A stretch of 62,342 nucleotides of DNA, counting the filler, from Babesia bigemina (taxonomy: Eukaryota), in assembly GCF_000981445.1 (NCBI RefSeq). It is 14 parts of 14 records of this genome, joined end to end, with 100 filler letters (N's around TTAATTAATTAA, not from the genome) between each part and the next. Parts side by side here need not be neighbours in the genome. Positions count along the whole stretch, not along the records: positions 18,982 to 30,141 come from NW_012236938.1; 13 more parts are not named here. The stretch is one strand, 5' to 3'. The translations under genes were made by a program, and so were the position numbers. This document shows positions 1-62,342 of the stretch, piece after piece. The first letter of the stretch is position 1; the number at the start of each line of letters is the position of its first letter. The notes beneath the pieces are model-generated. The model saw only the letters and a list, made by a program, of their open reading frames with translations. It did not search any database and was not told where the DNA came from.

Positions 1-923
1 CTAAATGCGATAAAAACGATCATCATAAGAACGATGAGTCCTTTATGCTAAAAAGGTGCAACTGAAAGCTCCTATTAAACCCTAGACCCATTGCGGCACA
101 TGATACCTACATTAAGGCCTATACCGGATCAACCTTGATCTTGCCACCCATACCCTGACACTCAACGTCATGCTTAAATACTGCGTTGCAACGCGAATAT
201 TAGCGCCTCAGTCTTCCACCGAAGAATCCTAAATAACTAAAGCGGACTAAGCGGGACCTCGTTCAAGTTTTCAAGAGATGCTTGCCGACATCTAATGACT
301 ATATGCGCGACTACATAAATGTTAGCTACTCCCTCTGACGGTTGCGAGGTGTGCATGCCGATATGTTCGTTAAACAGCTACACGGAATGTGCATCCTGAG
401 ATTCTAGCTTAGAACAAAGTAGAGGCAACTCCTGCAGACACTTAAGCGCGTGGACCTCGTTGCGACATTTATTTGAACGCAAATCCGACTCCGTGGATAT
501 CGAGGCAAGGACGACGGTTGGAACACTGTCGCAGACACATTCGGCAGCGGACCACGTCACCAACGAGTCTATTGAAGAGTCCAAAACCAACAATTGCATT
601 GTAAAAATCGGATCGTGACCATGCCAAGACACCTTGACGGCAGTCCTGCGACGCAGGGGTGGATTGAGCCGCCCACTGGAGTGGTCAGAAGAGGCACCAT
701 CAAGAGCACTACGAGGCAAGCATCAACGCGCATATACATTATGCAAAATGGGCTAATGTATTAAATTGAAGATTCGAAAGTCAGTAACGCTTGATGGCTG
801 GTCTGACACCATAGAGCAATTGCTTATGTCGTTCCTTGACCGGAGAGATTTGCTTGCTCGAGAAGTCAGACGCCTCCCATAACATTAAACCCTAATATAC
901 TACTACATGGATCTCGGACTGCT

Positions 924-1475
924 TTAAAACGTGGCCAAGGCGGTGGCAAAAAGGGCTACCGTTGATACCACAGCGGCGAAACCGGAGACAATCTTCTTGT
1001 CGTACTCACTTACGTACTTCAGCAATGCGACCTTGCCAACTACAGTAGCTTTGTACTTAGAAATGTCGTAGATTGCGTCAATGTGAGCCTTAAGTGCCGC
1101 AAAGTATAAAGCAATCGACTCGTTGGACTCTCTGATGACGGCTGCGACCTCCGCCGTGTTGTCGGTCTTGCCCTTAAGATCCAAGGCTTTTTTAGCAGCG
1201 TCAACCTTCACTCTGGCTGCACTGAACAACTTCACGGCACTTTCGAAACTATCAATCTTGCCCTTGCTGGCGCTAAGGCCAACATCCTTAGTGTAGGCGT
1301 CCTCCGCCTTCAGCTTACTAACTTCGGCCTTCAGGTGATCATCCGCGCTGTCGATGGCCTTAACCCACTCTTCGGGTGTGGAGTCGTCCAACTTGGCTTG
1401 GGCTACGCAGACACTTGCGAAGTTGACGGTGGCAAATCCTACCAAGAGGAGAACAACCTTCTTAAATGCGTTCAT
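924..1475 (-). CDS. Small secreted, probably GPI-anchored surface protein (183 aa)
   Basis: ATG-initiated intronless ORF. It has an N-terminal signal-like segment (MNAFKKVVLLLVGFATVNFASVCVA), an Ala/Lys-rich helical body and a terminal hydrophobic stretch (SGFAAVVSTVALFATALATF) with no cytoplasmic tail. Confidence 0.75.
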   Translation of the reverse strand: MNAFKKVVLLLVGFATVNFASVCVAQAKLDDSTPEEWVKAIDSADDHLKAEVSKLKAEDAYTKDVGLSASKGKIDSFESAVKLFSAARVKVDAAKKALDLKGKTDNTAEVAAVIRESNESIALYFAALKAHIDAIYDISKYKATVVGKVALLKYVSEYDKKIVSGFAAVVSTVALFATALATF

Positions 1476-1659
1476 TGTGATTGATATATACGAGTATGTA
1501 AAAGTTCGGCGTCTTATGCTTAACGACTTTGTCGACTTTAAAGATGTATAAAGTGTTGAGTGACAATGTATGATGACAAGTGCAGAGACTGCGTAGGGTT
1601 AGACAGATTCGAGACGGACCACCACAAGCGCAGGATTACGCCTCATGTGTACTTCTGAG

Positions 1660-2069
1660 TCACACTTGTGTACGCGGCGGACACGCGCGTTTCAAGTTGC
1701 GATGTATATGCTTAATAAGTGAGGATATTGACCGTATTTCTGTTGGGTAAGTGCGTAGTAATCGGTTACCTGTGGATCGGTGTCTTTGGGTGCCCGCACA
1801 GGGTCCGCACTCCGGAGGCGCACCTCGCGCACCAAGATTCGGCTGGCGCTCAGATACGCGTACAGTTTCCGCAACATGGACTTTTTCAACTAACTGAGAC
1901 GCCAATGAGTGCGTGTCTTGATGCCCTATTCACCATCTTGGCCATCGCAAAAATGTGGATCTTTCCCAATCGGTCCTGCAGCAGGTACGCAACGTTCTCA
2001 TCTTTTTTTCCGCGTCATAAAATACAGCACTACTGCGAACCTTGTCTGTCGGATATACTATATCCCCTC
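1660..2069 (-). CDS. 3' part of an intron-containing hypothetical gene (truncated by contig end)
   Basis: Reading frames can be joined through short GT-AG introns (GTGAAT...CTCAG, 40 nt; GTAACC...AACAG, 30 nt). No product recognised. Confidence 0.3.
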
Positions 2070-2169
2070 NNNNNNNNNNNNNNNNNNNNNNNNNNNNNNN
2101 NNNNNNNNNNNNNTTAATTAATTAANNNNNNNNNNNNNNNNNNNNNNNNNNNNNNNNNNNNNNNNNNNN
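2070..2169. other. Artificial contig linker (N44-TTAATTAATTAA-N44). Also at 5350, 7619, 9836, 11996, 13950, 16251, 18882, 30142, 41751, 53944, 56161 and 60009
   Basis: Identical 100-bp spacer with stops in all six frames, present 13 times. Confidence 0.99.
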
Positions 2170-4185
2170 GGTTTAGAGCTTAAAGGGGTTTCCCAAACCA
2201 TTGCGGACCCAATGTGTTGGAAAACAATTTGTTGGGCAAAAAAAATTCGGCGCTTTTAATAAACAGGGGGGTTTCCCTTTGGGGAGACAACGTTCCTGCC
2301 TTGGGGGGGAACGGGCGATTTTGAGGGAGTCCGAATTTCTCCCTAAAGTTAAGTGCACACTTTTTCTTGTGGAAATCGGGCAGGGAGTCCAATTTAGGGT
2401 TCTTTGCTTTCGAAAGGCCCGGGCGAAGTCTCATCATATACCCCAGTACTCCCCTTCTTTTCCTGGTCTGGAAGGCGATTTGATCCCAATGACGTTGACT
2501 ACGAGCGCAAGTTCACAGCTAATTTTAGTCAGATGCACGGTCTTCAGACCCTGCGACGACATCTCGTGTACGGGTTGGGAGCTGTCGCGCGTCTCCTTGG
2601 CACGTGGACTGTAGGCCGACCGTAGCATGGCTAAGGAACTCCCGTGTGGACCGAAAACGGTCTCACATTGCCAGCACCCGGAGACAGGGCCTCCGCCCGC
2701 AACCCTCGGACCTCCCCGTAGCAGACCTCATGCAAGAGGCGACATGGATTCCTGCGAACGCCCGATCTATCTCGTATCGGAGAAAGAGACAAAACATACA
2801 CGGGCTAGTAATGCACGTGCGATCGCTGTAGAAGGCCGACAGAATCAGCGTCAGTTGTCCGCCACGAAGTGCGCGGGTGTGCCGCCCAAACGAGCTTGAG
2901 GTATACTCTCGGCACGTCGAGTTCGAGACTCGACAACTGAACGCTTTTCAGGCCAGCGAAAAAAGCTGCGTGGAGTAATGTCTTGTGCAGAGGCGTTCAC
3001 GATGGAGATCTGCGATCGGTCATGGACGAACACCACGTCACCACACGGGTGAGAAAGGGGCAGATCTAAGGCGAATAGTACAAAACTCTACGCGGTTTTT
3101 GTAAAAATATATTAGCCATGCAGTTGGCAACTGCGCAATCTGCAGTTCTACGACGTTTCTGCAATTTTCGAGCAGTGCTGAGGAGCCGCATACGGTGCCT
3201 CCTTCAGCGAGACAAGCGCGCATACGGCACCAAGCCGAACCGTACATAATTGCATCCTTGCGCTGCGGCTCCAGGTCACGGCTACCTGCGTGTCTGAATC
3301 GCGATATGGGTGTGTGATATGGCGATGGCATCGGTACCCGGGTGCCGCTTTGCTGCTATCTGATTAGTAGACTTTATCTATTCGAATAGCAGCGAACATG
3401 CACAGTACGACAGACGTGTCGATATTTTTTTGCGCTCAGATGACGCAGCAACTTGGGCAGCATGAGCCGGGATGAGCCTAAATTTTCCGTGATATTGCTA
3501 AATGGCAATCGCAAACGTTATTCACGTGCACTGTTCGACTAATATTTGCGAGCTGCGGACGGCGTAAGAATTGCCGCGCGGCGCGCCCATGTCTCGTGGC
3601 GGTAGCTCTCGCGGTTGTTGTTAAGCTGCCCGCTAAGCGTTAAGGCTCTTCTTTACATTATATGTATTTTTATGTTTTGAACGTTTTGTCGAATTTGTAG
3701 AAGTGATTCTTGTGTCGTGTGTTACATCGGCGATATACTCGGCGGCAATGCATTGATCCGCTAATAAAGGGCTTTAGCAGGCTGTCTGCCGGTATCTATG
3801 GGTATACTTTTACACATCAGGTTGATTTAACACGATCTTTGCTGTCTGATGTCGTTGAAAAATGCTACGGCCCATGGAAGTCTCCCATTGTTCGGAGACG
3901 CCATGGCGCACTGTGAATCAAAAAAGACTCGTTACCGGTATCAAACGACGTATATTTCCGTCTTAATACCTCCCCCATGAAGTACACGGGTACCCGAGGT
4001 CTCTGTTCTGTCTTGCCGGATCTGCAACGCCAAGTTGTCGCGACGGAGACACGTCGTAAGGTCTCCATGCCATACTATAAATATAGCGGGGTTATAACCT
4101 ATACCTATCACTTGCGCAATCTTCAGGACTTCAAAGTCAAACAATCACTTAGGGTGCATTTCAATTACGTTTGAAATCATTGACA

Positions 4186-5349
4186 ATGAGAGAGGTTATT
4201 GCTGTTCACGTCGGCCAAGCCGGTGTCCAAGTCGGAAACGCAGTCTGGTAAGTACACTTCCATATCGGTACAATCGAAGTGTTTTGTGAGTAGAATCTTA
4301 TTGGCGAGCTATTTAACGCCCAGATTGCTGTCTTGTGAAGTAGGAATGGCATTATTAATACATTAACTGTCAACGATTCGCGGGATATAATGCTTTCTCA
4401 GGGAGTTATTTTGCATCGAGCATGGAATAGCACCTGATGGAACCACGGAAAATAAGGAAGCCAGCGGATCCGGTGACGAAGACAAGGCTTTCCACGCCTT
4501 TTTCGCAGAGACCGCTTCCGGCAAACATGTAGGTTGTCATGATGTGACTACGTATGGGATGGCGAAGTTATCTTTCATGCCGCAATGTTGGTGTGGTAGA
4601 ACATAGTTCGATATGCTGCAGTCATATGTTGATTTTTGGAGTGTTGTGAATTGAATGTGATGATTATATTAATGGTTTTGCGCTTTGGCGAAATGTGTTC
4701 GATTGCATTTCTTGATTGGTTTTAACACGGGCGCAGGTACCTAGGTGCTTATTTGTCGACCTTGAGCCCTCGGTTGTGGACGAAGTGCGCAGGGGCGCCT
4801 ACAGTGGCCTGTTCCACCCTGAGCAGTTGATGTCCGGCAAAGAAGATGCAGCCAACAACTTCGCCCGCGGAAAGTACACCACTGGCAGCGAAATCATGAA
4901 CCCCGCTATGGACCGCATTCGCAAGTTGAGTGACGCTTGTGACAGCATCCAAGGTTTCCTCTTCTTCTCGGCCGTCGGCGGTGGTACGGGGTTCCGGTAC
5001 CGGCAGCCTGCTGTTGGAGAACGTCGGAACCGAATACGAACGCAAGACCAAGCTGAACTTCTGCATATGGCCATCTCCCCAGTGTCTACCCGCGGTTGGT
5101 GAGCCCTACAACTCAGTCTTGTCCACTCACTCCTTGCTGGAGAACCGGAACTTCGCCGTGTCCTCGACAACAAGGCCTCTACTCCATCTGCAAGAAGACC
5201 TCGACTTGGCCGCCCATCTACAGACCTCAACCGCTCATGGCCCAGTTATCTCCTCCTGAAAACTCCTTGCTTTCAAGGGCCTCGAAAGTTGACTGACAAA
5301 TCCAAACAACTGGGCCACCCCAGGATCATTTTAGGTCTGTTAACCCCCT
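4186..5349 (+). CDS. Alpha-tubulin (divergent), 5' part. Exons 4186-4247, 4402-4528 and 4737 to contig end; low-quality frameshifts after ~4990
   Basis: Spliced translation [34 protein letters not shown]...[21 protein letters not shown]...[11 protein letters not shown]...GGGTG. Introns are canonical (GTAAGT..CAG and GTAGGT..CAG). Confidence 0.93.
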
Positions 5350-5561
5350 NNNNNNNNNNNNNNNNNNNNNNNNNNNNNNNNNNNNNNNNNNNNTTAATTA
5401 ATTAANNNNNNNNNNNNNNNNNNNNNNNNNNNNNNNNNNNNNNNNNNNNTTACACATCACATACAACGATAAATGAGTGATTCAAAACATTAGACAACAA
5501 TTAGTTGTATAGGTGAGTAGGTGATGCTAGGTGAGTGTAGACAGTAAACACGTGAGTACGA

Positions 5562-7618
5562 TTATGGTTGCAGGTAAAACACCCTGTTAAGCTTGCTAAC
5601 GCGTGCTTCGGCGAGTAGTGATTGAGCAGCAATCCTATGACTTGAGGGTGAGTGTAAGTGAGATTTGATGTGGAGCAGGTCGAGGCGGGTGACCATGATG
5701 TGGATGAGGTAGAGGAGAGAGAGGAGCCAGAGGGCGACGTTGAGCCAGATGAAGGGGGCGCGGATGGTGAATAGAAATTCTGGAATTGTTCTATGCACAA
5801 GGTTGTAGAGCACGCTTCCTTGTTTGACAACATTCCCTAATGTCTTGCAAAATTCAACGCACGTCCTTTTGGTGTTGATACGCTTGGCTCCATTTAGCGA
5901 TTCTGCGTCGTTGAATATAAAGCCATACTTGTACAATATGGGTAGCGTCGACTGGCAGCTAACAACAGAAATGCAGGCGTGATCGTGACTCGGGTCGGCA
6001 CTTCTTTTTTTTATCTGTTGCCTTTCACAGCCCTTTGCGCAGCTCTGCGTACTGCATCTAGTCCCCGGTTTGCCACACTTGCTATTGCACTCCTCAAACA
6101 ATTGCTGAAGCACATTATAGAATGATTCTGTCAGATACAGGACGGATGACAGATACCGATCGGCGTGCTTCACGGTGAACGTTGTGCTGACTTCGGAGCA
6201 TATAGGCTTCATGTAAGGACCACAGACGTGAGATGAGTTGGAACTCGGATTACAGCTTAACAGGGAGTAGAGAGCACCATCAGCATGCTTACCGAATTTG
6301 TGGCTTGTAGTTCCAAACATGGGCGCGATTTCCAGCTGGGTACTGGGATTTTCAAAATTTGCAGCAATGACGGCACTGTTGAACGCCTCTTCTCTGTGCG
6401 TTATACGTGATTTAAATCTCTGATCATTCCAGTCGACAAGCAAACATTGGAAGAATGCGAACATCTGATCAAATGTTTTGGGAGCACTGGGCAGCACACA
6501 ACGGAGCATAGAGCACAGGGCAGTGAGGGGAGATGACGCAGTGCCGCAGAACGCAGCAAGCACATCTCTAATATGCCTGCCAGTGTACCTGTGCGATGCC
6601 ACGGTTGATATATCATTGAAGCCCATGGGCGTTGTACATGGCCCGTCGGTATGGCTTTTGACCGGGCAGTTGAGTTTGCCGGAGTTCCCATCTAGGTTAT
6701 GCGGTAGGAAGCCCCGTAACCCGTCCTCTAAGTAAGATTGTAGAGGTGATTTTACGCCGCACCTTGGGTGCCTTTTGCATTTCTCGGCGCTGTTGCAATC
6801 GCCGCAGCTTAGGTCATTGCACCGCCAACCCGAGCCACCGACGCCTTGACCATATTCGCACTCACGCCAGCCACTCATCGAAGTTGAACGTTTGCACTGA
6901 TCTAACAGGAAATACAGTTGGTTGTACAGGCGGTTTACGATTTCGCATAGCATACACACTAAGGTGTCCATGTTGGTGGGATACTGGAAGCCTTGCGGGT
7001 TGGTGTTGAAGTCGCAGGCGTAAATCCCGTCACCGTGACCGTGACCCAGCAACGCGATCAGAACAATTTCGGAATAGGTGCACACTTCAGGAAGGATGTC
7101 GGTTAACATTGACGGTGTGATTGCTTTTGGATAGGCATCTAAGGAACCTTCCGCCTCAACACGGAGAGGGACGTCGCTGTCCAGGTTATCATCATTTTCC
7201 GTTACGACAGTGACAGCCTTTTGGTCATCGCCTGGTGCGGGTACCTTTTCAGGCTTCTTGAATAGCTTATCGAAACCATGAAGTGTCAATTCTTGGTGCA
7301 CGGTACTATACGTTAGTCCGGCAAGCCAGCACAGCATATCGTAGATGGAGGACGGGTGCTTCCTCGACGTGGTGGTGGAAAGGTGGCAGACTTGGTAGTA
7401 AAGGTGGAGGTAGTCGAATAGATCCTTAAGTAATCCGGAGTGATCCTGCGACGATCGCTTATCAAATACAGGAAATGGAGCAACAAGCAGCTCCAAGAGG
7501 TTATGGCTCCTACACTCCCCATGGTTACGCAATTCACCGTCCTGCTTCAAAGAGTCAGTGGCAACATCGTAACCATTCGACTTGAAGAAATCACCGAGCG
7601 GATTCTTTTTGTCGCTGG
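5562..7618 (-). CDS. ves1: VESA1-family variant erythrocyte surface antigen, C-terminal part (tail type A, ...VFYLQP)
   Basis: 662-aa ORF with a Cys-rich domain, the TM segment IRAPFIWLNVALWLLSLLYL and the tail RLDLLHIKSHLHSPSSH shared with other copies. Confidence 0.85.
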
Positions 7619-7719
7619 NNNNNNNNNNNNNNNNNNNNNNNNNNNNNNNNNNNNNNNNNNNNTTAATTAATTAANNNNNNNNNNNNNNNNNNNNNNNNNN
7701 NNNNNNNNNNNNNNNNNNT

Positions 7720-9783
7720 AACCTAAAGAACGGTGTTTTCACCAGTACCCCGACTGACAATAGATATAATCTCAACCTTGCAGTGCAATACGCTTTGGCG
7801 GCTCTAACCTCTACCGCCAGGCAAACTGCCAATGCGCTTGAATCGCTTACGTCTACCAAAGACAAGACCATACGTACGATTACGAAGTTTAATCTCAACT
7901 TCACTTTGGAGGAAGCTATTAAAGATGCACAGAAAATTAAGGATGTACTTGGAAATGATAGGGGAGACGGCGTTCAGATAGGCGATAAGCTTACCAAAGC
8001 ATTAGAGGAATCAAAAATGGAAATTGACAAGCTCCATAACAATCTGAGCACTGCGCTTACATCCTTCTCCGCCATTTCGTCCGCCAAACTTGTTGCTCTT
8101 GACGACAGCGTTGAGAGGAGGGTGGAAAGCATACTGACCGAATACATTGGCTCTGATGATGATATCAAATTTGATACTATCATGACAAATTACAAACATA
8201 ACACGACGGAGAACAGCAGCCTTCAGAGAGACATCACTGCCATACAGACTGAAATAGGTAAAACGTTTATTTCAGGCACTGATATGCTTGACACTCAAAA
8301 ACTTGGGGACTACGGTACAGACCAAACATTGCGTGATGAATCCATTGCTCATCTGCAGCAGACAATTTCCCACTTAGAAAATCTCCCCCAACATGTTGCC
8401 GAAGCAAAGGTGGAAGCAGTTGAAAAAATGGAAGAGTTGAGGAAAGAAATTCGAATCATTAAGAACATGATACGAAATTCTGTTGAGGAAGCCATCAATA
8501 CTGCCTCCACGCAGTTGGATGATGCAATGCAGGCACTCCGTGTTACCGTCAAAGATGCCCATGAAGGCTGTCAAACTGCACTTCAATCTCTCCAAACCAA
8601 AATGTTGGAACACGCAAGAGCATCCTTCCTAACAGTTACCAACCAAGTGCAGACTCTATTCGCGGATACCCATTTCGCAGATTTGTTAGCTCTCAAAACT
8701 CTCGTTGTAGAGCAAATTGCAGCAATCGAAAACATCATAAAGCGCGGCCTAAAAACCGGTTTAAAAGGTTTCTTAAAAGTCATGTACGGCAAGGATGAAA
8801 CGGGTGGTCAACTCGGTGCCCTAGTTAAAGAGCTGAACGCTAATCAAAATGTTGAGTTATCATCACTAAAATTAAGGGATTATCTGGACTATATATTACA
8901 ATTCATATATTTCCAAATTTTAAATCAGAGAGATCCCCCCAAGCCCACCGTCGGTGGAGACCATGCTGAAGACGTTAAGAAAGTCCAAGAAAATTTAGAT
9001 GAAATACTTGTGCATCTTGCCAGAGATAAGAAGCTTAAAATATATAATTACGATAATAAATTCGTCTCTTTACTCTCCCACCTCTCCACCTCCCTCCACT
9101 CCCTATCCCCCTCCGCCTTCGCCAACCCCCGGCACCCGGAGCTGCTCGATGCGGTCAAAAAGGGGCTGCAGGGGTTTGTCGAGCAGATGGAGCGGGTGTA
9201 TGTGAACGGGTATGATGATGGAAAACCTATTAATTGGGATACATTTAAGCTTGTTAGACCAAAAATTGACGCCAAAAAATCTGATGGAGATTCTGGCTCA
9301 AACGAGGAGTTGACGGATGACGGTAGGAGGTTGTCCAAGATCTTCCTCACGCTTTTTAATATCATTCACGAAGACATTTCGATGTTAAAATATGAATGTG
9401 AAGATGAGTGGAGCAACAAAAAACTTTGTGAAACTGAGGGAGGCGAGGATAACCCGCTTGGTTCATACCTTCGGCGTTGCGGTTATGCAGTAGCGAAAAC
9501 GGAGAACTCTAAGGACGGTGAATCGCAATGTATAACTAGCATGACCGGCAAAAAGGTTCTTGGCAAGCTCAACGAAGAAATAAAGACTCTCAACGTTGTT
9601 GATCATTTTAAGACGTGCGAGTCGAATGAAGCAGATAAGACAACGAAGCAGAAAAAAGCTGATAAATTTGACATTTTCGATATGCTTAAATGCTTCCCTC
9701 ATCACATTGACAAGTACTATGACGTCTGTCATATGGCCACATTAAATTCAACCAGAAAGCCGTGTAGCGTGTTCGAAATGTAG
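7720..9783 (+). CDS. ves1: VESA1-family gene, internal fragment
   Basis: Frame is open from the contig start. A coiled-coil region is followed by NPLGSYLRRCGY...YYDVCH...KPCSVFEM, homologous to the full-length copies. Confidence 0.85.
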   Translation, partial: NLKNGVFTSTPTDNRYNLNLAVQYALAALTSTARQTANALESLTSTKDKTIRTITKFNLNFTLEEAIKDAQKIKDVLGNDRGDGVQIGDKLTKALEESKMEIDKLHNNLSTALTSFSAISSAKLVALDDSVERRVESILTEYIGSDDDIKFDTIMTNYKHNTTENSSLQRDITAIQTEIGKTFISGTDMLDTQKLGDYGTDQTLRDESIAHLQQTISHLENLPQHVAEAKVEAVEKMEELRKEIRIIKNMIRNSVEEAINTASTQLDDAMQALRVTVKDAHEGCQTALQSLQTKMLEHARASFLTVTNQVQTLFADTHFADLLALKTLVVEQIAAIENIIKRGLKTGLKGFLKVMYGKDETGGQLGALVKELNANQNVELSSLKLRDYLDYILQFIYFQILNQRDPPKPTVGGDHAEDVKKVQENLDEILVHLARDKKLKIYNYDNKFVSLLSHLSTSLHSLSPSAFANPRHPELLDAVKKGLQGFVEQMERVYVNGYDDGKPINWDTFKLVRPKIDAKKSDGDSGSNEELTDDGRRLSKIFLTLFNIIHEDISMLKYECEDEWSNKKLCETEGGEDNPLGSYLRRCGYAVAKTENSKDGESQCITSMTGKKVLGKLNEEIKTLNVVDHFKTCESNEADKTTKQKKADKFDIFDMLKCFPHHIDKYYDVCHMATLNSTRKPCSVFEM

Positions 9784-9935
9784 TTTGGCTTCGGTCTACA
9801 CACATCAGCTAACAGACTGTTTATCACGACTCGTCNNNNNNNNNNNNNNNNNNNNNNNNNNNNNNNNNNNNNNNNNNNNTTAATTAATTAANNNNNNNNN
9901 NNNNNNNNNNNNNNNNNNNNNNNNNNNNNNNNNNN

Positions 9936-10490
9936 TGTTGCGATCGCGCTGCGTAATTTTGAGGGTCTAGGGGACAGTCGTCCATCGATCCCATATAAGG
10001 AGCTTGTTAGTAAGATGCACGACGAATGGTGACGTGGCGCACGATGGGTCACGCAGGCGGTGGATCGGATGGGCTGTCTTCCGGGAATTTGGAGGATTAC
10101 TCTCATGGTTTGCAGCAGAGCGGCATATACTGGGAAACCGGGCATCGCACATACGTTCCATTTTGGTGGCGCTGGGTTCAGAAGTTCACACCTAAGCTGA
10201 TAGATGACCAGCTTCGTGCGATAATTGGTCACGCGCAGCCCGTTGCGTACGAGCCATTTGTGTTTTACGGCAATTCGGCCTACTTCAGGAGTTATGTAGG
10301 AGATCCCGACGTGAGCACAGTTCACGCACTACGCCGTCGAACCAATTACTGCTTTCTTCCCACGGGAGGCAAGAGTTTAGCAGTGCTGGAGAGTGAGTTG
10401 CAGAAACGGGGTGATGCCCACCACGAACTCCGGGAAAAGGTATTCCACGAAGTGCTCCGGTCCGCCAAAGCGCTGGATATGTCCAAATGA
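9936..10490 (+). CDS. 3' end of a hypothetical protein gene, probably with one short intron near 10010-10056
   Basis: The upstream frame (VAIALRNFEGLGDSRPSIPYKELV) joins the 10026-10490 ORF in frame through GTAAGA...CGCAG. Confidence 0.55.
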
Positions 10491-10646
10491 GAGTTTCTTG
10501 TGGTCTGTGACGGGTCAGCAGAGCAAAGGTATCATCAATACGCTTTATTCGCGACTTTAAGTGAATTGTATGTAGCTCCTAATGCTCGATCGTGCTGTTT
10601 CTACCTTGCAGCGTTTATTTAACTTTCATTCACCGTCTCTAAAACC

Positions 10647-11738
10647 ATGGAGACACATATATGTACCACAGCCACACTACTTATCATGGTACATGTTGTG
10701 CTTATGCGATACACTTCGCAGGGGCACATGGCGCGGCGTCCGCTTTTCGTTTTATCCGCGTGGTGTGAATCTCAGAGAGCCAATGCAAGCGAAATCCCAT
10801 TTCGTTCGTCGGAGCGTGTTACTCATTGCGACGTCTGCCATAGAGGGCGTTTGTTGCGAATTGTTGCTGTCAAAGTCGATCCGCTGGAGGGCATGCCGGG
10901 ACTCGGCCTGGACGCTGGTTACGAGTCTGGCTACGAATCCGACAATGCGGACGCGGAGGAAGTCACTGAAGCTGACGTTGCAGACCTAATGAAGCTAATA
11001 CACGACGCGAAGCAGGGGAAACTTGGACCCATGTGGAAAAAGGAGATGATGGCTGCGGAGGAACTCTACTTACGCCGTCGTGCAGCGCTACGGGACCTTG
11101 GCGGAACAGCGGATTCAGATGAGAAACCCAACGTCTCGGAGCTCTTAAAAGAGCAAAATGATGTGCTCGATGAGCACCTAAACGCTATGTTCGACCTCTC
11201 CGAGCTGCGTCACCCTACCGAGGAGGAGGTCAGGCGCAACCTGGGTGAGATGCGGCCGGAGGATGAGGGATGGACACAAGATGACGCGGGACTCCAATCG
11301 ACGCAAGAAAGCCGCGACGCGCAATATATGAGAAGCCTCACGCAAGGCAAGCTTCGTCGGGAGGACCTTAGCAACCTAATCAGCGGATTCTACCGCCAGA
11401 AGGGCATTCTGAACGAGCCTGTAGTAGTCACCGCGCTACCCCCCTTTGAGGTTAGCTGGCGCCAACACAGCCGTTATTTCGACCTCTGGTTCCCGTGCAT
11501 ATCGCCCGAGGACAGAGAGGACGACTATGCCGTGACATTCATGCCGCGGGAGCTGACCATCACGTACAACGGCAAGGCTGTGTCTCGACCCTTGCGCGGC
11601 AAGGTCGACGTCGATGGCTGCTTTTGGTCAATACACGACATGGAGGGACGCGGGAACGTGGTCAGCGTCGTACTTCTCAAAAGCGCTCCCCGCTACTCCG
11701 GAACGTGGGAACACCTCTTCCGCGGCACACGTCCCTAA
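10647..11738 (+). CDS. CS-domain (p23/NudC-like) protein with N-terminal signal/transit-like leader, possibly apicoplast-targeted
   Basis: 363-aa ATG ORF with a hydrophobic N-terminus and a basic segment after it. The C-terminus (WRQ...LRGKVDVDGCFWSI...VVLLK...WEHLF) fits the CS-domain pattern. Confidence 0.7.
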   Translation: METHICTTATLLIMVHVVLMRYTSQGHMARRPLFVLSAWCESQRANASEIPFRSSERVTHCDVCHRGRLLRIVAVKVDPLEGMPGLGLDAGYESGYESDNADAEEVTEADVADLMKLIHDAKQGKLGPMWKKEMMAAEELYLRRRAALRDLGGTADSDEKPNVSELLKEQNDVLDEHLNAMFDLSELRHPTEEEVRRNLGEMRPEDEGWTQDDAGLQSTQESRDAQYMRSLTQGKLRREDLSNLISGFYRQKGILNEPVVVTALPPFEVSWRQHSRYFDLWFPCISPEDREDDYAVTFMPRELTITYNGKAVSRPLRGKVDVDGCFWSIHDMEGRGNVVSVVLLKSAPRYSGTWEHLFRGTRP

Positions 11739-12095
11739 CAGCCCCCAGGCTCACGTGACGACTACCCGTACAACTCACAGTATAATTTTATAATTAAGGC
11801 AGCGCCGACTGCTACACAATGGTGCTACCGATACTACAATACTTCATAGCGATAGCCGTAGATCTACAGGGATTTTCATGCGGCATTTGAGAATTGGCAC
11901 TGTATATGAACCGCTTCTGTGTTGATAATATCACATTCTGCCTATGACAACGGGAAAATGTTAGTATGATTTTAATTGATTACTGTCGTACTCTTNNNNN
12001 NNNNNNNNNNNNNNNNNNNNNNNNNNNNNNNNNNNNNNNTTAATTAATTAANNNNNNNNNNNNNNNNNNNNNNNNNNNNNNNNNNNNNNNNNNNN

Positions 12096-12957
<862 letters not shown>

Positions 12958-13000
12958 TCAATACTGACCATTTAAATCATACCTGACCTCCATAGCAGAA

Positions 13001-13032
13001 AGTCAAAAGCCTCCGACCGGAGGCTTTTGACT
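13001..13032. terminator. tonB bidirectional terminator (vector); second copy at 14114-14145
   Basis: Perfect hairpin AGTCAAAAGCCTCCG-AC-CGGAGGCTTTTGACT. Confidence 0.9.
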
Positions 13033-13135
13033 TGATCGGCACGTAAGAGGTTCCAACTTTCACCATAATGAAATAAGATCACTACCGGGCGTATTTTTTG
13101 AGTTATCGAGATTTTCAGGAGCTAAGGAAGCTAAA

Positions 13136-13915
13136 ATGAGTATTCAACATTTCCGTGTCGCCCTTATTCCCTTTTTTGCGGCATTTTGCCTTCCTGTTTT
13201 TGCTCACCCAGAAACGCTGGTGAAAGTAAAAGATGCTGAAGATCAGTTGGGTGCACGAGTGGGTTACATCGAACTGGATCTCAACAGCGGTAAGATCCTT
13301 GAGAGTTTACGCCCCGAAGAACGTTTTCCAATGATGAGCACTTTTAAAGTTCTGCTATGTGGCGCGGTATTATCCCGTATTGACGCCGGGCAAGAGCAAC
13401 TCGGTCGCCGCATACACTATTCTCAGAATGACTTGGTTGAGTACTCACCAGTCACAGAAAAGCATCTCACGGATGGCATGACAGTAAGAGAATTATGCAG
13501 TGCTGCCATAACCATGAGTGATAACACTGCGGCCAACTTACTTCTGGCAACGATCGGAGGACCGAAGGAGCTAACCGCTTTTTTGCCACAACATGGGGGA
13601 TCATGTAACTCGCCCTTGATCGTTGGGAAACCCGGAGCTGATGAAGCCATACCAAACGACAAGCGTGACACCACGATGCCTGTAGCAATGGCAACAACGT
13701 TGCGCAAACTATTAACTGGCGAACTACTTACTCTAGCTTCCCGGCAACAATTAATAGACTGGATGGAGGCGGATAAAGTTGCAGGATCACTTCTGCGCTC
13801 GGCCCTCCCGGCTGGCAGGGTTATTGCTGATAAATCTGGAACCGGGAGCGGGGGTTCCCCCGTATCTTTCAGCCCTGGGGCCCGATTGAAAGCCCTCCCG
13901 CATCGAATTATTTAA
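13136..13915 (+). CDS. bla: TEM beta-lactamase (vector), with read errors in the 3' half
   Basis: [30 protein letters not shown]...MMSTFK. Confidence 0.95.
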
Positions 13916-14143
13916 CGACGGGAAGTCGCCAATCTGGGTAAACGAAATANNNNNNNNNNNNNNNNNNNNNNNNNNNNNNNNNNNNNNNNNNNNTTAATTA
14001 ATTAANNNNNNNNNNNNNNNNNNNNNNNNNNNNNNNNNNNNNNNNNNNNAACGAATTCTCTAGATATCGCTCAATACTGACCATTTAAATCATACCTGAC
14101 CTCCATAGCAGAAAGTCAAAAGCCTCCGACCGGAGGCTTTTGA

Positions 14144-15110
<967 letters not shown>

Positions 15111-15302
15111 GTGACCAAACAGGAAAAAACCGCCCTTAACATGGCCCGCTTTATCAGAAGCCAGACATTAACGCTTCTGGAGAAACTCAACGAGCTGGAC
15201 GCGGATGAACAGGCAGACATCTGTGAATCGCTTCACGACCACGCTGATGAGCTTTACCGCAGCTGCCTCGCGCGTTTCGGTGATGACGGTGAAAACCTCT
15301 GA
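15111..15302 (+). CDS. rop: ColE1 Rop copy-number regulator (vector)
   Basis: MTKQEKTALNMARFIRSQTLTLLEKLNELDADEQADICESLHDHADELYRSCLARFGDDGENL. Confidence 0.98.
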   Translation: MTKQEKTALNMARFIRSQTLTLLEKLNELDADEQADICESLHDHADELYRSCLARFGDDGENL

Positions 15303-15325
15303 TGAGGGCCCAAATGTAATCACCT

Positions 15326-15353
15326 GGCTCACCTTCGGGTGGGCCTTTCTGCG
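15326..15353 (+). terminator. T7Te terminator (vector)
   Basis: GGCTCACCTTCGGGTGGGCCTTTCTGCG. Confidence 0.9.
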
Positions 15354-15364
15354 TTGCTGGCGTT

Positions 15365-15952
15365 TTTCCATAGGCTCCGCCCCCCTGACGAGCATCACAA
15401 AAATCGATGCTCAAGTCAGAGGTGGCGAAACCCGACAGGACTATAAAGATACCAGGCGTTTCCCCCTGGAAGCTCCCTCGTGCGCTCTCCTGTTCCGACC
15501 CTGCCGCTTACCGGATACCTGTCCGCCTTTCTCCCTTCGGGAAGCGTGGCGCTTTCTCATAGCTCACGCTGTAGGTATCTCAGTTCGGTGTAGGTCGTTC
15601 GCTCCAAGCTGGGCTGTGTGCACGAACCCCCCGTTCAGCCCGACCGCTGCGCCTTATCCGGTAACTATCGTCTTGAGTCCAACCCGGTAAGACACGACTT
15701 ATCGCCACTGGCAGCAGCCACTGGTAACAGGATTAGCAGAGCGAGGTATGTAGGCGGTGCTACAGAGTTCTTGAAGTGGTGGCCTAACTACGGCTACACT
15801 AGAAGAACAGTATTTGGTATCTGCGCTCTGCTGAAGCCAGTTACCTCGGAAAAAGAGTTGGTAGCTCTTGATCCGGCAAACAAACCACCGCTGGTAGCGG
15901 TGGTTTTTTTGTTTGCAAGCAGCAGATTACGCGCAGAAAAAAAGGATCTCAA
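15365..15952 (-). other. ColE1/pMB1 replication origin (vector)
   Basis: TTTCCATAGGCTCCGCCCCCCTGACGAGC...AAAAAAGGATCTCAA. Confidence 0.97.
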
Positions 15953-15973
15953 GAAGATCCTTTGATTTTCTAC

Positions 15974-16003
15974 CGAAGAAAGGCCCACCCGTGAAGGTGA
16001 GCC
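15974..16003 (-). terminator. T3Te terminator (vector)
   Basis: Reverse complement is GGCTCACCTTCACGGGTGGGCCTTTCTTCG. Confidence 0.85.
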
Positions 16004-16474
16004 AGTGAGTTGATTTCAGTCCAGTTACGCTGGAGTCTGAGGCTCGTCCTGAATGATATCAAGCTTGAATTCGTTGCGCCGAGTGGCTGGTTAGGTATGA
16101 TTCAAATGGTCAGTCTTGCGCGATATCCCGAGCATTCTCCCGCAAATCCCACGAGTTCGCGAGTGACTACACCTCGTCAGAGCAGTGATGACGGTTAGAT
16201 GCGGCTCAGCGCCCTTGCTGGCAACTGCGGACGAATGCTTGGATCTCTGANNNNNNNNNNNNNNNNNNNNNNNNNNNNNNNNNNNNNNNNNNNNTTAATT
16301 AATTAANNNNNNNNNNNNNNNNNNNNNNNNNNNNNNNNNNNNNNNNNNNNGTAACTACTCACTTAGAGAATCACCTACTCACCTAAAATACAAACGTAGT
16401 CTAATGTCTCGAATTACTCTAGCGGCAACCTGTGAACTAAATAGCACCTAATGAGGTGATGAGTGGACGACAGA

Positions 16475-16828
16475 GCAACGTGTCAACCTAGCACACAGGC
16501 AACGTGCTAAGCTGGCAACCAGGCAAAGTGGTAACCTAGCAACCAGGCAAAGTGCTAAGCTGGCACCCAGGCAAAGTGGTGACCTAGCAACCAGGCAAAG
16601 TGTTGACCTAGCACACAGGCAAAGTGCTAAGCTAGCACCCAGGCAAAGTGCTAAGCTTGCAACCAGGCAAAGTGCTAAGCTAGCAACCAGGCAAAGTGGT
16701 GAGCTAGCACCCAGGCAAAGTGCTAAGCTAGCACACAGGCTAAGTGCTAAGCTAGCACGCAGGCAACGTGCTAACTTAACAACCAGGCAAAGTGCTAAGG
16801 TAGCAACCAGGCAAAGTGCTAAGCTGGC
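16475..16828 (+). repeat. 24-bp tandem repeat (CAAAGTGCTAAGCTAGCAACCAGG)
   Basis: Direct inspection; 8-aa periodicity in the overlapping spurious ORFs. Confidence 0.95.
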
Positions 16829-17330
16829 GGATGAAACGTAATTTGGTAGGTGTTGTAGCACGTTGATTGCCTGGTGCGTTGAGTTGTGCGTTGACTGTGA
16901 GAGGTGTCCGCGTTGCCCATTGAGTCAGTGTCACGTGAGGCTGGGTGATTGGTTGCTGACGTAGGCGGTCGTGAGGGCCGCGGCGGGTGGCCTAAGTCGT
17001 GTGTTGCGAGTCGCTGGCAGGGTGGCGTAATCTGCGTTGGTCTCGTTAAGCAGCATTTATAGGCGTCAATGTAGCGATTGTTAATATCACATTTAGGCAC
17101 GTAGCCGACACGCTCCGCCAGTATGGCGCCGATACCGCGGCTCGTAGCACGGTGCTGCTGCACTGTGGGAGTTGAGCGCACGGGTCGCTGCAATTTTAAT
17201 GGCGGTGCGAATAATGAATAATTTATAGTGACAGTTGGTGCTAGTCACATGCGCCGCGTCAGGGCATCTGTGGTATCCCGGGCAGCTTGGGTGTCGGTGG
17301 CCTGGGCTGGTGGCATACAGGGGTGAGGGT
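16826..17330 (+). promoter_or_regulatory. Conserved ~500-bp GC-rich element, copy 1 (putative promoter/5' exon or ncRNA)
   Basis: Four highly similar copies, each directly upstream of a small Cys-rich gene and in the same orientation. Function is inferred. Confidence 0.6.
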
Positions 17331-17339
17331 TATGTAAGT

Positions 17340-17793
17340 CATGTCGCAGTTGGTGAGTGCTTGCGTAGGTGATTGATATGCTTGCAGCTTGAGGGGAGTG
17401 GGCGTGGCAGTGGTAGTGTTGCAGTTGGTGAGTGCGTTGCTAGGTGATTGACATGTCTGCAGGTTGAGGGGACTGGGCGCGGCAGTGGTACGTGTTGCAG
17501 TTGGTGAGTGCGTTGCTTAGGTGATTGATATGTTCGCAGGTTGAGGGGAGTGGGAGCGGCAGTGGTAGTGTTGCAGTTGGTGAGTGCGTTGCTAGGTGAT
17601 TGATATACTTGCAGGTTGAGGGGAGTGGGAGCGGCAGTGGTACGTGTTGCAGTTGGTGAGTGCGTTGCTAGGTGATTGACATGCTTGCAGGTTGAGGGGA
17701 CTGGGAGCGGCAGTGGTAGTGTTGCAGTTGGTGAGTGCTGCTTAGGTGATTGATATGTTTGCAGGCTGAGGGGACTGGGAGGGAAGCGGGAAG
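17340..17793 (+). repeat. 75/76-bp tandem repeat with intron/micro-exon-like structure (~6 units)
   Basis: Unit is GTGAGTGCGTTGCTAGGTGATTGATATGCTTGCAG (35 nt) plus GTTGAGGGGACTGGGAGCGGCAGTGGTA(C)GTGTTGCAGTTG (40-41 nt). Confidence 0.9.
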
Positions 17794-18255
17794 ATGGGCT
17801 ATACTCCATTGTGTAAGTGTACAAAACGATGTACAGAGCATGAGTGTCTTTGTTGTCATTTGTGTTGTGCAGGATGTAGGAGTCCAAGTTGTCTTCGATG
17901 TCTCAATCTGTCTACTCGGCTAAGGAGTGGATTCTGGGACTGCAAACCTCAGAGATGTAATGAATGTGACACCAAATTGTGTCCATGTGACTGTTGTGAG
18001 AAAAAAAAATTGGAAGAACGTCGACAGCTTCGCTCTTCTTCCTCCCTCGCAGTCCAATCGCCTAGTGTCTCCTCTTCTACCACCGTACAGCGTTCCACCG
18101 GTGAACCCAGTGCTGTTCATACCACCGCTCCATCCAATTCCTCCCCCGTCCCTTACATCATCGCCGCCGTCGCCCTCCTCATCGTCGTCGTCTGCGTCAT
18201 GGTCTACTTCCGCATCCGGCCGTTCCACAGGGTGCGGTATCTACTGCGCAGCTGA
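17794..18255 (+). CDS. Small 18-Cys hypervariable single-TM protein, copy 1 (153 aa, tail YFRIRPFHRVRYLLRS)
   Basis: ATG in the conserved GGGAAG-ATG context. Cys scaffold, Ser-rich linker, TM and tail are shared with three paralogues in the window. Confidence 0.85.
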   Translation: MGYTPLCKCTKRCTEHECLCCHLCCAGCRSPSCLRCLNLSTRLRSGFWDCKPQRCNECDTKLCPCDCCEKKKLEERRQLRSSSSLAVQSPSVSSSTTVQRSTGEPSAVHTTAPSNSSPVPYIIAAVALLIVVVCVMVYFRIRPFHRVRYLLRS

Positions 18256-18343
18256 TCACAATAACCTAACTGGCAACTGACATCTAATGTGCTAGACAGA
18301 GTAATGGTTGTACTGATGCTAAATAAAATTAGCAGTGAGGTGA

Positions 18344-18475
18344 CCACTCCCTCCCTACTCCGTCATCGTCGCCATCATCCTGCTCGACCTGTGCATCTTC
18401 CGCTTCCCGGTGGGCCGCAACATCCGCGATTTCCTCGTACGCAAGATTCCCTTCTGCATCGCGTTCTACAGCTGA
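18344..18475 (+). pseudogene. Orphan TM-tail cassette (PYSVIVAIILLDLCIFRFPVGRNIRDFLVRKIPFCIAFYS*)
   Basis: Same tail as gene 50502-51074. It has no ATG and is preceded by an in-frame TGA within GAGGTGAC. Confidence 0.85.
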
Positions 18476-18602
18476 ACTATGCAATTTAGTAGCGCATAAA
18501 TCGTTCGTCCATATTCCACTGCTCACCTAACTGGCAACTGACATCTAATGTTCTAGACAGTAATGATTGCGTTGATGGCCAATTACATGAGCAGTGAGGT
18601 GA

Positions 18603-18761
18603 CTACTTCACTCTCCCTACTCGGCCATCGCCGCCGTCATCGTTGGCATCATCGTCGCCATCATCCTGCTCGACCTGTGCATCTTCCGCTTTCCGGTGGG
18701 CCGCAACATCCGCGATTTCCTCGTACGCAAGATACCCTTCTGCATCGCGTTCTACAGCTAA
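18603..18761 (+). pseudogene. Orphan TM-tail cassette (PYSAIAAVIVGIIVAIILLDLCIFRFPVGRNIRDFLVRKIPFCIAFYS*)
   Basis: Second tandem copy, with the same flanks as 18344-18475. Confidence 0.85.
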
Positions 18762-18981
18762 ACTCAGCAATATGTTGGCGCTAACATTCTTAATCGAAAT
18801 CCCACAGATCACCTGACTGGCGACTGACATCTAATGTTCTAGACAGAGTAGCAATTGCGTTGATGATCAATGACATGAGCANNNNNNNNNNNNNNNNNNN
18901 NNNNNNNNNNNNNNNNNNNNNNNNNTTAATTAATTAANNNNNNNNNNNNNNNNNNNNNNNNNNNNNNNNNNNNNNNNNNNN

Positions 18982-19292
18982 AGTGGATAAGGGGCGATGT
19001 AGAGTGGGTTAAGGGGCGATGTAGAGTGGATAAGGGGCGATGTAGAGTGGATTAGGGAGCGATGTAGAGTGGTTTAGGGAGCGATGTAGAGTGGATCAAG
19101 GGGCGATGTAGAGGGGATAAAGGAGCGATGTAGATTGGTTAAGGGGCGATGTAGAGTGGATTAGGGAGCGATGTAGAGTGGTTTAGGGAGCGATGTAGAG
19201 TGGGTTAGGGAGCGATGTGGAGTGGATAAGGGGCGATGGAGAGTGGATAAAGGGGCGGTGTAGAGTGGGTAAAGGGGCGATGTAGAGTGGAT
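18982..19292. repeat. 22/23-bp G-rich tandem repeat (GCGATGTAGAGTGGRTWARGGRG)
   Basis: Direct inspection. Confidence 0.97.
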
Positions 19293-19315
19293 AATAATCA
19301 CCACTTAGGTCACCA

Positions 19316-19600
19316 CTGTCATCGCTGCCGTGTCCATGTCATCGCTGCCGTGACCATGTCATCGCTGCCGTGACCATGTCATCGCTGCCGTGACCATGTC
19401 ATCGCTGCCGTGACCATGTCATCGCTGCCGTGCCCAGTCATCGCTGCCGTGCCCAGTCATCGCTGCCGTGCCCATGTCATCGCTGCCGTGACCATCAACT
19501 TGGTCAGCACCTTGGTCAGCACATAGGTCAACACTTTGGTCATGGCATGGTCAACACGTTGGTCAGCACATTGGGCAGCACATTGGTGAACACTTTAGTT
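19316..19600. repeat. 20-bp repeat (CCATGTCATCGCTGCCGTGA, 19316-19495) followed by 12-bp repeat (TTGGTCAGCACH, 19499-19600)
   Basis: Direct inspection. Confidence 0.95.
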
Positions 19601-19720
19601 AACTATTACACAATCACATACAACGGTTAATGAGTGATTCAAAACATTATAGAACAATTAGTTGTATAGGTGAGTAGGTGATATGCTAGGTGAGTGTAAA
19701 CATTAAACACGTGAGTACGA

Positions 19721-22300
19721 TTATGGTTGCAGGTAAAACACTCTGTTAAGCTTGTTAACACGCGCAGCAGCAAGTAGCGATTGAGCAGCAATCCTATGAC
19801 TCGACGGACTATGCAAATGCGATTTGATGTGGAGCAGGTCGAGGCGGATGACCATGATGTGGATGAGGTAGAGGAAGGAGAGGAGCCAGAGAGAAAGGAC
19901 GAGGTAGGAGAAGGGTTGTCGGATGATCCAGAGGAAGTTGTCACATTCTTCGAACAGCTTCTTGAAATACTGCGATTCAAGCACATTCTTCAATTGACTA
20001 CAGAAATCGGAGCACTTCTTCGGCGATGCCTTGTCATTCAACGTCGACGCCTCACCAAAGACGAAACCATACTGGTAGAGCGTTGGTGCGACGCCTTTGC
20101 AGTCGACAATGGAAGAGCACTGACATTTGTTATTTGGCTTCTCATCATTAACAACACCATGCTCCCCCTTCTTACACTTATCACCACGGAGACATCCACG
20201 GCATCCCCAGTCCTGGCAGTTGATGGAGCAGAAGGCGTTGTAGAGACTGTTAAGTAAATCCCAAAACGTCCACGGGAGGTAGATGGCCCAGGAGAGGTAG
20301 GTGTTGGCGTGTTTGTAAGCGACTATTTCATAAGAATAATTACACAGAGATGAAATATAGGATGCGCAGTTAATTCTGTCTTCGCCTAGCTTACACATGC
20401 CGTTTATCGTAAGATTTCGAAGATGGTAGCTTTCACATTTAGAATGGCTAATAGCGTCGGAACCGTATGCATCAGCGATGGATTTTGTGAGCGCGTATGG
20501 ATCCTTATAAAGCTCGATAGATTGCGATTCGATGGACGACACAATAGCATACGAGAATGTGTCACTCCTAACATATAAGGGCTTATTAGTGTTGATGTAC
20601 TGCGCAAGCGACAACGCAAATCCGAAATGCTCAGGTAGGCTGGTGGGCGGCTTCGGTATTAGAGTGAATAAGCATGAAATATCGACATTATCTAGGAACT
20701 TGGTTAGCACTTTGCATACGTCCCTGCCTTTCCTCGTACTACCAGAAAAACCGCGGAAGCCAAGTGGAGGTTGACATGGCATTCCTTTTCTAGAGGTGGA
20801 CGGACAAGTAGCGCACTCATATTTGCATCCAATTTTAGTAAGCTGGTGCGGCAAATGACCAGGTAGACAATCATTTAAATAGGACATAAGTGGCGATGTT
20901 GGTTGGCAGTTTACATCGGTATTTGCCCGGCACGTTGGTTGGCACTTTGCTTGCTTGGTTGGCTGACCCGTTGCTTCTTCACTTGAGTGCTCCTCGCATG
21001 GCCATTTTGCTGGAGCGGCATTGACACCATATTGGCAGTCGGACCAACCGTGGTGTTTAGCAGTCAGGCCACATTGGCTTTTCAAGAAACTCAATGTTGG
21101 TAACATTCTTCGGAGGATGTCAAAGAACATGTCAAGGCAGTCCTCTCCTGTAGCAGGGTAATGGAACTTAATGGAGTTATTGGAGTAATCGCTAGCGTAC
21201 ACTGTGTATTCATCTCCGTGGCCGGCTATAGTGCAGAGAATGTCGTATGATGTTGAGCAGATGTGCGTCACCGCCGTTCGCATATGTTCATATGATGCCT
21301 TTCTCGGGTAGGCTTCTAGAGATATGGAATCGGTGTCGACGACACTGTGCGTAATGGCATCTTCGCTGGTCGTCTCAGTTGTATCTCCTTGGTCTCTCTT
21401 TGCGTCTTCCTCTTTTTCCGCTTCATTGATCTCGTCTATCACTTCCAGGATTCGCCCATCTCGCATGGCTGTATGGACGGGATGATGCGGAAGACCGGAG
21501 AGCCATAGAAGCATTTCATAGACGCTGCATGGTCTTTTCGTCGATGTTAATGCGGACAGGTGACATACATCGTTGTAACGGTTGAGACAATCATAAAGGT
21601 AATGGAGAATGTCGACGACGTTGATTTGATAAGGATTCCTGTTGTTAGCTTTCTTGAGTTCACTAATCTCCGCTACCCACGCAGCAGTCGTTCTTATATT
21701 GCCAGATGAACCAATATTATCGCTGAGCAGATCGTCATAAATTTTCCTACCATTCATAGATGGCATGTCCTGCAACTCACCGGTCTGCTTGCCTTTCACG
21801 GAATTAATCCTGTAACCACGTTTCTCAAAATACTTACCGAACACATTCTTCTCATACGCATTAATTTGCCTAGCTAAATTGGATTGACATTCTTTTTTCA
21901 GCTTCCCCAACCCACCAACCAGTATCTCCACTATCGTCAGGCATACCTTGGCGCAGTTGCGGCCCTCAGGGGTTAAATCGTAATCAGGGGGGGAATCTGG
22001 TTTTTGAGTGTCGGCAGGATCTTTAGGCTTAAGCTTAGTTAGATCACCCTGGAATTTGTTACCACTATACCTGCTCACGTACGCGTGGCCGAGTTGCTGC
22101 GCGAAGTTGGAGAGGCCGGACTTGAGGGGGGCGAGGAGGGGGGAGTCAAGGTCACCAAACTTTTTGGGAGCGAAGTTGTCAAGGGCGTTTCGGAGGTAAT
22201 TTAGGTTAGTGTGGAAGGTGTGGTCGAAGTGATGGACATTAAGATGACCAAAATTTGGTCGACTTCGGTCAAGGTAATTTATTGGAGGCGATTTAGGCAA
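19721..22300 (-). CDS. ves1: VESA1-family gene lacking the N-terminal ~1000 aa (tail type A); truncated or silent copy
   Basis: 859-codon frame without an ATG start, beginning at the HFDH motif that is internal in the long copies and ending NRVFYLQP. Confidence 0.8.
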   Translation of the reverse strand: MPKSPPINYLDRSRPNFGHLNVHHFDHTFHTNLNYLRNALDNFAPKKFGDLDSPLLAPLKSGLSNFAQQLGHAYVSRYSGNKFQGDLTKLKPKDPADTQKPDSPPDYDLTPEGRNCAKVCLTIVEILVGGLGKLKKECQSNLARQINAYEKNVFGKYFEKRGYRINSVKGKQTGELQDMPSMNGRKIYDDLLSDNIGSSGNIRTTAAWVAEISELKKANNRNPYQINVVDILHYLYDCLNRYNDVCHLSALTSTKRPCSVYEMLLWLSGLPHHPVHTAMRDGRILEVIDEINEAEKEEDAKRDQGDTTETTSEDAITHSVVDTDSISLEAYPRKASYEHMRTAVTHICSTSYDILCTIAGHGDEYTVYASDYSNNSIKFHYPATGEDCLDMFFDILRRMLPTLSFLKSQCGLTAKHHGWSDCQYGVNAAPAKWPCEEHSSEEATGQPTKQAKCQPTCRANTDVNCQPTSPLMSYLNDCLPGHLPHQLTKIGCKYECATCPSTSRKGMPCQPPLGFRGFSGSTRKGRDVCKVLTKFLDNVDISCLFTLIPKPPTSLPEHFGFALSLAQYINTNKPLYVRSDTFSYAIVSSIESQSIELYKDPYALTKSIADAYGSDAISHSKCESYHLRNLTINGMCKLGEDRINCASYISSLCNYSYEIVAYKHANTYLSWAIYLPWTFWDLLNSLYNAFCSINCQDWGCRGCLRGDKCKKGEHGVVNDEKPNNKCQCSSIVDCKGVAPTLYQYGFVFGEASTLNDKASPKKCSDFCSQLKNVLESQYFKKLFEECDNFLWIIRQPFSYLVLSLWLLSFLYLIHIMVIRLDLLHIKSHLHSPSSHRIAAQSLLAAARVNKLNRVFYLQP

Positions 22301-22552
22301 TTTTTAAGGGTCGAAGAAATTTCGCAAAATTAGGTGAAAGGGCAGTCAGGGAGGTAAAGGGAGGTGGAGAGGGAGGTGAGGGAAGTGATGGAGATTAAGA
22401 TAACAAAAATTTGGTCAATTTCGGATGAGGTAATTTTTCTGAGGCGATTTAGGCAATTTTTAGGGGTCGAAGAAATATTGCAAAATTAGGTGAAAGGGCA
22501 GTTAGAGGGGTTAAGGGAGGTGATGAAGGGGATGGTAAGTGTAATTAAAGAA

Positions 22553-23316
22553 GCGATGTGGAGTGGATAAAGGGGCGATGTAGAGTGGGTCAAGGGGCGA
22601 TGTGGAGTGGATAAAGGGGCGATGTAGAGTGGGTTAAGGGCGATGTAGAGTGGGTTAAGGGCGATGTAGAGTGGATAAAGGGGCGATGTGGAGTGGATAA
22701 GGAGCGATGTAGAGTGGATAAAGGGGCGATGTGGAGTGGATAAGGGGCGATGTAGAGTGGGTTAAGGAGCGACGTAGAGTGGATAATAATCACCACTTGT
22801 GACCATGTCATCGCTGCCGTAACCATGTCATCGCTGTCGTAACCATGTCATCGCTGCCGTGACCACTAACTTGGTGAGGTGCTTGGTCATCACGTTGGTC
22901 ATGGCATTGGTCAACACTTTGGTCAGCACATTGGTCATGGCATTGGTCAACACTTTGGTCACCACTTTGGTCATGGCATTGGTCAGCACCTTGGTCAACA
23001 CCTTGGTCACCACGTTGGTCAGCACATTGGTCAGCACTTTGGTCACCACTCTGGTCAACACGTTGGTCAGCTGTTAGGTCAGCACTTTGGTCAGCACATT
23101 GATCAACACTGTCATCGCTGCCGTGTCCATGTCATCGCTGCCGTGCCCATGTCATCGCTGCCGTAACCACAACAATGTCATCGCTGCCGTGACCATGTCA
23201 TCGCTGCCGTAACCATGTCATCGCTGCCGTTACCATGTCATCGCTGCCGTGACCATGTCATCGCTGCCGTGTCCATGTCATCGCTGCCGTGACCATGTCA
23301 TCGCTGCCGTAACCAC
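22553..23316. repeat. Composite array: 23-bp (22553-22785), 20-bp (22798-22865), 12-bp (22870-23108), 20-bp (23109-23316)
   Basis: Direct inspection. Confidence 0.95.
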
Positions 23317-23339
23317 TAACTTGATCAGGTGCTTGGTTA

Positions 23340-23893
23340 ACACGTAGCTTGCGTGCTCGCTTAGCACTTTGCCTGGGTGCCAGCTTAGCACTTTGCCTGG
23401 GTGCTAGCTTAGCACGTTGCCTGGGTGCTAGCTTACCACTTTGCCTGGTTGCTAGGTTAGCACTATGCCTGTTTGCTAGCTTAGCACTTTGCCTGGGTGC
23501 TAGGTCAACACGTTGCCTGGGTGCTAGCTTAGCACTTTGCCTGTGTGCTAGCTTAGCACTTTGCCTTAGTGCTAGGTTGACACGTTGCCTGAGTGCTAGG
23601 TTACCACTTTGCCTGGTTGCCAGCTTAGCACTTTGCTTGTGTGCTAGCTTAGCACTTAGCCTGGGTGCCAGCTTACCACGTTGCCTGGGTGCTAGGTCGC
23701 CACGTAGCCTGGGTGCTAGGTCAACACTTTGCCTGGTCGCTAGGTCAGCACTTCGCCTGGTTGCTAGCTTAGCACGTTGCCTGGGTGCTAGCTTAGCACT
23801 TAGCTTGTGTGCTAGCTTAGCACTTAGCCTGGGTGCAAGCTTAGCACTTTGCCTGGGTGCTAGGTCAACACGTTGCTTGGTCAACACGTTGCT
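23340..23893 (-). repeat. 24-bp tandem repeat
   Basis: Reverse complement of the 16475 unit. Confidence 0.95.
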
Positions 23894-24036
23894 TTGTCTT
23901 ACAGTCATCACCTAATCTTGGTGCTATCTAGTTCACAGGTTGCCGCTAGAGTAATTCGAGACATTAGACTACGTTTGTTGGTTAGGTGAGTAGGTGATTC
24001 GCTAAGTGAGTGTAGTGATTAGAAACGTGAATACAA

Positions 24037-27000
24037 TTACGGCTGTAGATACGATATCTTGGCAAGCCTTCCGACTTGCGCTGCAGCCAACAGCGATTGC
24101 GCCGTTATTTTGTGCGATGACGGTATCCTCAGGTGTGAGCGTATGTGGAGCACATCCAGTCTGCCAACCATCACGCAGATGAGGTAGAAGAGGGAGAGTG
24201 ACCAGAGTGCGAGAACCATGTAGGTGAACGGCTCTCTGATGGTCCAAATGAAGTTGTCACATTCCTCAAATAATTTGGTGAAGTATTGCGATTTTAGCAG
24301 ATTACTCAGTTGTGTATTGAAACTAAGACAGTATTTTCGGTCAGGTCCATACAGCGTTTTTGCGTCGCCAAAAGTGAACCCGTATTGGTAGAACGTAGTC
24401 ATCACTCCACGACAGCTTATCAATGCGTTGCACTTACAGCTGTACTCGACACCATGCTTTCCCGGCTTGCACGAACATTTCGTACAACCGGAGCCTCCAC
24501 AATCAATCTGCTGGAACGCATCGAGCAACGATTTCAGGTAACTGTAGAATGTCCACGGCAGATATACAGCCCATGACAGGTAGAGATCGGCGTGCTTTTT
24601 GGCGAGGTACGTGTACGCATCGGAAGATGTGGAGCAGAGGTAGGGAGCGCAGTGAATATCCCTGTCATGAGGTAGATTGCATGATTCTCTTGACAGGCTC
24701 CACAAGTCAGCTTCCGTGGATTTGGAATGGCCCGAGCTGTTGTGGCCTGTTTGGTTGCGATATGCATTCTGCAGCGCACCTGTGAGTTTGCTTGTCTCCT
24801 TGTATAGCTCGATGGACAGCGCTTTGGTTTTTGTTTCAAAAGCTAAGCTGACATCATCACTGGCGGACTTGCCATGATCTAACATACTGCTTAGCGTCAA
24901 CGCAAATTGGAAGTGTTCGGGCAACGTAGATGGCGGCTTGGGCAGCAGACCGAACAGCATGTTAATATTCGAATTGTCGAAGAATTTGGTCAGCACGTTA
25001 CATATGTCCTTACCTGTCTTCGTGTATCCAGAGAAACCTCTGAAGCCAAGTGGTGTTATACATGGCGCACCGGGTAGGCTTTTGGGACACGTTTTACATT
25101 CGGACTTACATCCCGCTGAAACCAACTGGTGAGGCAGGCACCCGGGTAGGCAGTCGCGAAGATACGACATCAGCGGTGATCTAGGTAGGCAATCGGTCGA
25201 CTCCTCAGCAGGATGTTCACGGCATTGCCAATTGGAGTGTTTGACTCCTCTGCCGTACTGACAGCCGGACCAGCCGTGGTATGTAGCGCTTAGGCCGCAT
25301 TGAGTATGCAAAAATTTAAGCGAGGGTAGTAGTCTGCGAAGAATGTCCAATAGCATCTGGAGGCAATCTTCGCCCCTGGATGGGTAGTGAAAGTTCAGCG
25401 AATTGGTCGAGTAGTCAACGGCGTACATGGAGTACGCGTCCCCGGTTCCAGCGATTGTTGTGAGAATATCGTGGGATCTGGAACACAGGCGTTTCACTGC
25501 TCGCTGAGTATCATCCATCGCTATGTTTTGTGGATACGCTGCCAGGGGTTCGTCGCTGATATATGTGACGGGGATGCCATCGGCGTCTTCGGGCTGTTTA
25601 CTTGGATCGACGAATAGTTCACTGATAGCGTCATCCAACATATCTTGATACACGTTATTGCACGGGAGACCAGACACCCAGCAAAGCATCTCGAATATGT
25701 TACATGGACGTTTCCTCGCAGAGAAGGTGGCGACGTGGCAGACTTGGTAATATATCTGGAGACAGTCGTGCAGTGTATCCAGTGCGTTTTGCTTGGATTT
25801 ATCAATGTAATACAAGTGGTGTTCATCTTTCCCGAACATACGTTTGCAGATGAATAATCCTATCATGCCTTTACTGTCCTGCAGCTCCCAGTGCTTCTTC
25901 CCGTCCTCGGTAACTTTGTAGCCTTGAGTGGCAAAATATTTTCCGAGCTCTGTGTTCATGTTTATTTGATCGCTTTTACACCTTGCAACGCAGTACTTCA
26001 GTATAGTCTTGAACTCGGAATACAGGATGGAGAGCAGCGACAGGCACACTTTAGCGCATTTCGCGGAGTCTTCGGACGGGTAGTCTTTATTATTTGTTTT
26101 TTGTGACCAAACAATGCTATCGGCACCGTCATACACGTTCACGTACGCCTTTTCCAGCTCACCCACCAGCGCCGGGTACCCCCTTCTCAGCGCTTCCAAA
26201 ACTGACGGACTCTCACCATCGCCGAATTTCTCCGGAGTGAATTGGCCAAGTCGGTACTTAAGCCTTTGCAGGTTTTTTGTAAATCCGTGGTCGAAGTGCT
26301 GTGAATCTGCAAGGTCCTTGAGCAGCTTGTTGAGAGCGTCGTTGGGGGAGGAGATTTTGTCGAAGTCGAAGGTGAAGCCTTTTTGGGTGCGCAATGCATC
26401 AAAAAAATTGGCAAAGGATTGTTTTACTCTTTCTGCTAACTCGTGGAGTTTCTTCTGTTCCAGTGACTTTGGAGGTGGAGACGCCCTTGGGTAAAAGTCT
26501 TCAATTGGAACCATAAATCCGTCTTTGATTTTTTGCAACATACCCTTAATTGCGGTGTTACGATCTTCTTGAATGATCGTGAAAATGTTGCCAAGCTGTG
26601 TGTCAACTAATTTCCGGAGCGCTGCCAAGTCTGCTTCATGCCCCTTGGCAAACAGACTCCTCACCTCCTGGGTCAGTATCTCGATGGACTTTTTCACGGA
26701 TTCGGTAAGATCGTTTTGGACGCTGGTGATTGCACCCTGAAGGGCCTGGCGGGAGGAGAGGACGGCTGTTTTCAGTTTTTCAATGGCGGTGTCTAAAGTT
26801 TCGTTGGCGTCTCTCACAGTGACAGCGATGTTATTCAATTGCCATTTGAGTGTTTCCTTCAACTTATTTAACAGCTCTACAGCATCACTGGTTTTGCTAA
26901 CTACGGTTGAGGGAATTGTTTTGAGCCCACTAATGTGGCTGTCAATGAACTTTGCCGCATTTGTGAGCGCTGTATTGGCGGCGTACAATGATGGCATAAG

Positions 27001-29562
27001 GTGACTTAGATCTTCGCCAATCTTCGCAGCTAAGTCCCAACCCCCGCCTTTTTGACCAAATGCTTCCCGAACCTTCGACACAAGATCATCGGTAAGGTCT
27101 ACCCCAGTTCTGATCGCCGTTGTTAATACGTTTTTCCTATAATTAAAGTTATATTTTTTTTCGAGATTCACAATAATTCTGCCACTCGCTGCACTATCCT
27201 TAGTCATTTTGTTAACATGAGTTTTGACAGCATGAATGGCTTTGTCAAGGTCGCTGGCCGGAGCACCAATGAGATTCTTAGACAGTTCACCAGCCAAAAT
27301 TCGTGCCTCATCTACGTTCTTAAATTTACAATCGTTCAGCAATATTTCCACCATATTTGCAGCTTGCCTGGCGGTAGCGTAGAGAGCGGGAAGGGTATAT
27401 TCGACGGCTATCCCAAGGTTTGGATTGCTAATTTCCAATGGTTTATAGTGTGCTGATTGCAAAATGTTTCTCTCAACGTTCTTGGCTATTTTTTCGGCCA
27501 CATCCGTAATGACTTCGGATAACAGTTTAGCATCAAGCCCTCTAACAAATTCATTGATACAAGACACGACTTTCTGCAGCACCGTTTTGCTGTCATCCCG
27601 TTCATCAATAATAAGATTGACTTTGCCAATTTCTGCATTAAACTCCGATTTAATGGCAGCGATGATTTGGCGGCGAATGGCATCCACATTATCAAATCCA
27701 ATATTAAACTTATTCGCCAACTTGTAATCACGTTGACTTTGCTGAATATGTTGATCAATCTTCTTATCTTTAATTAAAATACTCTCAATCCACCCTCCCA
27801 AAACTTTATTTTCGAAATGTTGCTTAGTGAAGTTCTTACCATACGCCTCAACTGCACTAGCTATTCCCCCGAGGCCTTCTCTATTATTGTTATGACCATT
27901 CAGCAATTTTACAGCTTCGCCACTAATTTTGTTTACCGCTTCCTTTATAGTTTTTTTACACACAGCTCCATCAGTACCGATTGCGCTGCAAAGTTTTTCA
28001 ATCGCCGGATCAACTTTCTCCACATCCAGTTTCATATCCCACAACTTCTCCTTATACGCCTGTTCAAGCTCCTCTATGGCTATCGTAGCTTTTTTGACGT
28101 AAGCCGTCGCATGTTCCGCCAACTTATTATTGATGGTCGTTCTCAACTTCTCCAAATCATGTTTCACGAAATCACCCAACCCGGCAACGTAATCCTGGAC
28201 CGTTTTGATGTTGGTGGTGAACAGAGTGTCTACATCTCCTTTGACGAACTCCTCAATTGCCACTTTAATTTCCTTAAAATATCCAATAACCTTTTTATTA
28301 GAACCTTCACGGTAATCCCCCAGCTCCCTTTCTACTGCGTCCCTGGACATGTCAATCGCGGCTCGGATGGTTGACACTTTTTCTGCTTTACTCCGTATCA
28401 GACTTTCGACAGTAGAATTTATTTTTTCGAATTCGTTATGCAATGTATCGCGAAGTTTATGTGATTTCAAGTCTATCTGCTGTACTAATTCAGTCTGCTG
28501 TTTTCCCAACTCATCGTCCACTGCTTTCACCTGACTCACGAATTTTTTGTTATTTGACGACTCACGTAAGTGCTCTAAAACCTTTTTTATTGGTGTCATT
28601 TCACCATTCATTTTATTACTTAACTTAGTATCTAACAAATTGATTCTTTCTGTTTCGATTTTTCTGACCTCTTGCTTAAGGCTGTTAATTGCAGTGGTCC
28701 AAGCCGTCAGCTGTACATTAAGTTCGTTCGAGGAGTTGATTTTGCTACTTTTATCGATGATAGAAGTGTCATTTAATTTCACTAGCGCCGTTATCACTTC
28801 ACTGTTTTTTTCATCTAACTTATTCCCATACCCCTCCAACCACCTCTTCACCGCGCCGACAGCTTCCACAAGCCCAGCACGCCCGGAGCCAATTTTACTA
28901 TCTACAAGTTTTAGTACTTCATTAAGCTTTTTATTGTCTTCAGTGATGTAATTATCATAAGTTGTGACTTCATTTTCGTTTTTCACCGCACCAAGCACAC
29001 CACTCAAAAATCCCATCACCCCGTCACACATCCTGTCAAGGTCAGAGTACACAATCCCCTGGCCAGTGTAGCCTTTAGTGTCAGAGTCGAAGCCGAGGAA
29101 GGTTTCGATGCCGGAACATAGATTATCTAACAGCTTTTTAGGATCATTTGACGCATTATTACGATTAGTCAAAAATTCACAAAGCTTCTCCACTTCCTTC
29201 AAAGCGTCCAACTTGGACTGCAATTTGTCTGGGTCAGCAGAGGGAGTGGGGGAAGAAGGAAGATTATTAAGATGGTTATTAGGCTGTTTAAGTTGATCTT
29301 CAAGACGCTGAATTTCTGGAGTAACTAACTTACTAAGCTCACTAATTTTCACGGTGTCAACAGCCTGGTCAACAGACTTGACAGACTCAGAAAGCTTAGT
29401 AACATAAGGAGAGTAAAGCTTTTTTAGGTCATCATGACTGTTAATTTTAGCGATAATAGCATTCTCAACGGCTTTCTTAACACTCTCACTTTGACCAACA
29501 AATCCGCCAAGTTGACCAGCAAGGTGACCAAGGCTAATGAGCTTGGACTCAATGTCCTCCAA
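24037..29562 (-). CDS. ves1: Long VESA1-family gene (1841 codons, tail type B ...KISYLQP); first in-frame ATG at 29031
   Basis: GIVYSDLDRMCDGVMGFLSGVL block, long coiled-coil region, Cys-rich domain, TM and tail. Confidence 0.9.
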   Translation of the reverse strand: MEDIESKLISLGHLAGQLGGFVGQSESVKKAVENAIIAKINSHDDLKKLYSPYVTKLSESVKSVDQAVDTVKISELSKLVTPEIQRLEDQLKQPNNHLNNLPSSPTPSADPDKLQSKLDALKEVEKLCEFLTNRNNASNDPKKLLDNLCSGIETFLGFDSDTKGYTGQGIVYSDLDRMCDGVMGFLSGVLGAVKNENEVTTYDNYITEDNKKLNEVLKLVDSKIGSGRAGLVEAVGAVKRWLEGYGNKLDEKNSEVITALVKLNDTSIIDKSSKINSSNELNVQLTAWTTAINSLKQEVRKIETERINLLDTKLSNKMNGEMTPIKKVLEHLRESSNNKKFVSQVKAVDDELGKQQTELVQQIDLKSHKLRDTLHNEFEKINSTVESLIRSKAEKVSTIRAAIDMSRDAVERELGDYREGSNKKVIGYFKEIKVAIEEFVKGDVDTLFTTNIKTVQDYVAGLGDFVKHDLEKLRTTINNKLAEHATAYVKKATIAIEELEQAYKEKLWDMKLDVEKVDPAIEKLCSAIGTDGAVCKKTIKEAVNKISGEAVKLLNGHNNNREGLGGIASAVEAYGKNFTKQHFENKVLGGWIESILIKDKKIDQHIQQSQRDYKLANKFNIGFDNVDAIRRQIIAAIKSEFNAEIGKVNLIIDERDDSKTVLQKVVSCINEFVRGLDAKLLSEVITDVAEKIAKNVERNILQSAHYKPLEISNPNLGIAVEYTLPALYATARQAANMVEILLNDCKFKNVDEARILAGELSKNLIGAPASDLDKAIHAVKTHVNKMTKDSAASGRIIVNLEKKYNFNYRKNVLTTAIRTGVDLTDDLVSKVREAFGQKGGGWDLAAKIGEDLSHLMPSLYAANTALTNAAKFIDSHISGLKTIPSTVVSKTSDAVELLNKLKETLKWQLNNIAVTVRDANETLDTAIEKLKTAVLSSRQALQGAITSVQNDLTESVKKSIEILTQEVRSLFAKGHEADLAALRKLVDTQLGNIFTIIQEDRNTAIKGMLQKIKDGFMVPIEDFYPRASPPPKSLEQKKLHELAERVKQSFANFFDALRTQKGFTFDFDKISSPNDALNKLLKDLADSQHFDHGFTKNLQRLKYRLGQFTPEKFGDGESPSVLEALRRGYPALVGELEKAYVNVYDGADSIVWSQKTNNKDYPSEDSAKCAKVCLSLLSILYSEFKTILKYCVARCKSDQINMNTELGKYFATQGYKVTEDGKKHWELQDSKGMIGLFICKRMFGKDEHHLYYIDKSKQNALDTLHDCLQIYYQVCHVATFSARKRPCNIFEMLCWVSGLPCNNVYQDMLDDAISELFVDPSKQPEDADGIPVTYISDEPLAAYPQNIAMDDTQRAVKRLCSRSHDILTTIAGTGDAYSMYAVDYSTNSLNFHYPSRGEDCLQMLLDILRRLLPSLKFLHTQCGLSATYHGWSGCQYGRGVKHSNWQCREHPAEESTDCLPRSPLMSYLRDCLPGCLPHQLVSAGCKSECKTCPKSLPGAPCITPLGFRGFSGYTKTGKDICNVLTKFFDNSNINMLFGLLPKPPSTLPEHFQFALTLSSMLDHGKSASDDVSLAFETKTKALSIELYKETSKLTGALQNAYRNQTGHNSSGHSKSTEADLWSLSRESCNLPHDRDIHCAPYLCSTSSDAYTYLAKKHADLYLSWAVYLPWTFYSYLKSLLDAFQQIDCGGSGCTKCSCKPGKHGVEYSCKCNALISCRGVMTTFYQYGFTFGDAKTLYGPDRKYCLSFNTQLSNLLKSQYFTKLFEECDNFIWTIREPFTYMVLALWSLSLFYLICVMVGRLDVLHIRSHLRIPSSHKITAQSLLAAAQVGRLAKISYLQP

Positions 29563-29736
29563 AGCTTTTTAGTAGCATCATCAATAAAAGAATGGTCAGT
29601 ATCAGCAAGTACTTATAAAGGTTTATAGAGGTCATAGCGTTGATAAGACAAAGTAATTCGAGAGATTTGGACTTAGGGTGAACATGATGGGACATGGCAG
29701 TGGCAAGCGGTGGAAGAAGGGAAGTGAAGAGCGACA

Positions 29737-29794
29737 AGGCACAAGTTATTATTGTGGTTAATAGAGGTCATAGCGGTATTATGGCGAGGTAATT
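29737..29794 (-). promoter_or_regulatory. Conserved ves 5' leader (AATTACCTCGCCATAATACCGCTATGACCT...ATAACTTGTGCCT); also ~40345-40402, ~48868-48928, ~59947-60008 and ~60301-60362
   Basis: Five copies, each immediately after a 23-bp array; four are followed by a ves frame and the fifth runs into a contig end. Function unknown. Confidence 0.7.
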
Positions 29795-32700
29795 TGGGCG
29801 ATGTAGAGTGGGTAAAGGGGCGATGTGGAGTGGATCAGGGAGCGATGAAGAGTGGATAAAGCGGCGATGTAGAGTGGATTAGGGAGCGATGTAGAGTGGA
29901 TAAAGGGGCGATGTAGAGTGGGTAAAGGGGCGATGCAGAGTGGGTAAAGAGGCGATGTAGAGTGGGTAAAGGAGCGATGTAGAGTGGATAGAGGAGCGAT
30001 GTAGAGTGGGTAAAGGGGCGATGTGGAGTGGATAAGGGAGCGATGTAGAGTGGATAAGGGAGCGATGTGGAGTGGATAAAGGGGCGATGCAGAGTGGGTA
30101 AAGGGGCGATGTAGAGTGGATAAAGGGGCGATGTAGAGTGGNNNNNNNNNNNNNNNNNNNNNNNNNNNNNNNNNNNNNNNNNNNNTTAATTAATTAANNN
30201 NNNNNNNNNNNNNNNNNNNNNNNNNNNNNNNNNNNNNNNNNAGGGGCGATGTAGAGTGGATAAAGGAGCGATGTAGAGTGGAGTAAGGGGCGATGTAGAG
30301 TGGATAAAGGGGCGATGTAGAGTGGGTAAAGAGGCGATGTGGAGTGGATTAGGAGCGATGTAGAGTGGGTTAAGGGGCGATGTAGAGTGGATTAAGGGGC
30401 GATGTAGAGTGGATAAGGGGCGATGTAGAGTGGGTTAAGGGGCGATGTAGAGTGGATTAAGGGGCGATGTAGAGTGGATAAGGGGCGATGTAGAGTGGGT
30501 TAGGGAGCGATGTAGAGTGGGTTAAGGGGCGATGTAGAGTGGACTAAAAGGCGATGTAGAGTGGATTAGGGAGCGATGTAGACACGGTTAAGGAGCGATG
30601 TGGAGTGAGTTAGGGGGCGATGTGGAGTGGAAAAAGGAGCGATGTAGAGTGGGTAAAGGGGCGATGAAGGGAGGTTAAGGAGCGATGGAGACTGGGTTAG
30701 GGAGCGATGTAGAGTGGGTTAAGGGGCGATGAAGGGTGGGTTAGGGAGCGATGTAGAGTGGGTAAAGGGGCGATGTAGAGTGGGTCAAGGGGCGATGTGG
30801 AGTGGGTTAAGAGGGCGATGTAAACTGGGTTAAGGGGCGATGTAGAGTATGTTAGGGGCGATGTAGAGTGGGTTAGGGACGCGATGTAGATGTGGGTATA
30901 GGAGCGCATGTAGAGTGGATAAAGGAGCGATGTAGAGTGGATAAAGGATGCGATGTAGCGTGGATAAAGGGGCGATGTAGAGTGGGTAAAGGAGCGATGT
31001 AGAGTGGGTTAAGGAGCGATGTAGAGTGAATAAAGGGGCGATGTAGAGTGAATAAAGGGGCGATGTAGAGTGGATTAAGGGGCGATGTAGAGTTGATAAA
31101 GGAGCGATGTAGAGTGGGTAAAGGGCGATGTAGAGTGGATAAAGGGGCGATGTGGAGTGGGTAAGGGACGATGTAGAGTGGGTTAGGGAGCGATGTAGAG
31201 TGGGTTAAGGGGCGATGTAGAGTGGGTTAAGGGGCGATGTGGAGTGGGTAAAGGGGCGGTGTAGAGTGGGTTAAGGGGCGATGTGGAGTGGGTAAAGGGG
31301 CGGTGTAGAGTGGGTTAAGGGGCGATGTAGAGTGGGTTAGGGAGCGATGTAGAGTGGGTTAAGGGGCGATGTAGAGTGGGTTAGGGAGCGATGTAGAGTG
31401 GGTTAAGGGGCGATGTAGAGTAGATTAGGGGCGATGTAGAGTGGGTTAAGGGGCGATGTAGAGTGGATAAAGGGGCGATGTAGAGTGGATAAAGGGGCGA
31501 TGTGGAGTTGATAAAGGGGCGATGTAGAGTGGGTTAGGGAGCGATGTAGAGTGGGTTAAAAGGCGATGTGAAGTGGATAAAGGGGCGATGTAGAGTGGGT
31601 AAAGGGGCGATGTAGAGTGGATAAAGGGGCGATGTAGAGTGGATAAAGGAGCGATGTAGAGTGGGTAAAGGAGCGATGTAGAGTGGATAAAGGGGCGATG
31701 TAGAGTGGATAAAGGGGCGATGTAGAGTGGAGTAAGGGGCGATGTAGAGTGGGTTAAGGGGCGATGTAGAGTGGATAAAGGAGCGATGTAGAGTGGAGTA
31801 AGGGGCGATGTAGAGTGGATAAAGGGGCGATGTAGAGTGGGTAAAGAGGCGATGTGGAGTGGATTAGGAGCGATGTAGAGTGGGTTAAGGGGCGATGTAG
31901 AGTGGATTAAGGGGCGATGTAGAGTGGATAAGGGGCGATGTAGAGTGGGTTAAGGGGCGATGTAGAGTGGATTAAGGGGCGATGTAGAGTGGACAAAGGG
32001 GCGATGTAGAGTGGGTTAGGGAGCGATGTAGAGTGGGTAAAGGGGCGATGTAGAGTGGATAAAGGGGCGATGTAGAGTGGGTAAAGGGGCGATGTGGAGT
32101 GGGTAAGGGAGCGATGTAGAGTGGATAAGGGGCGATGTGGAGTGGGTAAGGGAGCGATGTAGAGTGGATAAGGGGCGATGTAGGGTGGGTAAAGGAGCGA
32201 TGTGGAGTGGATAAAGGAACGATGTAGAGTGGGTTAGGGAGCGATGTAGAGTGGGTTATGGAGCGATGTGGAGTGTGTTAAGGGGCGATGTAAGGTGGAT
32301 AAGGGAGCGATGTAAAGTGGGTTAAGGGGCGATGCAGAGTGGATAAAAAGGCAATGTGGAGTGGATAAAGGAGCGATGTAGAGTGGGTTAGGGAGCGATG
32401 TAGAGTGGGTAAAGGAGCGATGGAGAGTGGGTTAGGGAGCGATGTAGGGTGGGTTAAGGGGCGATGTAGAGTGGGTAAGGGAGCGATGTAGAGTGGATAA
32501 AGGGGCGATGTAGAGTGGATAAAGGGGCGATGTAGAGTGGGTTAGGGAGCGATGTAGAGTGGGTTAAGGGGCGATGTGGAGTGGATTAGGGAGCGATGTA
32601 GAGTGGGTTAAGGGGCGATGTAGAGTGGGTTAAGGAGCGGTGTTGAGTGGGTTAGGGAGCGATGTAGAGTGGGTAAGGGGCTATGTAGAGTGGATAAAGG

Positions 32701-33070
32701 AGCGATGTGGAGTGGGCTAAGGGGCGATGTAGAGTGGATAAGGGAGCGATGTAGAGTGGATAAAGGGGCGATGTAGAGTGGGTTAGGGAGCGATGTAGAG
32801 TGGATTAAGGGGCGATGTAGAGTGGATTAAGGAGCGATGTAAGGTGGGTTAGGGAGCGATGTAGAGTGGGTAAAGGAGCGATGTAGAGTGGGTAAAGGGG
32901 CGATGTAGAGTGGATAAAGGGGCGATGTAGAGTGGGTTAAGGAGCGATGTAGAGTGCATTAGGGAGCGATGTAGAGTGGGTTAAGGGGCGATGTAGAGTG
33001 CATTAGGGAGCGATGTAGAGTGGGTTAAGGGTCGATGTGGAGTGGGTAAAGGGGCGATGTGGAGTGGGTA
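29795..33070. repeat. 23-bp G-rich arrays (29795-30141 and 30242-33070, separated by a linker)
   Basis: Direct inspection; more than 100 units. Confidence 0.98.
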
Positions 33071-33092
33071 ATAATCACCACTTTGGTCACCA

Positions 33093-33272
33093 CTGTCGCC
33101 GCTGCCGTGACCATGTCATCTCTGCCGTGACCATGTCATCGCTGCCGTGACCATGTCATCGCTGCCGTGTCCATGTCATCGCTGCCGTAACCATGTCATC
33201 GCTGCCGTAACCATGTCATCGCTGCCGTGACCATGTCATCGCTGCCGTGACCATGTCATCGCTGCCGTGACC
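33093..33272. repeat. 20-bp tandem repeat
   Basis: CCATGTCATCGCTGCCGTGA units. Confidence 0.95.
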
Positions 33273-33370
33273 ACTAAATTGGTCACCTCACTGCTTATGT
33301 GATTGGCCATCAACGCACTCATTACTCTGTCTAGCACATTAGATGTCAGTTGCCAGTCAGGTTATTGTAA

Positions 33371-33814
33371 TTAGCTGCGCAGTAGATACCGCACCCTGTG
33401 GAACGGCCGGATGCGGAAGTATATCATGGCGCAGATGACGACGATGACGAGGGCGATAGGTGCGATGATGTAAGGCGCGGGGGAACCGGTGGTAGGCGGT
33501 TGAATGACGGCTTGATGCTCAGCTGTGCGGGAAGAAGAGGAACCGGAGTCAAGGGCGGCACTGGGAGTTAAAGAGAGACGGGAAGGGTAGAGGACTATGC
33601 GTTTCTCGACACAACAGTTACATAGACAGTCGCTGTAACACTCTTTACATCTCGAATGATCGCACTGCTCCTGTCCATTCTTGCGCAAATAGGAGAAGTG
33701 GATACATTGAAGACACCGTGCTATACATCCTTTACAACACCAAGAACAGCAATTACACACTACCTCTTCTTTGCATTGCTTATTACACTTGTAACACCGC
33801 TCCCCTTTCCCCAT
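33371..33814 (-). CDS. Small 18-Cys hypervariable single-TM protein, copy 2 (147 aa)
   Basis: Same scaffold, start context and YFRIRPFHRVRYLLRS tail. Confidence 0.85.
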   Translation of the reverse strand: MGKGERCYKCNKQCKEEVVCNCCSWCCKGCIARCLQCIHFSYLRKNGQEQCDHSRCKECYSDCLCNCCVEKRIVLYPSRLSLTPSAALDSGSSSSRTAEHQAVIQPPTTGSPAPYIIAPIALVIVVICAMIYFRIRPFHRVRYLLRS

Positions 33815-33924
33815 CTTCCCGCTCCCCTCCCAGTCCCCTCAGCCTGCGAACATATCAATCACCTATCAACGCACTCACCAACTGCAACACGTACCACTGC
33901 CGCTCCCAGTCCCCTCACCAACGC

Positions 33925-34412
33925 ACTCACCGCTGTATCCCCCCAGCCCGGGCCACCGACACCCGCACTGCCCGGGATACCACAGCTGCCCTGACGCGAC
34001 GCATGTCATCAGCACCAACTGTCACTTTAAATTATTCACTATTCGCAACGCCATAAAAATTGCAGCGAGCCACGTGCGCTCAACTCCCACAGTGCAGCAG
34101 CACCGTGCTACGAGCCGCGGTATCGGCGCCATACTGGCGGAGTGTGTCGGCTACGTGCCTAAATGTTATATTAACGATCGCTACATTGCCGCCTATAAAT
34201 GCTACTTAACTAGGCCAACGCGGATTACGCCACCCTGCCAGCGACTCGCAACACACGGCTTACGTCACCCGCCGCGGCCCTCACGGCCGCCTACGTTAGC
34301 GACCAATCACCCAGCCTCACGTGACACTCACTCAATGGGTAACGCGTACACCTCTCACAGTCAACGCACAACTCAACGCCACAACACCTACCAAATTACG
34401 GTTCATCCGCCA
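33925..34412 (-). promoter_or_regulatory. Conserved ~500-bp element, copy 2 (followed by only ~1.5 units of the 75-bp repeat, 33820-33925)
   Basis: High similarity to 16826-17330. Confidence 0.6.
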
Positions 34413-34840
34413 GCTTAGCACTTTGCCTGAGTGCTAGGTTAGCACTTTGCCTGGGTGCCAGCTTACCACTTTGCCTGGGTGCTAGGTCACCACTTTGCCT
34501 GAGTGCTAGCTTAGCACTTTGGTCATGGCATTGGTCAACACGTTGCCTGGTTGCCAGCTTAGCACTTTGCCTGGATGCTAGCTTAGCACTTAGCCTGGGT
34601 GCTAGGTCAACACTTAGCCTGGGTGCCAGCTTAGCACTTAGCCTGGTTGCTAGGTTAACACTTCGCCTGTGTGCCAGCTTAGCACGTTGCCTGGTTGCTA
34701 GGTTACTACTTTGCCTGGTTGCCAGCTTAGCACTTTCCCCGGTTGCCAGCTTATCACTTAGCTTGCGTGCTACCTTATCACTTTGCCTGGGTGCTAGGTT
34801 AGCACTTTACCTGCGTGCTAGGTCAACACGTTGCTTGGTC
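34412..34840 (-). repeat. 24-bp tandem repeat
   Basis: Direct inspection. Confidence 0.95.
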
Positions 34841-34979
34841 GTTTAGTCATCACCTAATCTAGGTGTTATTTAGTTCACAGGTTGCCGCTAGAGTAATTCG
34901 ACACATTAGACTACGTTTGTCGGTTAGGTGAGTAGGTGAGATGTTACGTGAGTTGTGTGAATGACAAATGTGACGATGA

Positions 34980-37900
34980 TTACGGTTGTAGATACGATAT
35001 TTTGGCAAGCCTTCCGACTTGCGCTGCCGCCAACAGCGATTGCGCCGTTATCCTGTGCGATGATGGTGATCGTAAGTGCGATTTGATGTGCAGCACATCC
35101 AGTCTGCCAACCATCACGCAGATGAGGTAGAAGAGGGAGAGTGACCAGAGCGCTAGGGTCATCCACAGGAATGGTGCGCGGATGGTGAACATGAAATTAT
35201 CAATGGCTTTGAAGAACTGCACAAGATGTGAGTCTTTCTCAAATGCCTCCTTAAATACATTACAGAAATCTCTGCACGTGCGTTTCGTATGCGATTGTCC
35301 ATCCCTGTTCAGCCTCTCTGGATCGCCGAGAACAAAGCCGTATTTTGCCAATGTCGGCAGCGTTGAATTGCACTTTACAATGGATTTGCATTTGGGATCG
35401 TGATATCGTGGCGGTTGATACGTCGTTGATGTAGTTGGACACTCCTTGACGCACGCTTTTTGATGACAATTCGATCCCCTGGCACCGCATTTGGAGTTGC
35501 ACTCATCGTACAACTTTTTAAGCAGATCGTAGAACGATGCCGTCAGATAGACAATCCACGACAAATACTTATCGGCGTGTTTTGCTGAGAACGTCTCGTA
35601 GATGGCGTGACCGATGGGCCGCAGATAAGGACCGCATACGACGGCGTCCCGTGATAAGCATACGAGACTGGCCAGGCTACCAGCGGCATGCCCCTTCCAC
35701 GCTGCTGAGTGACTAGCGGAAAATAAGTGGTAGACGTTCAAATCATTATACTGACGCCCGAAATTGGCTGCGTTAACTTTCTCATTAAATGCCCGTTGTT
35801 TATGCGCTTGACCATACATACCCCAGCGATCGGTGAGGTGATAGTAGAAGCTGAACATGTCCGCCAGCGTTTTCGGCGCACTAGGCAGAAGGCAGTTGAG
35901 GTAACTGCACAGTCTAGTGAGCGGCGAATTTGGACGGCCACAGAAATACACAAGCACATCGCATATATCCCGGCCAATCATCGTATGCGACGCGATGGCG
36001 CTGATGTCGGCGAAGCCCATTGGAGTTCGGCACGGCATACCAGGTGAATTACCACAAGTGCCACATGACAGACTGGATCCCCTAGCCGTAACCGAATGCG
36101 GCAGGTGGCCTTTCAGACCGTCCTCCAAGAACGATTGCAGTGGCGACTTGACGCCGCAGCTGGGATATTGCTCACCCGTTTGGTTGCCACTTTGGTCATG
36201 CCTTTGGTCACAGTCTTGCTTAGGGCATTGCTTCGTGTTGCACTGCCAGCCCGACCCACCGATGTACCTGCCGTAGTGGCAGTCCCTCCAGCCGCTGAGC
36301 TGTGCGTTGTACTTACACTGCTGCAGCAGGAAGTACAGCTGGTGGTAGAGGCGCTTAAGCAGGTCGAACAACGTGCACAACAGTTGAATCATGTTGGTAG
36401 GGTAATCTAATTTCAGCGAGTTGTCGGAGAAATCACACGCGTAGATTCCGTCCTTGTGACCGTGGCCTAGGATAGCGGTGAGGACGGCGTGGGAGTTGGC
36501 AGACACTTTGTAGAGCGCTTCGTCGATATGCGTGTGTTCAAAGTCAGACGGGTGCGTATCGAAGGGCTGCAGTATCTTCTCACCCGGACGTTGCTTGTCC
36601 TCCTTCATGAACTCGGACTCAATGTGCTTCTTCAGCTTGCCGTACACGGGGTTGAACTGCAGGCCGTTGCACCAGACAAGAATTTCGTAAACGGAGCATG
36701 GAGCCCTGGGTTTGTCAACACGAGTAAGGTGGCATACAGCGAAGTACGTCTGCAGGAAATCATAGAGTTTTCGGATGAGACCACTCTCCTCCGCGATGGT
36801 TACATCAAGCTCGTCCGACCCGGATGTGGATGAAGGAATGCCGGTGACGGGAGATGACAGATGACTGAACAAATTATGCGTCTCGTTGGTAAGGTGTTCG
36901 AGAATGCTGCTACCATTAAAATCAGTTTTGTGATTCAGCTCGCCATGCTCAGCGTTCTCAGGACGATGGACGTCATACCCGTTGTCGCGGAAGAAGAGAG
37001 CGCGGAGGCTGGAGGTGCCGTCAGCTGGGTGATATATTTTGTGGCCATCCCAACCGCTGTATTCGAGTCTATTCTTGAGTTCAGTTAGAGCGTCGTATAA
37101 GATGGGCGTGATGGTCCAACAGATTTTGGCGTAGTTTCTTCTTTCCGCCTCGGTGAGTTTCTCCCATTCGATGGTCCTCAAAGAATACGTTGAAACGTAG
37201 GCTTTTTTGAGCTCCTCGACGAGAGGGGTGAAGCCTGCTTTTAGAGCATTGAGGAGTGAGGGGCACTTGGCTGCGCCGTAGGTAGAGGGCTTGAAGGCGG
37301 TAACAGATTCATTAAGGTTACTCAGGTTCTTGGTGAAGACATGATCGAAGTGCAGTGATTGTGCTAGGACAGTGAGTAAGTTTGTCACTGCGTTGTACGA
37401 AGGCTTGATTTTGGAGGAGTCAGACTCGACATCAGTTTGATTCTGCAGATTAAGGAGGAATGATTTAAAGGCGCCGTGTGATATCGATGCCGCCTCTCTT
37501 AATGGTGACGTTACAGCTGTGAAGGTGTTGGGATTGACATCTTCAATCTGCTCTACCCTCGCAATAAACTTCCCCGCCAGCCTGTTCATGAACCCCTTGT
37601 AACCGATGTCCAGATCGTCGGTGATTTCCTTAGGTAGAGGCTCCAACTCCTTCTCGGCTTTCTCCGCGAACTCTAGCAGAATGGCCTTCACCGAAGTGAC
37701 GTAGTTCTTGTTGACCTGGGTGATCAGAGTGTTCTGAGCTTCGTCGACGTTGGAGCTTACTACTTTGCCAATCGATGCGATTGTCGCCTGGGCTGTTGGA
37801 CCGGCGCTGGTGAGGAAGTTTTCAGCCTCTTTGATGGCCGCGCTTAAATCAATCAATCGCAGGTCGTTGAGTTTGTTTTTGACGTATTCAAGTTGCCCCT

Positions 37901-40349
37901 TTATGGTCTCCGTTTTAATTGTGTCCAGGTTCCACTTCGCGTTGGAGGCTTCGTCTTTAAGGATCTTACATAGCTCACTGAGCGTGGACTTGACGCTTTC
38001 TATATCCTCATTAGCATATCTATTGTAATCGTCAATTGACGTTAGAGCGTTTTTTACATCATCTCGTATTTTTTTAATTGCCTCTGGCAGGGTGCCTGCT
38101 AACTTATTTGGATCTCGATCCGCGACTGCCAAACTTTCTGGCCTTTGGTCAACTTGCAACTTATATTTTCCAAAAATCGTTATATCCGTATCTTGAAGGT
38201 TAACTTTATCTGCACCAAGATATCCCGGAAACTGCTGCTCAAGCGTATTTGTTACTCCTCTGATTGCAGTGTCGACGTCAGCCGCAAGGTTATTCGTTTT
38301 TCCAGATGAACCAACAGGTTGCCCAAGCGCTGCTTTTAGCTTATCGAATAACAGATTCACTTTACTGTGAGCGTCATCGATTTTGGCTGCGATACTGTTC
38401 TTTGAGCCGTTTGGCCTTTGCTTGAGAGCAAAGGAGTGCAACTCTTTTGCGGCTTGCTTGGCTCTGGAAGACATCGCTGATAGCGTTATCAAAATGGCGA
38501 GGTGGAGATTCGTGTTGTCGTACGGCGGAAATGATTGCGGCTTGGATTTATTCACTAAGACAGCCTCAATGGATTGAACGGTATTGTTGAAAAGCGAATT
38601 AAGGTTTCTATCAAGTTCGCTGGCAAATTGCATTATACGTGAGTGTATATTTTGGAGATTCTCGTGAACGTTCTCCGCTGAAGGCAGGTTGACACTTGTA
38701 GCCGTGTTGATTGTATCATCTAGATGCGCAGTAAGTTTTTCTTTAACGGTTGTATTTATACCATCAATCCCATGTTTGTGGAGATTGGTGTCATTGAATT
38801 TATCTCTGTTTTCCCGCACATATTGCAATATATAGCTTTTGTATGTGTGATCCTCTTTCAATATATCGGATACCCACTCACCGACCGTATCCCTAAATCC
38901 ATTGCCGTACTGGTAAACATATCCGCTTACTCCTCTTTCAATACCATTCAGACCTGCGCCATCCCTTCCGCCTCCCTTGATTGCCCCAACTTTATTTCGA
39001 AGTTCTGTTATGATATCTTCAACACTTTTATGCTGTTCGCCTGCTACTCGGCCGGCACTAGAATCTTTAGGGAAATTATTCCCAAGCTCCTTAATATTTG
39101 TATCAACCTTATCGACTGCTTCCTTAATGGCCTTCTTCACCTTAAACAAATCCGCTTTCAGCTCACCGTCCATCGTTATGACAGCTCTAAGCGCTGCCGT
39201 GACTTCCGTTTGAACTTTTCGTTTAGCATCATCTCCTGCGCTGTGGAGCACTAATACTGCAGCTTTCAACTGCTCCACGACGCTATGCATTCTATACGTC
39301 TTCGTGCTGGAATCCTTCTCATTCGATTCCGCCAATACTTTATTCACCTTTTCCAGCGCCACATTCACATAGCTCTCCGCCTTCTTCATACACGCTTCTA
39401 GCTGCTTAACGTATTTTTCCAGATCTGTGCTTATCTCCCTCAGCTTCTTCAAAATTTTCTGCACCCTCAATTTCAAATCATTAACTAATTTATCTATATC
39501 GTCACCCACCTGCTTGTTTATGCAGCTCTTCAAATTGCGGAAACTTGTCTTAATCTTCTCCGTCGTCTCCTTCAACTCAGCGTCTTTCCGCTTGTGCACG
39601 CTGGCCAGCCGCTGGCTCTCGTACTCAACAAGCTTACGAACATGCAACACTTTGTCACGCAACTTATCATTAAGGTCATAAATGTTTTTTTTCATCTTAG
39701 TGTTGTTATTTGCCTTGGGGTCCAGGAATTCCGCGCACCTCTTGCTCCTATCTGTGGCCTCCTTCAGCCGGTCGCCGCAGGACCTTACGGCGTCGGCCAG
39801 CTGTGGATCCAGATCATGTTTGTCAACCTGAATCTTATTAATGCTAGTAATCAACTCACCTCCATTTTTCTTGGTGTAGTCGAGCAGTTTTTTAAGCGGC
39901 TCAATCACTGCTTCATTAGAAGACTTTACATTACCATTATACCCCCGCACCCCTGCGACCACCTTTTCAATCGCAACACTAAAACCTTTTTTGCCAAGGT
40001 GTTTATTGGCCTCAAGTGACTTAATAGCTTCTGTAATTTGCTCTTTATGCTGCCCTAAATGGCCATGGATGTTACTAAGCACACCACTCAAAAATCCCAT
40101 CACCCCGTCACACAGCCTGTCCAAGTCAGAGTACACAATCCCCTGGCCGTCGTAGCCTTTGGAGGCAGAGTCGAAGCCGAGGAAGGTTTCGAGGCCAGAG
40201 CAGAGGTTAGTAAGGATGTTAGTAGGGTTGTTATTTGAGGTGATTTTAAGGTTCAAAATTTCATCAAATTTCTTGTCAAGCTCCCTAGGCGGTACATGGT
40301 CAGGGCAGTGGCAGAGGTGGAAGGAGGGAAGTGAAGGGTGACCAGGCAC
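34980..40349 (-). CDS. ves1: Long VESA1-family gene (1789 codons, tail type B); first in-frame ATG at 40100
   Basis: Same domain order and conserved blocks as 24037-29562. Confidence 0.9.
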   Translation of the reverse strand: MPGHPSLPSFHLCHCPDHVPPRELDKKFDEILNLKITSNNNPTNILTNLCSGLETFLGFDSASKGYDGQGIVYSDLDRLCDGVMGFLSGVLSNIHGHLGQHKEQITEAIKSLEANKHLGKKGFSVAIEKVVAGVRGYNGNVKSSNEAVIEPLKKLLDYTKKNGGELITSINKIQVDKHDLDPQLADAVRSCGDRLKEATDRSKRCAEFLDPKANNNTKMKKNIYDLNDKLRDKVLHVRKLVEYESQRLASVHKRKDAELKETTEKIKTSFRNLKSCINKQVGDDIDKLVNDLKLRVQKILKKLREISTDLEKYVKQLEACMKKAESYVNVALEKVNKVLAESNEKDSSTKTYRMHSVVEQLKAAVLVLHSAGDDAKRKVQTEVTAALRAVITMDGELKADLFKVKKAIKEAVDKVDTNIKELGNNFPKDSSAGRVAGEQHKSVEDIITELRNKVGAIKGGGRDGAGLNGIERGVSGYVYQYGNGFRDTVGEWVSDILKEDHTYKSYILQYVRENRDKFNDTNLHKHGIDGINTTVKEKLTAHLDDTINTATSVNLPSAENVHENLQNIHSRIMQFASELDRNLNSLFNNTVQSIEAVLVNKSKPQSFPPYDNTNLHLAILITLSAMSSRAKQAAKELHSFALKQRPNGSKNSIAAKIDDAHSKVNLLFDKLKAALGQPVGSSGKTNNLAADVDTAIRGVTNTLEQQFPGYLGADKVNLQDTDITIFGKYKLQVDQRPESLAVADRDPNKLAGTLPEAIKKIRDDVKNALTSIDDYNRYANEDIESVKSTLSELCKILKDEASNAKWNLDTIKTETIKGQLEYVKNKLNDLRLIDLSAAIKEAENFLTSAGPTAQATIASIGKVVSSNVDEAQNTLITQVNKNYVTSVKAILLEFAEKAEKELEPLPKEITDDLDIGYKGFMNRLAGKFIARVEQIEDVNPNTFTAVTSPLREAASISHGAFKSFLLNLQNQTDVESDSSKIKPSYNAVTNLLTVLAQSLHFDHVFTKNLSNLNESVTAFKPSTYGAAKCPSLLNALKAGFTPLVEELKKAYVSTYSLRTIEWEKLTEAERRNYAKICWTITPILYDALTELKNRLEYSGWDGHKIYHPADGTSSLRALFFRDNGYDVHRPENAEHGELNHKTDFNGSSILEHLTNETHNLFSHLSSPVTGIPSSTSGSDELDVTIAEESGLIRKLYDFLQTYFAVCHLTRVDKPRAPCSVYEILVWCNGLQFNPVYGKLKKHIESEFMKEDKQRPGEKILQPFDTHPSDFEHTHIDEALYKVSANSHAVLTAILGHGHKDGIYACDFSDNSLKLDYPTNMIQLLCTLFDLLKRLYHQLYFLLQQCKYNAQLSGWRDCHYGRYIGGSGWQCNTKQCPKQDCDQRHDQSGNQTGEQYPSCGVKSPLQSFLEDGLKGHLPHSVTARGSSLSCGTCGNSPGMPCRTPMGFADISAIASHTMIGRDICDVLVYFCGRPNSPLTRLCSYLNCLLPSAPKTLADMFSFYYHLTDRWGMYGQAHKQRAFNEKVNAANFGRQYNDLNVYHLFSASHSAAWKGHAAGSLASLVCLSRDAVVCGPYLRPIGHAIYETFSAKHADKYLSWIVYLTASFYDLLKKLYDECNSKCGARGSNCHQKACVKECPTTSTTYQPPRYHDPKCKSIVKCNSTLPTLAKYGFVLGDPERLNRDGQSHTKRTCRDFCNVFKEAFEKDSHLVQFFKAIDNFMFTIRAPFLWMTLALWSLSLFYLICVMVGRLDVLHIKSHLRSPSSHRITAQSLLAAAQVGRLAKISYLQP

Positions 40350-40404
40350 AAGTTATTATAATGGTGTAAGAAGGTCATAGCGGTATTATGGCAAGGTAAT
40401 TCGA

Positions 40405-42286
40405 GGGATGTAGAGTGGGTTAAGGGGCGATGTAGAGTGGATAAAGGGGCGATGTAGAGTGGATAAAGGGGCGATGTGGAGTTGATAAAGGGGCGATGTA
40501 GAGTGGGTTAGGGAGCGATGTAGAGTGGGTTAAAAGGCGATGTGAAGTGGATAAAGGGGCGATGTAGAGTGGGTAAAGGGGCGATGTAGAGTGGATAAAG
40601 GGGCGATGTAGAGTGGATAAAGGAGCGATGTAGAGTGGGTAAAGGAGCGATGTAGAGTGGATAAAGGGGCGATGTAGAGTGGATAAAGGGGCGATGTAGA
40701 GTGGAGTAAGGGGCGATGTAGAGTGGGTTAAGGGGCGATGTAGAGTGGATAAAGGAGCGATGTAGAGTGGAGTAAGGGGCGATGTAGAGTGGATAAAGGG
40801 GCGATGTAGAGTGGGTAAAGAGGCGATGTGGAGTGGATTAGGAGCGATGTAGAGTGGGTTAAGGGGCGATGTAGAGTGGATTAAGGGGCGATGTAGAGTG
40901 GATAAGGGGCGATGTAGAGTGGGTTAAGGGGCGATGTAGAGTGGATTAAGGGGCGATGTAGAGTGGATAAGGGGCGATGTAGAGTGGGTTAGGGAGCGAT
41001 GTAGAGTGGGTTAAGGGGCGATGTAGAGTGGACTAAAAGGCGATGTAGAGTGGATTAGGGAGCGATGTAGACACGGTTAAGGAGCGATGTGGAGTGAGTT
41101 AGGGGGCGATGTGGAGTGGAAAAAGGAGCGATGTAGAGTGGGTAAAGGGGCGATGAAGGGAGGTTAAGGAGCGATGGAGAGTGGGTTAGGGAGCGATGTA
41201 GAGTGGGTTAAGGGGCGATGAAGGGTGGGTTAGGGAGCGATGTAGAGTGGGTAAAGGGGCGATGTAGAGTGGGTCAAGGGGCGATGTGGAGTGGGTTAAG
41301 GGGCGATGTAAAGTGGGTTAAGGGGCGATGTAGAGTATGTTAGGGGCGATGTAGAGTGGGTTAGGGAGCGATGTAGAGTGGGTAAGGAGCGATGTAGAGT
41401 GGATAAAGGAGCGATGTAGAGTGGATAAAGGAGCGATGTAGAGTGGGTAAAGGGGCGATGTAGAGTGAGTAAAGGAGCGATGTAGAGTGGGTTAGGGAGC
41501 GATGTAGAGTGGTCAAAGGGGCGATGTAGAGTGGATAAGGGAGCGATGTAGAGTGGGTTAGGGAGCGATGTGGAGTGGGTTAAGGAGCGATGTAGAGTGG
41601 ATTAGGGAGCGATGTAGAGTGGATTAGGGAGCGATGTAAGGTGGGTTAGGGAGCGATGTAGGGAGGGTAAAGGAGCGATGTAGGGAGGGTAAATAGGCGA
41701 TGTAGAGTGGGTTAGGGAGCGATGTGGAGTGGGTTAAGGGGCGATGTAGANNNNNNNNNNNNNNNNNNNNNNNNNNNNNNNNNNNNNNNNNNNNTTAATT
41801 AATTAANNNNNNNNNNNNNNNNNNNNNNNNNNNNNNNNNNNNNNNNNNNNGGGGCGATGTAGAGTGGGTTAAGGGAGCGATGTAGAGTGGATAAGGGGCG
41901 ATGTAGAGTGGGTTAAGGGGCGATGTAGAGTGGGTAAGGGAGCGATGTAGAGTGGATAAGGGGCGATGTAGAGTGGGTTAAGGGAGCGATGTAGAGTGGA
42001 TAAGGGGCGATGTAGAGTGGATTAGGGAGCGATGTAGAGTGGATAAAGGGGCGATGTAGAGTGGGTTAAGGGGCGATGTGGAGTGGATAAAGGGGCGATG
42101 TAGAGTGGGTTAGGGAGCGATGTAGGGTGGATAAAGGAGCGATGTAGAGTGGGTTAGGGAGCGATGTAGGGTGGTTAAAGGAGGGATGTAGAGTGGGTAA
42201 AGGGGCGATGTAGAGTGGACAAAGGGGCGATGTAGAGTGGGTTAAGGAACGATGTAGAGTGGATAAAGGGGCGATGTAGAGTGGAG
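40405..42286. repeat. 23-bp G-rich arrays (40405-41750 and 41851-42286, separated by a linker)
   Basis: Direct inspection. Confidence 0.98.
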
Positions 42287-42317
42287 AATAATTACCACTT
42301 AGGTCAGGTGCTTGGTC

Positions 42318-43108
42318 ACCATGTCATAGCTGCCGTAACCATGTCATCGCTGCCGTGCCCATGTCATCGCTGCCGTGACCATGTCATCGCTGCCGTGACC
42401 ATGTCATCGCTGCCGTAACCATGTCATCGCTGCCGTGACCATCTCACCGCTGCCGTGAGCATGTCATCACTACCGTCACCATGTCATCGCTGCCGTTACC
42501 ATGACATCGCTGCCGTGACCATCTCACCGCTGCCGTTACCATGTCATCGCTGCCGTAACCATGTCATCGCTGCCGTGACCATGTCATCGCTGCCGTGACC
42601 ATCTCATCGCTGCCGTGTCCATGTCATCGCTGCCGTAACCATGTCATCGCTGCCGTGACCATCTCATCGCTGCCGTGACCATATCATCGCTGCCGTGACC
42701 ATGTCATCGCTGCCGTGTCCATGTCATCGCTGCTGTGTCCATGTCATCGCTGCCGTAACCATGTCATCGCTGCTGTGTCCATGTCATCGCTGCCGTAACC
42801 ATGTCATCGCTGCCGTGACCATGTCATCGCTGCCGTAACCATGTCATCGCTGCCGTGTCCATGTCATCGCTGCCGTAACCATGTCATCGCTACCGTGACC
42901 ATGTCATCGCTACCGTGACCATGTCATCGCTGCCGTGACATCAACTTGGTCAGCACGTTTGTCAGCACTTTGGTCAGCACTTTGGTCAGCACCTTGGTCA
43001 GCACTTTGGTCAGGTGGTTGGTCAGCACATTGGTCAGCACTTTGGTCAGGTGGTTGGTCAGCACATTGGTCAGCACTTTGGTCAGCATCTTGATAAGCAC
43101 TTTAGTTA
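42318..43108. repeat. 20-bp repeat (42318-42940) followed by 12-bp repeat (42946-43108)
   Basis: Direct inspection. Confidence 0.95.
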
Positions 43109-43225
43109 ACTACTACACAATCACATACAACGATTAGTGAGTGATACAATAGATTAGACAACAATTCATAAGTTAGGTGAGTAGGTGATGCTAAGTGAGT
43201 GTAGAAGGTAAACACGTGAGTACGA

Positions 43226-46200
43226 TTATGGTTGCAGATAAAACACTCTGTTAAGCTTGTTAACACGCGCAGCCGCAAGTAGCGATTGAGCAGCGATGCG
43301 ATGACTCGAGGGACTATGTAGATGCGATTTGATGTGTAGCAGGTCGAGGCGGATGACCATGATGTGGATGAGGTAGAGGACAGAGAGGAGCCAGAGGGCG
43401 ACGTTGAGCCAGATGAAGGGGGCGCGGATTTTGAACAGCAGTTCGTCACACTGCTTGAACAACGCGACGAAGTATTTGGAGTCCATAACTCTCTTCAACA
43501 GTACGCCAAATTTCGTACATGTTCTTGCGTTAGTTTTTTCATTTAACGCAGCCGCATCACCGAATGCGAATCCACATTTGTAAAGCGTGGCTGAAACACC
43601 TTTGCATGATACCAGAGAGTTACACTGACAAGGGTTGTCAAAACTGCCATGGTGGCCCGGCCTGCATCCATCTCCACGCTGGCATCTACGGCATCCCCAG
43701 TCCCTGCAGAAAATCTGTTGATATTCTGTAAACAGCGATTTAAGGTAATCGTGAAACGTCCACGGGAGGTATGTCGCCCATGACAGGTAGAGACCAGCGT
43801 GTTTGGGAGCAAGCAATGAATATGAGTCACCGCTCAAGGATTGAAGGTACGGGCCACATGGATGACTTGTACATGACTGCGTCATCGAGAGACTGCGCAA
43901 GTCGGCCGATATAGGATTATGATTACGATCTTCATGCGCGTCCCGGGTGCTGCCGTACGCATCACGCAGGGCATCGGTGAAGTCACTGCGTTGGTCATGT
44001 AGGTTTATCGTGGCCTTAGCGATGGATGCTGAAAATGCATCTTGTATTACATGTGTCTTTGAATTCGACACACCACTATGCCAGCCATTAGTAAGAGATA
44101 GCGCGAAGCTGAGATGCTCCGGTAGATTGGACGGCGGCTTGGGAAACAAGCAGGACAACGATGAAGTCAGCTTGTTACCTAGCAATTTGGTCAGCACTTC
44201 ACATAGCTCTTTGCCCATCCGTGTACTTCCGGAGTAGCCTCTAAATCCGAGAGGGGTGATACAGGGCATTCCGGGCAGGCCCTTGGGACAGTTGCTGCAT
44301 ACCGATTTGCAGCCGATTGATGTAACGTGGTGAGGTAGGTGGCCGGGTAACGTATCACTAAGGTACGACATAAGTGGCGATGTGGGCCTGCAAATCGATC
44401 CCTCGTTGGCGTGCTCCTTGCAGGGTTGCCTAGATGACATGATATCCCTGCCGTACTGACATTCGCGCCAACCGGAACATTGCGAATCTAGGCTGCACTG
44501 CTGCAACAAATACTTAAGCGGAGGGATAACTCTACGGGTGACCTCGAGCAACATCTGTAGGCAATCGTCTCCCGCGCTAGGGTAATACAAATTTGCGGTG
44601 TTGGTGCAGAAGTCAATGCCGTACGTCGCAAACGCGTCTCCGTGACCGACAACTTTGCAGAGGATATCGTACGATGCGGAACACGTGTCAACCACCGCTT
44701 GTCGTAAAGCGTCATAAGTTATGTTCGCTGGGTAAGCTTCTATGGATGCGACGCTGATATCCGTTGCGGAGGGGCCGTCGCCGGCATTCGCTTTTTTAGG
44801 GTCAACGAATAAGTCAGTGAGAGTCACATCAAGCATAGTTGGGTACACGGCATTATACGTGAGTCCGGAGCACCATACAAGCATTTCGTATACATTACAG
44901 GGTTGTCGTGGTTTGCGGCGAATTGGGATGTGGCACACTTCACTGTACTTCTCGACATGATGCAGAAGGCAACTAAGGAGGTCAAATAGATTGAAGTGAT
45001 CGGGCTTCTTGCTCTCATTCGATTCACACTTACTGAGATGTTTGATTAACGCTGGCTCCGCAACCCCCTGGTCTAGAAGCCTCTCGTAGACGGATTTACC
45101 GGTGAAGTGGTACGACGGGTATTTCAGCTCGCCAGTCTTTGAATCTTCATTTTTGGCCACCTGGAATCCGCAGCGCTTGAAGAATTTACCAAGCGGATTT
45201 TCTTCGCGTTTCTCATTTTCGTACAGCCTCTGGTCACTCCAGCGACCACCGGTGATACACTCTTTACGCAGTCGATCAATGTCCTCTTGCAGCGTGAAGA
45301 TGATGGTGAACAGCAGTTTGGCGCAGTTTCGTTGCTCAGTGGCATCGGTCCAATCCAAGACTCTGCCGGAGTACCGATTAATGTACGCCTTGTCGAGCTC
45401 GGTGAGCAGCGCACGGATGCCCTCTTTGAGACACTGTGACAGCGCAGTCGTGGGTTCGCCGAATGTCGATGGGTTGAAAGTTTTGAATGTATTCTTCAGT
45501 TCATGCAGGTTTTCTTCGAACTTATAGTTGAAGTGCTTCGATGCGTTGAGGCCGTCCAGTAATTTGGTAAGAGCGTCATGTGACGGTTTGATCTTCCTAA
45601 AGTCGGATGTGAAATCTGTCTGCGTTTTAACTTCGCGGACAAATGTTCTGTATGCATCAATGAACATATTTGCAGCTCGGCTGACAGGCGATAGTGTGCC
45701 TGGAGAGGATGTTTTGGGAATGTTCGCAATGTCCTCGAGCCGATTGTTATACTTGACGAAATGCGATTCCATCTTTGTCATAAAACCTTTCATACCAATA
45801 ATCAAATCCTTATCAATGGGTTCAAGTAGAGATTGGAATTCCTTCTTCACCCTTTCGGCAAACGATGTGAACAACTCTTTGATAGCGCAAACATACTGCT
45901 TGCGGGCAAATGTGGTGAGTGTAGTTTCGGCGTTTTTGATGTCCCCGTGTACCTCTTCTTTGAGCGCTTTGGCGACGTCTGTTTCGGCTTTTGTGAGGAA
46001 TGCAACTAAATCTTTAGTTTTCGCAATAGGGCCAGTATGCAGTTCATTTTGCAGGTCGCTGAGGTCCTGCTTGATTTTGTTGATGCTGTTTTTCGCGGCG
46101 TGAGGTCCTTCACTCAACTCCGCAAAATACACTTTTTTCAATTCATTAAGTTTGCTCTGTAGACCATCCCGATAGCTTCCGGGCCCCGCTAATTTAATAA

Positions 46201-48871
46201 TCTCATTGCACAGTTGGTTGAGTTTGGTGGTAACTTCAGTGACTTTTTCCGTAGCTTTAGTATTGAAGTCGTCGATGGATGACAAGTTGGCTGTCGTTTG
46301 CGTTTTCATATCTTCTATCGCGTCGTCTAAATGATCCTTTCTGCACTTTCCTCGGCTGCCTCTGCTGAAAGAATTCGTAAAGTGCGCAAGGGACACACTA
46401 CCGCGGTTATCCAAAGGCAACTGTTCTTCTAAAATTCCCGTCATGGCTTCGACCGCTTCGTCGACTTCTTCGGCATAGTTGGGTCCGTTATTGGGTAGGC
46501 CGCTATTATTTCTCCCAATCGCCATATTGATATTTCTATGTAGGTCACTTGCCGCAGCGAACTCACTGCCCACGTTAGCGAAATGGCATTCGTCAATAAG
46601 CTTACCAATTTTTTGAGCAGCGCCTTGTGCACGGCCGATGAGCTGGTGGAGGATGCTGTTAACAGCGTTCTGAAGATCTTCTTGTTCATGGCTTACTCCG
46701 ACAGATGAGTGCTGAAGTTCGTCATCATTTCCATACTCTTTTTCTATATCACGTATTATTGATGTTACTTCAATAGTTTTGAATCTTATAGCGTTTGTCA
46801 GCTGTGTTGCTAAAGAAGAAAGAAAGTTCTTAATGCTATTTAAATTAACACTGACCTCACGGGAATTGGAATGGTTGAGCGTATCAATTCCGGCAATAAC
46901 AGATTTGAGCCTCACGTCAAGAACTTTTCTAACATGCCTTTTGACATTTACTTTTACGGTAGTTTGTCCATGAGCGCGAAAATAAGAACCAATGTTAGTT
47001 TGAGCATACTGTGTTAGAGCCGCATCTACAATTCCCTGGGATTCCAAAATGTCATTCATCCATTCCTTCAAAACCAATTCTTCGAACGTCTTATTTGTAA
47101 ATTTCGTTGCATACTCCTGCAATGCAGTGACGATCCATTGCAGTCCATTACCAGCGCCTTCTTCTCCTTTGATATCTTTAATTTGTGCTTCAATTGCTTC
47201 GATAACCTTTGCGATTTTCTTATCTCCTGCTTGTATTTCGCTGTCTAATCTCCCTTCTTTAACAATATTGCACAGCTTTCCTATCTCATTCTTGACTGCA
47301 GTGACTTTAGCCTTAATCGCTTCCCTCACCGTAACCAAATCATCCTTTAGCCCAGTCTCCAACTTAGTAATTTTGTCCTTTGCAATATCCACCCAACCGG
47401 AGATATGTTCTGTAACCGCCTTTCCAGCATTGTAAAGCCCTCCAGCATATATGTTAATAAAATTTGTTACTTCTTCAATTTTCTTAGGGAATTTATTTGG
47501 GTCATCCCACTTAACCTCCTTCAATACCTCATCAACTTTCTTCAACGATTCCTTGATAACATTATCGGCCTTGGCAATCCAATTCTGCAACGTGTCAATG
47601 TGCTGTAGCAGCTCACTGTTTATTTTGGTAAGTTCATTCAATATGACGTTAACCATCTCCTTGACCCGTCTAACAAACGCCTGAATCTGCGCATCAATTT
47701 TGCAATCTACGTCCGACGTCAACGTACTAAGTGTAGCGCTTATTTTCTTTTTTGTCTCCTCAAGCGCCTTACTCTCCTTATCCGCCACCTGCTCTAGCCG
47801 CTTAATCTCATGGGCCACGTTACTGACGCCGTGTTTCACTCTAAGCTGCAACGAGGAATTTAAGTAGTGAATTGCAATTTTCATGTCTGTTTTTTCAATT
47901 TTAGTAGTGAAATTATATGCGTTATTAAACGTGTTATTGAATGTTTTTATCTCGTCTCGAAACATGTTCTTAATCTGCTTCTCCGCCGCCTTGACTTGTT
48001 CGACATTCTCATAATCTGTTTCCTGCGACAGTATATTTTGTACCTTGTCTTTAAATGCATCACCCACCTGATTTAACAAGTCTTCAATGGGCTTCTTAAC
48101 TTTCTCATTGGACTCTCTCACTTCTATGTTGTACCTCTCGATCCCCTGAGTCAGAATGGGAAGAAGCTTAGTGAAACCATCGTGACCTGAGCAAAGATGT
48201 TTCTTTATTTCATTACTTACCGAATTTAATGTGTTTTTACCGGCATTGTATGTCTGAGTGTTTTTCACCGCACCAAGCACACCACTCAAAAATCCCATCA
48301 CCCCGTCACCAAGCCTATCAAGGTCAGAGTACACAATGCCCTGGCCAGTGTAGCCTTTGGAAGTCTTATCGTAACCAAGAAAGGTCTCAAGACCGTCACA
48401 TAAATTAACAAGGATATTTTCATTATTAGTTTTAGCAAGTGATTCAGTGAATTTCTTAAGCTTATTAGTAAGATCTTCAAGTTGTTTCTCACGCTCAGTA
48501 ATTTCATCATACGCTTTTTTCTGGGAATCGGAACGCTTAGATTCATGTGATTCAACACATTTTTGTTTAGCATCTTTAAAATGTTTAGAAGAAAAACCAT
48601 TTGAATTTTCTCCAGATTTTCCAGGTTTTTCAAGTTCATCAATTTTCCTCTGGTAGTACTGGCAAGTGGACTCATTTCCCTTGTATTTAACAGGGCATTC
48701 AAGTTTATTTTTTTCGGCTTGGAGGGACTTAGTAGCCTTCTCAATAGCCTCCTCAATCAACTTTTTCAAAGCTTGAGACAACTTGGTAAGACCATCACTG
48801 CCACCATTCCCATGCCTAACCTGGATCAACCAGTCTATGGACTCAGTCAGAAGGTAAGGGAAGGGTGACAA
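43226..48871 (-). CDS. ves1: Long VESA1-family gene (1881 codons, tail type A); first in-frame ATG at 48298
   Basis: Begins at the VESA1 N-terminal motif ESIDWLIQV, contains the conserved blocks and TM, and ends NRVFYLQP. Confidence 0.9.
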   Translation of the reverse strand: MSPFPYLLTESIDWLIQVRHGNGGSDGLTKLSQALKKLIEEAIEKATKSLQAEKNKLECPVKYKGNESTCQYYQRKIDELEKPGKSGENSNGFSSKHFKDAKQKCVESHESKRSDSQKKAYDEITEREKQLEDLTNKLKKFTESLAKTNNENILVNLCDGLETFLGYDKTSKGYTGQGIVYSDLDRLGDGVMGFLSGVLGAVKNTQTYNAGKNTLNSVSNEIKKHLCSGHDGFTKLLPILTQGIERYNIEVRESNEKVKKPIEDLLNQVGDAFKDKVQNILSQETDYENVEQVKAAEKQIKNMFRDEIKTFNNTFNNAYNFTTKIEKTDMKIAIHYLNSSLQLRVKHGVSNVAHEIKRLEQVADKESKALEETKKKISATLSTLTSDVDCKIDAQIQAFVRRVKEMVNVILNELTKINSELLQHIDTLQNWIAKADNVIKESLKKVDEVLKEVKWDDPNKFPKKIEEVTNFINIYAGGLYNAGKAVTEHISGWVDIAKDKITKLETGLKDDLVTVREAIKAKVTAVKNEIGKLCNIVKEGRLDSEIQAGDKKIAKVIEAIEAQIKDIKGEEGAGNGLQWIVTALQEYATKFTNKTFEELVLKEWMNDILESQGIVDAALTQYAQTNIGSYFRAHGQTTVKVNVKRHVRKVLDVRLKSVIAGIDTLNHSNSREVSVNLNSIKNFLSSLATQLTNAIRFKTIEVTSIIRDIEKEYGNDDELQHSSVGVSHEQEDLQNAVNSILHQLIGRAQGAAQKIGKLIDECHFANVGSEFAAASDLHRNINMAIGRNNSGLPNNGPNYAEEVDEAVEAMTGILEEQLPLDNRGSVSLAHFTNSFSRGSRGKCRKDHLDDAIEDMKTQTTANLSSIDDFNTKATEKVTEVTTKLNQLCNEIIKLAGPGSYRDGLQSKLNELKKVYFAELSEGPHAAKNSINKIKQDLSDLQNELHTGPIAKTKDLVAFLTKAETDVAKALKEEVHGDIKNAETTLTTFARKQYVCAIKELFTSFAERVKKEFQSLLEPIDKDLIIGMKGFMTKMESHFVKYNNRLEDIANIPKTSSPGTLSPVSRAANMFIDAYRTFVREVKTQTDFTSDFRKIKPSHDALTKLLDGLNASKHFNYKFEENLHELKNTFKTFNPSTFGEPTTALSQCLKEGIRALLTELDKAYINRYSGRVLDWTDATEQRNCAKLLFTIIFTLQEDIDRLRKECITGGRWSDQRLYENEKREENPLGKFFKRCGFQVAKNEDSKTGELKYPSYHFTGKSVYERLLDQGVAEPALIKHLSKCESNESKKPDHFNLFDLLSCLLHHVEKYSEVCHIPIRRKPRQPCNVYEMLVWCSGLTYNAVYPTMLDVTLTDLFVDPKKANAGDGPSATDISVASIEAYPANITYDALRQAVVDTCSASYDILCKVVGHGDAFATYGIDFCTNTANLYYPSAGDDCLQMLLEVTRRVIPPLKYLLQQCSLDSQCSGWRECQYGRDIMSSRQPCKEHANEGSICRPTSPLMSYLSDTLPGHLPHHVTSIGCKSVCSNCPKGLPGMPCITPLGFRGYSGSTRMGKELCEVLTKLLGNKLTSSLSCLFPKPPSNLPEHLSFALSLTNGWHSGVSNSKTHVIQDAFSASIAKATINLHDQRSDFTDALRDAYGSTRDAHEDRNHNPISADLRSLSMTQSCTSHPCGPYLQSLSGDSYSLLAPKHAGLYLSWATYLPWTFHDYLKSLFTEYQQIFCRDWGCRRCQRGDGCRPGHHGSFDNPCQCNSLVSCKGVSATLYKCGFAFGDAAALNEKTNARTCTKFGVLLKRVMDSKYFVALFKQCDELLFKIRAPFIWLNVALWLLSVLYLIHIMVIRLDLLHIKSHLHSPSSHRIAAQSLLAAARVNKLNRVFYLQP

Positions 48872-48931
48872 GGCACAAGTTATTATTGTGGTTTAAAGAG
48901 GTCATAGCGGTAATATGGCGAGGTAATTGGA

Positions 48932-50155
48932 GGGATGTAGAGTGGGTAAAGGGGCGATGTAGAGTAAGTTAGGGAGCGATGTAGAGTGGGTAAAGGAGCG
49001 ATGTAGAGTGGGTTAAGGGGCGATGTGGAGTGGATAAAGGGGCGATGTGGAGTGGGTTAGGGAGCGATGTAGAGTGGGTTAGAGAGCGATGTAGAGTGGA
49101 TAAAGGGGCGATGTAGAGTGGATAAGCGGCGATGTAGAGTGGATAAAGGGGCGATGTAGAGTGCGTTAAGGGGCGATGTGGAGTGGGTAAAGGAGCGATG
49201 TAGAGTGGGTAAAGGGGCGATGTAGAGTGGATAAAGGGGCGATGTAGAGTGGGTAGAGGAGCGATGTAGAGTGGGTTAAGGAGCGATGTGGAGTGGGTAA
49301 GGGGCGATGTAGAGTGGGTAAAGGAGCGATGTAGAGTGGGTTAAGGAGCGATGTGGAGTGGGTAAGGGGCGATGTAGAGTGGGTTAGGGAGCGATGTGGA
49401 GTGGATTAAGGGGCGATGTAGAGTGGATTAGGGAGCGATGTAGAGTGGGTTAAGGGGCGATGTGGAGCGGGTTAAGGAGCGATGCAGAGTGGGTTAAGGG
49501 GCGATGTAGAGTGGATAAAGGGGCGATGTGGAGTGGGTTAAGGGGCGATGTAGAGTGTATAAGGAGCGATGTAGAGTGGATAATAATCACCACTTAGGTC
49601 ATGTCATCGCTGCCGTGACCATGTCGTCGCTGCCGTGACCATGTCGTCGCTGCCGTGACCATGTCATCGCTGCCGTGACCGTGTCATCGCTGCCGTGTCC
49701 ATGTCATCGCTGCCGTGACCATGTCATCGCTGCCGTGACCATGTCATCGCTGCCGTAACCATGTCATCGCTGCCGTGTCCATGACATCACTGCCGTGTCC
49801 ATGTCATCGCTGCCGTGACCATGTCATCGCTGCCGTGACCATCAACTTGTTTAGCACTTTGGTCATGTCATTGGTCAGCACTTTGGTCATGGCATTGGTC
49901 AGCACATTGGTCGTGGCTTTGGTCATCACTTTGGTCAACACGTTGGTCAGCACCTTGGTCAGCACCTTGGTCGTGGCATTGGTCAGCACCTTGGTCAGGT
50001 GCTTGGTCACCACTTTGATCATGGCATTGGTCAACACTTTGGTCATGGCATTGGTCATGGCATTGGTCACCACCTTGGTCAACACATTGATCAGCACTTT
50101 GGTCATGGCATTGGTCAGCACCTTGGTCAGCACATTGGTCATGACATTGGTCAGG
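48932..50155. repeat. Composite array: 23-bp (48932-49582), 20-bp (49600-49842), 12-bp (49848-50155)
   Basis: Direct inspection. Confidence 0.95.
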
Positions 50156-50249
50156 TGGTAGGTCACCTCACTGCTGATGTGATTAGTCATAAACGCACGC
50201 ATTATATTGTCTAGACATTAGATGTCAGTTGGCAGTTAAGTTATTCTGC

Positions 50250-50375
50250 TTAGCTGCGCAGTAGATACCGCACCCTGTGGAACGGCCGGATGCGGAAGTA
50301 GATCATGGCGCAGATGACGAGGATGATGACGGCGACGGCGGCGATGATGTAAGGGAAGGACGTTGGGGGAAGATG
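50250..50375 (-). pseudogene. Orphan TM-tail cassette (PYIIAAVAVIILVICAMIYFRIRPFHRVRYLLRS*)
   Basis: Matches the tail of copies 1, 2 and 4, lies downstream of copy 3, and starts after the TGA in GAGGTGAC. Confidence 0.85.
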
Positions 50376-50501
50376 TCACCTCACTGCTCATGTGCTTGAT
50401 CATAAACGCGCTCATTACTGTCTATAACATTAGATGTTAGTTGGCAGTTAGGAGATCAGTGGGATTTGGATTACGATGTTTGCGCTAACAAATTGCTGCG
50501 A

Positions 50502-51074
50502 TCAGCTGTAAAACGCGATGCAGAAGGGTATCTTGCGTACGAGGAAATCGCGGATGTTGCGGCCCACCGGGAAGCGGAAGATGCACAGGTCGAGCAGGAT
50601 GATGGCGACAATGATGGCAACGATGACGGCGGCGATGGCTTGGGGGTCAGGGGAAAAAGGTGTGGAGTCTTCTTCAGTAGGGTCTTCGATGGAATCTTCA
50701 TTACCGCTGGTACGACGTAGTGCACTGTTCTCGGACAGATCACCGGAGGAATCAGGGGGAGGCGGTGGAGGTGGAGGCTGTGGAACGGGGGCACTGCACT
50801 CGTCAGGCCGCTCTCTACATTTCCGTTGACAACAGTCACATTTACATTGTAACTCGTTGCCTGCACATTTGGTTATACAATCGAAGGTTTTGCAATTGTA
50901 ACTTGGATCCTTGTTATTTTGCCGCTTCCAGGTATATGCAAAACACTCATAACAACGGGATAAACTATCCGTATTACATTCTTTGCAACACCAGGGACAG
51001 CAGTTACAAACCTGCATATATTTACACTTTTTGTTACACCTAGTGCATGGTTTCCCTGGCCAATAATGAGTCAT
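50502..51074 (-). CDS. Small Cys-rich single-TM protein, copy 3 (190 aa, 18+2 Cys, alternative tail FRFPVGRNIRDFLVRKIPFCIAFYS)
   Basis: Same scaffold and GGGAAG-ATG context; Pro-rich linker. Confidence 0.85.
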   Translation of the reverse strand: MTHYWPGKPCTRCNKKCKYMQVCNCCPWCCKECNTDSLSRCYECFAYTWKRQNNKDPSYNCKTFDCITKCAGNELQCKCDCCQRKCRERPDECSAPVPQPPPPPPPPDSSGDLSENSALRRTSGNEDSIEDPTEEDSTPFSPDPQAIAAVIVAIIVAIILLDLCIFRFPVGRNIRDFLVRKIPFCIAFYS

Positions 51075-51079
51075 CTTCC

Positions 51080-51750
51080 CGCTCTGCTCCCAGTCCCCTC
51101 AACCTGCAAACATATCAGTCACCTAAGCACAACTCACCTACAAAAACACGTACCACTGCCGCTCCCAGTCCCCTCACCCTGCGAACATATCAATCACCTA
51201 GCAACGCACTCACCGACTGCAACACGTACCACTGCCGCTCCCAGTCCCCTCAACCTGCAAACATATCAGTCACCTATGCAAGCACTCACAAACTGCAACA
51301 CGTACACTGCCGCTCCCAGTCCCCTCAGCCTGCAGACATATCAATCACTCAAGCAACGCACTCACCAACTGCAACACGTACCACTGCCGCGCCCAGTCCC
51401 CTCAACCTGCGAACATGTCAATCACTCAAGCAGCACTCACCAACTGCAACACTACCACTGCCGCTCCCAGTCCCCTCAGCCTGCAAACATATCAATCACT
51501 CAAGCTGCACTCACCAACTGCAACACTACCACTGCCGCTCCCAGTCCCCTCAACCTGCAAACATATCAATCACCTAGCAACGCACTCACCAACTGCAACA
51601 CGTACCACTGCCACTCCCAGTCCCCTCAACCTGCGAACATATCAATCACTCATGCAACGCACTCACCAACTGCAACACGTACCACTGCCGCTACCAGTCC
51701 CCTCAGCCTGCAAACATATCAATAACCTAAGCAGCACTCACCAACTGCAA
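51080..51750 (-). repeat. 75/76-bp intron/micro-exon-like repeat (~9 units)
   Basis: Reverse complement of the 17340 unit. Confidence 0.9.
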
Positions 51751-51764
51751 CATGACTTACTTAA

Positions 51765-52240
51765 CCCTCACCCCTGTGTCCCCCCAGCCCAGGCCACCGA
51801 CACCCACGCTGCCCGGGATACCACAGCTGCCCTGACGCGACGCATGTGATCAGCACCAACTGTCACTCTAAATTATTAAATATTCGCAAAGCCATTAAAA
51901 TTGCAGCGACCCGTGCGCTCAACTCCCACAGTGCAGCAGCACCGTGCTACGAGCTGCGGTATCGGCGCTATGCTGGCTGAGTGTGTCGGCTACGTGCCTA
52001 AATGTGATATTAACGATCGCTACATCGCTGCCTATAAATGCTACTTAACCAGGCCAACGCGGATTACGCCACCCTGCCAGTGACTCGCAACACACGACTT
52101 AGGACACCCGCCGCGGCCCTCACGACCGCCTACGTTAGCGACCAATCACCCAGCCTCACGTGACACTGACTCAATGGGCAACGCGGACACCTCTCACAGT
52201 CAACGCACAGCTCAACGCAACAACCAAATAACGGTTCATT
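51765..52240 (-). promoter_or_regulatory. Conserved ~500-bp element, copy 3
   Basis: High similarity to the other copies. Confidence 0.6.
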
Positions 52241-52242
52241 TG

Positions 52243-52408
52243 CCAGCTTACCACTTTGCCTGGTTGCCAGCTTACCACCTTGCCTGGTTGCCAGCTTAGC
52301 ACTTTGCCTGGTTGCTAGCTTAGCACTTAGCCTGGTTGCTAGGTTAGCACTTTACCTGGGTGCCAGCTTAGCACTTAGCCTGGTTGCTAGGTTAGCACGT
52401 TGCTTGGT
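52243..52408 (-). repeat. 24-bp tandem repeat
   Basis: Direct inspection. Confidence 0.93.
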
Positions 52409-52549
52409 CGTTCAGTCATAACCTACGTTAGGTGTGATTTAGTTCACAGGTTGCCGCTAGAGTAATTCGAGACATTAAACTACGTTTGTTATTTAGGCGA
52501 GTAGGTGAGATATTACGTGAGTTGATGTGAATTACAAACGTGAATACAA

Positions 52550-53943
52550 TTACGGTTGTAGATACGATATCTTGGCAAGCCTTCCGACTTGCGCTGCCGC
52601 CAACAATGATTGAGCAGTTATCCTGTGCGATGACGGTATCCTCAGGTGTGACCTGATGTGGAGCACATCCAGCCTGCCAACCATTACGCAGATGAGGTAG
52701 AAGAGGGATAGTGACCAGAGCGCCACGGTCATCCACAGGAACGGTGAGCGGATGGTGAACATGAAATTATCAATGGCTTTGAATAACTGCACAAGATGTG
52801 AGTCCTTCTCAAATGACTCCGCGAATACTGTACAGAAATCTCTGCACGTGCGTTTTTTCTCAATGCCTGCACTTCCGTTCAGCCTCTCTGGATCGCCGAG
52901 AACGAAGCCGTACTTCGCCAATGTCGGCAGCGTGGAATTGCACTTTACAATGGATTTGCATTTGGGATCGTGATATCGTGGTGGATCATGTTTGGATGTA
53001 GTTCTACAATCTTTGATGCACGCCTTTTCATGGCAATTCGATCCCCTGGAACCGCATTTGGAATTGCACTCATCATACAGTTTCTTCAGCAGATCGTAGA
53101 ACGATGCCGTCAGATAGACAATCCAGGACAGATACTTATCGGCGTGTTCTGACGAGAACGTCTCGTAGATGGTGTGACTGATGGGACGCAGATAAGGACC
53201 GCATACGATGGCTTCCCTTGATAAGCATACGAGACTGCCCAGGCTACCATCGGAGTGGCCCTTCTTCAATGCCGAGTGACTAGGGGTAAATAAGTGGTAG
53301 ACGTTCAGCTCATTATACTGACGTCCGAAATTAGCTGCTTTAACTTTCTCCTCAAATGCCTCTTTCTTGTGTTTGTTACCGTGCATACCCCAGCGATCGG
53401 TGAGGTGATGGTAGAAGCTGAACATGTCCGCCAGCGTTTTCGGCGCACTAGGCAAAAGGCAGTTGAGGTAACTGCACAGCCTTGTGAGAGGGGAGTTAGG
53501 ACGGCCACAGAAATCGTAAAGCACCTCGCATATATTCCGGCCTATCATCGTATGCGACGCGATGGCACTGATGTCAGCGAAGCCCATCGGAGTTCTGCAC
53601 GGCATACCAGGTGAATTACCACACGTGCTACATGACAGACTCGATCCCCTAGCTATCACCGAATGCGGCAGGTGGCCCTTCAAACCGTCCTCCAAGAACG
53701 ATTGCAGTGGCGACGTGACGCCGCAGTTGGGATATTGCCCACCCGTTTGGTTGCCACTTTGGTCGTGCCTTTGGTCGCAGTCTTGCTTAGGGCATTGCTT
53801 CGTGTTGCACTGCCAGCCGGACCCACCGATGTACCTGCCGTAGTGGCACTCCCTCCAGCCGCTGAGCTGAGTTGTAAGTTGACACTGCTGCATCAGGAAG
53901 TACAGCTGGTGGTAGAGGCGCTTGAGCAGGTCGAACAACGTCA
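52550..53943 (-). CDS. ves1: VESA1-family gene, C-terminal part (tail type B), cut by contig end
   Basis: Closely similar to the C-terminal ~460 aa of 34980-40349. Confidence 0.88.
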
Positions 53944-54043
53944 NNNNNNNNNNNNNNNNNNNNNNNNNNNNNNNNNNNNNNNNNNNNTTAATTAATTAAN
54001 NNNNNNNNNNNNNNNNNNNNNNNNNNNNNNNNNNNNNNNNNNN

Positions 54044-56160
54044 ATCTACTCTACATCGCTCCCTAACCCACTCTACATCGCCCCTTAACCCACTCCACAT
54101 CGCCCCTTACTCCACCTTACATCGCCCCTTTATCCACTCTACATCGCCCCTTTATCCACTCTACATCGCTCCCTTATCCACTCTACATCGCCCCTTTACC
54201 TACTCTACATCGCCCCTTAACACACTCTACATCGCCCCTTTACCCACTCTACATCGCCCCTTGGTCCACTCCACATCGCCCCTTATCCACCCTTCATCGC
54301 CCCTTTATCCACTCTACATCGCTCCTTTATTTACTCTACATCGCCCCTTAACCCACTCAGCATCGCCCCTTTATCCACTCTACATCGCCCTTTAATCACT
54401 CTACATCGCCCCGTAACCCACTCTACATCGCCCCTTAACCCACTCCACATCGCCCCTTAATCCATCCTACATCGCCCCTTATCCACTCCACATCGCCCTT
54501 TAACTCACTCTACATCGCTCCCTAACTCACCCTTCATCGCCCCTTATCCACTCTACATCGCTCCTTAACCCACTCCACATCGCTCCTTTACCCACTCTAC
54601 ATCGCTCCTTACCCACTCTACATCGCTCCCTAACCCACTCTACATCGCCCCTTAACCTCCTCTAATCGCTCTTCTATCCACTCCACATCGCTCCTTTATC
54701 CACTCTACATCGCTCCCTTACCCACTCTACATCGCTCCCTAACTCACTCTACATCGCCCCTTAACCCACTCTACATCGCTCCTTTATCCACTCTACATCG
54801 CTCCTTAACCCACCCTACATCGCCCCTTAACCCACTCTACATCGCCCCTTTACCCACTCTACATCGCTCCTTTACCCACTCTACATCGCCCCTTATCCAC
54901 TCTACATCGCTCCCTAATCCACTCCACATCGCCCCTTTACCCACTCCTCATCGCCCCTTATCCACTCTACATCGCCCCTCTACCCACTCTTCATCGCCCC
55001 TTTATCCACTCTACATCGCTCCTTAACCCACTCTACATCGCTCCTTAACCCACTCTACATCGCTCCTTTATCCACTCTACATCGCCCCTTAACTCACTCC
55101 ACATCGCTCCTTAACCCACTCTACATCGCTCCCTAACCCACTCTACATCGCCCCTTATCCACTCTACATCGCCCCTTAACCCACTCTACATCGCCCCTTT
55201 ACCCACTCTACATCGCTCCCTAACCCACTCTACATCGCTCCTTAACCCACTCTACATCGCCCCTTTAACCACTCCACATCGCTCCCTAACCCACCTTACA
55301 TCGCTCCTTATCCTCTCTACATCGCTCCTTTACCCATCTACATCGCCCCTTTATCCACTCTACATCGCCCCTTAACCACTCTACATCGCTCCCTAACCCA
55401 CTCTACATCGCTCCCTAACCCACTCTACATCGCCCCTTTATCCACTCCACATCGCCCCTTAACCCACTCTACATCCCTCCCTAACCCACTCTACATCGCT
55501 CCCTAACCCACTCTACATCGCTCCCTAACCCACTATACATCGCTCCTTCATCCACTCCACATCGCTCCCTAACCCACTGCTCATCGCCCCCTAATCCACT
55601 CTACATCGCCCCTTAACCCACTCTACATCCCTCCCTAACCCACTCTACATCGCCCCTTTATCCACTCTACATCGCTCCCTTATCCACTCCACATCGCTCC
55701 TTACTCCACTCTACATCGCCCTTTAACCCACTCTACATCGCTCCCTAATCCACTCTACATCGCTCCCTAACCCACTCTACATCGCTCCCTAACCCACTCT
55801 ACATCGCCCCTTAACCCACTCTACATCGCCCCTTAACCCACTCTACATCGCTCCTTACTCCACTCTACATCGCTCCTTTACCCACTCTACATCGCTCCCT
55901 AACCCACTCTACATCGCCCCTTTACCCACTCCACATCGCTCCCTTATCCACTCTACATCGCTCTCTTATCCACTCTACATCGCTCCCTAACCCACTCCAC
56001 ATCGCCCCTTAACCCACTCTACATCGCTCCTTTATCCACTCTACATCGCCCCTTAACCCACTCCTCATCGCCCCTTTATCCACCTTACATCGCCCCTTTA
56101 CCCACTCCACATCGCCCCTTAACCCACTCTACATCGCCCCTTTATCCACTCTACATCGCT
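54044..56160. repeat. Contig made entirely of the 23-bp repeat (C-rich strand on +)
   Basis: CCACTCTACATCGCYCCYTWAY units. Confidence 0.98.
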
Positions 56161-56261
56161 NNNNNNNNNNNNNNNNNNNNNNNNNNNNNNNNNNNNNNNN
56201 NNNNTTAATTAATTAANNNNNNNNNNNNNNNNNNNNNNNNNNNNNNNNNNNNNNNNNNNNC

Positions 56262-56438
56262 GTCGCGCTCTGGCTCCTCTCTCTCCTCTACCTCACCCAC
56301 ATCATGGTCATCCGCCTCGACCTCCTCCACATCAAGTCACACTTACACTCACCCTCATCACATCGCATAGCTGCTCAATCACTACTCGCCGCTGCACGTG
56401 TTAACAAGCTTAACAGAGTGTTTTACCTGCAACCATAA
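56262..56438 (+). CDS. ves1: VESA1-family gene, last 58 codons (tail type A)
   Basis: VALWLLSLLYLTHIMVIRLDLLHIKSHLHSPSSHRIAAQSLLAAARVNKLNRVFYLQP*. Confidence 0.9.
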   Translation, partial: VALWLLSLLYLTHIMVIRLDLLHIKSHLHSPSSHRIAAQSLLAAARVNKLNRVFYLQP

Positions 56439-56556
56439 TCGTACTCACGTGTTCAATATCTACACTCACCTAGCATCACCTACTCACCTAACTTATGAAT
56501 TGTGCTTTAATCTGTTGCATCACTCATTAATCGTTGTATGTGGTTGTGTAATAGTT

Positions 56557-57437
56557 AACTAAAGTGTTGACCAATGTGCTGCCCAATGCTGTAACTAAGG
56601 TGCTGACCAATGCCATGACCAACGTGCTGACCAAAGTGCTGACCAAGGTGCTGACCAAGGTGCTGACCAACGTGTTGACCAAAGTGGTGACCAACGTGCT
56701 GACCAAGGTGCTGACCAAAGTGGTGACCAAAGTGGTGACCAACGTGTTGACCAACGTGCTGACCAAGATGCTGACCAACGTGCTGACCAAGTTCTGACCA
56801 AAGTACTGACCAAGGTGCTGACCAAAGTACTGACCAATGTGCTGACCAATGCCATGACCAATGTGCTGACCAAGGTGCTGACCAAAGTGGTGACCAAAGT
56901 GGTGACCAACGTGTTGACCAACGTGCTGACCAACGTGCTGACCAACGTGTTGACCTAGCACCCAGGCAAAGTGCTGACTTAGCAACCAGGCAAAGTGCTA
57001 AGCTAGCAACCAGGCAACGTGCTAAGCTAGCAACCAGGCAACGTGCTAAGCTAGCAACCAGGCAAAGTGCTAAGCTAGCAACCAGGCAAAGTGCTAAGCT
57101 AGCAACCAGGCTAAGTGTTGACCTAGCAACCAGGCAAAGTGCTAACCTTGCACGCAGGCAAAGTGGTAAGCAAGCACACAAGCAACGTGCTGACCTAGCA
57201 ACCAGGCAAAGTGGTAAGCTAGCACTCAGGCAAAGTGGTAAGCTAGCACCCAGGCAAAGTGCTGACCTAGCAACCACGCAAAGTGCTAAGCTAGCACCCA
57301 GGCTAAGTGGTAAGCTGGCAACCGAGCTAAGTGCTAACCTAGCACCCAGGCAACGTGTTGACCTAGCACTCAGGCAAAGTGCTAACCTAGCAACCAGGCA
57401 AAGTGCTAAGCTAGCAACTAGGCAAAGTGCTAAGCTG
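56557..57437 (+). repeat. 12-bp repeat (56557-56952) grading into 24-bp repeat (56945-57437)
   Basis: Direct inspection. Confidence 0.95.
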
Positions 57438-57940
57438 GCGGATGAACCATAATTTGGTGGGTGTTGTAGCACGTTGATTGCCTGGTGTGTTGAGTTGTGC
57501 GTTGACTGTGAGTGGTGTCCGCGTTGCCCTTTGAGTCAGTGTCACGTGAGGCTGGGTGATTGGTCGCTAACGTAGGCGGCCGTGAGGGCCGCGGCGGGTG
57601 ACCTAAGTCGTGTGTTGCGAGTCACTGGCAGGGTGGCGTAATCGGCGTTGGCCCGGTTAAGTAGTTTTATAGGCGGCGATGTAGCGATAGTTAATATCAC
57701 ATTTAGGCACGTAGCCGACACGCTCCGCCAGCATGGCGCCGATACCGCGGCTCGTAGCACGGTGCTGCTGCACTGTGGGAGTTGAGAGCACGGGACTCGC
57801 TGCAATTTTAATGGCGTTGCGAAAAATGAATAATTTAGGGTGACAGTTGGTGCTGATCACATGCGTCGCGTCAGGGCAGCTGTGGTATCCTGGGCAGCGG
57901 GGGTGTCGGTGGCCTGGGCTGGGGGATACAGCGGTGAGGG
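57436..57940 (+). promoter_or_regulatory. Conserved ~500-bp element, copy 4
   Basis: High similarity to the other copies. Confidence 0.6.
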
Positions 57941-57949
57941 TGAGTGTTG

Positions 57950-58574
57950 ATGAGGGGACTGGGAGCGGCAGTGGTAGTGTTGCAGTTGGTGAGTGCGTTG
58001 GTAGGTGATTGATATGTTCGCAGGTTGAGGGGACTGGGCGCGGAAGTGGTAGTGTTGCAGTTGGTGAGTGCTGCTTGAGTGATTGATGTCTGCAGGCTGA
58101 GGGGAGTGGGCGCGGCAGTGGTACGTGTTGCAGTTGGTGAGTGCGTTGCTAGGTGATTGATATGTTCGCAGGTTGAGGGGACTGGGCGCGGCAGTGGTAC
58201 GTGTTGCAGTTGGTGAGTGCGTTGCTAGGTGATTTATATGTCTGCAGGTTGAGGGACTGGTAGCGGCAGTGGTACGTGTTGCAGTTGGTGAGTGCGTTGC
58301 TAGGTGATTGATATGCTTGCAGGTTGAGGGGACTGGGAGCGGCAGTGGTAGTGTTGCAGTTGGTGAGTGCGTTGCTTAGTGATTGATATGTTCGCAGGTT
58401 GAGGGGAGTGAGAAGGTAGAGGCAGTGGTAGTGTTGCAGTTGGTGAGTGCGTTGGTAGGTGATTGATATGTTCGCAGGTTGAGGGGACTGGGCGCGGAAG
58501 TGGTAGTGTTGCAGTTGGTGAGTGCTGCTTGAGTGATTGACATGTTTGCAGGTTGAGGGGAGTGGGAGGGGAAG
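57950..58574 (+). repeat. 75/76-bp intron/micro-exon-like repeat (~8-9 units)
   Basis: Same unit as 17340-17793. Confidence 0.9.
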
Positions 58575-59030
58575 ATGTCGAAGTGTAAGTGTGATAATAC
58601 ATGTCAGCCGCGTGAGTGTAGATGCTGCCAGTACTGTTGTAAGAGATGTGGTTTATGTGAAGAATGTCGTGATATATACTTTGAGCGCAAAGGTACAGGC
58701 GAATGCCATCGTTTGAAATGTCTTGGTTGTTTAACCAACTGTGTTTGTTTATGTTGCAGAAGTGATCGCTTTACTGTTACCTATACTCGTTATTACAGCA
58801 GTCCAGAGCGTGCCGGCTCTACCTCCCGTGTTGCCGCTGTCCCCGGTTCCGCCTCTCGCCCCGATTCTCAGCACCGGGTCTCCGCTCAACAGTCCTCCAC
58901 CGCTTCCACCCCCAACGTCCTCCCGTACATCATCGCCGCCGTCGCCGTCATCATCATCGTCGTCGTCTGCGTCATGATCTACTTCCGCATCCGGCCGTTC
59001 CACAGGGTGCGGTATCTACTGCGCAGCTGA
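58575..59030 (+). CDS. Small 18-Cys hypervariable single-TM protein, copy 4 (151 aa)
   Basis: Same scaffold, start context and YFRIRPFHRVRYLLRS tail. Confidence 0.85.
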   Translation: MSKCKCDNTCQPRECRCCQYCCKRCGLCEECRDIYFERKGTGECHRLKCLGCLTNCVCLCCRSDRFTVTYTRYYSSPERAGSTSRVAAVPGSASRPDSQHRVSAQQSSTASTPNVLPYIIAAVAVIIIVVVCVMIYFRIRPFHRVRYLLRS

Positions 59031-59119
59031 TCAGAATAACCTAACTGGCAACAGACATCTAATGTTGTAGACAGTGATGATCGCGTTGATGGCCAATCAG
59101 AAGAGCAGTGAGGTGACCT

Positions 59120-60300
59120 AGCACCTGACCTAGGTGGTGACTAACGTGCTGACCAAAGTGGTGACCAATGCCATGACCAGAGTGCTGACCTATGTGCTGA
59201 CCAAAGTGGTGACCTATGTGCTGACCAAAGTGGTGACCTACCACCTGACCAAGTTAATGGTCACGGCAGCGATGACATTGTTATGGTCACGGCAGCGATG
59301 ACATGGACACGGCAGCGGTGACATGGTTACGGCAGCGATGACATGGTCACGGCAGCGATGACATGGGCACAGCAGCGATGACATGGGCACAGCAGCGATG
59401 ACATGGTTACGGCAGCGATGACATGGTACGGCAGCCATAACTTGGTTACGGCAGCGATGACATGGTAACGGCAGCGATGACATGGTCACGGCAGCGATGA
59501 CATGGTCACGGCAGCGATGACATGGTCACGGCAGCGATGACTGGTCACGGCAGCGATGACAGTGGTGACCAAGCACCTGACCTAAGTGGTGATTATTATC
59601 CACTCTACATCGCCCCTTTATCCACTCTACATCGCCCCTTTATCCACTCTACATCGCTCCCTAACCCACTCCACATCGCTCCCTAATCCACTCCACATCG
59701 CCCCTTTACCCACTCTACATCGCCCCTTAACCCACTCTACATCGCTCCCTAATCCACTCTACATCGCCCCTTTATCCACTCTACATCGCCCCTTTATCCA
59801 CTCTACATCGCTCCCTAACCCACTCTACATCGCTCCTTAATCCACTCTACATCGCTCCTTAATCCACTCTACATCGCTCCCTAACCCACTCTACATCGCC
59901 CCTTTACCCACTCTACATCGCTCCTTAACCCACTCCACATCGCCCGAATAACCTTGCATATTAACGCTATGACCTCTATAAACCATAGCAATAACTTGTG
60001 CTTTGTCCNNNNNNNNNNNNNNNNNNNNNNNNNNNNNNNNNNNNNNNNNNNNTTAATTAATTAANNNNNNNNNNNNNNNNNNNNNNNNNNNNNNNNNNNN
60101 NNNNNNNNACCCACTCTACATCGCTCCCTAATCCACTCTACATCGCCCCCTAATCCACTCTACATCGCCCCTTTATCCACTCTACATCGCCCCTTTATCC
60201 ACTCTACATCGCCCCTTTATCCACTCTACATCGCCCCTTACCCACTCTACATCGCTCCCTAACCCACTCTACATCGCTCCCTAATCCACTCTACATCCCT
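59120..60300. repeat. Composite array: 12-bp (59120-59255), 20-bp (59258-59562), 23-bp (59598-59946, and 60109-60300 after the linker)
   Basis: Direct inspection; mirror image of the minus-strand modules. Confidence 0.95.
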
Positions 60301-60487
60301 TGAATCACCTCGCCATAATACCCCTATGACCTTTATAAACCATCACAATAACTTGTGCCTTGTCACCCTTCTCTTCCCCTCTTCCACCTCTTGCCACTGC
60401 CATGTCCCATCATATTCACCCTAAGTCCAAATTCCTCGAATTACTTCGTCTTATTAACGCTATGACCTCCATAAACCTTTATAATAA

Positions 60488-62342
60488 CTTGTTGATACTG
60501 ACCATTCTCTTACTGACGATGCTACTAAAAAAGCCTTGCAGGACATTGACTCCAAGATTGTCCAGCTTGGTCACCTTGCTGGTCAACTTGGCGCTTTTGT
60601 TGGTGAGGGTGACAGTGTTAAGAAAGCCGTTGAGAATGCTATTATCGCCCAAATTAACAGTAATGAAGAGCTTATAAAGCTTTACTCTTCTCTTGTTACT
60701 AACCTTTCTGTGTCTGTCAACCCTGCTGGCCAGACTGATGACACCGCTGTAATTGGTCCACTTCAAGTTGAAGTGTCTAAAAAAATTGCTGAAATTACTG
60801 ACCAAATTACGCAACTTGAACAGCAAAATAAGCTTAATAATCACTCTCTTCCTTCCCCCTCTCCCTCTGCTGAGCTAGCCAAATTGCATTCCAAGTTGGA
60901 GGCTTTGAAGGAAGTGGAGAAGCTTTGTGGATTTTTGACTAATTCTAATAAGCAGCAAAATAACCCTACTAATAATATTTTAACGCATTTATGTGACGGC
61001 CTCGAAACTTTCCTCGGCTTCAACTCTGAGACTAAAGGCTACGACGGCTCTGGCATTGTGTACTCCGACCTGGATAGGCTGTGTGACGGGGTGATGGGAT
61101 TTTTGAGTGGTGTTCTCAGTAACATCCACAAGCATTTAGGGCAGCATAAAGAGACAATTAATGAAGCAATTACATCACTTAACACCAATAAACACCTTGG
61201 TAAAAAAGGTTTTAATGTTGCGATTGGAAAGGTGGTCGCAGGGGTGCGGGGGTATAATGAGAAGGTGAAGAGGTCAAATGATGATGTCAAGGGCAAGATA
61301 GAAGACTTGTATAACTACGTCAAGACTGAAAATGGAGGTAAGTTACGTAGTGAAATTCAAAATATGCAGGACCCGGAAAATCCCCTTTACTTCGAGTCTG
61401 CTGTGTTTAACGCCGAGAATCTAGTTAAGCAAGCTGTTGCCAAATCAACGCACTTTGCAACTGAGCTTAATAGAGCAACTAAAGACATCAATGATTTTAA
61501 TTTAGATTGCAAAACTAATGTAAATCACGCACTGAAAAATGTTAAGCACGAAACCGAGCGACTGGAGCAGTCCGCTGCTAAGGAGGGTCGGGAGCTGAAG
61601 GCGACGGAAGATGTAATCAAGACAACGCTTGATATTGCTAAGCAGAAGATTAATGAGAGCATTAAGGTAGACGTGAAAAAGCTCATCGAAAAAGTTAAGA
61701 CTGCATTACAGAGTATTTTGACTCAGATGAGGAGGATTAGCAAGGAAATGCAACGATGCATCGCAGAGTTACAGGAATGGATAAGCAAGGTGGAGAAATT
61801 TCTTGGTGAAGATATTGAGAAGCACGTGAAAAAAATTGTGAAGGAAATTAATAAAGATGACTCATACGAACTGCCCAACCAAATTAAGATTGCCGTGCAG
61901 AATACAAAAACAGCAGTTGTACAGCTTAACGGCGCAGGCGAGGAGGGTAGAAAGCAAGTCGAAGATAATGTTAAAGCAGCGCTTGAGCAGGTTAAAGTGA
62001 TGAATGATAAGCTGAAGCAAGATTTGTATGCCGTTAAGCAAGCGATTAAGGGGGCAATTACTAGGTTGGGAGAAACGTTGAAAAAGAACGTTAATCAGGA
62101 CTTGGGGGCGTTGAAGGAGAAAATTACTAAAAAATTCAATCCTATTGCTACCGATGCTACGGAATTTTTCAAACATTTCAGCTCGACGAAAGGAGCGCTC
62201 GATAGAGCAATGAGAGCAGTGGCGACAGATTTGGCAAACATCAAAGATCTCTCTAGAATTGGGCGCATCACCGACGTCCTAGGTTTTGTTCCACTTCTCA
62301 CTGAGATCGGTAAAAATGGACAAAATCCATTCAGTTCTGTTA
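60488..62342 (+). CDS. ves1: VESA1-family gene, N-terminal part running off the window (absent from the ORF track); first in-frame ATG at 61094
   Basis: Manual translation LVDTDHSLTDDATKKALQDIDSKIVQLGHLAGQLG...GIVYSDLDRLCDGVMGFLSGVLSNIHKHLGQHKE... Confidence 0.88.

What the first reader, a model, noticed from the sequence alone, without database searches (positions are those of the whole stretch)
16826..17330. Highly conserved ~500-bp non-coding element upstream of each small Cys-rich gene
Seen: four copies (16826, 33925, 51765, 57436) are far more alike than the ectodomains they precede. No long ORF is conserved. They share TGAGTCAGTGTCACGTGAGGCTGGGTGATTGG (one mismatch in copy 2) and an antisense CCTATAAA. 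Known: GC-rich RUF6 ncRNA elements flank internal var genes in Plasmodium falciparum, and B. bovis ves1 pairs use a shared promoter region. Inference: a common, possibly bidirectional promoter or a regulatory ncRNA for the locus.
Basis: partly seen in the sequence, partly recalled or inferred. Interest (0 to 1): 0.7.

Follow-up and report, generated by a model that had tools for sequence, protein, structure and literature searches.

The report
Shared leader of Babesia surface-gene family
A 500-base non-coding stretch, 93% alike in four copies, sits in front of each member of an unnamed family of small cysteine-rich, predicted membrane proteins of the cattle parasite Babesia bigemina, and is likely their shared promoter and untranslated first exon rather than a regulatory RNA or two-way promoter.

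Summary
Observation confirmed, interpretation partly. Four copies (two per strand) are 93% identical, against 66% DNA identity for the ectodomains. They are not exceptional for the cassette: the adjoining 75-bp repeat units are 92% alike, and substitutions are evenly spread and mosaic.

The window is Babesia bigemina. Each copy lies head-to-tail in one module: ves1 3' end, 24-bp array, element, 75-bp array, then a gene of 147-190 codons (17 invariant Cys, one TM, no signal peptide). That family has about 60 'hypothetical' models, all B. bigemina.

The element ends at a donor-like G|GTGAG. The 75-bp units read as 35-nt introns plus 40-nt non-coding exons. Best reading: a family-shared, var-ups-like promoter plus first 5'-UTR exon, homogenised by gene conversion (0.6).

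RUF6-like RNA fails: no B-box, folding no better than shuffles, no covariation. A B. bovis-type bidirectional promoter fails on layout, since no divergent gene exists, and TATA boxes are reported non-functional in B. bovis. No transcript was shown; 0 of 44 family genes are in a published RNA-seq table, where most ves controls are missing too. The undescribed gene family is more interesting than the element.

The parts
16823..17322 (+). element copy 1 (inferred promoter plus non-coding first exon)
33931..34414 (-). element copy 2
51772..52247 (-). element copy 3
57434..57933 (+). element copy 4
17323..17793 (+). 75-bp array of copy 1: 6 intron-like segments (34-36 nt core) with 40-41-nt exon-like spacers; predicted spliced 5' leader
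33815..33930 (-). shortest leader array (one full unit), copy 2
51075..51771 (-). 75-bp array of copy 3 (9 acceptors)
57934..58574 (+). 75-bp array of copy 4 (8 acceptors)
17794..18255 (+). small Cys-rich single-TM ORF, 153 aa, RPFHR-type tail
33371..33814 (-). small Cys-rich single-TM ORF, 147 aa, RPFHR-type tail
50502..51074 (-). small Cys-rich single-TM ORF, 190 aa, FPVGR-type tail
58575..59030 (+). small Cys-rich single-TM ORF, 151 aa, RPFHR-type tail
16488..16825 (.). 24-bp array abutting copy 1 upstream
34412..34821 (.). 24-bp array between the ves1 stop (34980) and copy 2
52240..52408 (.). 24-bp array between the ves1 stop (52550) and copy 3
56955..57436 (.). 24-bp array upstream of copy 4 (ves1 stop at 56438, same strand)
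17049..17097 (-). about 50-bp centre of the element (holds the antisense CCTATAAA) that resembles the 20/22-bp array junction upstream of ves1 genes; same place in all four copies; limits approximate
17249..17322 (+). upstream ATG present in all 4 copies (25-codon frame up to the first donor); frame not conserved between copies; cannot join the main ORF

Best explanation
The element is likely the one-directional promoter and non-coding first exon shared by a B. bigemina-specific family of small Cys-rich, predicted single-pass membrane genes, and its copies are likely kept alike by gene conversion of the whole cassette. RNA polymerase II would start inside it, in one of the A/T-rich patches (about position 260-270 or 375-405). 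Exon 1 would end at the conserved G|GTGAG at its 3' edge. The 1-9 downstream repeat introns would be spliced from the 5' UTR, and translation would start at the GGGAAG-ATG. The shared leader would put a hypervariable gene family under one regulatory class, as ups regions do for var. Shown: sequence, position, linkage, absence of a divergent gene, non-coding status. Inferred: transcription, start site, splicing, gene conversion, surface location.
For: (1) 4 of 4 elements lie directly 5' of, and in sense with, a full gene. The fifth 24-bp array (23328-23863) has neither element nor small gene after it. (2) Linkage extends to the annotated B. bigemina genome: 6 of 57 family models begin at the element's own ATG, and 20 of 57 hold array-derived peptides by tblastn; 32 of 60 by a looser pattern. 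(3) The conserved block stops at a donor-like site. Of 23 pattern-matched intron-like segments (32-36 nt), 22 carry a YTRAY branch-like word, 21 of them 12 nt from the AG. GTGAGT and GCAG are invariant in 19 of 19 units picked by their exon start. (4) The leader is non-coding: exon-like parts vary 40/41/45 nt, a TGA stands in frame before the main ATG in 4 of 4, and the upstream frame breaks in copy 4 and in 4 of the 6 database models. (5) All three possible groupings occur among 7 informative sites, as expected of mosaic copies. (6) The ORFs look selected: 17 Cys invariant across 17 intact members of otherwise low identity.
Against: No transcript, start site or splice junction was observed. 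0 of 44 family locus tags are among 3,721 genes passing 1 CPM in a B. bigemina RNA-seq table (PMC9806345 supplement 1). That test is weak: another strain was mapped to the reference, and only 1 of 8 ves control genes is listed. Variation is evenly spread, with no motif blocks standing out. No strong initiator site is conserved on the sense strand, the best-scoring sites are on either strand, and the ATGGGG core motif of B. bovis is not seen in the alignment. Upstream ATGs would lie in the UTR. With units 92% alike, invariant splice words are not a strong test. About 16 database models have leaders that I could not read from this element (counted by eye), so not every member need carry it.
Confidence: 0.6

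Rival explanations
1. The element has no transcriptional role at most copies. It is the unique-sequence part of a duplicated ves1/small-gene cassette, homogenised by recent duplication and conversion, and perhaps serves as a homology block for recombination of silent donor genes.
For: Identity equals that of the neighbouring satellite units (92%). Substitutions are even and mosaic. No family gene is in the RNA-seq table. The neighbouring ves1 ORFs abut 22-bp arrays, with the first in-frame Met 85-199 codons in.
Against: Intact ORFs with 17 invariant Cys imply expression from some promoter, and this is the only unique sequence upstream. The element is more alike (93%) than the 3' flanks (83-86%). 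This reading and the best one are not exclusive.
Confidence: 0.2
2. The element is, or descends from, a bidirectional promoter. Its antisense half is related to the DNA upstream of ves1 genes, and it drives either a ves1 gene at head-to-head loci elsewhere or an antisense RNA into the upstream ves1 3' end.
For: About 50 bp of the antisense centre align to the 20/22-bp array junction upstream of ves1 (best z=8.4 against 200 shuffles). In a scan of 2,534 windows the four centres rank 1, 2, 9 and 10, and the six sites between them are all 12-bp arrays. Initiator-like words occur on the antisense strand.
Against: The match was found post hoc; whole-window E-values are only 0.095 (BLAST) and 0.31 (nhmmer), and the four copies are not independent. 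No divergent gene in 4 of 4. No long inverted repeat (best self-match 36 nt at 67%, E 0.32). No significant antisense match to the ves1 5' ends themselves.
Confidence: 0.1
3. The element is a RUF6-like or other structured regulatory ncRNA gene.
For: It is multicopy, sits among variant antigen genes, is somewhat GC-rich (57% against 49%), and has loose A-box-like words.
Against: No B-box on either strand in 4 of 4. Folding is no better than shuffles. Covariation term +0.31, with 1 of 155 pairs changed on both sides. No Rfam match. Four copies at 93% give little power for covariation.
Confidence: 0.05
4. The last 74 nt of the element are a coding first exon (a signal-peptide-like leader) joined through the micro-exons to the Cys-rich ORF, as some automatic gene models have it.
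For: The ATG is present in 4 of 4 copies, 6 database models start there, and in copy 1 the spliced frame stays open for over 100 codons.
Against: The last exon has a TGA in the main frame in 4 of 4. The fully spliced leader is out of frame in 4 of 4. Copy 4 has a 1-nt deletion, and 4 of the 6 models change frame after 5-6 codons.
Confidence: 0.05

Closest known systems
Plasmodium falciparum var ups (upsA/B/C) promoter classes (PMC4413850, passages)
   Same: A conserved upstream region shared by members of a hypervariable, predicted surface multigene family; a hint of more than one leader class among the database models.
   Different: No sequence relation was tested or is expected; a different gene family; much shorter (var ups lengths recalled as kilobases); followed by a tandem array of predicted UTR introns; activity not shown.
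Babesia bovis ves1alpha/ves1beta bidirectional promoter of the locus of active transcription (PMC7485966, PMC6630957, PMC4066756, passages; the primary paper, Wang 2012, was not held)
   Same: Same genus, ves-linked, multicopy non-coding region of a few hundred bases.
   Different: Here the genes are head-to-tail, the element is not quasi-palindromic, and the gene behind it is not a ves1.
P. falciparum RUF6 / GC-rich ncRNA (PMC5175341, passages)
   Same: Multicopy conserved non-coding element among variant antigen genes.
   Different: No B-box, no conserved structure, and a fixed place directly 5' of a protein gene, ending at a splice-donor-like site.
B. bovis smORF and B. bigemina ves2 (PMC4066756, section 22 read in part)
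   Same: Small, species-specific multicopy genes interspersed with ves1.
   Different: Those are predicted secreted, with a signal peptide and no TM. This family has no N-terminal hydrophobic stretch, one C-terminal TM and a 17-Cys domain.

Membership tests
RUF6 / GC-rich Pol III ncRNA | internal A- and B-box | tested here: not met
   No GTTCRA or GWTCRANNC on either strand in 4 of 4; only loose A-box words (box patterns recalled)
RUF6 / GC-rich Pol III ncRNA | match to the Rfam model | tested here: not met
   only the vector's RNAI passes a gathering score
RUF6 / GC-rich Pol III ncRNA | conserved stem-loop structure | tested here: not met
   z -0.66 and -0.31 for copy 2; 1 of 155 pairs covarying; low power with 4 copies
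RUF6 / GC-rich Pol III ncRNA | discrete transcript | not testable with these tools
   No RNA holder listed; laid runs gave no test
B. bovis-type bidirectional ves promoter | lies between two divergent genes | tested here: not met
   Antisense side = 24-bp array plus ves1 3' end in 4 of 4 (copy 1: tail only, at a contig edge)
B. bovis-type bidirectional ves promoter | quasi-palindromic sequence | tested here: not met
   Best inverted self-match 36 nt at 67%, E 0.32, tested on copies 1 and 2
B. bovis-type bidirectional ves promoter | promoter activity in both directions | not testable with these tools
   Needs reporter or cap data
family-shared upstream (ups-like) promoter region | conserved, non-coding, fixed 5' of family members | tested here: met
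   4 of 4 in the window; 6 of 57 models start inside it
family-shared upstream (ups-like) promoter region | holds the start site and piroplasm core motifs | tested here: inconclusive
   TYAYWWW at about position 265 in 3 of 4 on the sense strand; similar scores on the antisense strand
ves2 / smORF (for the downstream gene) | signal peptide, no TM, homology to the ves1 5' end | tested here: not met
   N-terminal hydropathy at most 0.17, one TM at 2.7-3.3; no VESA1_N match at E up to 5 in 17 members; no ves hits

The most novel reading that the evidence does not exclude
B. bigemina carries a second, undescribed variant surface family (about 60 small 17-Cys membrane proteins) built into its ves1 cassettes. 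One shared promoter drives them through a variable-length ladder of 1-9 repeated 5'-UTR introns that tunes or gates expression. The promoter's antisense core is the same motif that is amplified into the 22-bp arrays ahead of ves1, coupling the two families. The small proteins could be the missing Cys-rich partner of VESA1b.
Probability: 0.15. Interest if true: 0.75.

Novelty: new member of a known kind. Interest (0 to 1): 0.42.

Why it matters
If right, it gives a concrete cis-element and leader to test for control of variant surface genes in B. bigemina, where ves regulation is unknown and VESA1a was not detected (PMC4066756, section 23). It also corrects many wrong automatic gene models. The element itself is an expected kind of feature. 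The value lies in the unnamed Cys-rich family behind it and in the predicted tandem UTR introns.

Tried and rejected
No genome is held for the window, so copies could not be counted genome-wide.

Sequencing runs: no RNA holder listed. Four of the 24 listed runs were laid and gave 0 reads, which is no test. A metagenome pattern scan gave 0 matches.

RNA: Rfam gave only sub-threshold miRNA hits on the palindromic 24-bp array. Structure tests were negative.

Protein: Pfam on the small proteins gave only TM-type matches below cut-off. The search for longer, fused forms found none, which is weak evidence. The AlphaFold model was low confidence (pLDDT 60, pTM 0.28) and had no PDB match. The ESM Atlas gave no usable hit for the Cys domain. 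One weak hit outside B. bigemina (P0060, E 2.5e-4) was set aside as compositional. A recalled likeness to the B. bovis CKRD found no support.

Published tables: the proteome table was checked for only 2 of 44 locus tags, both absent; the peptide words tried were no test, as no peptide column was seen. Six ids (4 family, 2 neighbours) were absent from the single-cell atlas supplements, which are marker lists.

Earlier scan findings: none. Wang 2012 could not be read.

Full report
SOURCE. The window is an unfinished clone in 14 pieces with cloning vector at about 12-16 kb. The small proteins hit only Babesia bigemina 'hypothetical' proteins. The long ORFs of 1,790-1,888 codons are VESA1-type: the C-terminal third of one scores 0.96-0.97 against VESA1 clusters. 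Calling them ves1b rests on recalled tail motifs and on gene order in the reference, not on a direct test.

OBSERVATION. The 32-mer occurs four times and never in 100 shuffles; copies 2 and 3 are on the minus strand. The block runs 16823-17322, 33931-34414, 51772-52247 and 57434-57933 and is 92.4-93.7% identical. Ectodomain DNA averages 66%, same-type TM exons 90-96%, 3' flanks 83% and ves1 3' tails 86%. The adjoining 75-bp units are 92% alike within and between arrays (19 units). The 64 variable columns are evenly spread (p 0.31 and 0.40), and the 7 informative sites support all three groupings.

ANATOMY. Read in the sense of the small gene, each module is: ves1 stop and short tail, 24-bp array, element, 75-bp array, GGGAAG-ATG, Cys-rich ORF with one TM, then a 3' flank; further on come 12- and/or 20-bp arrays and a 22-bp array, which lead into the next ves1 where the contig continues. 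The upstream ves1 stop is 303-996 bp away in copies 2-4; copy 1 starts its contig with the ves1 tail. All genes are head-to-tail. One more 24-bp array (23328-23863) lacks both element and small gene, and three tail-only fragments lack an element.

THE LEADER. The conserved block ends at G|GTGAG in all four copies. Each 75-bp unit is an exon-like 39-45 nt plus a 32-36-nt segment GTGAGT...YTRAY...CAG: 23 were matched by pattern, 22 with the branch-like word, 21 at 12 nt from the end. That this size suits Babesia introns is recalled, not checked; B. bovis ves1beta genes have up to 11 introns (PMC4066756). Units number 1 to 9. [quoted passage not shown] The leader is therefore non-coding, and database models that translate it are probably wrong. 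Splicing was not observed.

THE GENE FAMILY. A profile search returned 57 proteins, 57 of 57 B. bigemina. An unindexed HMMER search of 1.84 billion representatives returned 41, of which 40 are B. bigemina and one is a weak unnamed hit; 60 models in all. Seventeen intact members share 17 invariant Cys, a Ser/Pro stalk, one TM and one of two tails; the four window proteins have no N-terminal hydrophobic stretch. Locus numbers place several beside genes of the VESA1B peptide group (0200060/0200070, 0305020/0305030, 0305310/0305330, 0111400/0111420). Six of 57 models begin at the element's ATG and 20 contain array peptides, so the linkage is not confined to this clone.

RUF6 elements carry A- and B-boxes (PMC5175341); none of the four copies has a B-box. 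Copy 2 folds no better than shuffles on either strand, the alignment shows no covariation, and Rfam is silent. B. bovis bidirectional promoters are quasi-palindromic and lie between divergent genes (PMC7485966); neither holds here. TATA boxes were judged non-functional in B. bovis, where TYAYWWW marks start sites (PMC4148916). That word is at about position 265 on the sense strand in 3 of 4 copies, but sites of similar score lie on the antisense strand. One result favours a two-way ancestry: about 50 bp around the antisense CCTATAAA resemble the array junction upstream of ves1 (z up to 8.4; ranks 1, 2, 9, 10 of 2,534 windows). It is post hoc and has whole-window E of 0.1-0.3.

EXPRESSION. Not shown. 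None of 44 family locus tags is among the 3,721 genes kept in a blood/kinete RNA-seq table. Only 1 of 8 ves controls is listed and another strain was mapped to the reference, so this speaks against broad strong expression at most.

LITERATURE. Searches listed no paper that names this element or family. Seen: PMC4066756 (abstract, sections 20, 21, 23, first part of 22, passages, supplement legends, searches of the proteome table); PMC4761415 (sections 6 and 8, passages); passages of PMC6630957, PMC12064010, PMC7485966, PMC10975891, PMC4148916, PMC5175341, PMC10463595, PMC5660447 and PMC4413850; passages and supplement searches of PMC9806345 and PMC9531838. PMC4066756 says in general terms that B. 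bigemina-specific genes often have a conserved C-terminus and TM, which may cover this family unnamed. Its figures and the cluster tables of PMC5660447 were not seen and could list it. Wang 2012 was not available.

VERDICT. A real feature; most likely a shared one-way promoter plus first UTR exon of an unnamed variant family (0.6), with passive homogenisation the main rival (0.2). New member of a known kind; interest 0.42.

Noticed in passing
window 17794-18255, 33371-33814, 50502-51074, 58575-59030; database proteins P0001-P0061: Unnamed B. bigemina-restricted family of about 60 small proteins: 17 invariant Cys, Ser/Pro stalk, one TM, two tail types, no signal peptide; interleaved with ves1 genes.
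   Followed up: yes
window 29568-29796, 40352-40407, 48892-48934, 60300-60500: The long ves1 ORFs begin right after 22-bp arrays of 0.2-3.3 kb, with the first in-frame Met 85-199 codons in. They may be 5'-incomplete silent cassettes, recalling repeat-flanked VSG donors (analogy recalled).
   Followed up: partly
window 18359-18472, 18666-18758, 50253-50366: Extra TM-tail-only copies follow genes 1 and 3, of either tail type; possible alternative 3' exons or conversion remnants. Some database models join two tails.
   Followed up: no
window 16488-16825, 19312-19587, 22802-23863, 42318-43103, 49600-50153, 56564-57436, 59112-59566: An ordered set of 12-, 20-, 22- and 24-bp satellites frames every gene. 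The 24-bp unit is nearly palindromic, and the 12- and 24-bp units contain GTGC words (likeness to SPE2 recalled, untested).
   Followed up: no
database proteins P0001, P0003, P0004, P0008, P0009, P0016, P0035, P0040 and others: About 16 family models have N-terminal leaders not readable from this element, hinting at a second upstream class. P0035 shares only its first residues with a frame at element position 301.
   Followed up: partly
window about 12096-16130: Cloning-vector sequence (ColE1-type origin, RNAI at 15809-15912) within the unfinished assembly.
   Followed up: partly
window 22226-22522: A 156-bp duplication of unrelated-looking sequence replaces the 5' part of the ves1 fragment at 19721-22303.
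   Followed up: no
window 924-1598 (-): ORF with a signal-peptide-like start and hydrophobic end, possibly a GPI-anchored surface protein; no Pfam match above cut-off.
   Followed up: no

What the first reader, a model, noticed from the sequence alone, without database searches (positions are those of the whole stretch)
17249..17793. Tandem repeat whose unit looks like a complete intron plus micro-exon, behind a conserved uORF
Seen: each unit is a ~35-nt GTGAGT...TGCAG segment plus 40 or 41 nt. Copy number ranges from ~1.5 to ~9 between loci. All four loci have an upstream ATG (17249, 34004, 51845, 57861) encoding MRRVRAxVVSxAxxVSVAxAGG up to a GTGAG. Exons of 40/41 nt shift the frame, and one entry phase hits GY-TGA. 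In all four genes that TGA in the last unit is in frame with the main ATG and 7-9 codons before it. Known: Babesia introns are often this short. Inference: a variable-length spliced 5' leader in which exon number or skipping sets where the uORF stops, and so tunes re-initiation at the main ATG.
Basis: partly seen in the sequence, partly recalled or inferred. Interest (0 to 1): 0.8.

Follow-up and report, generated by a model that had tools for sequence, protein, structure and literature searches.

The report
Minisatellite built of whole introns
In a cattle-blood parasite (Babesia bigemina), an undescribed family of small cysteine-rich proteins with one predicted membrane anchor is preceded by a 75-base DNA repeat of variable copy number whose every unit carries conserved intron signals, so it is likely a non-coding leader chopped into many tiny spliced exons; the proposed upstream-peptide control is not supported.

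Summary
Four loci in a B. bigemina contig bin carry 6, 1, 9 and 8 copies of a 32-36 nt GTGAGT…TGAY…YYGCAG segment, separated by 40/41-nt spacers (19 of 20), ending 23-29 nt before the ATG of a 147-190 aa Cys-rich protein with one C-terminal transmembrane helix. The family has 60 gene models in the public B. bigemina annotation, all 'hypothetical', and no hits in other species. Across 22 units the nine splice-site positions never vary (p≈0.002; 1 of 75 circular shifts) while the intron interior does. That is the footprint expected of real splicing, but no transcript shows it: the only runs that touch the array show it unspliced and may be DNA. The 'conserved uORF' is no more conserved than flanking DNA (91.8 vs 93.3%), mostly changes amino acids, shifts frame between paralogs and gives no shared stop. 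Best reading: one ancestral 5'-UTR intron was amplified with its flanks into a minisatellite, and each copy is likely still spliced because a retained copy leaves an upstream AUG. uORF tuning by exon number is possible but unsupported.

The parts
16820..17248 (+). Locus A: conserved upstream block (about 430 nt), likely promoter/5' end; best initiator-like sites 160 and 2 nt before the uATG
   Evidence: 93.3% pairwise identity over 350 nt among 4 loci; B. bovis initiator matrix from PMC4148916 Table 2; start site not mapped
17249..17326 (+). Locus A: 25-codon upstream ORF, weak context (C at -3, C at +4); not conserved at peptide level
17323..17349 (+). Locus A: candidate 27-nt first intron GTGAGG…TCGCAG, followed by TTG
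   Evidence: sequence only
17353..17764 (+). Locus A: six intron-like units (17353-87, 17428-62, 17504-39, 17580-614, 17656-90, 17731-64) with 40/41-nt spacers
17765..17793 (+). Locus A: last 29-nt leader exon with TGA in frame 9 codons before the ATG
17794..18255 (+). Locus A: main ORF, 153 aa, 19 Cys, C-terminal TM and tail (type T1)
33844..34004 (-). Locus B: uORF (34004-33927), fused remnant unit and one complete intron-like unit (33878-33844)
33371..33814 (-). Locus B: main ORF, 147 aa, 19 Cys, TM; downstream of and co-oriented with a ves1b-type ORF (34980-40352)
51104..51845 (-). Locus C: uORF (51845-51768) and nine intron-like units (51741-51104)
50502..51074 (-). Locus C: main ORF, 190 aa, 22 Cys, TM and tail (type T2); predicted helix 144-165; downstream of a ves1b-type 3' end (52550-53943)
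57861..58551 (+). Locus D: frameshifted uORF (29 aa unspliced) and eight intron-like units (57989-58551)
58575..59030 (+). Locus D: main ORF, 151 aa, 19 Cys, TM (type T1)

Best explanation
The array is a variable-copy 75-nt repeat in front of an undescribed Babesia bigemina gene family, and each unit is likely a working ~35-nt intron plus a 40-41 nt non-coding exon in the 5' leader, likely made by tandem duplication of one ancestral leader intron with its flanks. Shown: unit anatomy, copy numbers 1-9, invariance of donor and acceptor against a variable interior, a start codon fixed by the cysteine pattern, and one ATG inside nearly every intron and none in the spacers. Inferred: transcription starts in the conserved block upstream; copy number drifts by slippage or unequal exchange like the neighbouring 12/20/22/24-nt minisatellites; each copy must be spliced out because a retained copy leaves a four-codon upstream ORF (MFAG-stop type) ahead of the start, which keeps selection on every splice site. 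The 25-codon ORF at the front is likely a by-product of conserved leader DNA and is mostly scanned past.
For: Donor +1..+6 and acceptor -3..-1 invariant in 22 of 22 units cut at a motif unrelated to splicing: 9 of 9 columns against 37 of 69 overall, hypergeometric p=0.0022 after dropping the anchor columns; only the true placement of 75 circular shifts reaches 9. All variants at -5, -6, -7 are T/C; at the branch-like GTGATTGAT, T>C changes at -15 (2 units) and -11 (4 units) keep YTRAY. Contigs from two other public runs show the same pattern at locus B: all 14 substitution or indel rows inside the intron fall outside donor +1..+6 and acceptor -4..-1 (probably the same standing variants, so not independent events). 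A shuffled unit has the three signals in 0.39% of trials. The unit joins the end of the 5' exon (TGTTGCAGTTG), the intron and the start of the last exon (GYTGAGGGGACTGGGAG), as a duplication of one intron with flanks would. 17 Cys are invariant in 20 family members, with the first 3-13 residues after the main Met, so the array is not coding. Only 23-29 G-rich nt lie between array and ATG, and the best initiator-like scores are upstream of the array; median B. bovis 5' UTR is 152 nt (PMC4148916, passages). 23 of 24 introns have an ATG at -10 opening MFAG/MSAG/MLAG/MLAA-stop. Gene finders trained on B. bovis (PMC4066756 section 8) splice through the array in many public models: 28 of 54 carry a translated-spacer signature by regex, at least one a false hit.
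Against: No spliced molecule was seen. In runs X1 and X2 ('RNA?' by guess) 34 contigs lay on locus B, the array ones unspliced, with no joint and no loose end at a splice site. These runs hold nothing on alpha-tubulin and X1 covers upstream DNA, so they may be trace DNA of high-copy repeats; not decisive either way. GT and AG alone are not significantly more conserved than the rest (4 of 4, p=0.076), and interior versus spacer variability is not significant once anchor columns are removed (8 of 25 vs 19 of 34 invariant, p=0.11). The branch-like A is lost or changed in 2 of 22 units. The ATG-free spacer is weak evidence: a shuffled spacer lacks ATG 43% of the time and all units share one ancestor. 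0 of 23 family gene ids looked up are among the 3,721 genes passing 1 CPM in a blood-stage/kinete RNA-seq table (PMC9806345 supplement) and 0 of 6 are in the proteome table; 2 of 2 neighbouring large genes tested are also missing from the RNA-seq table, so strain divergence or multi-mapping may explain it.
Confidence: 0.55

Rival explanations
1. The array is an unspliced minisatellite in the promoter or leader; its fixed positions are protein-binding motifs or just recent homogenisation, and the intron look comes from one dead ancestral intron.
For: All array contigs in X1/X2 are unspliced; the cassette is full of other minisatellites; no expression found for 23 family ids; spacer has a G-run (GAGGGGA) like apicomplexan promoter G-motifs (ATGGGG at -50 in PMC4148916; Plasmodium G-box recalled); interior vs spacer test not significant.
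Against: The invariant columns fall exactly on donor and acceptor (1 of 75 shifts; p=0.0022) and variation before the acceptor stays pyrimidine. An unspliced leader would carry 8, 2, 12 and 10 ATGs. There is little room for a start site after the array.
Confidence: 0.2
2. The array is spliced, but mostly as one large intron or by skipping from the first donor to a late acceptor, so the mature leader is short and nearly constant whatever the copy number.
For: A first donor GTGAG sits at +73/74 in all four loci; first-donor-to-last-acceptor gives a 96-103 nt leader from the uATG in all four. 40-nt internal exons are easily skipped (general knowledge).
Against: Internal units keep their splice sites as strictly as terminal ones (24 of 24 keep GTGAGT and GCAG). 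In A, B and C this product puts the uORF across the main ATG out of frame.
Confidence: 0.13
3. One reading: splicing is real and exon number or skipping moves the stop of a translated uORF, tuning re-initiation at the main ATG.
For: In A and C the modelled uORF length swings between 39 and 145 aa with the number of exons kept, sometimes stopping 24 nt before the ATG and sometimes overlapping it. In-frame TGA in 4 of 4 window loci and 23 of 27 inferable public models. uORF re-initiation is established for var2csa (PMC8383288, passages).
Against: uORF identity 91.8% vs 93.3% for the flank; mostly amino-acid-changing variation; two frame classes in the family; exon number is irrelevant in D, and in all loci if the first donor is not used; weak start context in 3 of 4, possibly 2 nt from the cap; an equally 'conserved' 9-10 codon ORF lies at -50; 4 of 27 models lack the in-frame TGA.
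Confidence: 0.1
4. The 25-codon ORF is a signal peptide spliced onto the Cys-rich ORF through coding micro-exons.
For: MRRVRAAVVSRAAWVSVAWAGG resembles a signal peptide by eye, and the main ORF lacks one; some public models make such fusions.
Against: The TGA in the last exon blocks the main frame in 4 of 4 loci; no modelled splice path reached the main frame; spacers are not multiples of three; frame varies between paralogs; many fused public models are out of frame with the cysteine pattern.
Confidence: 0.02

Closest known systems
Short U2-type spliceosomal introns and 5'-UTR introns; intron/exon gain by tandem duplication
   Same: GT donor with GTRAGT consensus, branch-like YTRAY at -12, pyrimidines and YAG; 5'-UTR alternative regions rich in uAUGs are known in mammals (PMC3488318, passages). 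B. bovis ves1-beta genes have 2-11 introns (PMC2034396, passages).
   Different: Here the intron plus exon is itself the unit of a length-variable minisatellite in a non-coding leader, across a gene family. Searches for such a case found none in the held library.
var2csa uORF / re-initiation control in Plasmodium falciparum
   Same: Upstream ATG in front of a variant-antigen-linked gene of an apicomplexan blood parasite.
   Different: var2csa has a 360-nt uORF shown by mutation to repress (PMC8383288); here the uORF has no conserved frame, peptide or stop, and no test exists.
Babesia bovis smORF family; B. bigemina ves1/ves2
   Same: Small, multi-copy, variable proteins interspersed with ves1 genes; single-exon coding region as in 42 of 44 smORFs (PMC2034396).
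   Different: smORF and ves2 have predicted signal peptides and ves2 lacks the TM; this family has no evident N-terminal hydrophobic stretch, 19-22 Cys and a C-terminal TM; no match to the ves1b C-terminal 406 aa (probability 0.5%). PMC4066756 reports no smORF homologs in B. bigemina and, in the sections and passages read, does not mention this family.
Schistosome micro-exon genes (recalled, not looked up)
   Same: Runs of very short exons in a parasite multigene context.
   Different: Those are coding exons in multiples of three; these are 40/41 nt, non-coding and near-identical tandem copies.

Membership tests
U2-type spliceosomal intron | GT donor with extended consensus | tested here: met
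   GTGAGT invariant in 22 of 22 independently cut units
U2-type spliceosomal intron | YAG acceptor with pyrimidines before it | tested here: met
   GCAG invariant; -5..-7 only T/C
U2-type spliceosomal intron | Branch-point motif near the acceptor | tested here: met
   TGAY motif in 22 of 24; A at -12; use not shown
U2-type spliceosomal intron | Splice signals under stronger constraint than neighbours | tested here: met
   9 of 9 invariant, p=0.0022; GT/AG alone p=0.076
U2-type spliceosomal intron | Removed from the mature RNA | tested here: inconclusive
   No joint in X1/X2, which may be DNA; four raw RNA runs held no reads on the stretch they were laid on
5'-UTR element | Transcription start upstream of the array | not testable with these tools
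   Only initiator-matrix scores
Regulatory uORF (var2csa type) | Conserved frame or peptide across paralogs | tested here: not met
Regulatory uORF (var2csa type) | Conserved stop position relative to the main ATG | tested here: not met
   Modelled gap from -130 to +308 nt with all introns removed
Regulatory uORF (var2csa type) | Translated, and repression relieved by uATG mutation | not testable with these tools
   needs ribosome profiling or reporters
ves1 (main ORF) | Conserved VESA C-terminal domain, large protein | tested here: not met
   hhalign probability 0.5%; 147-190 aa
BbigVes2 (main ORF) | Signal peptide, no C-terminal membrane anchor | tested here: not met
   C-terminal hydrophobic helix in all aligned members; definition
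smORF (main ORF) | N-terminal signal peptide | tested here: not met
   by inspection of alignment; no predictor run
smORF (main ORF) | Association with ves1 clusters | tested here: met
   B and C follow ves1b-type ORFs in the same orientation

The most novel reading that the evidence does not exclude
A parasite gene family whose protein output is gated by a minisatellite of whole introns: every repeat unit adds one more intron that must be removed, each retained one leaves a four-codon upstream ORF, so repeat slippage (1 to 9 units) resets how much translatable mRNA each ves-linked paralog makes. That would be a heritable, mutable expression dial made of splicing.
Probability: 0.15. Interest if true: 0.85.

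Novelty: new variant of a known kind. Interest (0 to 1): 0.55.

Why it matters
If the units are spliced, this is ongoing intron gain and loss by minisatellite slippage, visible as 1-9 introns among paralogs of one genome, which makes a long-discussed route of intron gain directly testable by RT-PCR. It also uncovers a family of about 60 gene models for small Cys-rich, predicted membrane-anchored proteins beside ves1 genes in a cattle parasite; these are listed as hypothetical, and about half of the public models appear to be wrong because gene finders read the leader as coding. If unit number changes protein output, it would add a post-transcriptional layer to Babesia variant-gene control.

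Tried and rejected
No whole genome is held for the window, so the unit statistics rest on 22-24 units from four loci. Sequencing-run search: no RNA holder listed; two 'RNA?' insect-metagenome runs with share 0.07. Laid on locus B they show only unspliced array and one upstream contig; on alpha-tubulin nothing. Raw runs X9, X23, X12, X4 gave 0 reads and are no test. The spacer motif found 0 stretches in metagenome contigs. Pfam gave no match above cut-off for the family; ESM Atlas no usable hit; PDB sequences none at E 0.1; AlphaFold model low confidence (pLDDT 57.7, pTM 0.26), so no fold search was run. P0059 (542 aa repeat, weak hit) was dropped from the family count as spurious. Leader folding showed nothing distinctive (MFE per nt -0.29 to -0.38; a G-quadruplex predicted in some models only; no shuffle control). 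Reading the spacer itself as a second GT/GC-AG intron was rejected because its +2 base is T 16, C 5, G 1 and its internal CAG is lost in one unit. Earlier scan notes: none by sequence, words or place. Literature searches found no description of this repeat or family; subscription papers and database browser tracks were not searchable. That Babesia introns are often about 35 nt is recalled, not confirmed here; the one clear intron read in the window (alpha-tubulin, 4529-4736) is 208 nt.

Full report
Context. The window is 14 contig pieces joined by N44-TTAATTAATTAA-N44 linkers. Long ORFs end in two conserved tails typical of ves1-type surface antigens (assignment from the tails and protein size, with family definitions from PMC4066756 section 22). 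All named homologs of the small ORFs are Babesia bigemina. The exact window proteins tested (3 of 4) are not in the collection, so the window is probably another strain than the annotated one. No whole genome was available.

Observation. Tandem Repeats Finder reports 75-nt arrays at 17342-17781 and 57951-58568 and the same array at 51086-51752; locus B has one complete unit. The four loci hold 6, 1, 9 and 8 segments GTGAGT…YYGCAG of 32-36 nt, with 40/41-nt spacers in 19 of 20 cases, and a last spacer of 29, 29, 29 and 23 nt before an ATG in a good context (AAG ATG). The TGA in that last spacer is in frame with the ATG in 4 of 4.

The gene behind the array. The main ORFs encode 147-190 aa: a Cys-rich N-terminal half, a Ser/Pro/Thr-rich linker, one hydrophobic helix and a short basic tail of type T1 or T2. 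A profile search found 54 proteins, all B. bigemina hypotheticals; the index-free search of 1.84 billion representatives found 42, adding six more B. bigemina models and one spurious repeat. That gives 60 models and no hit in another species. In 20 aligned members 17 cysteines are invariant and start a few residues after the main Met, which fixes the start and makes the array non-coding. No Pfam, PDB or Atlas match and no usable fold were obtained. The family is not ves1, ves2 or smORF by the features tested, but loci B and C follow ves1b-type genes in the same orientation. The public annotation was ab initio, and 28 of 54 models carry a translated-spacer signature (at least one false hit), so the array is family-wide and confuses gene finders.

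Is each unit an intron? I cut the arrays at a spacer motif unrelated to splicing and aligned 22 units, all distinct. Donor +1..+6 and acceptor -3..-1 are invariant (9 of 9); 37 of 69 non-anchor columns are invariant overall (p=0.0022), and only the true placement of the mask among 75 circular shifts scores 9. Variation at -5 to -7 is T/C only, and 6 of 7 alleles between -15 and -5 are transitions, against 4 of 17 in the spacer. One shuffled unit shows donor, branch motif and acceptor at intron spacing in 0.39% of trials. Against: GT and AG alone give p=0.076; interior versus spacer gives p=0.11 after removing the anchor bias (the p=0.02 was inflated by it); units share ancestry; and the branch-like A is not invariant. 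The unit's ends match the end of the 5' exon and the start of the last exon, as expected if one intron was duplicated with its flanks. B and D begin with a remnant in which an intron 5' end is fused to a spacer, a sign of slippage.

RNA evidence. None is decisive. No RNA holder was listed. Contigs of X1 and X2 on locus B cover the unit unspliced, with no joint; their 14 variant rows inside the intron all avoid the splice sites. They also cover upstream DNA (X1) and nothing on alpha-tubulin, so they are most simply trace high-copy DNA. In a published blood-stage/kinete table with a 1 CPM filter (PMC9806345; passages and supplement search), 0 of 23 family ids appear, nor do 2 of 2 neighbouring large genes; 0 of 6 ids are in the proteome table of PMC4066756. 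The family may be silent in those stages or lost to strain divergence (44% best identity between a window protein and the annotated strain) and multi-mapping.

The uORF. Its DNA is 91.8% identical among loci, the 350 nt upstream 93.3%; 5 of 6 variable codons in the first 20 change the amino acid; D has a one-base deletion. Of six public models starting at this ATG, four read a different frame from codon 6. If the first GTGAG is not used as a donor, the uORF ends there whatever happens in the array. If it is used and all introns are removed, the uORF is 145, 45-50, 40 and 26-44 aa in A-D, overlapping the main ATG in A and B and ending 265-308 nt before it in C and D. The start context is weak in 3 of 4, an initiator-like site lies 2 nt before it, and other ATGs precede it. 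The in-frame TGA is present in 23 of 27 public models where the last-exon length could be inferred from the translation, with lengths 23, 29 and 35 dominant and 27, 28, 28, 30 as exceptions; this is inference from predicted proteins.

A simpler link to translation. So that TGA is the stop of an intron-borne micro-ORF. Splicing would clear the leader of these ATGs; retention would restore them. This is an inferred reason why each copy keeps its splice sites. The partition itself is weak statistically.

Verdict. Real feature; likely spliced leader introns amplified as a minisatellite (0.55); unspliced repeat 0.20; one large intron or skipping 0.13; uORF tuning 0.10; coding fusion 0.02. No description was found in nine literature searches of the held library. 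Papers seen: PMC4066756 (outline, passages, sections 8, 9, 22 part 1, first part and a search of supplement 3); PMC4148916, PMC2034396, PMC9531838, PMC10975891, PMC8383288, PMC3488318, PMC6630957 (passages); PMC9806345 (passages, supplement searches). Supplement 2 of PMC4066756 (figures) was not read and might show these loci.

Noticed in passing
window 12096-13949 and 14050-16250: Two contigs encode a class A beta-lactamase with plasmid-origin-like sequence: cloning-vector contamination in the assembly bin.
   Followed up: partly
window 18208-18761 (+); 50579-50250 (-): Spare copies of the TM+tail cassette (types T1 and T2) follow the small genes in tandem, each followed by a CTAAC/CTAAT…TAG block resembling a branch point and acceptor. 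Public ab initio models P0016, P0033, P0034 splice T1 to T2. Possible alternative C-termini or donors for tail swapping.
   Followed up: partly
window 29568-30141, 40352-42284, 48892-49579, 60109-60488: ves1-type ORFs start right after 22-nt G-rich arrays and a shared pyrimidine-rich segment, without an obvious first exon. Recalls the 70-bp repeats ahead of silent trypanosome VSG cassettes (recalled; a lead only).
   Followed up: no
window 16488-59945: A fixed order of minisatellites around the cassettes: 24-mer, small gene, 12-mer, 20-mer, 22-mer. After the ves1b-type ORF ending at 24037 the 24-mer is present but the small gene is absent.
   Followed up: no
window 4380-5300: Alpha-tubulin fragment with a 208-nt GTAGGT…GCGCAG intron at 4529-4736; frameshifts toward the contig end look like low-quality sequence.
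   Followed up: partly
public gene ids: Family members BBBOND_0303910 and BBBOND_0305330 are two gene numbers from the two dominant VESA1B proteins named in PMC4066756 (0303890, 0305310).
   Followed up: no
window 927-1598 (-): ORF with an N-terminal hydrophobic stretch and a C-terminal hydrophobic tail, like a GPI-anchored surface protein.
   Followed up: no

What the first reader, a model, noticed from the sequence alone, without database searches (positions are those of the whole stretch)
17794..18255. Candidate new variant family: ves-linked 18-Cys hypervariable membrane mini-proteins
Seen: four paralogues (17794, 33371, 50502, 58575) keep the scaffold C-x1-2-C-x3-C-x4-5-C-x-CC-x2-CC-x2-C-x2-7-C-x2-C-x12-16-C-x4-C-x2-3-C-x3-6-C-x-C-x-CC while almost every other ectodomain residue differs. 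A Ser/Pro linker, one TM and an invariant basic tail follow. There is no signal peptide. Each lies co-oriented downstream of a ves 3' end or flank. Known: VESA1 and PfEMP1 share this topology (no signal peptide, C-terminal TM, conserved tail), whereas B. bovis SmORFs have signal peptides and differ. Inference: a second diversifying surface antigen or VESA partner on a disulfide- or metal-stabilised scaffold. I cannot confirm novelty without a search.
Basis: partly seen in the sequence, partly recalled or inferred. Interest (0 to 1): 0.9.

Follow-up and report, generated by a model that had tools for sequence, protein, structure and literature searches.

The report
Unnamed cysteine-rich mini-protein family beside ves1
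Four intact copies of an unnamed Babesia bigemina gene family lie just downstream of the parasite's main variant-antigen (ves1) genes; each encodes a small membrane protein whose 18-cysteine frame is fixed while almost every other residue differs, so it is likely a second variable exported or surface protein, although its expression is untested.

Summary
Four intact ORFs (147-190 aa) share an invariant 18-Cys scaffold. Non-Cys identity in that domain is only 9-27%. A Ser/Thr/Pro-rich linker, one TM helix 14-25 residues from the C-terminus and a conserved basic tail follow, with no N-terminal hydrophobic segment. All four lie downstream of, and co-oriented with, a ves1 3' end or its repeat flank.

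New findings:
- The window is 14 unplaced Babesia bigemina contigs joined by N44-TTAATTAATTAA-N44 linkers.
- The family has 60 annotated B. bigemina relatives, all called "hypothetical protein". None was found in any other organism. Only about 17 of the 60 keep the full scaffold.
- There are two homologous tail types. Orphan TM-tail cassettes of the other type follow two of the genes.
- Conserved flanks surround the variable core: a 75-bp repeat array on the 5' side, and the TM-tail plus an ~80-nt 3' element on the other. Synonymous divergence is 0.04-0.21 in the TM-tail against 0.6-1.5 in the Cys domain. Tail type re-assorts on the Cys-domain tree. Both point to recombination.

No similarity to ves1 or any Pfam or PDB family was found. 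Expression, topology and function remain untested. The papers read do not name the family.

The parts
17794..18255 (+). mini-gene m1: 153 aa, 18-Cys domain, S/T/P linker, TM, tail A
   Evidence: ORF; family HMM E 7e-39; Cys pattern
33371..33814 (-). mini-gene m2: 147 aa, 18 Cys, tail A. Lies 1.17 kb downstream of the ves1 stop at 34980
50502..51074 (-). mini-gene m3: 190 aa, 20 Cys, Pro/acidic linker, tail B. Lies 1.48 kb downstream of the ves1 stop at 52550
58575..59030 (+). mini-gene m4: 151 aa, 18 Cys, tail A. Lies 2.1 kb downstream of the ves1 C-terminus ending at 56438
18344..18472 (+). orphan tail-B cassette with shortened TM, downstream of m1
   Evidence: tblastn 95% to the m3 tail; HMM E 2.5e-20; translation
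18603..18758 (+). orphan complete TM + tail-B cassette, downstream of m1
   Evidence: E 1.8e-25
50253..50375 (-). orphan complete TM + tail-A cassette, downstream of m3
   Evidence: E 9e-13
18264..18344 (+). conserved ~80-nt 3' element after the m1 stop. Further copies at 18525-18603 (+), 18811-18881 (+, cut by contig end), 33282-33362 (-), 50162-50241 (-), 50375-50453 (-) and 59039-59117 (+)
   Evidence: The 23-nt core has 7 matches against 0 expected, all after a mini-gene or cassette stop. The 14-nt end motif has 6 matches. Alignment
17342..17781 (+). 75-bp tandem array abutting the m1 start codon. Equivalent arrays at 57951-58568 (m4) and 51086-51752 (m3), and about two such units at 33815-33960 (m2)
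   Evidence: TRF; flank alignment conserved up to ...GGGAAGATG
16488..16825 (+). 24-bp tandem array that follows ves1 stops. Further copies at 34412-34821, 52240-52408, 56955-57436 and 23328-23863
34980..40100 (-). complete ves1 gene (1706 aa) upstream of m2, with its own TM, tail and stop
   Evidence: exact protein is in the public collection on an 11,509-bp contig
52550..53893 (-). ves1 3' part (447-aa ORF ending ...ISYLQP) upstream of m3
56261..56438 (+). ves1 C-terminal end (...VFYLQP stop) at the start of the contig that carries m4

Best explanation
These four ORFs are intact members of an unnamed Babesia bigemina multigene family encoded in the repeat-filled spacer 3' of ves1 genes. The product is predicted to be a single-pass membrane protein, and its hypervariable 18/20-Cys N-terminal domain is likely disulfide-bonded and exposed on the luminal/extracellular side. 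It would act as a second variable exported protein alongside VESA1.

Shown:
- The ORFs, the invariant Cys frame and the two homologous tail types.
- The position downstream of ves1.
- The restriction of detectable relatives to B. bigemina.
- A mosaic gene structure: a fast-diverging core lies between homogenised flanks (75-bp repeat array up to the ATG on one side; TM, tail and an ~80-nt 3' element on the other).
- Tail types re-assort relative to Cys-domain phylogeny, and spare TM-tail cassettes of the other type sit downstream of two genes.

Inferred:
- The conserved flanks serve as recombination substrates, so that cores and tails are exchanged among copies as in segmental gene conversion of ves1. 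Truncated copies would act as a sequence archive.
- The basic tail stays cytosolic, with the Cys domain across the membrane.
- Expression is sparse or mutually exclusive.

Not shown: transcription, translation, location, and any contact with VESA1.
For: Coding reality:
- 17 Cys are invariant and 1 is kept in at least 90% of 20 full-length members that are otherwise 24-49% identical to m1.
- 6 of 16 invariant Cys columns use both TGT and TGC.
- The start Met is invariant. An in-frame TGA lies 8-10 codons upstream in all four window copies (read from the sequence).
- 4 of 4 window copies are intact.

Family size and range:
- 56 of 56 hits are B. bigemina. 41 of 43 are B. bigemina in the exhaustive scan of 1.84 billion representatives. 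41 of 41 are B. bigemina.

Mosaic structure and recombination:
- Among tail-A copies dS is 0.04-0.21 in TM+tail against 0.59-1.52 in the Cys domain.
- The 5' and 3' flanks are conserved at nucleotide level.
- A clade with 96/95 support mixes 3 tail-A and 3 tail-B members, and starred branches force at least 2 tail changes.
- Orphan cassettes of the other tail type lie downstream of m1 and m3.

Extracellular or disulfide reading:
- 19 of 21 full-length members have an even number of pre-TM Cys (8 with 18, 11 with 20). The extra Cys come as a pair.
- The tail after the TM is Arg-rich, while the residues before the TM are neutral.
- The linker is a S/T/P- or Pro/acidic-rich stalk.
- Non-Cys identity is 9-27%, with dN/dS 0.6-1.4.
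- The only non-Babesia profile hits are the Cys-repeat + stalk + TM + basic-tail ends of VSP-like proteins: Tritrichomonas at E 9e-5 and an unnamed protein at E 9e-4.

ves1 linkage:
- 4 of 4 in the window.
- On the chromosomes, BBBOND_0303910 and BBBOND_0305330 sit two locus tags after the two dominant VESA1B genes BBBOND_0303890 and BBBOND_0305310.
Against: - There is no signal peptide, and the TM ends 14-25 residues from the C-terminus. That is the geometry of tail-anchored proteins, whose N-terminal domain is cytosolic.
- By motif, only 16 of the 60 annotated B. bigemina relatives have the whole scaffold (17 counting P0028). 25 have only the C-terminal half and 19 have only TM/tail. Several read the Cys region out of frame. 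Much of the family may therefore be decayed.
- dN/dS near 1 on saturated pairs cannot separate diversifying selection from relaxed constraint.
- Both AlphaFold2 models are unreliable in the Cys domain (mean pLDDT 49 and 58), so no disulfide geometry or fold supports the reading.
- The VSP-like hits are marginal and may be compositional.
- The window's contigs are leftover, possibly low-quality assembly pieces. Neighbouring contigs carry a TEM-1 gene at only 92-95% identity.
Confidence: 0.45

Rival explanations
1. Tail-anchored reading. The proteins are inserted post-translationally by their C-terminal TM, so the Cys-rich, Lys/Arg-rich N-terminal domain faces the cytosol of the parasite or of the host cell. 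There it would bind metal (metallothionein- or zinc-cluster-like) or be palmitoylated. It could for instance act as a membrane-attached adaptor in VESA1 trafficking rather than as an exposed antigen.
For: There is no N-terminal hydrophobic segment, and the single TM lies 14-25 residues from the end. 18 Cys fall within about 68 residues, with CC and CxC motifs and 12-14 K+R. No experimentally supported route for translocating a 120-residue N-terminal domain without a signal peptide was tested here.
Against: Cytosolic structural domains are rarely this variable (9-27% non-Cys identity). Cys numbers are even in 19 of 21 members and grow in pairs, which metal clusters do not require. The Arg-rich segment follows the TM, which by the positive-inside rule (established knowledge) favours a cytosolic tail. 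There are few His (1-2) and no Pfam zinc or metallothionein match.
Confidence: 0.2
2. Decaying passenger. A once-functional small gene became trapped in the ves1 3' spacer. It is now copied and homogenised along with the spacer repeats by the recombination that acts on ves1. Most copies would be silent pseudogenes, and the intact ones would have no present function.
For: 43 of the 60 annotated relatives lack the full scaffold. The gene is embedded between tandem arrays that recur in fixed order. 3 of the 6 ves1 3' ends with enough downstream sequence in the window have no mini-gene. The flanks show very low dS, as expected for concerted evolution. I obtained no expression evidence.
Against: 17-18 Cys positions are kept across members whose remaining residues have diverged to 9-27% identity, with synonymous TGT/TGC changes. 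All indels keep the frame in 21 full-length copies. The start codon is invariant. Neutral decay would not spare exactly the Cys codons. A high pseudogene share is also normal for working antigen archives (established knowledge of VSG and ves1 repertoires).
Confidence: 0.15
3. Alternative 3' exon of ves1. The mini-ORF would not be a gene of its own. It would be spliced onto upstream ves1 transcripts, giving VESA1 an alternative Cys-rich, TM and tail end. The 75-bp array would provide GT...AG mini-introns.
For: The ORF is co-oriented and 1.2-2.1 kb downstream of ves1 in 3 of 3 assessable cases. Each 75-bp unit contains a GTGAGT...TTGCAG stretch of about 35 nt, which looks like a short intron. 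Public gene models splice through the array.
Against: The upstream ves1 ORFs have their own TM, tail and stop. In the mini-ORF frame a TGA lies 8-10 codons before the invariant ATG in all four copies, directly after the last acceptor-like CAG. The exhaustive profile search found no Babesia protein longer than 286 aa that carries the domain. The annotated N-terminal extensions hop between frames and are not conserved.
Confidence: 0.05

Closest known systems
Small ves-associated families: B. bovis SmORF and B. bigemina/B. divergens ves2
   Same: Multi-copy small genes interspersed with ves1 and lineage-specific. They are proposed accessory variable proteins of unknown function (Jackson et al. 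2014, passages read; review PMC9477259).
   Different: By those papers SmORF and VESA2 have signal peptides and no membrane anchor, and ves2 is homologous to the ves1 5' end. The present family has no signal peptide, has a C-terminal TM and a conserved tail, and shows no HMM similarity to ves1. The exhaustive profile search returned no B. bovis protein.
VESA1 (ves1a/ves1b) of B. bigemina
   Same: No cleavable signal peptide is evident, and there is one TM near the C-terminus with a conserved basic tail. The variable part lies between conserved ends. Same loci and same orientation.
   Different: VESA1 here is 1,664-1,706 aa, starts MGFLSGVL... and ends ...YLQP. Its tail and TM are unrelated in sequence to tails A and B. 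By Jackson et al. 2014, B. bigemina VESA1 lacks the Cys/Lys-rich CKRD of B. bovis VESA1.
Giardia VSPs and VSP-like Cys-rich type I membrane proteins of trichomonads and ciliates
   Same: A Cys-framed, otherwise hypervariable domain, a stalk, one TM and a short invariant basic tail. A Tritrichomonas EGF/VSP-like protein and an unnamed VSP-like protein were the only non-Babesia profile hits (E 9e-5 and 9e-4). That Giardia VSPs have a CRGKA tail and CXXC motifs is recalled, not tested.
   Different: Those proteins are large, have signal peptides and many CXXC repeats. Pfam VSP and furin-like models do not match the mini-proteins. The hits are marginal, so this is an analogy and not membership.
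Plasmodium RIFIN/STEVOR
   Same: Small variable membrane proteins encoded next to the major variant antigen genes. There were sub-threshold Pfam hits over the linker/TM region (RIFIN E 0.011, Stevor E 0.26).
   Different: Scores of 16.1 and 11.2 bits lie far below the gathering cut-offs of 32 and 25.4. RIFIN and STEVOR have a signal peptide/PEXEL and a two-exon structure (recalled). Their Cys frame is unrelated.
Tail-anchored membrane proteins (a topological class)
   Same: No signal peptide, and a single TM within about 25 residues of the C-terminus.
   Different: This is a class, not a family. Its members normally carry conserved cytosolic domains, not a hypervariable domain with paired Cys.

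Membership tests
VESA1 / ves1 | Sequence homology to the ves1 body or to the conserved VESA C-terminal domain (the only region alignable across ves1; Jackson 2014) | tested here: not met
   A family HMM run against all window ORFs found no ves1 ORF below E 0.05. tblastn of the four proteins found only weak hits (E 0.88 or worse) inside ves1. The tails differ.
VESA1 / ves1 | Large protein (about 1,000 aa or more) with an N-terminus of the MGFLSGVL type | tested here: not met
   The proteins are 147-190 aa, and an in-frame stop precedes the invariant ATG.
ves2 | Homology to the 5' end of ves1b, a signal peptide and no TM (Jackson 2014) | tested here: not met
   No similarity to ves1 ORFs. A TM is present and no N-terminal hydrophobic segment is seen.
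SmORF (B. bovis) | Sequence homology to B. bovis SmORF; signal peptide | tested here: not met
   No B. bovis protein appeared among 43 hits in 1.84 billion representatives. Jackson 2014 found no smORF homologue in B. bigemina by HMM. No SmORF sequence was compared directly.
Giardia VSP (Pfam VSP) / furin-like Cys-rich repeats | Match to the Pfam model above its gathering score; signal peptide; many CXXC repeats | tested here: not met
   No Pfam family reached its cut-off for any of the 4 proteins. There were only marginal profile hits to VSP-like proteins.
RIFIN / STEVOR | Pfam PF02009 / PF17410 above gathering score | tested here: not met
   16.1 bits against a cut-off of 32, and 11.2 against 25.4, confined to the linker/TM region.
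Tail-anchored proteins (class) | No signal peptide; a single TM within about 30 residues of the C-terminus | tested here: met
   The hydropathy maximum lies 14-25 residues from the end, with none at the N-terminus.
Tail-anchored proteins (class) | Post-translational insertion with the N-terminal domain in the cytosol | not testable with these tools
   Needs a protease-protection or insertion assay.
Variant surface antigen (functional kind) | Expressed and exposed on the infected-cell or parasite surface, with switching or mutually exclusive expression | not testable with these tools
   No usable RNA run was found. The published tables were uninformative.
Variant surface antigen (functional kind) | Multi-copy archive with conserved flanks and evidence of recombination among copies | tested here: met
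   60 annotated and 4 unannotated copies. dS contrast between flanks and core. Tail re-assortment. Orphan cassettes.

The most novel reading that the evidence does not exclude
B. bigemina runs a second, unrecognised variant-antigen layer. Each of some 60 or more hypervariable disulfide-knot mini-proteins would be slaved to the 3' flank of a ves1 gene, activated together with it, and inserted beside VESA1 in the red-cell membrane. There it would supply in trans the Cys/Lys-rich module that B. bigemina VESA1 lacks, so the surface antigen would be a VESA1/mini-protein pair. Tails A and B, swapped through the tandem tail cassettes, would decide partner or destination.
Probability: 0.12. Interest if true: 0.85.

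Novelty: new variant of a known kind. Interest (0 to 1): 0.55.

Why it matters
The catalogues of B. bigemina variant families that I read list only ves1a, ves1b and ves2 (review table; review). A family of comparable size (60 annotated copies plus unannotated ones, against 74 ves1a, 80 ves1b and 116 ves2 genes) sits inside the same loci, yet those papers do not name it. All four copies in this window are missing from the public annotation as these ORFs.

If the proteins are made and exposed, they would be a further target or decoy of immunity in bovine babesiosis. They would also affect the interpretation of antigenic variation, of serology, and of ves1-locus transcription.

The two tails are nearly invariant across the family, which would make one or two peptide antibodies sufficient to test the whole family. 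Even if most copies are silent, the fixed module order records how the ves1 loci recombine. That order is ves1, 24-bp array, 75-bp array, mini-gene, tail cassettes, then the 12-, 20- and 22-bp arrays.

Tried and rejected
- **Own genome:** none is held for this window, so copy number and adjacency could not be counted on DNA.
- **RNA runs:** no RNA holder was listed. The single partial holder, X1 (kind guessed as RNA), gave contigs only over the 75-bp repeat (17700-17808) and none over 17820-18881. One 90-nt record reaches 15 nt past the ATG. One 101-nt record runs from the repeat into a paralogue-like start. With depth 2 and an uncertain library kind, this is a hint only. The second read-laying run was not used, because the other listed runs share only a species label with X1.
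- **Published B. bigemina RNA-seq table (PMC9806345, DataSheet_1; 3,721 genes at 1 CPM or more):** 0 of 19 family locus tags are present. However, 0 of 3 named ves genes and 0 of 2 of their neighbours are present either. Reads in that study were mapped to the BOND reference. The absence therefore says nothing specific about this family.
- **Proteome table of Jackson 2014 (file 3, 459 rows):** 0 of 16 family tags were found. My positive control for the accession format failed on a syntax error and was not repeated, and file 1 was unreadable, so this is uninformative.
- **Structure:** AlphaFold2 with 5 and then 20 sequences gave mean pLDDT 49 and 58, with the Cys domain mostly below 60. I ran no fold search because such a model gives meaningless matches.
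- **Other searches:** the PDB sequence search found only TM-like noise at E 5 or worse. The ESM Atlas gave a best score of 0.79, with no lead. Rfam on 16351-18881 found no family at threshold. Earlier findings of this scan held nothing relevant.
- **Two-TM isoform:** some public models join tail A to a downstream tail-B cassette (P0007, P0025, P0039, P0051). In m1 the same acceptor gives a stop after two codons, and the cassettes are out of frame with the 3' element in all three window cases.
- **N-terminal extension or signal-peptide exon:** rejected for the window copies because of the in-frame TGA and the frame-hopping of public models.
- **Antisense ORF:** a conserved ORF (MERPDAEV...D-rich) lies opposite the TM-tail. 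I take it as a by-product of nucleotide conservation.

Full report
**Observation**

I call them m1 to m4 in that order.
- Aligned, they share 16 invariant Cys columns.
- The Cys spacing is C-x1-2-C-x3-C-x4-5-C-x-CC-x2-CC-x2-C-x2-7-C-x2-C-x12-16-C-x4-C-x2-3-C-x3-6-C-x-C-x-CC, as reported. m3 carries one further pair, giving 20 Cys.
- Outside the Cys, the domain is 9-27% identical between copies and the linker 16-29%. TM plus tail is 80-89% identical among the three copies that share a tail.
- The linker is about half S/T/P/Q.
- The only strong hydrophobic window lies 14-25 residues from the C-terminus, and there is none at the N-terminus.
- One correction is needed. The tails are of two kinds: A (...FRIRPFHRVRYLLRS, in m1, m2 and m4) and B (...FRFPVGRNIRDFLVRKIPFCIAFYS, in m3). 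They align position by position, so they are diverged versions of one tail.

**What the window is**

Thirteen identical spacers of 44 N, TTAATTAATTAA and 44 N cut the window into 14 pieces of 1.9-12.1 kb. This is a concatenation of unplaced contigs.
- The 1,706-aa ves1 product of 34983-40100 is in the public protein collection on a contig of 11,509 bp, exactly the length of piece 10. It clusters with a B. bigemina entry.
- The organism is therefore B. bigemina. This is inferred from that match and from the family hits below.
- The exact products of the four mini-ORFs are not in the collection, so as these ORFs they are unannotated.
- Pieces 6 and 7 carry a TEM-1 beta-lactamase at only 92-95% identity to plasmid copies. 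This is vector contamination of poor read quality, and a warning about the quality of these leftover contigs.

**Surroundings**

Seven VESA1 C-termini (...YLQP stop) and four N-termini (MGFLSGVL) are present. The large ves1 ORFs have their own TM, tail and stop. The spacer downstream of ves1 has a recurrent order:
1. A 24-bp array.
2. Optionally, a 75-bp array, the mini-gene and its 3' element.
3. The 12-, 20- and 22-bp arrays (the last up to 2.8 kb and strongly GC-skewed).

Positions of the four genes:
- m2, m3 and m4 lie 1.17, 1.48 and 2.1 kb downstream of, and co-oriented with, a ves1 stop.
- m1's contig starts inside the 24-bp array.
- Three other ves1 3' ends (24037, 43226, 19721) have the arrays but no mini-gene.

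**Gene anatomy**

The 75-bp array runs up to a conserved ...GGGAAGATGG start context. In the ORF's frame a TGA lies 8-10 codons upstream in all four copies, and the Met is invariant in 20 of 20 aligned members.

After the stop comes an ~80-nt element.
- Its 23-nt core occurs 7 times in the window (0 expected by chance). Every occurrence follows a mini-gene or a TM-tail cassette, never a ves1 gene.

Orphan cassettes also follow two of the genes.
- Downstream of m1 lie two orphan TM + tail-B cassettes, one with a shortened TM.
- Downstream of m3 lies one orphan TM + tail-A cassette.

**Family**

- A profile of five members found 56 proteins, all B. bigemina "hypothetical protein".
- The exhaustive HMM scan of 1.84 billion representatives found 43 proteins at E of 0.001 or better. 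Of these, 41 are B. bigemina. The other two are marginal hits to the Cys-repeat/stalk/TM/tail end of a Tritrichomonas EGF-like protein and of an unnamed VSP-like protein.
- A 20-member profile again found only B. bigemina (41 of 41).
- The union is 60 annotated relatives on all four chromosomes and on small contigs.
- By motif, 16 have the complete scaffold (17 counting P0028), 25 have only its C-terminal half, and 19 have only TM/tail. Several models read the Cys region out of frame or translate the 75-bp array through many mini-introns. Without their DNA I cannot say which are real pseudogenes and which are poor models.
- There is no Pfam family, no PDB relative and no similarity to the window's ves1 ORFs.

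**Evolutionary signals**

- Among tail-A copies, synonymous divergence is 0.04-0.21 in TM+tail against 0.59-1.52 in the Cys domain. dN/dS at non-Cys columns is 1.04, 1.41 and 0.61 for the three pairs that are not saturated.
- Six of 16 invariant Cys columns mix TGT and TGC.
- On a Cys-domain tree that is otherwise poorly resolved, one clade with 96/95 support holds three tail-A and three tail-B members, and starred branches force at least two tail changes.
- 19 of 21 full-length members have an even number of pre-TM Cys (8 with 18, 11 with 20). The exceptions are P0018 (19) and P0028 (17).

Together these show protein-level constraint on the Cys frame, homogenised flanks, and exchange between cores and tails.

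**Mechanism**

I commit to this reading: a real, B. bigemina-restricted family of small single-pass membrane proteins that diversifies by recombination between conserved flanks.
- The Cys domain is likely disulfide-bonded and on the exoplasmic side, and the Arg-rich tail cytosolic.
- It would function as a second variable exported or surface protein linked to VESA1.
- The coding, linkage and recombination parts rest on the results above.
- Topology, export, expression pattern and any partnership with VESA1 are inferred.

The main rival is a tail-anchored protein with a cytosolic, metal-binding or acylated Cys domain, which the missing signal peptide and the very C-terminal TM fit equally well. 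Lesser rivals are a decaying passenger of the ves1 spacer and an alternative ves1 3' exon.

**Expression**

None of my attempts gave usable evidence. The control with named ves genes shows that the published RNA table is blind to these loci.

**Comparison with what is in print**

- Jackson et al. 2014 (abstract and passages read) define ves1a, ves1b and ves2. They mention only in general terms other species-specific genes with a conserved C-terminal end and TM.
- The B. ovata and B. caballi genome papers (passages), the 2022 review of red-cell modification (passages) and the 2014 review table of apicomplexan families (passage) list no such family.
- Full-text searches for four family locus tags found no paper, and the other full-text searches turned up no description of such a family.
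- Supplements of bioRxiv preprints, and one supplement file of Jackson 2014, could not be read.
- Two family members sit two locus tags from the two dominant VESA1B genes named in that paper. This fits the linkage seen in the window.

**Verdict**

This is a new, unnamed family of a known general kind: an accessory variable family in variant-antigen loci. It is of moderate to high interest for Babesia biology, conditional on expression.

Noticed in passing
window 2070-2169, 5350-5449, 7619-7718, 9836-9935, 11996-12095, 13950-14049, 16251-16350, 18882-18981, 30142-30241, 41751-41850, 53944-54043, 56161-56260, 60009-60108: Thirteen identical spacers (44 N, TTAATTAATTAA, 44 N) show that the window is 14 unplaced contigs strung together. 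Gene order across a spacer therefore means nothing.
   Followed up: yes
window 12096-16250 (ORFs 13136-13915, 14249-14731, 15205-15690): Class A beta-lactamase (Pfam Beta-lactamase2, E 4e-33). It is 92-95% identical to plasmid blaTEM-1, present on two contigs that also match each other in direct and inverted orientation. Most likely cloning-vector contamination from error-prone reads, not a parasite gene.
   Followed up: partly
window 29796-33071, 40407-42284, 48934-49579, 54048-56160 and shorter arrays: Very long 22-bp tandem arrays (up to 129 copies) with extreme GC skew (0.7-0.8). They follow 20-bp and 12-bp arrays in a fixed order between ves1 genes. Their function is unknown.
   Followed up: no
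window 17342-17781, 51086-51752, 57951-58568: Each 75-bp repeat unit contains a GTGAGT...TTGCAG stretch of about 35 nt that looks like a short intron. Public B. bigemina gene models translate these arrays by hopping frames across such mini-introns. Contigs of run X1 (kind guessed as RNA) cover this repeat at depth 17-55.
   Followed up: partly
window 17249-17323, 57861-57935, 51771-51845 (-), 33892-33984 (-): A conserved unique segment lies at the 5' edge of the 75-bp arrays. In one frame it reads MRRVRASVVSRAAWVSVAWAGG..., and several public models use it as their start. It has a basic then mildly hydrophobic start, but it cannot be joined in frame to the window's mini-ORFs.
   Followed up: partly
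window 5562, 19721, 24037, 34980, 43226, 52550 (-) and 56438 (+): The VESA1 C-termini are of two types: ...GRLAKISYLQP (3 copies) and ...NKLNRVFYLQP (4 copies). Mini-genes follow both types.
   Followed up: no
window 17920-18228 (-), 33398-33571 (+), 50277-50399 (+), 58749-59003 (-): An Asp-rich antisense ORF (MERPDAEVDHDADDDD...) is conserved opposite every TM-tail. It is probably a by-product of the nucleotide conservation of the tail.
   Followed up: no
window 924-1475 (-): A 183-aa ORF with a signal-peptide-like start (MNAFKKVVLLLVGFATVNFASVCVAQA) and a hydrophobic C-terminus. It could be a GPI-anchored surface protein and was not examined.
   Followed up: no
B. bigemina proteins P0007, P0025, P0039, P0051: Public gene models splice tail A to a downstream tail-B cassette, predicting two-TM proteins. 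The window's loci cannot give such products in frame.
   Followed up: partly

What the first reader, a model, noticed from the sequence alone, without database searches (positions are those of the whole stretch)
18256..18881. Orphan TM-tail cassettes of the opposite type sit downstream of the small genes
Seen: copy 1 (tail RVRYLLRS) is followed by two intact FCIAFYS-type cassettes, and copy 3 (tail FCIAFYS) by an intact RVRYLLRS-type cassette (50250-50375). Every gene and cassette is followed by the same ~90-bp flank (YTAACTGSCAACTGACATCTAATG...GCAGTGAGGTGAC). The next module, whether cassette or repeat, starts right after GAGGTGAC (18344, 18603, ~33281, ~50161, 50375, ~59117). That motif puts a TGA in frame and no AG follows it, so simple alternative splicing does not fit. 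The upstream (M)SSEVT frame is one base off the TM frame in all three cassettes. Inference: donors or by-products of tail switching at a fixed junction, or +1 frameshift micro-peptides.
Basis: partly seen in the sequence, partly recalled or inferred. Interest (0 to 1): 0.75.

Follow-up and report, generated by a model that had tools for sequence, protein, structure and literature searches.

The report
Orphan membrane-anchor cassettes in Babesia bigemina
In the cattle parasite Babesia bigemina, genes of an unnamed family of small cysteine-rich membrane proteins are often trailed by headless copies of just the membrane anchor and tail, which are likely leftovers of gene-replacing recombination rather than a programmed tail switch.

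Summary
The cassettes are real. The window is joined contigs whose genes match only Babesia bigemina. Four genes of an unnamed, ves1-linked family (about 60 gene models; Cys-rich domain, stalk, one TM, RV or FC tail) carry three headless TM-tail cassettes. Cassettes recur at 10 other annotated loci and in three other DNA runs.

Corrections: one cassette lacks 8 TM codons. The 'fixed junction' is the first intact unit of a 12-bp minisatellite into which the flank decays; its letters vary. The one-base frame offset is not conserved (4 of 10 junctions in frame), and the SSEVT frame shows no coding constraint. An intron-like GT..AG lies upstream of the motif, but no window module splices to a second TM.

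Best reading (0.6): one old junction, spread by ectopic conversion that replaces a whole gene and strands the recipient's TM-tail. Stalk and tail type agree in 58 of 60 genes, and 0 of 33 FC genes have an RV stalk, so cassettes are rarely captured. Type exchange does occur, at variable points. Splicing, translation and switching over time are untested. I found no description of the family in print.

The parts
17794..18255 (+). Gene 1: 153-aa Cys-rich domain, stalk, TM, RV tail (FRIRPFHRVRYLLRS)
   Evidence: family hits all B. bigemina
18232..18295 (+). Intron-like segment GTGCGG..TAG (64 nt) spanning the RV stop; used by B. bigemina gene models at other loci; would give only TE* here; splicing untested
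18256..18344 (+). Shared flank; last 36 nt are eroded units in register with the 12-bp minisatellite
18345..18475 (+). Cassette c1a: FC TM-tail, no start codon in frame, 24-nt in-frame deletion in the TM
18476..18603 (+). FC-specific 41 nt plus shared flank
18604..18761 (+). Cassette c1b: full FC TM-tail, PPY-type start, SSEVT frame one base off
18626..18638 (+). 13-nt word CATCGCCGCCGTC shared by RV and FC types at the TM start (also in genes 1, 3 and cassette c3); likely crossover point between types
   Evidence: X1 record 2 crosses here
18762..18881 (+). FC-specific 3' part and flank, cut by the contig end
16826..17793 (+). Conserved upstream arm: about 500 nt unique block (89-92% among the four loci) and 75-bp repeat array up to the ATG
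50502..51074 (-). Gene 3: 190 aa, FC tail
50375..50501 (-). FC-specific 3' part plus shared flank
50250..50374 (-). Cassette c3: RV TM-tail
50162..50249 (-). Shared flank, running into the 12-bp array
49855..50161 (-). 12-bp minisatellite (TGAC every 12 nt, in register with the flank end)
33371..33814 (-). Gene 2: 147 aa, RV tail, no cassette
33282..33370 (-). Shared flank, then one 12-bp-like unit and the 20-bp array
58575..59030 (+). Gene 4: 151 aa, RV tail, no cassette
59031..59117 (+). Shared flank
59118..59252 (+). 12-bp minisatellite in register with the flank end
34980..40349 (-). ves1-like ORF upstream of gene 2 (same strand); a ves1-like 3' end also precedes genes 3 and 4
   Evidence: Atlas feature score 0.96-0.97 to VESA1 clusters

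Best explanation
The cassettes are headless TM-tail copies from a Babesia bigemina family of small Cys-rich membrane genes, likely stranded and spread by ectopic gene conversion, not by a programmed switch. Shown: each gene sits between a conserved upstream arm and a flank whose end is the eroded start of a 12-bp minisatellite; cassettes join at the first intact TGAC unit. Inferred: one old join fused that unit to the Ser/Thr/Pro tract before a TM. A locus carrying gene + flank + cassette then offers two homology arms (upstream arm 86-95%, cassette core about 97%) and can overwrite a locus of the cassette's type, replacing its ectodomain, stalk, TM and tail as a block and leaving the recipient's own TM-tail as the new cassette. 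This would keep the junction fixed, the cores gene-like, the 3' regions diverse and the neighbours mostly of opposite type. Unequal exchange in the flank would add cassettes; slippage in the C-rich tract would scramble the frame. Crossovers in the shared 13-nt word now and then swap tail types, as a side effect.
For: Junction: the last 36 nt of 6 of 6 complete flanks score best at offset 0 of 12 against a profile of 81 array units, shuffle p 0.0001-0.0022 (copies are related). Its letters vary in other runs (table 5c and 7). Common ancestry of starts: PPY-type start in 9 of 11 FC-start cassettes against 6 of 34 full FC genes, Fisher p 0.0002 (rows not independent). Gene-like cores, diverse 3' ends: FC core 0 non-synonymous and 3-4 synonymous differences per pair over 111 nt, next 45 nt only 62-82% alike; 2 residue changes in 9 annotated cassettes against 10 in 33 full genes. 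Homogenisation: 48 coding nt of the RV tail identical in 4 of 4 modules, synonymous sites included, while ectodomains are 44-45% identical. Block replacement: stalk type matches tail type in 58 of 60 models. Variable crossovers: before the TM (P0045), at IAAV (P0048; X1 record 2), mid-TM (P0061). Frame mixed: 4 of 10 in frame, p 0.74 against one third. No coding constraint on SSEVT. Arms. Known setting: conversion with 2-35 bp of homology in B. bovis (PMC7485966, passages); frequent ves transposition, 3'-end recombinants and a breakpoint before a Ser/Thr/Pro tract in B. bigemina (PMC4066756).
Against: No conversion event was observed; no genome was held, so cassettes could not be counted without bias or compared between strains at one locus. 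Cores without private damage fit purifying selection on the cassettes as well. 10 annotated loci are in frame, and no junction fell in the third frame (0 of 10), which free drift does not predict. The GTGCGG..TAG segment is kept in 4 of 4 RV modules. Cassette starts are of several subtypes (PPY, SPQ, PNVLP, PVPY), which several independent joins would also give. The ectodomain tree does not group by tail type (5 changes against 6.0 shuffled), though one RV clade is not rejected (p-AU 0.14).
Confidence: 0.6

Rival explanations
1. The flank holds an intron end and a second exon, or a start codon: in-frame cassettes make a two-TM isoform (intron removed from the RV tail) or a 60-70 residue anchor-only micro-protein; out-of-frame copies are decayed.
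For: GTGCGG..TAG of 63-64 nt with CTAAC/CTGAC in 4 of 4 RV modules. Five B. bigemina models splice RPFHR into a cassette (P0031, P0035, P0036, P0056, P0063) and five are stand-alone in-frame ORFs (P0058-P0061, P0064). Cores are intact.
Against: Those models are predictions, selected for being in frame, and many models of this family have implausible N-termini read from the 75-bp repeat. Splicing in the window gives TE*, TE*, TI* or a 16-residue end, never a second TM. 0 of 3 scorable RV-to-FC pairs give an open spliced frame (gene 1, X4 record 14, X5 record 16; X5 record 17 unscorable). A 0, 1 or 2 nt indel follows the acceptor. SSEVT frame pN/pS about 2; its openness is expected of a 12-bp repeat. 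Both tails are basic, so a two-TM hairpin would be topologically at odds (inference).
Confidence: 0.15
2. Cassettes are a kept reservoir of alternative tails: deletion or conversion between the gene's TM start and the cassette's swaps the tail on a given ectodomain and changes its sorting.
For: A 13-nt word is shared by gene and opposite-type cassette at both loci. P0048 and P0045 have the shape such a deletion would give at an FC-gene/RV-cassette locus. Ectodomains do not group by tail. B. bovis lacks Ku70/80 and may use microhomology joining (PMC7485966, passage).
Against: RV-to-FC is the commonest layout seen, yet 0 of 33 FC genes have an RV stalk. Crossover points vary. Conversion from any of about 60 genes gives the same chimeras with no cassette. 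Two of four window loci have no cassette. No same-ectodomain, different-tail pair was seen.
Confidence: 0.15
3. Each cassette comes from its own non-homologous join: copying of a donor gene stalls at the minisatellite and rejoins the recipient in the C-rich tract before the TM.
For: 5' breakpoints differ by up to about 25 nt and include several stalk-end subtypes of both types.
Against: PPY starts are strongly over-represented among cassettes; the letters after TGAC are alike across cassettes; direct joins at the TGAC inside FC 'PDP' codons were not seen among the junctions read.
Confidence: 0.06
4. A conserved +1 frameshift makes micro-peptides from the SSEVT frame into the TM frame.
For: One-base offset in 3 of 3 window cassettes and 3 of 7 from other runs.
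Against: 4 of 10 junctions and 10 annotated loci need no shift; the extra base lies at different places of a C-rich tract; no constraint on the peptide.
Confidence: 0.02
5. The cassettes are assembly artefacts of short unplaced contigs.
For: The window is 14 joined contigs, some of them cloning vector. Single-base errors could affect the frames.
Against: Flank-to-cassette joints occur in runs X1, X2, X4, X5 of four studies and in models on chromosome-sized records; the two FC cassettes differ by 38% in their 3' 45 nt.
Confidence: 0.02

Closest known systems
BbigVes1ba recombinants and ves transposition in B. bigemina (PMC4066756; section 22 part 1 and passages read)
   Same: Same organism and loci; 3' ends exchanged between two sub-types of a multigene family; a breakpoint next to a Ser/Thr/Pro tract; ectopic conversion invoked.
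   Different: Those are whole ves1 genes with swapped ends; no stranded TM-tail cassette is described in the parts read, and this family shows no ves similarity (Pfam blank for genes 1 and 4; gene 3 not scanned against Pfam).
Segmental gene conversion of B. bovis ves1 (PMC7485966, passages)
   Same: Short-homology conversion among paralogues gives mosaics and homogenised tracts.
   Different: There short patches enter the active locus; here a gene-sized block is inferred to be replaced and a remnant left in tandem.
B. bovis smORF and B. bigemina ves2 (PMC4066756, PMC5660447; named sections)
   Same: Small, multi-copy, species-restricted genes among ves1 loci.
   Different: ves2 and smORF are described as secreted, with ves2 lacking a TM; these proteins have a C-terminal TM, about 18-20 Cys and start directly in the Cys-rich domain.
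Silent partial cassettes of antigenic variation (Borrelia vls, Neisseria pilS, Anaplasma msp2, trypanosome VSG pseudogenes; recalled, no call)
   Same: Headless partial copies beside or near an expressed gene, with shared homology for conversion.
   Different: Those cassettes store the variable part; these store the constant anchor and tail, and capture looks rare.
Alternative membrane/tail exons such as immunoglobulin membrane exons (recalled, no call)
   Same: An alternative TM-tail lies downstream of the ectodomain.
   Different: No conserved in-frame acceptor; the upstream TM would not be skipped; no RNA joint seen.

Membership tests
ves1 / VESA1 | Conserved VESA C-terminal domain and large size | tested here: not met
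   Small genes are 147-190 aa with other tails; all named hits are hypothetical proteins. The neighbouring long ORFs do match VESA1 clusters.
ves2 / smORF | No C-terminal TM; predicted signal peptide | tested here: not met
   One hydrophobic helix near the C-terminus (helix 144-165, the only confident part); N-termini begin in the Cys-rich domain. No signal-peptide predictor was run.
Silent donor cassettes for programmed switching | Partial copy without its own start, sharing homology with an intact gene | tested here: met
   3 of 3 window cassettes; shared 13-nt word and cores.
Silent donor cassettes for programmed switching | Cassette sequence is regularly transferred into the gene | tested here: inconclusive
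   2 of 60 chimeric genes, 0 of 33 in the direction the commonest layout predicts; source of the tail unknown.
Silent donor cassettes for programmed switching | Cassettes hold the variable region | tested here: not met
   They hold the most conserved part.
Silent donor cassettes for programmed switching | Switching seen over time in clones | not testable with these tools
   No clonal series or whole genome held.
Site-specific recombination cassettes (integron- or shufflon-like) | Invariant crossover site with fixed crossover base | tested here: not met
   Motif letters vary, breakpoints vary, site is a minisatellite unit.
Alternative TM-tail exon | Conserved acceptor in frame with the TM | tested here: not met
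   0 of 4 RV window modules reach a second TM; 0 of 3 scorable RV-to-FC pairs open. Met in predicted models only.
Alternative TM-tail exon | Spliced joint in RNA | tested here: inconclusive
   The three RNA-guess runs held no RV tail, so the joint could not be tested.
Programmed +1 frameshift | Conserved offset and shift site | tested here: not met
   4 of 10 junctions in frame; extra base at different places.
Structured RNA element | Rfam match or stable fold of the flank | tested here: not met
   No Rfam match over the flanks; fold z-scores -1.0 to +0.8 in 6 of 6.

The most novel reading that the evidence does not exclude
B. bigemina has an undescribed variant membrane-protein family, tied to ves1 loci, whose constant anchor is itself switchable: downstream TM-tail cassettes are kept by selection and reached either by removing a 64-nt intron from the RV tail (two-TM isoform or anchor-only partner) or by microhomology deletion, with C-tract slippage turning each cassette's frame on or off. 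This would be variation of the anchor and sorting signal rather than of the exposed domain.
Probability: 0.15. Interest if true: 0.75.

Novelty: new variant of a known kind. Interest (0 to 1): 0.42.

Why it matters
Even on the neutral reading, the cassettes mark an unnamed family of about 60 B. bigemina-restricted Cys-rich membrane genes placed after ves1 genes, with hypervariable ectodomains and nearly invariant tails: a candidate second variant surface family that I did not find described. The cassettes record how whole genes are likely replaced at these loci, and they mislead gene prediction (10 models are built on them). If they are translated or captured under selection, anchor switching would be a new layer of variation in piroplasms.

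Tried and rejected
No whole genome is held, so no genome-wide census. Metagenome scan for the RV tail: 0 matches. Earlier scan notes: none. Sequencing runs: no RNA holder listed on record; three RNA-guess runs of one study held no RV tail and so could not test the intron. X3 held one FC piece and no junction. Four contigs that span a junction (X4 record 14, X5 record 16, X2 records 5 and 6) were left out of the SSEVT frame count because the place of their indels is not shown; the lay tables were cut (15 and 214 pieces not shown). Idea that the flank is an old stalk (P0018 NDFIDDLHEQ against a flank frame): best p 0.04 among 18 frames tried, rejected; the one lower p (0.005, P0051) lies in a mispredicted stretch. 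Ectodomain tree: 20 of 61 rows kept (13 or more Cys), 1 of 17 branches starred, weak. Flank as structured RNA: rejected. Fold: mean pLDDT 56.5, pTM 0.25, so no fold search was run. Atlas for gene 3: best 0.84, no lead. Profile search of 1.84 billion representatives: 41 hits, 40 of this family, one unnamed weak hit at E 2.6e-4 taken as compositional. In one search the substitutions at cassette c1a were classed in a wrong frame; one search has the corrected values. P0016 was dropped from counts as the same protein end as P0007. Literature: six locus tags gave 0 papers; searches listed no paper on this family; six tags were absent from six supplements of PMC9806345. Supplements of PMC4066756 and PMC5660447 were not read and could list the family as a cluster.

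Full report
Setting. The window is 14 contigs joined by N-TTAATTAATTAA-N linkers. Its long ORFs match VESA1 clusters, and every named relative of the small genes is a Babesia bigemina hypothetical protein, so the organism is taken to be B. bigemina. No whole genome was held. Four small genes (17794-18255 +, 33814-33371 -, 51074-50502 -, 58575-59030 +) encode 147-190 residue proteins: about 18-20 Cys, a low-complexity stalk, one TM and a basic tail, RV type in three and FC type in one. About 60 gene models belong to the family. A profile search of 1.84 billion representatives found 41 proteins, 40 of this family and one weak unnamed hit.

The observation. Corrections: cassette 18345-18475 lacks 8 TM codons; FC modules have about 41 extra nt before the flank; the last flank is cut by the contig end; the second cassette at gene 1 follows its own type. 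The cassettes are not artefacts: flank-to-cassette joints occur in runs X1, X2, X4 and X5, and 10 annotated models at other loci are built on cassettes.

What the junction is. TGAC recurs every 12 nt from the flank end into the minisatellite behind genes 3 and 4. The last 36 nt of all 6 complete flanks score best in that register, with shuffle p from 0.0001 to 0.0022 (the copies are related, so this is close to one observation). The flank end is therefore the eroded start of the array, and GAGGTGAC is its first intact unit. In other runs the letters before TGAC differ. A 12-bp repeat also explains why one frame (SSEVT) stays open; among six flanks that frame has 115 non-synonymous and 12 synonymous pairwise differences, pN/pS about 2.

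Frame. Of 10 junctions not chosen for their frame (3 window, 7 from runs), 4 are in frame (one with a stop just before its own ATG), 6 are one base off and none is two off; p 0.74 against one third. Four more spanning contigs could not be scored. The 10 annotated loci are all in frame, but a gene predictor selects for that. A conserved +1 frameshift is thus not supported. The empty third class is unexplained.

Splicing. An acceptor-like TAG lies before it and closes a 63-64 nt segment that starts GTGCGG inside the RV tail, in 4 of 4 RV modules. Five predicted models splice from RPFHR into an FC cassette. In the window the products would be TE*, TE*, TI* and a 16-residue end, and 0 of 3 scorable RV-to-FC pairs give an open frame. 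A 0, 1 or 2 nt indel follows the acceptor among copies. The RNA-guess runs held no RV tail, so splicing is untested.

Why the cores are intact. FC cores differ only at 3-4 synonymous sites per pair over 111 nt, while the next 45 nt are 62-82% alike. Annotated cassettes carry 2 residue changes in 9, full genes 10 in 33. The RV tail is identical over 48 coding nt in 4 of 4 modules, synonymous sites included, against 44-45% identity over the proteins. That points to homogenisation by conversion, which would keep cassettes gene-like without selection on them; selection is not excluded.

Are tails swapped? Stalk type agrees with tail type in 58 of 60 models; both exceptions (P0045, P0048) put an RV tail on an FC stalk, and 0 of 33 FC genes have an RV stalk, although RV gene + FC cassette is the layout seen most often (a layout favoured by my reference and by the gene models). 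Hybrid cassettes exist (P0061; X1 record 2). Crossovers fall before, at and inside the TM; the two types share a 13-nt word there. Ectodomains do not group by tail type (5 changes against 6.0 shuffled; p-AU 0.14 for one RV clade), which fits mosaic ectodomains but is weak. Exchange is real, rare and not site-specific.

Mechanism. PPY-type starts make up 9 of 11 FC-start cassettes but 6 of 34 full FC genes, so most cassettes likely inherit one junction. The region upstream of the ATG is 86-95% alike among the four loci. A gene + cassette locus thus has a left arm shared by all members and a right arm nearly identical to any gene of the cassette's type. Conversion between these arms would overwrite the recipient's gene and strand its TM-tail, with no new non-homologous join. 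This one inferred step accounts for the fixed junction, intact cores, diverse 3' ends, opposite-type neighbours and stalk-tail agreement. It rests on known Babesia biology: conversion needing 2-35 bp of homology and no Ku70/80 in B. bovis (PMC7485966, passages); frequent ves transposition, 16 ves1b/ves1a 3'-end recombinants and a breakpoint before a Ser/Thr/Pro tract in B. bigemina (PMC4066756, section 22 part 1 and passages). No event was observed directly.

Print. Six locus tags gave no paper. Searches listed no description of this family or its cassettes, and none appeared in what I read: PMC5660447 (abstract, section 28), PMC10463595 (passages), PMC9806345 (passages and six supplements searched for six tags), PMC9531838 (passages). 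Unread supplements of the genome papers may list the family as an unnamed cluster.

Verdict. A real, recurrent and apparently undescribed feature, most likely a recombination remnant (0.6), in an unnamed candidate variant membrane family. A translated or selected role for the cassettes stays open (splice or micro-protein 0.15, tail reservoir 0.15). Interest 0.42.

Noticed in passing
window 17342-17781, 51086-51752 (minus), 57951-58568: Units of the 75-bp repeat just before each small gene's ATG hold a 32-36 nt GTGAGT..TGCAG intron-like segment, a possible tandem array of 5' UTR mini-introns. The contig in the RNA-guess runs keeps such a segment unspliced.
   Followed up: partly
runs X14-X16 laid on window 17300-18881: Three RNA-guess runs of one study each hold the same single full FC-type gene (415 nt between ATG and TM) at contig depth 530-1250, with the flank ending at 18539 and no cassette. 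A lead for one-member expression; contigs drop rare variants and RNA is not shown.
   Followed up: no
P0042, P0065, P0053; X1 loose end at 18233: Further tail types exist (RVRDFCARKMNGLRRTH, KVRDCFERR) that look intermediate between RV and FC, so the two tails are likely homologous.
   Followed up: partly
window 30242-41750, 41851-53943, 56261-60008: Repeated same-strand order: ves1 3' end, 24-bp array, about 500 nt conserved block, 75-bp array, small gene, flank, 12-, 20- and 22-bp arrays, next ves1.
   Followed up: partly
window 12096-16250: Two contigs are cloning vector (beta-lactamase, plasmid origin); the beta-lactamase frame at 14249-15110 is split over two ORFs, which suggests single-base errors in these unplaced contigs.
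   Followed up: no
window 10647-11738: 363-aa ORF with a weak CS (p23-like) domain match below the Pfam cut-off; unrelated contig.
   Followed up: no

What the first reader, a model, noticed from the sequence alone, without database searches (positions are those of the whole stretch)
29016..29794. Every 5'-complete ves frame is headless, with long Met-free openings and different entry points
Seen: the four long copies are open for 177, 83, 191 and 202 codons before the first in-frame ATG. That ATG always falls in the conserved (RM)CDGVMGFLSGVL block (29031, 40100, 48298, 61094). The upstream frames are clearly ves-like (ESIDWLIQV, LGHLAGQLG, NLCxGLETFLG) but join the same leader at different depths. 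Known: B. bovis expresses ves1 from an active locus and uses silent copies as gene-conversion donors. Inference: an archive of start-less cassettes completed by recombination or splicing, or use of non-AUG initiation. Automated models starting at MGFLSGVL would miss the extension.
Basis: partly seen in the sequence, partly recalled or inferred. Interest (0 to 1): 0.75.

Follow-up and report, generated by a model that had tools for sequence, protein, structure and literature searches.

The report
Headless surface-antigen gene archive in Babesia
In the cattle parasite Babesia bigemina, many copies of a large red-cell surface-antigen gene lack their normal start and sit head-to-tail behind a ladder of DNA repeats, likely as a spare-parts archive whose pieces are copied into the few complete genes to vary the parasite's coat.

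Summary
Real. The window holds B. bigemina ves1b-type genes. The four long copies, plus a fifth that was missed (19721-22303), lack the conserved family start (M..KKLTDCPENLRESIDW), which intact relatives carry on the same exon as the body. Each copy follows a ladder of tandem repeats ending in a 22-bp array and a leader, and joins it at a different depth. Of 154 B. bigemina models retrieved, 28 have the full head, 48 start at the internal MGFL Met and 32 at leader ATGs. Headed genes are chromosome-internal; headless ones lie at chromosome ends or on small contigs. Headless frames stay open, share exact pre-ATG tracts with four small-contig headed loci, and are mostly silent in B. ovata RNA. 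Best reading (0.55): a donor archive for gene conversion, like Anaplasma msp2 pseudogenes or VSG arrays with 70-bp repeats. Against it: a published proteome has peptides for 12 of 13 headless chromosome-end models, so direct translation from the internal Met remains open. The Met-free opening is a family trait, not a signal. Splicing and non-AUG starts are poorly supported. No RNA reads could be laid. No description of this layout was found in six paper searches.

The parts
24037..29568 (-). Copy A: headless ves1b-type open frame, 1843 codons, first ATG at 29031
   Evidence: 60 of 61 30-mers match public model P0074
29010..29130 (-). Conserved NLC..G.ETFLG..YSDLDR.CDGVMGFL block of copy A (approximate limits); candidate 5' homology anchor, present in A-D
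   Evidence: last 45 pre-Met codons 67-86% identical between copies, dN/dS 0.15-0.63
29569..29795 (-). Leader of A: two degenerate ~135-bp units, then ves-homologous sequence out of frame with the open frame (break near 29570 relative to D)
29796..30141 (-). 22-bp tandem array upstream of A, running to the contig end; purine- and G-rich on the template strand
30242..34821 (-). Ladder downstream of B: 24-bp array, conserved block, Cys-rich TM passenger frame, 20-bp array, 22-bp array (129 copies)
34980..40352 (-). Copy B: open frame of 1790 codons, first ATG at 40100; the first ~20 codons are leader sequence
40290..40406 (-). Leader of B; its ATG (40378) is not in the ves frame here, but is in frame in 12 public models of the same junction type
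40407..41750 (-). 22-bp array upstream of B, to the contig end
41851..43225 (-). Conserved 3' flank of C followed by 12-, 20- and 22-bp arrays (start of the next unit)
43226..48892 (-). Copy C: open frame of 1888 codons, first ATG at 48298; lacks only about the first 15 residues of the head
48848..48933 (-). Short leader of C
48934..52549 (-). Complete ladder between the previous ves stop (52550) and C: 3' flank, 24-bp, conserved block, 75-bp, Cys-rich TM passenger, 12-, 20- and 22-bp arrays; no head exon
60111..60497 (+). 22-bp array and two-unit leader of D (89.5% identical to A's)
60488..62341 (+). Copy D: open frame cut by the window end, first ATG at 61094; same junction type as A
19721..22303 (-). 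Copy E: C-terminal half only, 860 open codons, entering about 1000 residues deep; no GVMGF block; first Met at codon 180
22226..24036 (-). Ladder between A's stop and E: 3' flank, 24-, 20-, 12-, 20- and 22-bp arrays, and a different 156-bp x1.9 leader
56434..60008 (+). Another full ladder ending in a leader at the contig end

Best explanation
These are 5'-truncated ves1b-type antigen genes in head-to-tail arrays, each behind a repeat ladder and a shared leader, and they likely act as silent donors whose sequence is copied by gene conversion into the minority of complete, ATG-headed genes. Shown: the head is missing, joins lie at several depths, frames are open, and exact tracts, including tracts upstream of the first ATG, are shared with headed loci. 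Inferred: the conserved NLC..GVMGF block and the conserved C-terminus with its 3' flank would be the homology anchors. Inferred: the ladder would drive array expansion and exchange. Inferred: four MRH.PKK-headed loci are the likeliest acceptors. The direction of transfer and silence in B. bigemina are not shown.
For: Headed models: B. bigemina 24 of 24 chromosome-internal (2 only head-like), 2 of 14 chromosome-end, 2 of 108 small-contig; B. ovata 21 of 21 on its 3.70-Mb contig and 1 of 40 elsewhere. Two headed genes are single-exon by span, and no head is in the window. A, B, C and E are open for 1843, 1790, 1888 and 860 codons, although C's nearest relative is 53% identical. A and D share a junction and differ at 104 of 529 pre-ATG sites without a stop; neutral P = 0.03-0.04. 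E is open yet lacks the GVMGF Met. N-terminal variable regions of the 4 MRH-headed models are 18-94% covered by exact 15-mers from headless models, against a median of 0 for 20 chromosomal headed models. 20 of 34 headless regions share tracts with those 4, against 6 of 34 with 26 chromosomal headed genes. Headed and headless C-termini intermix: 16 changes, 9 forced by starred branches. B. ovata RPKM: headed n=21, median 0.55, top 486.6; headless n=27, median 0.013, 13 zeros; p=7e-4. ves1b genes at conserved positions are 0-3.3% orthologous between strains (PMC4066756). The GVMGF Met sits inside a predicted helix, residues 183-204.
Against: The published proteome has rows for 12 of 13 headless chromosome-end models in my set. 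One of them (P0096, matched by mass to BBBOND_0300010) has a higher iBAQ than headed 0303890, 11090 vs 8525. This fits mosaics but equally direct translation. Two headless B. ovata models reach 32 and 46 RPKM. The top-expressed B. ovata gene shares only one 70-residue tract with the headless models sampled, and 18 of 28 headed B. bigemina models share none of 30 or more residues. A vs D dN/dS upstream of the block is 1.23 (CI 0.75-2.25), so no purifying signal there. Shared tracts have no direction and may partly be haplotype redundancy: P0213 is 92% covered by chromosomal headed models, and P0212 62% by one partial model. No DNA was available for public models, so some 'headless' ones may be contig-end fragments.
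Confidence: 0.55

Rival explanations
1. Array copies are genes in their own right, translated from the internal GVMGF Met (or from an in-frame leader ATG in B-type copies) as N-terminally shortened antigens.
For: Peptide rows for 12 of 13 headless chromosome-end models. Frames fully open. 12 public B-type models have the leader ATG in frame, all at identical spacing. Two headless B. ovata models are at 32 and 46 RPKM.
Against: It does not explain the open pre-ATG frames, or copy E, which lacks that Met. The leader peptide varies like non-coding DNA: mean BLOSUM -1.0 vs -0.13 in the block, and 14 synonymous vs 38 non-synonymous codon differences in the window. The Met is mid-helix in the model. 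13 of 27 headless B. ovata models have zero reads. The proteome came from another strain than the models searched, with 1-7 quantified peptides of about 70-137 observable per row.
Confidence: 0.2
2. The copies are by-products of subtelomeric ectopic recombination: decapitated duplicates kept open by one-way copying from functional genes and from each other, with no donor role.
For: Variable junctions, a frame break at the 5' edge of A and an out-of-frame leader ATG in B. Most exact tracts are shared among headless copies. Neutral-looking dN/dS upstream of the block.
Against: No internal stop in 8833 ves codons of the window, apart from one that ends a frame 52 nt before a contig end. Terminal branches have a median of 0.29 changes per site. 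Headless models far outnumber headed ones. Sequence matching them is found in protein.
Confidence: 0.13
3. A short leader-derived exon is spliced to the body, or a near-cognate codon starts translation, giving each copy a substitute N-terminus.
For: Every copy admits at least one in-frame GT-AG pair (11, 3, 2 and 6 options). Gene finders chose such joins in many public models. C-type junctions have a pyrimidine-rich run ending in AG, and recur at the same residue in B. ovata models.
Against: No leader donor has the GTRAG pattern (consensus recalled), unlike the GTGAGT/GTACGT sites in the 75-bp repeats. Models use different sites per copy, and two imply 11- and 17-nt introns. There is no shared near-cognate start. 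The conserved head is absent from the window.
Confidence: 0.08
4. The junctions are assembly chimeras at repeats.
For: Small contigs break in the 22-bp array. Vector sequence is present in the same contig set.
Against: The same leader-ves junction types recur in 32 of 154 public models, including chromosome-scale contigs, with 11% divergence between leaders A and D. B. ovata, a long-read assembly, shows the same headed/headless split.
Confidence: 0.04

Closest known systems
BbigVes1b family (Jackson et al. 2014, PMC4066756)
   Same: Homologous to proteins labelled ves1b (P0034 = BBBOND_0303890; E 1e-163; label); recombinogenic, rarely orthologous between strains.
   Different: The sections read do not mention headless copies, the leader or the ladder. 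The 18 proteome rows labelled ves1b are all chromosome-3 tags, while chromosome-end homologues are listed as hypothetical proteins.
B. bovis ves1 LAT with segmental gene conversion (PMC6630957; PMC2034396)
   Same: Silent paralogues donate patches to an expressed locus. Truncated unpaired ves1 were proposed as functional pseudogenes.
   Different: In B. bovis about 70% of genes are intact divergent pairs that can themselves become the LAT. Here the sampled majority has no head and lies in tandem behind a repeat ladder.
Anaplasma msp2/p44 functional pseudogenes (PMC11946796)
   Same: Silent partial copies with conserved 5' and 3' flanks of a variable region, converted into an expression site.
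   Different: Bacterial, short cassettes, a single expression site. Here cassettes are about 5 kb, there are over 20 headed genes, and a repeat ladder is present.
Pneumocystis msg-I with UCS and CRJE (PMC10622565)
   Same: Subtelomeric array genes, about 94% open, that depend on a unique upstream element.
   Different: One fixed 33-bp junction and a single-copy upstream element. Here joins vary in depth, heads are multicopy, and arrays point inward from the telomere.
Trypanosoma brucei VSG archive with 70-bp repeats (PMC4858185)
   Same: A conserved repeat upstream of archival antigen genes provides homology for conversion (abstract).
   Different: There the repeat is also in the expression site; whether headed ves loci carry the ladder could not be tested. 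VSG donors are not defined by a missing start (recalled).

Membership tests
BbigVes1b | Homology to genes labelled ves1b | tested here: met
   (P0034, P0027, P0031 and others)
BbigVes1b | Conserved C-terminal domain with one transmembrane helix | tested here: met
   Conserved C-terminus in A, B, C, E; the hydrophobic segment was read by eye, no TM predictor run
BbigVes1b | Family N-terminal head with start codon (feature defined here from 28 B. bigemina models, not from the paper) | tested here: not met
   the copies are truncated members
BbigVes1b | ves1b versus recombinant ves1ba 3' end | not tested
   Two major C-terminal clades appear but were not assigned
B. bovis-type LAT/SGC | Divergent gene pair on a bidirectional promoter | tested here: not met
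   Head-to-tail on one strand within contigs 9 and 11
B. bovis-type LAT/SGC | Expressed gene is a mosaic of silent donors | tested here: inconclusive
   MRH-headed models are patchworks, but their expression is unknown; expressed P0034 and P0041 share only 1 tract each of 30+ residues
msp2-type functional pseudogene archive | Partial copies with conserved 5' and 3' anchors around a variable body | tested here: met
   Block conserved in A-D; C-terminus and 3' flank conserved; E lacks the 5' block
msp2-type functional pseudogene archive | Donors transcriptionally silent | tested here: inconclusive
   Mostly silent in B. ovata; peptide rows in B. bigemina; no reads laid
msp2-type functional pseudogene archive | Unidirectional conversion into an expression site | not testable with these tools
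   Needs clonal time series
Pneumocystis UCS/CRJE | One fixed junction at the start of every array gene | tested here: not met
   Four junction types in the window; six anchor classes in public models
Pneumocystis UCS/CRJE | Single-copy upstream leader | tested here: not met
   28 full-head B. bigemina models
T. brucei 70-bp repeat archive | Conserved repeat upstream of archival genes | tested here: met
   22-bp array directly upstream of 5 of 5 copies
T. brucei 70-bp repeat archive | Same repeat at the expression site, used as conversion boundary | not testable with these tools
   No DNA of headed loci obtainable

The most novel reading that the evidence does not exclude
B. bigemina, and probably B. 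ovata, evolved a dedicated two-tier antigenic-variation system. More than a hundred start-less ~5-kb cassettes sit at chromosome ends, each behind a G-quadruplex-prone repeat ladder, and are converted through the conserved NLC..GVMGF block into a few MRH.PKK-headed expression loci: a trypanosome/Pneumocystis-like archive in an apicomplexan, largely hidden in annotation as hypothetical or Ebh-like proteins.
Probability: 0.3. Interest if true: 0.8.

Novelty: new variant of a known kind. Interest (0 to 1): 0.62.

Why it matters
It changes what the B. bigemina ves1b repertoire is: a small set of complete genes plus a much larger set of start-less copies that current models begin at the wrong place. 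Expression and proteomic counts for this family need re-reading, since chromosome-end homologues with peptide rows were listed as hypothetical proteins. It makes an open question testable: how B. bigemina and B. ovata vary their surface when only about a third of their ves genes are in B. bovis-like pairs. It also names candidate acceptor loci, anchors and a repeat element to examine.

Tried and rejected
No whole genome is held. No RNA holder was listed for copy C; this is not evidence, and no reads were laid. Metagenome scans for a headed locus and for the leader found nothing. Our earlier findings held nothing. Pfam gave no hit at a curated cut-off and no VESA1 model for the window's ves frames or for headed relatives, only weak coiled-coil matches. 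Solved structures: best E 0.11 by sequence, none at E<=0.001 by fold. The bacterial promoter scan is irrelevant to a eukaryote and was ignored. The Met-free length was rejected as a signal. A resemblance between the reverse strand of the 22-bp unit and the head peptide (E>=9) was rejected as chance. My first reading of the proteome (18 of 18 labelled rows on chromosome 3; 12 of 12 of these in my set headed or head-like) was withdrawn as evidence of silence once the unlabelled chromosome-end rows were found. The tree left out 41 of 209 models without a recognisable C-terminus, plus P0074. The B. ovata gff3 supplement, which would show exon structure, could not be read. Figures of PMC4066756 (gene models, RNA-seq ranks) were not visible.
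Full report
Setting. The window is 14 contigs joined by artificial spacers. It holds three complete long frames, A (24037-29568), B (34980-40352) and C (43226-48892), one cut by the window end, D (60488-), and a shorter copy E (19721-22303), besides contig-end fragments. All named homologues are from Babesia bigemina or B. ovata. They include proteins labelled BbigVes1b in the supplement of PMC4066756.

The observation. ATG positions are exact; the open codon counts are 179, 84, 198 and 202. Shuffles give such open frames 0 of 20000 times for A, C and D, and 4% of the time for B. The lack of Met is ordinary: 28 of 42 headed relatives with a recognisable block have none before it. What is unusual is the missing head. 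Intact relatives start M(1-8 residues)LT[DE]CP[ED]NLRE[SA]IDW. C joins at SIDW, A and D about 120 residues in, B about 250 in, and E about 1000 in. A tblastn search found no head-coding sequence elsewhere in the window: best E 0.13 in the output shown, which was cut, and the six-frame motif scan was also negative.

Anatomy. In coding direction each unit reads: previous stop, conserved 3' flank (76-90% identical over 90-160 bp), optional 24-bp array and a Cys-rich TM passenger, 12- and 20-bp arrays, 22-bp array, leader, ves frame. The 22-bp array precedes 5 of 5 copies. It is 74-77% purine on the template strand, with mean G4Hunter about 1.0 against about 0 in the frames; this is a prediction only. 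The leader is a degenerate ~135-bp repeat. Its ATGs do not read into the ves frame in any window copy, and its peptide varies like non-coding DNA.

Family-wide pattern. Among 210 models from two searches (best 120 of 122 and best 120 of 234 hits), heads segregate by place. In B. bigemina they occur in 24 of 24 chromosome-internal models (2 only head-like), 2 of 14 chromosome-end models and 2 of 108 small-contig models. In B. ovata they occur in 21 of 21 models on one 3.70-Mb contig and 1 of 40 elsewhere. With 17 shorter hits added, 154 B. bigemina models split into 28 with a full head, 48 starting at M[GAS]F[LF], 32 starting in the leader, and 46 others, some of which may be contig-end fragments. 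The sample is biased by the queries, and no DNA was available for these models. Gene spans in the proteome table show headed 0303890 and 0300080 to be single-exon, and show 11- and 17-nt 'introns' in two headless models, which look like frame patches. In the rows seen, left-end ves-sized models are forward, apart from headed 0300080, and right-end models reverse, so arrays point inward.

Constraint. No internal stop occurs in 8833 ves codons of the window, apart from one that ends a frame 52 nt before a contig end. The last 45 pre-Met codons show dN/dS 0.15-0.63 in 6 of 6 pairs, one interval including 1. The A-D region further upstream shows 1.23 (CI 0.75-2.25). A and D share a junction. Their leaders differ at 21 of 186 sites and their pre-ATG frames at 104 of 529, with no stop, where neutral simulation expects 3.1-3.5 (P 0.03-0.04). 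The one lasting frame break lies at the 5' edge of A's frame. So the untranslatable-looking part has been kept open while diverging faster than the leader.

Exchange. A FastTree of 172 C-terminal regions intermixes headed and headless B. bigemina rows: 16 changes, 9 forced by starred branches, against a shuffled mean of 22.9, so some clustering remains. Four small-contig models headed MRH.PKK have N-terminal variable regions covered 0.94, 0.61, 0.51 and 0.18 by exact 15-mers from headless models, and 0.12-0.43 without the best single source. For chromosomal headed models, 6 of 20 have any coverage. Copy C shares pre-ATG tracts with 6 headed models; A and D share none. In B. ovata, headless P0110 shares 70 residues with the top-expressed headed gene and 679 with another headed gene. 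Against a strong flow into chromosomal genes, 18 of 28 headed B. bigemina models share no tract of 30 or more residues. Direction cannot be read, and haplotype redundancy may contribute.

Expression. B. ovata Table S1 (PMC5660447) was searched for 21 of 22 headed and 27 of 40 headless models, 8 by accession and the rest by length, with 4 ambiguous lengths resolved by gene order or name. Medians are 0.55 and 0.013 RPKM and zeros are 2 and 13 (p=7e-4); the top value is headed (486.6), but headless models reach 46.5 and 32.3. Whether B. ovata has the same ladder is unknown; 0 of 73 of its models start with the B. bigemina leader. In the B. bigemina proteome, 12 of the 18 rows labelled ves1b are in my set and all are headed or head-like. 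However, 12 of 13 headless chromosome-end models also have rows, one ranking above headed 0303890. Peptides came from another strain, are few per model, and pre-ATG frames are absent from the models that start at MGFL. The result fits mosaic products and direct translation alike. It is the main reason confidence is only 0.55.

Mechanism. I commit to a donor archive. Shown: truncation, ladder, open frames, shared tracts, mostly low RNA in B. ovata. Inferred: conversion anchored on the NLC..GVMGF block and the 3' end, acceptor identity, and a recombination role for the ladder. An AlphaFold model of headed P0213 (59 sequences, pLDDT 82, pTM 0.52) places the head in a helix (12-27) and the GVMGF Met inside helix 183-204, a modest argument against starting there. 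Published support for the setting: ves1b genes at conserved positions are 0-3.3% orthologous between strains, and only 35% of B. bigemina ves1 are in divergent pairs.

Literature seen. PMC4066756: abstract, passages, sections 13, 20, 22 (part 1 of 2), 23, 24, 25 and 26, supplementary legends, and rows of the proteome table from three searches. PMC5660447: passages and table rows. PMC6630957: passages and section 7 part 2. PMC2034396, PMC10463595, PMC10471129, PMC9531838, PMC10622565 and PMC11946796: passages. PMC4858185: abstract. Truncated ves1 as possible functional pseudogenes was proposed for B. bovis. Searches turned up no description of headless ves1b arrays or of this ladder in what I read; subscription papers are not covered.

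Verdict. A real, family-wide architecture; a new variant of the donor-archive kind of antigenic variation, not shown to be a member of any one known system. Interest 0.62.

Noticed in passing
window 12096-16250 (contigs 6 and 7): Cloning-vector sequence: TEM beta-lactamase frames in both contigs and plasmid-origin-like sequence; contig 6 matches bla/cat plasmids at 90-99%. Probably contamination of the assembly.
   Followed up: partly
window 50502-51098(-), 33371-33838(-), 58557-59030(+), 17770-18255(+): A Cys-rich, single-TM passenger frame inside the ladder, behind 75-bp repeats that look like repeated GT-AG introns. No clear atlas family, best score 0.84.
   Followed up: partly
proteins P0215-P0227 (B. 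ovata): 12 short B. ovata models have the head, and 11 of them are 201-341 aa, several ending just after the GVM block. These head-only units complement the headless copies; real genes or fragments, unknown.
   Followed up: no
window 22226-22522: Copy E uses a different 156-bp x1.9 leader, only about 60-69% like the others in short stretches.
   Followed up: partly
window 54044-56160: A contig made entirely of the 22-bp array, 96.6 copies.
   Followed up: no
window 924-1598(-): Frame with a hydrophobic N- and C-terminus by eye, resembling a small GPI-type surface protein.
   Followed up: no
PMC4066756 supplement 3: More than 20 chromosome-end ves-sized 'hypothetical' models have peptide rows but were not labelled ves1b in the published table.
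   Followed up: partly

What the first reader, a model, noticed from the sequence alone, without database searches (positions are those of the whole stretch)
29795..33070. Kilobase G-rich 23-bp arrays always lie 5' of ves, with G-quadruplex and telomere-like motifs
Seen: every ves 5' end present abuts this array, with the G-rich strand as template. Units contain GGGTTAGGG, GGGTTAAGGGG or GGGTAAAGGGG, so two adjacent units can supply four G-tracts. Arrays range from ~0.2 to more than 2.8 kb. Known: 70-bp repeats delimit VSG conversion in Trypanosoma brucei, and a G4 is required for pilE variation in Neisseria. Inference: a 5' homology or break-initiation element for ves switching, or a silencer that recruits telomere proteins.
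Basis: partly seen in the sequence, partly recalled or inferred. Interest (0 to 1): 0.7.

Follow-up and report, generated by a model that had tools for sequence, protein, structure and literature searches.

The report
Repeat caps truncated Babesia antigen genes
A G-rich tandem repeat of 22 bases (not 23) sits directly in front of five Babesia surface-antigen gene copies that all lack their normal start, and it likely acts as shared DNA through which such copies recombine, rather than as a G-quadruplex or telomere signal.

Summary
The array is real, but its unit is 22 bp. The reported interval is two contig ends joined by a spacer, and about 1.4 kb of the 2.8-kb piece duplicates the next array, probably an assembly error. 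All 5 ves bodies whose 5' side is assembled abut an array, G-rich strand as template. They are Babesia bigemina ves1b-type genes, and none has the canonical start. Array plus a conserved ~80-nt leader stands in its place, joined at four different points of the gene. The leader-to-array join recurs in four public runs. The array is the last block of a nested 24/75/12/20/22-bp repeat cassette. G4 potential is modest (19 of 125 unit pairs carry four G3 tracts; fewer strong windows than shuffles), and TTAGGG is never tandem. Best reading (0.5): a rep20/70-bp-like homology block, co-duplicated with probably subtelomeric ves1b cassettes, which marks where copies recombine. Silence of these copies is not shown, since published peptides match three of four leader-type genes checked. 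I found no description in the papers searched, and the scan had no earlier finding on it.

The parts
29796..30141 (+). 22-bp array, piece at a contig end, abutting the leader of the 24037-29568 gene; G-rich on +
30142..30241 (.). assembly spacer (N runs around a stop-in-all-frames linker); not biological
30242..33071 (+). 22-bp array, piece at the start of the next contig; 30242-31073 and 31433-31993 duplicate the 40407 array (probable misassembly)
29715..29794 (-). conserved leader 1 with an ATG at 29771 whose frame stops after 32 codons
29600..29660 (-). second leader copy (ATG at 29635, frame stops after 28 codons); limits approximate
24037..29568 (-). ves1b-type long ORF (1843 aa stop to stop); homology to canonical proteins begins near their residue 105-130
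33063..33082 (.). conserved linker between the 22-bp and 20-bp arrays, a 5-bp-stem mini-palindrome; present at 6 of 6 assembled upstream array ends
33100..33273 (+). 20-bp array; its unit is an inverted relative of the 22-bp unit (shared GCGATG core)
33371..33814 (-). small Cys-rich ORF with a C-terminal hydrophobic segment (147 aa), preceded by 75-bp-type repeat sequence and a short-loop G4 motif at 33818-33838
34412..34821 (+). 24-bp array behind the 3' end of the next ves gene
34980..40352 (-). ves1b-type long ORF (1790 aa); homology to canonical proteins begins near their residue 130
40322..40402 (-). leader (ATG at 40378, not in frame with the long ORF)
40407..42284 (+). 22-bp array in two pieces, split by a spacer at 41751-41850
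43226..48892 (-). ves1b-type long ORF (1888 aa), near full length but without the first ~13 canonical codons
48849..48928 (-). leader (ATG at 48905, frame stops after 20 codons)
48934..49579 (+). complete 22-bp array (646 bp)
22546..22786 (+). complete 22-bp array (241 bp) joined without a leader, via a 156-bp duplication, to a ves lacking its first ~950-1200 codons
19721..22303 (-). 5'-truncated ves1b-type ORF (860 aa)
18982..19294 (+). 22-bp array piece running to a contig end
54048..56160 (-). 22-bp array filling a whole contig (2.1 kb; G-rich on -)
59598..59945 (-). complete 22-bp array (348 bp), followed on + by a leader at 59946-60007 cut by the contig end
60111..60297 (-). 22-bp array piece before two leaders (60298-60407 and 60434-60513)
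60488..62341 (+). ves1b-type ORF, open at the window end, two-leader type

Best explanation
The element is a degenerate 22-bp minisatellite, the gene-proximal block of a nested repeat cassette between head-to-tail Babesia ves1b-type genes, where it stands with a conserved ~80-nt leader in place of the canonical gene start and likely serves as shared 5' homology for recombination among these copies. Shown: the unit, the cassette order, the missing canonical start, four different join points in the window and more in public runs. Inferred from named relatives: the clusters are subtelomeric and transcribed away from the chromosome end. Inferred mechanism: the cassette spreads with the genes by duplication; slippage and unequal exchange set array length; strand exchange that begins in the array or leader and resolves in conserved ves sequence swaps or truncates gene bodies. 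The capped copies would then be mainly a reservoir of ves1b sequence, as 70-bp-flanked VSG copies are. A role in antigenic switching is untested.
For: 5 of 6 assembled gene-side array ends meet the same leader, and the sixth meets a ves truncated by about 1000 codons. Bodies join at about residues 14, 105-130, 130 and 950-1200 of canonical proteins. In runs X1-X4 (four studies), listed loose ends behind the leader read into the array in 7, 9, 2 and 1 contigs. A form with the array joined past leader 1 is listed in X1, X2 and X4, and one X1 contig has the array straight on the gene body. At least six different gene-side continuations of the leader are listed. Of 92 homologues, 24 of 70 B. bigemina proteins and 0 of 22 B. 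ovata proteins have leader-derived starts; 15 of 17 canonical B. bigemina starts lie on contigs over 0.8 Mb, against 5 of 24 leader types. On a quick tree of the last 260 aa, leader types are scattered (22 changes for 27 rows, shuffled mean 23.2), and P0023 and P0056, tagged to different chromosomes and of different 5' type, are identical there. Three tagged leader-type genes lie 21, 35 and 88 kb from contig ends on the reverse strand. The leader ATG does not read into the long ORF in 4 of 4 window copies. ves1b loci are the least orthologous between strains, 0-3.3% (PMC4066756 Table 2).
Against: No switching event or conversion tract was observed, and co-duplication alone explains the co-location. 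14 database gene models have the leader ATG in frame with the body at identical spacing, so one subclass may be translated. Published peptides match 3 of 4 tagged leader-type genes and 2 of 2 other non-canonical ones, each with 1-2 quantifying peptides, so the copies are not shown to be silent. Whether canonical-start (expressed-type) genes carry the array upstream, which a 70-bp-like role needs, could not be seen: no genome is held. The different joins could be old deletions in decaying copies. The exact identity between the 30242 and 40407 arrays is better read as misassembly than as exchange. The homologue set is not independent of the window: P0085 is identical to the 24037 ORF over the 260 aa compared.
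Confidence: 0.5

Rival explanations
1. Neutral subtelomeric satellite: the array arose once by inverted duplication of the 20-bp repeat and is carried along as ves1b clusters duplicate and decay. It does no work in variation.
For: The 20-bp and 22-bp units are inverted relatives (11.4 of 17 expected matches against 9.1 +/- 0.7; 0 of 300 permutations), and the 12-bp and 24-bp units are same-strand relatives (0 of 300). 96 unit variants among 319 22-nt units. Length varies freely. No leader-type start among 22 B. ovata homologues.
Against: Both array borders are precisely conserved (6 of 6 upstream linkers; 5 of 6 gene-side leaders), and the join is kept in four public runs. The same cap sits on bodies cut at different points.
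Confidence: 0.25
2. The leader is a real alternative 5' end of a B. bigemina-specific ves1b subfamily, and the array is its upstream control region: a multimer of a protein-binding site (GCGATG core) that silences or drives the gene, like rep20 next to subtelomeric var promoters.
For: 14 gene models open from the leader ATG at fixed spacing. Peptides match leader-type genes. GCGATG is at about 43 per kb in both the 20-bp and 22-bp arrays against 0.8 per kb in ves ORFs. In a related Babesia, subtelomeric multigene families carry H3K9me3 (10.1101/2024.01.17.575932, passages).
Against: 0 of 4 window copies read through from the leader ATG, and the bodies follow the leader in different frames. Leader codons 1-30 are no more conserved (80%) than codons 31-55 (80%), and less than codons 56-90 (88%). 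Some copies lack the leader altogether. The peptides come from another strain and may reflect shared patches.
Confidence: 0.15
3. One reading: the G-rich strand folds into G-quadruplexes that start DNA breaks for ves switching (pilE-like), or recruits telomere proteins.
For: Strand skew is extreme (G 1338, C 143 in 30242-33069). Mean G4Hunter is about 1.0, with 24% of windows at 1.2 or more. There are 11 G3 motifs with loops up to 12 against 7.6 +/- 2.1 in shuffles (18 of 200 reach it). G4 motifs are reported enriched near ves loci in B. bovis (PMC9047050, passages).
Against: Only 53 of 131 units have both G3 tracts, and 19 of 125 pairs have four. Short-loop motifs and strong windows are rarer than in shuffles. 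The middle tract's third G is polymorphic, G 0.56 and A 0.42. Sense transcription would use the G strand as template; by my reasoning that does not free it, so antisense transcription would be needed. TTAGGG is never tandem. The best short-loop motifs lie at the 75-bp repeats, not in this array. [quoted passage not shown]
Confidence: 0.1

Closest known systems
Plasmodium falciparum rep20 (TARE6)
   Same: Subtelomeric tandem repeat, last of a series of repeat blocks, adjacent to the 5' side of a variant antigen gene (PMC3485576, passages). A degenerate unit of about 21 bp is recalled, from no call.
   Different: rep20 is one block per chromosome end before an intact var promoter. Here the cassette repeats before every gene, is strongly G-skewed, and the genes lack their canonical start. 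Sequence homology was not tested.
Trypanosoma brucei 70-bp repeats
   Same: [quoted passage not shown]
   Different: Different unit (AT-rich, recalled). There the repeats also flank the expressed gene and donors keep their start. Here an array at an expressed locus is unseen and no conversion is shown.
Pneumocystis MSG with a single UCS expression site
   Same: Telomere-proximal tandem genes whose start codon is supplied from elsewhere (PMC3485576, passages). A conserved junction element heads each silent copy (CRJE; recalled, not in the passages read).
   Different: B. bigemina has at least 17 canonical-start ves1b genes in my hit set, not one site, and the leader meets the bodies in different frames.
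Neisseria gonorrhoeae pilE G4
   Same: G-rich DNA upstream of a variant gene.
   Different: pilE uses one 16-bp compact G4 at the expressed locus, with a cis sRNA (PMC4412290, passages). This is a kilobase degenerate array with 11-12-nt loops at many copies.
Babesia ves1 system (B. bovis LAT; BbigVes1b)
   Same: The flanking genes are BbigVes1b-type. Truncated B. bovis ves1 copies were already proposed as conversion donors (PMC2034396), and G4 motifs near ves were noted (PMC9047050).
   Different: The LAT is a head-to-head pair with a bidirectional promoter. These copies are head to tail with a repeat cap, which none of the passages I read describes.

Membership tests
BbigVes1b genes (flanking ORFs) | Homology over the length, including the conserved C-terminal domain, to genes labelled BbigVes1b | tested here: met
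   BLASTP E=0 to P0013 and P0039, whose tags are labelled BbigVes1b in the supplement of PMC4066756
BbigVes1b genes (flanking ORFs) | Canonical N-terminal start motif | tested here: not met
   Absent from all six frames of the window; present at the start of 30 of 92 homologues
pilE-type G4 recombination initiator | Compact motif of four G3 tracts with short loops | tested here: not met
   1 motif with loops up to 7 in 2.8 kb against 3.3 in shuffles; 19 of 125 unit pairs carry four G3 tracts
pilE-type G4 recombination initiator | Folds in vitro; needs cis transcription; required for switching | not testable with these tools
   No RNA holder listed; bench work needed
Telomeric or interstitial telomeric repeat | Tandem T3-4AG3 (B. 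bovis type) or tandem TTAGGG | tested here: not met
   0 TTTAGGG and 0 tandem TTAGGG in 29795-33070; 24 single TTAGGG. The B. bigemina telomere repeat itself was not looked up
rep20/TARE-like subtelomeric repeat | Degenerate short tandem unit in a fixed series of repeat blocks, 5' of a variant gene | tested here: met
rep20/TARE-like subtelomeric repeat | Subtelomeric position | tested here: inconclusive
   Indirect only: tagged leader-type relatives lie 21-88 kb from contig ends; their arrays were not seen, and the window's contigs are unplaced
rep20/TARE-like subtelomeric repeat | One block per chromosome end | tested here: not met
   Repeated before each tandem gene
70-bp-repeat-type conversion boundary | Marks the 5' limit of sequence exchange | tested here: inconclusive
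   Several join points and 5'/3' uncoupling, but no switched clones
70-bp-repeat-type conversion boundary | Present upstream of the expressed gene as well as donors | not testable with these tools
   No genome held
UCS/MSG-type start-less cassettes | Single start-supplying site; junction in one frame for all bodies | tested here: not met
   17 canonical-start B. bigemina homologues; frames differ

The most novel reading that the evidence does not exclude
Babesia bigemina runs a two-tier ves1b system unlike the head-to-head LAT of B. bovis: start-bearing genes inside the chromosomes, plus a large subtelomeric archive of array-capped cassettes, in which a G-skewed 22-bp array and a conserved leader act as the 5' recombination boundary, convergent with trypanosome 70-bp repeats.
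Probability: 0.25. Interest if true: 0.75.

Novelty: new variant of a known kind. Interest (0 to 1): 0.45.

Why it matters
How Babesia focuses recombination on ves genes is an open question (PMC9047050), and ves1b loci are the worst assembled and least orthologous in B. bigemina (PMC4066756). A defined repeat-plus-leader cap gives a concrete cis-element to map breakpoints against. It also shows that many gene models in these clusters start at arbitrary internal methionines or at the leader, and that some are listed only as hypothetical proteins. If the array is only a satellite, the finding is still a useful annotation and assembly warning.

Tried and rejected
Genome-wide co-location could not be tested: no genome is held. 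Pfam gave no ves family hit for the ves ORFs, and Rfam gave only plasmid RNAI. No RNA holder listed; two runs guessed as RNA gave one contig each, not used as evidence on expression. Fold-back or cruciform across the 20/22-bp junction: z = -2.4 against shuffles at one junction, but the real junction folded better than a flipped-arm control in only 2 of 6; rejected. Leader as a relic of canonical coding sequence: a profile of its first 22 or 28 codons found nothing in 33 start-motif proteins (best -0.2 bits); weak similarity begins only near codon 22; origin unknown. 'Only canonical-start genes are detected by proteomics': suggested by the 18 rows labelled BbigVes1b (10 are in my set, all with the start motif; 8 are not in my set), but direct tag searches found 5 of 6 non-canonical genes under 'hypothetical protein'. 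The first two Fisher tests are therefore void. Array as coding sequence or as an intron: the period is not a multiple of three, and no upstream exon with the canonical start exists in the window. Array identity 30242/40407 as proof of conversion: not accepted because of the read-end error pattern. The tree is the quick tree only (careful search unfinished) and used 78 of 100 homologues, those ending in the conserved tail, plus 6 window ORFs. The Atlas search of the small Cys-rich protein gave no hit at 0.9 or more. The promoter paper PMC3294438 is not held. Two searches of earlier findings gave nothing relevant.

Full report
Setting. The window is a chain of short contigs joined by identical 100-nt spacers (13 spacers), and includes cloning-vector contigs (beta-lactamase and RNAI). 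No whole genome is held. The long ORFs are relatives of Babesia bigemina and B. ovata proteins: all 92 hits are from these two species. They align over their length with proteins whose tags are labelled BbigVes1b in the proteomics supplement of PMC4066756, so I call them ves1b-type.

The observation. The array is at the stated place, with GC skew near +0.8. Splitting all ten array pieces at their invariant core gives 379 units, of which 319 are 22 nt and 5 are 23 nt. Five positions carry most of the variation, four of them purine swaps. The interval 29795-33070 is two contig ends around a spacer at 30142-30241. The long piece holds two blocks that copy the next array: 31433-31993 equals 40407-40967 exactly, and 30242-31073 matches 40731-41556 for 450 nt and then gathers single-base insertions and substitutions. 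That pattern suggests a misplaced read with a poor tail, and the 23-nt units of this array all lie there. Very recent exchange between arrays is not excluded. Only three arrays have both ends in one contig (241, 348 and 646 bp), but pieces of 1.34 and 2.11 kb suggest that kilobase arrays exist.

Anatomy. On the ves sense strand the order is: ves stop; then, in some spacers, 24-bp repeats, about 480 bp of conserved unique DNA, 75-bp repeats and a small Cys-rich ORF; then usually 12-bp repeats; 20-bp repeats; a conserved linker; the 22-bp array; a conserved leader; the next ves body. All 6 assembled upstream array ends meet the same linker and the 20-bp array. Of 6 assembled gene-side ends, 5 meet the leader and 1 meets a ves truncated by about 1000 codons. 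The 20-bp and 22-bp units are inverted relatives, and the 12-bp and 24-bp units are same-strand relatives (0 of 300 permutations each). A stable fold-back across the junction was not supported (2 of 6 better than control).

The ves ends are not native. 30 of 92 homologues begin with one canonical start motif, which is absent from the window in all six frames. Window bodies begin near residues 14, 105-130, 130 and 950-1200 of canonical proteins. The leader holds an ATG, but in 4 of 4 window copies it does not read into the long ORF. Against this, 14 of the 17 hits are gene models in which the leader ATG is in frame at fixed spacing. Leader-derived starts occur in 24 of 70 B. bigemina homologues and 0 of 22 B. 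ovata ones. 23 B. bigemina models on small contigs and 4 on large ones start at other internal methionines and could not be classed. Canonical starts sit mostly on contigs over 0.8 Mb (15 of 17) and leader types mostly on contigs under 0.1 Mb (19 of 24). These rows are paralogues and not independent, and P0085 is identical to a window ORF over the 260 aa compared.

Other isolates. Contigs of runs X1-X4 (four studies) cover the leader: 114, 80, 10 and 2 contigs were laid. Listed loose ends behind it read into the array in 7, 9, 2 and 1 contigs; 31 further loose-end rows were not shown. A form with the array joined past leader 1 is listed in X1, X2 and X4, and at least six gene-side continuations of the leader appear. 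One X1 contig has the array directly on the near-full-length body. The reverse question, whether arrays always lead to ves, remains open.

Position. The supplement of PMC4066756 gives coordinates for tagged relatives. Taking them as concatenated chromosomes and using contig lengths, three leader-type genes end 21, 35 and 88 kb from contig ends. They lie among reverse-strand genes at right-hand ends, with gaps of 1.2-5.5 kb between near-adjacent tags against 1.7-5.4 kb in the window. If those genes carry the array, its G strand runs toward the chromosome end. This is inference; their DNA was not seen.

Expression. Two co-dominant VESA1B proteins and 17 minor ones were reported in a non-clonal isolate (PMC4066756 section 23). 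Of 18 rows labelled BbigVes1b, the 10 in my set all keep the start motif. But 5 of 6 non-canonical tags that I searched are also in the table as hypothetical proteins, with 1-2 quantifying peptides and iBAQ 14-700 against 8525 for the top row. One untyped gene of the same cluster has 7 quantifying peptides. The peptides are from another strain and may reflect shared or converted patches. Silence of capped copies is therefore not shown.

G4 and telomere claims. 53 of 131 units in the interval have both G3 tracts, and 19 of 125 adjacent pairs offer four. In 30242-33069, G3 motifs with loops up to 12 number 11 against 7.6 +/- 2.1 in dinucleotide shuffles (18 of 200 reach it); with loops up to 7, 1 against 3.3. 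Windows with G4Hunter of 1.5 or more make up 2.4% against 10.5%. Some units could fold, and two-tier forms are possible throughout, but the array is not optimised for it. TTAGGG occurs 24 times, never in tandem, and TTTAGGG not at all in the interval. The B. bovis telomere repeat is CCCTA3-4 (PMC2034396). G4 enrichment near ves in B. bovis is already in print (PMC9047050).

Mechanism. I commit to a co-duplicated homology block (0.5). Shown: conserved borders, several join points, the missing canonical start, and 5' type scattered over the C-terminal tree (22 changes for 27 rows, shuffled mean 23.2; quick tree). Inferred: subtelomeric position, exchange that starts in the array or leader, and a donor role. 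Rivals: neutral satellite (0.25), alternative start with upstream control array (0.15), G4 or telomere-protein element (0.10).

Comparison and novelty. It works most like rep20 in placement and like the 70-bp repeats in proposed role. It is a member of neither family, and fails the tests for a pilE-type G4, a telomeric repeat and a single-site UCS system. Searches listed no paper that describes this array or leader. The library lacks most subscription papers. What I saw of each paper: PMC4066756, abstract, passages, section 22 part 1 of 2, section 23, and term searches of supplements 2 and 3 (figures not seen, and these may show the repeats); PMC8612549, abstract and outline; passages only for PMC5660447, PMC9047050, PMC2034396, 10.1101/2024.01.17.575932 (supplements not seen), PMC6630957, PMC9131526, PMC3485576, PMC7999288 and PMC4412290. 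The rep20 unit length, the AT-richness of the 70-bp repeats and the name CRJE are recalled. Verdict: a real feature, a new variant of a known kind, interest 0.45.

Noticed in passing
window 50502-51074 (-), 33371-33814 (-), about 17795-18255 (+); tail fragments near 18257-18881, 50260-50370 and 58909-59111: Small Cys-rich proteins with a highly variable N-terminal part and a nearly invariant hydrophobic C-terminal tail. All 36 hits are B. bigemina, unnamed and without Pfam; no Atlas hit at 0.9. It looks like a further variant membrane family interleaved with ves1b.
   Followed up: partly
window 17342-17790, 33818-33925, 51086-51752, 57951-58568: 75-bp repeats precede the small Cys-rich genes with the G-rich strand as coding strand, the opposite of the 22-bp array. 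Two end in a short-loop four-tract G4 motif just before the ORF (17770-17790, 33818-33838). Translations of these repeats appear as false N-termini in several database models.
   Followed up: partly
window 33063-33273 and five similar junctions: The 20-bp and 22-bp arrays are inverted relatives around a small conserved palindrome, which suggests an old fold-back duplication.
   Followed up: yes
window 12096-16250: Two contigs of cloning-vector sequence (TEM-type beta-lactamase fragments, RNAI): contamination of the assembly.
   Followed up: no
window 22213-22522: 156-bp tandem duplication of degenerate ves sequence at the join between an array and a truncated ves. It falls in a C-rich coding patch that is also seen near codons 1000-1100 of the longer copies.
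   Followed up: partly
window 34840-36374 and 52409-53941: Two ves 3' regions are 89% identical over 1.5 kb, while most ves pairs are about 65-70% alike there. The two kinds of ves tail go with two kinds of spacer, with or without the 24-bp block.
   Followed up: no
window 924-1598 (-) and 10623-11738 (+): A 224-aa ORF with an N-terminal hydrophobic stretch and no Pfam hit, and a 371-aa ORF with a weak CS-domain hit, on separate contigs.
   Followed up: no
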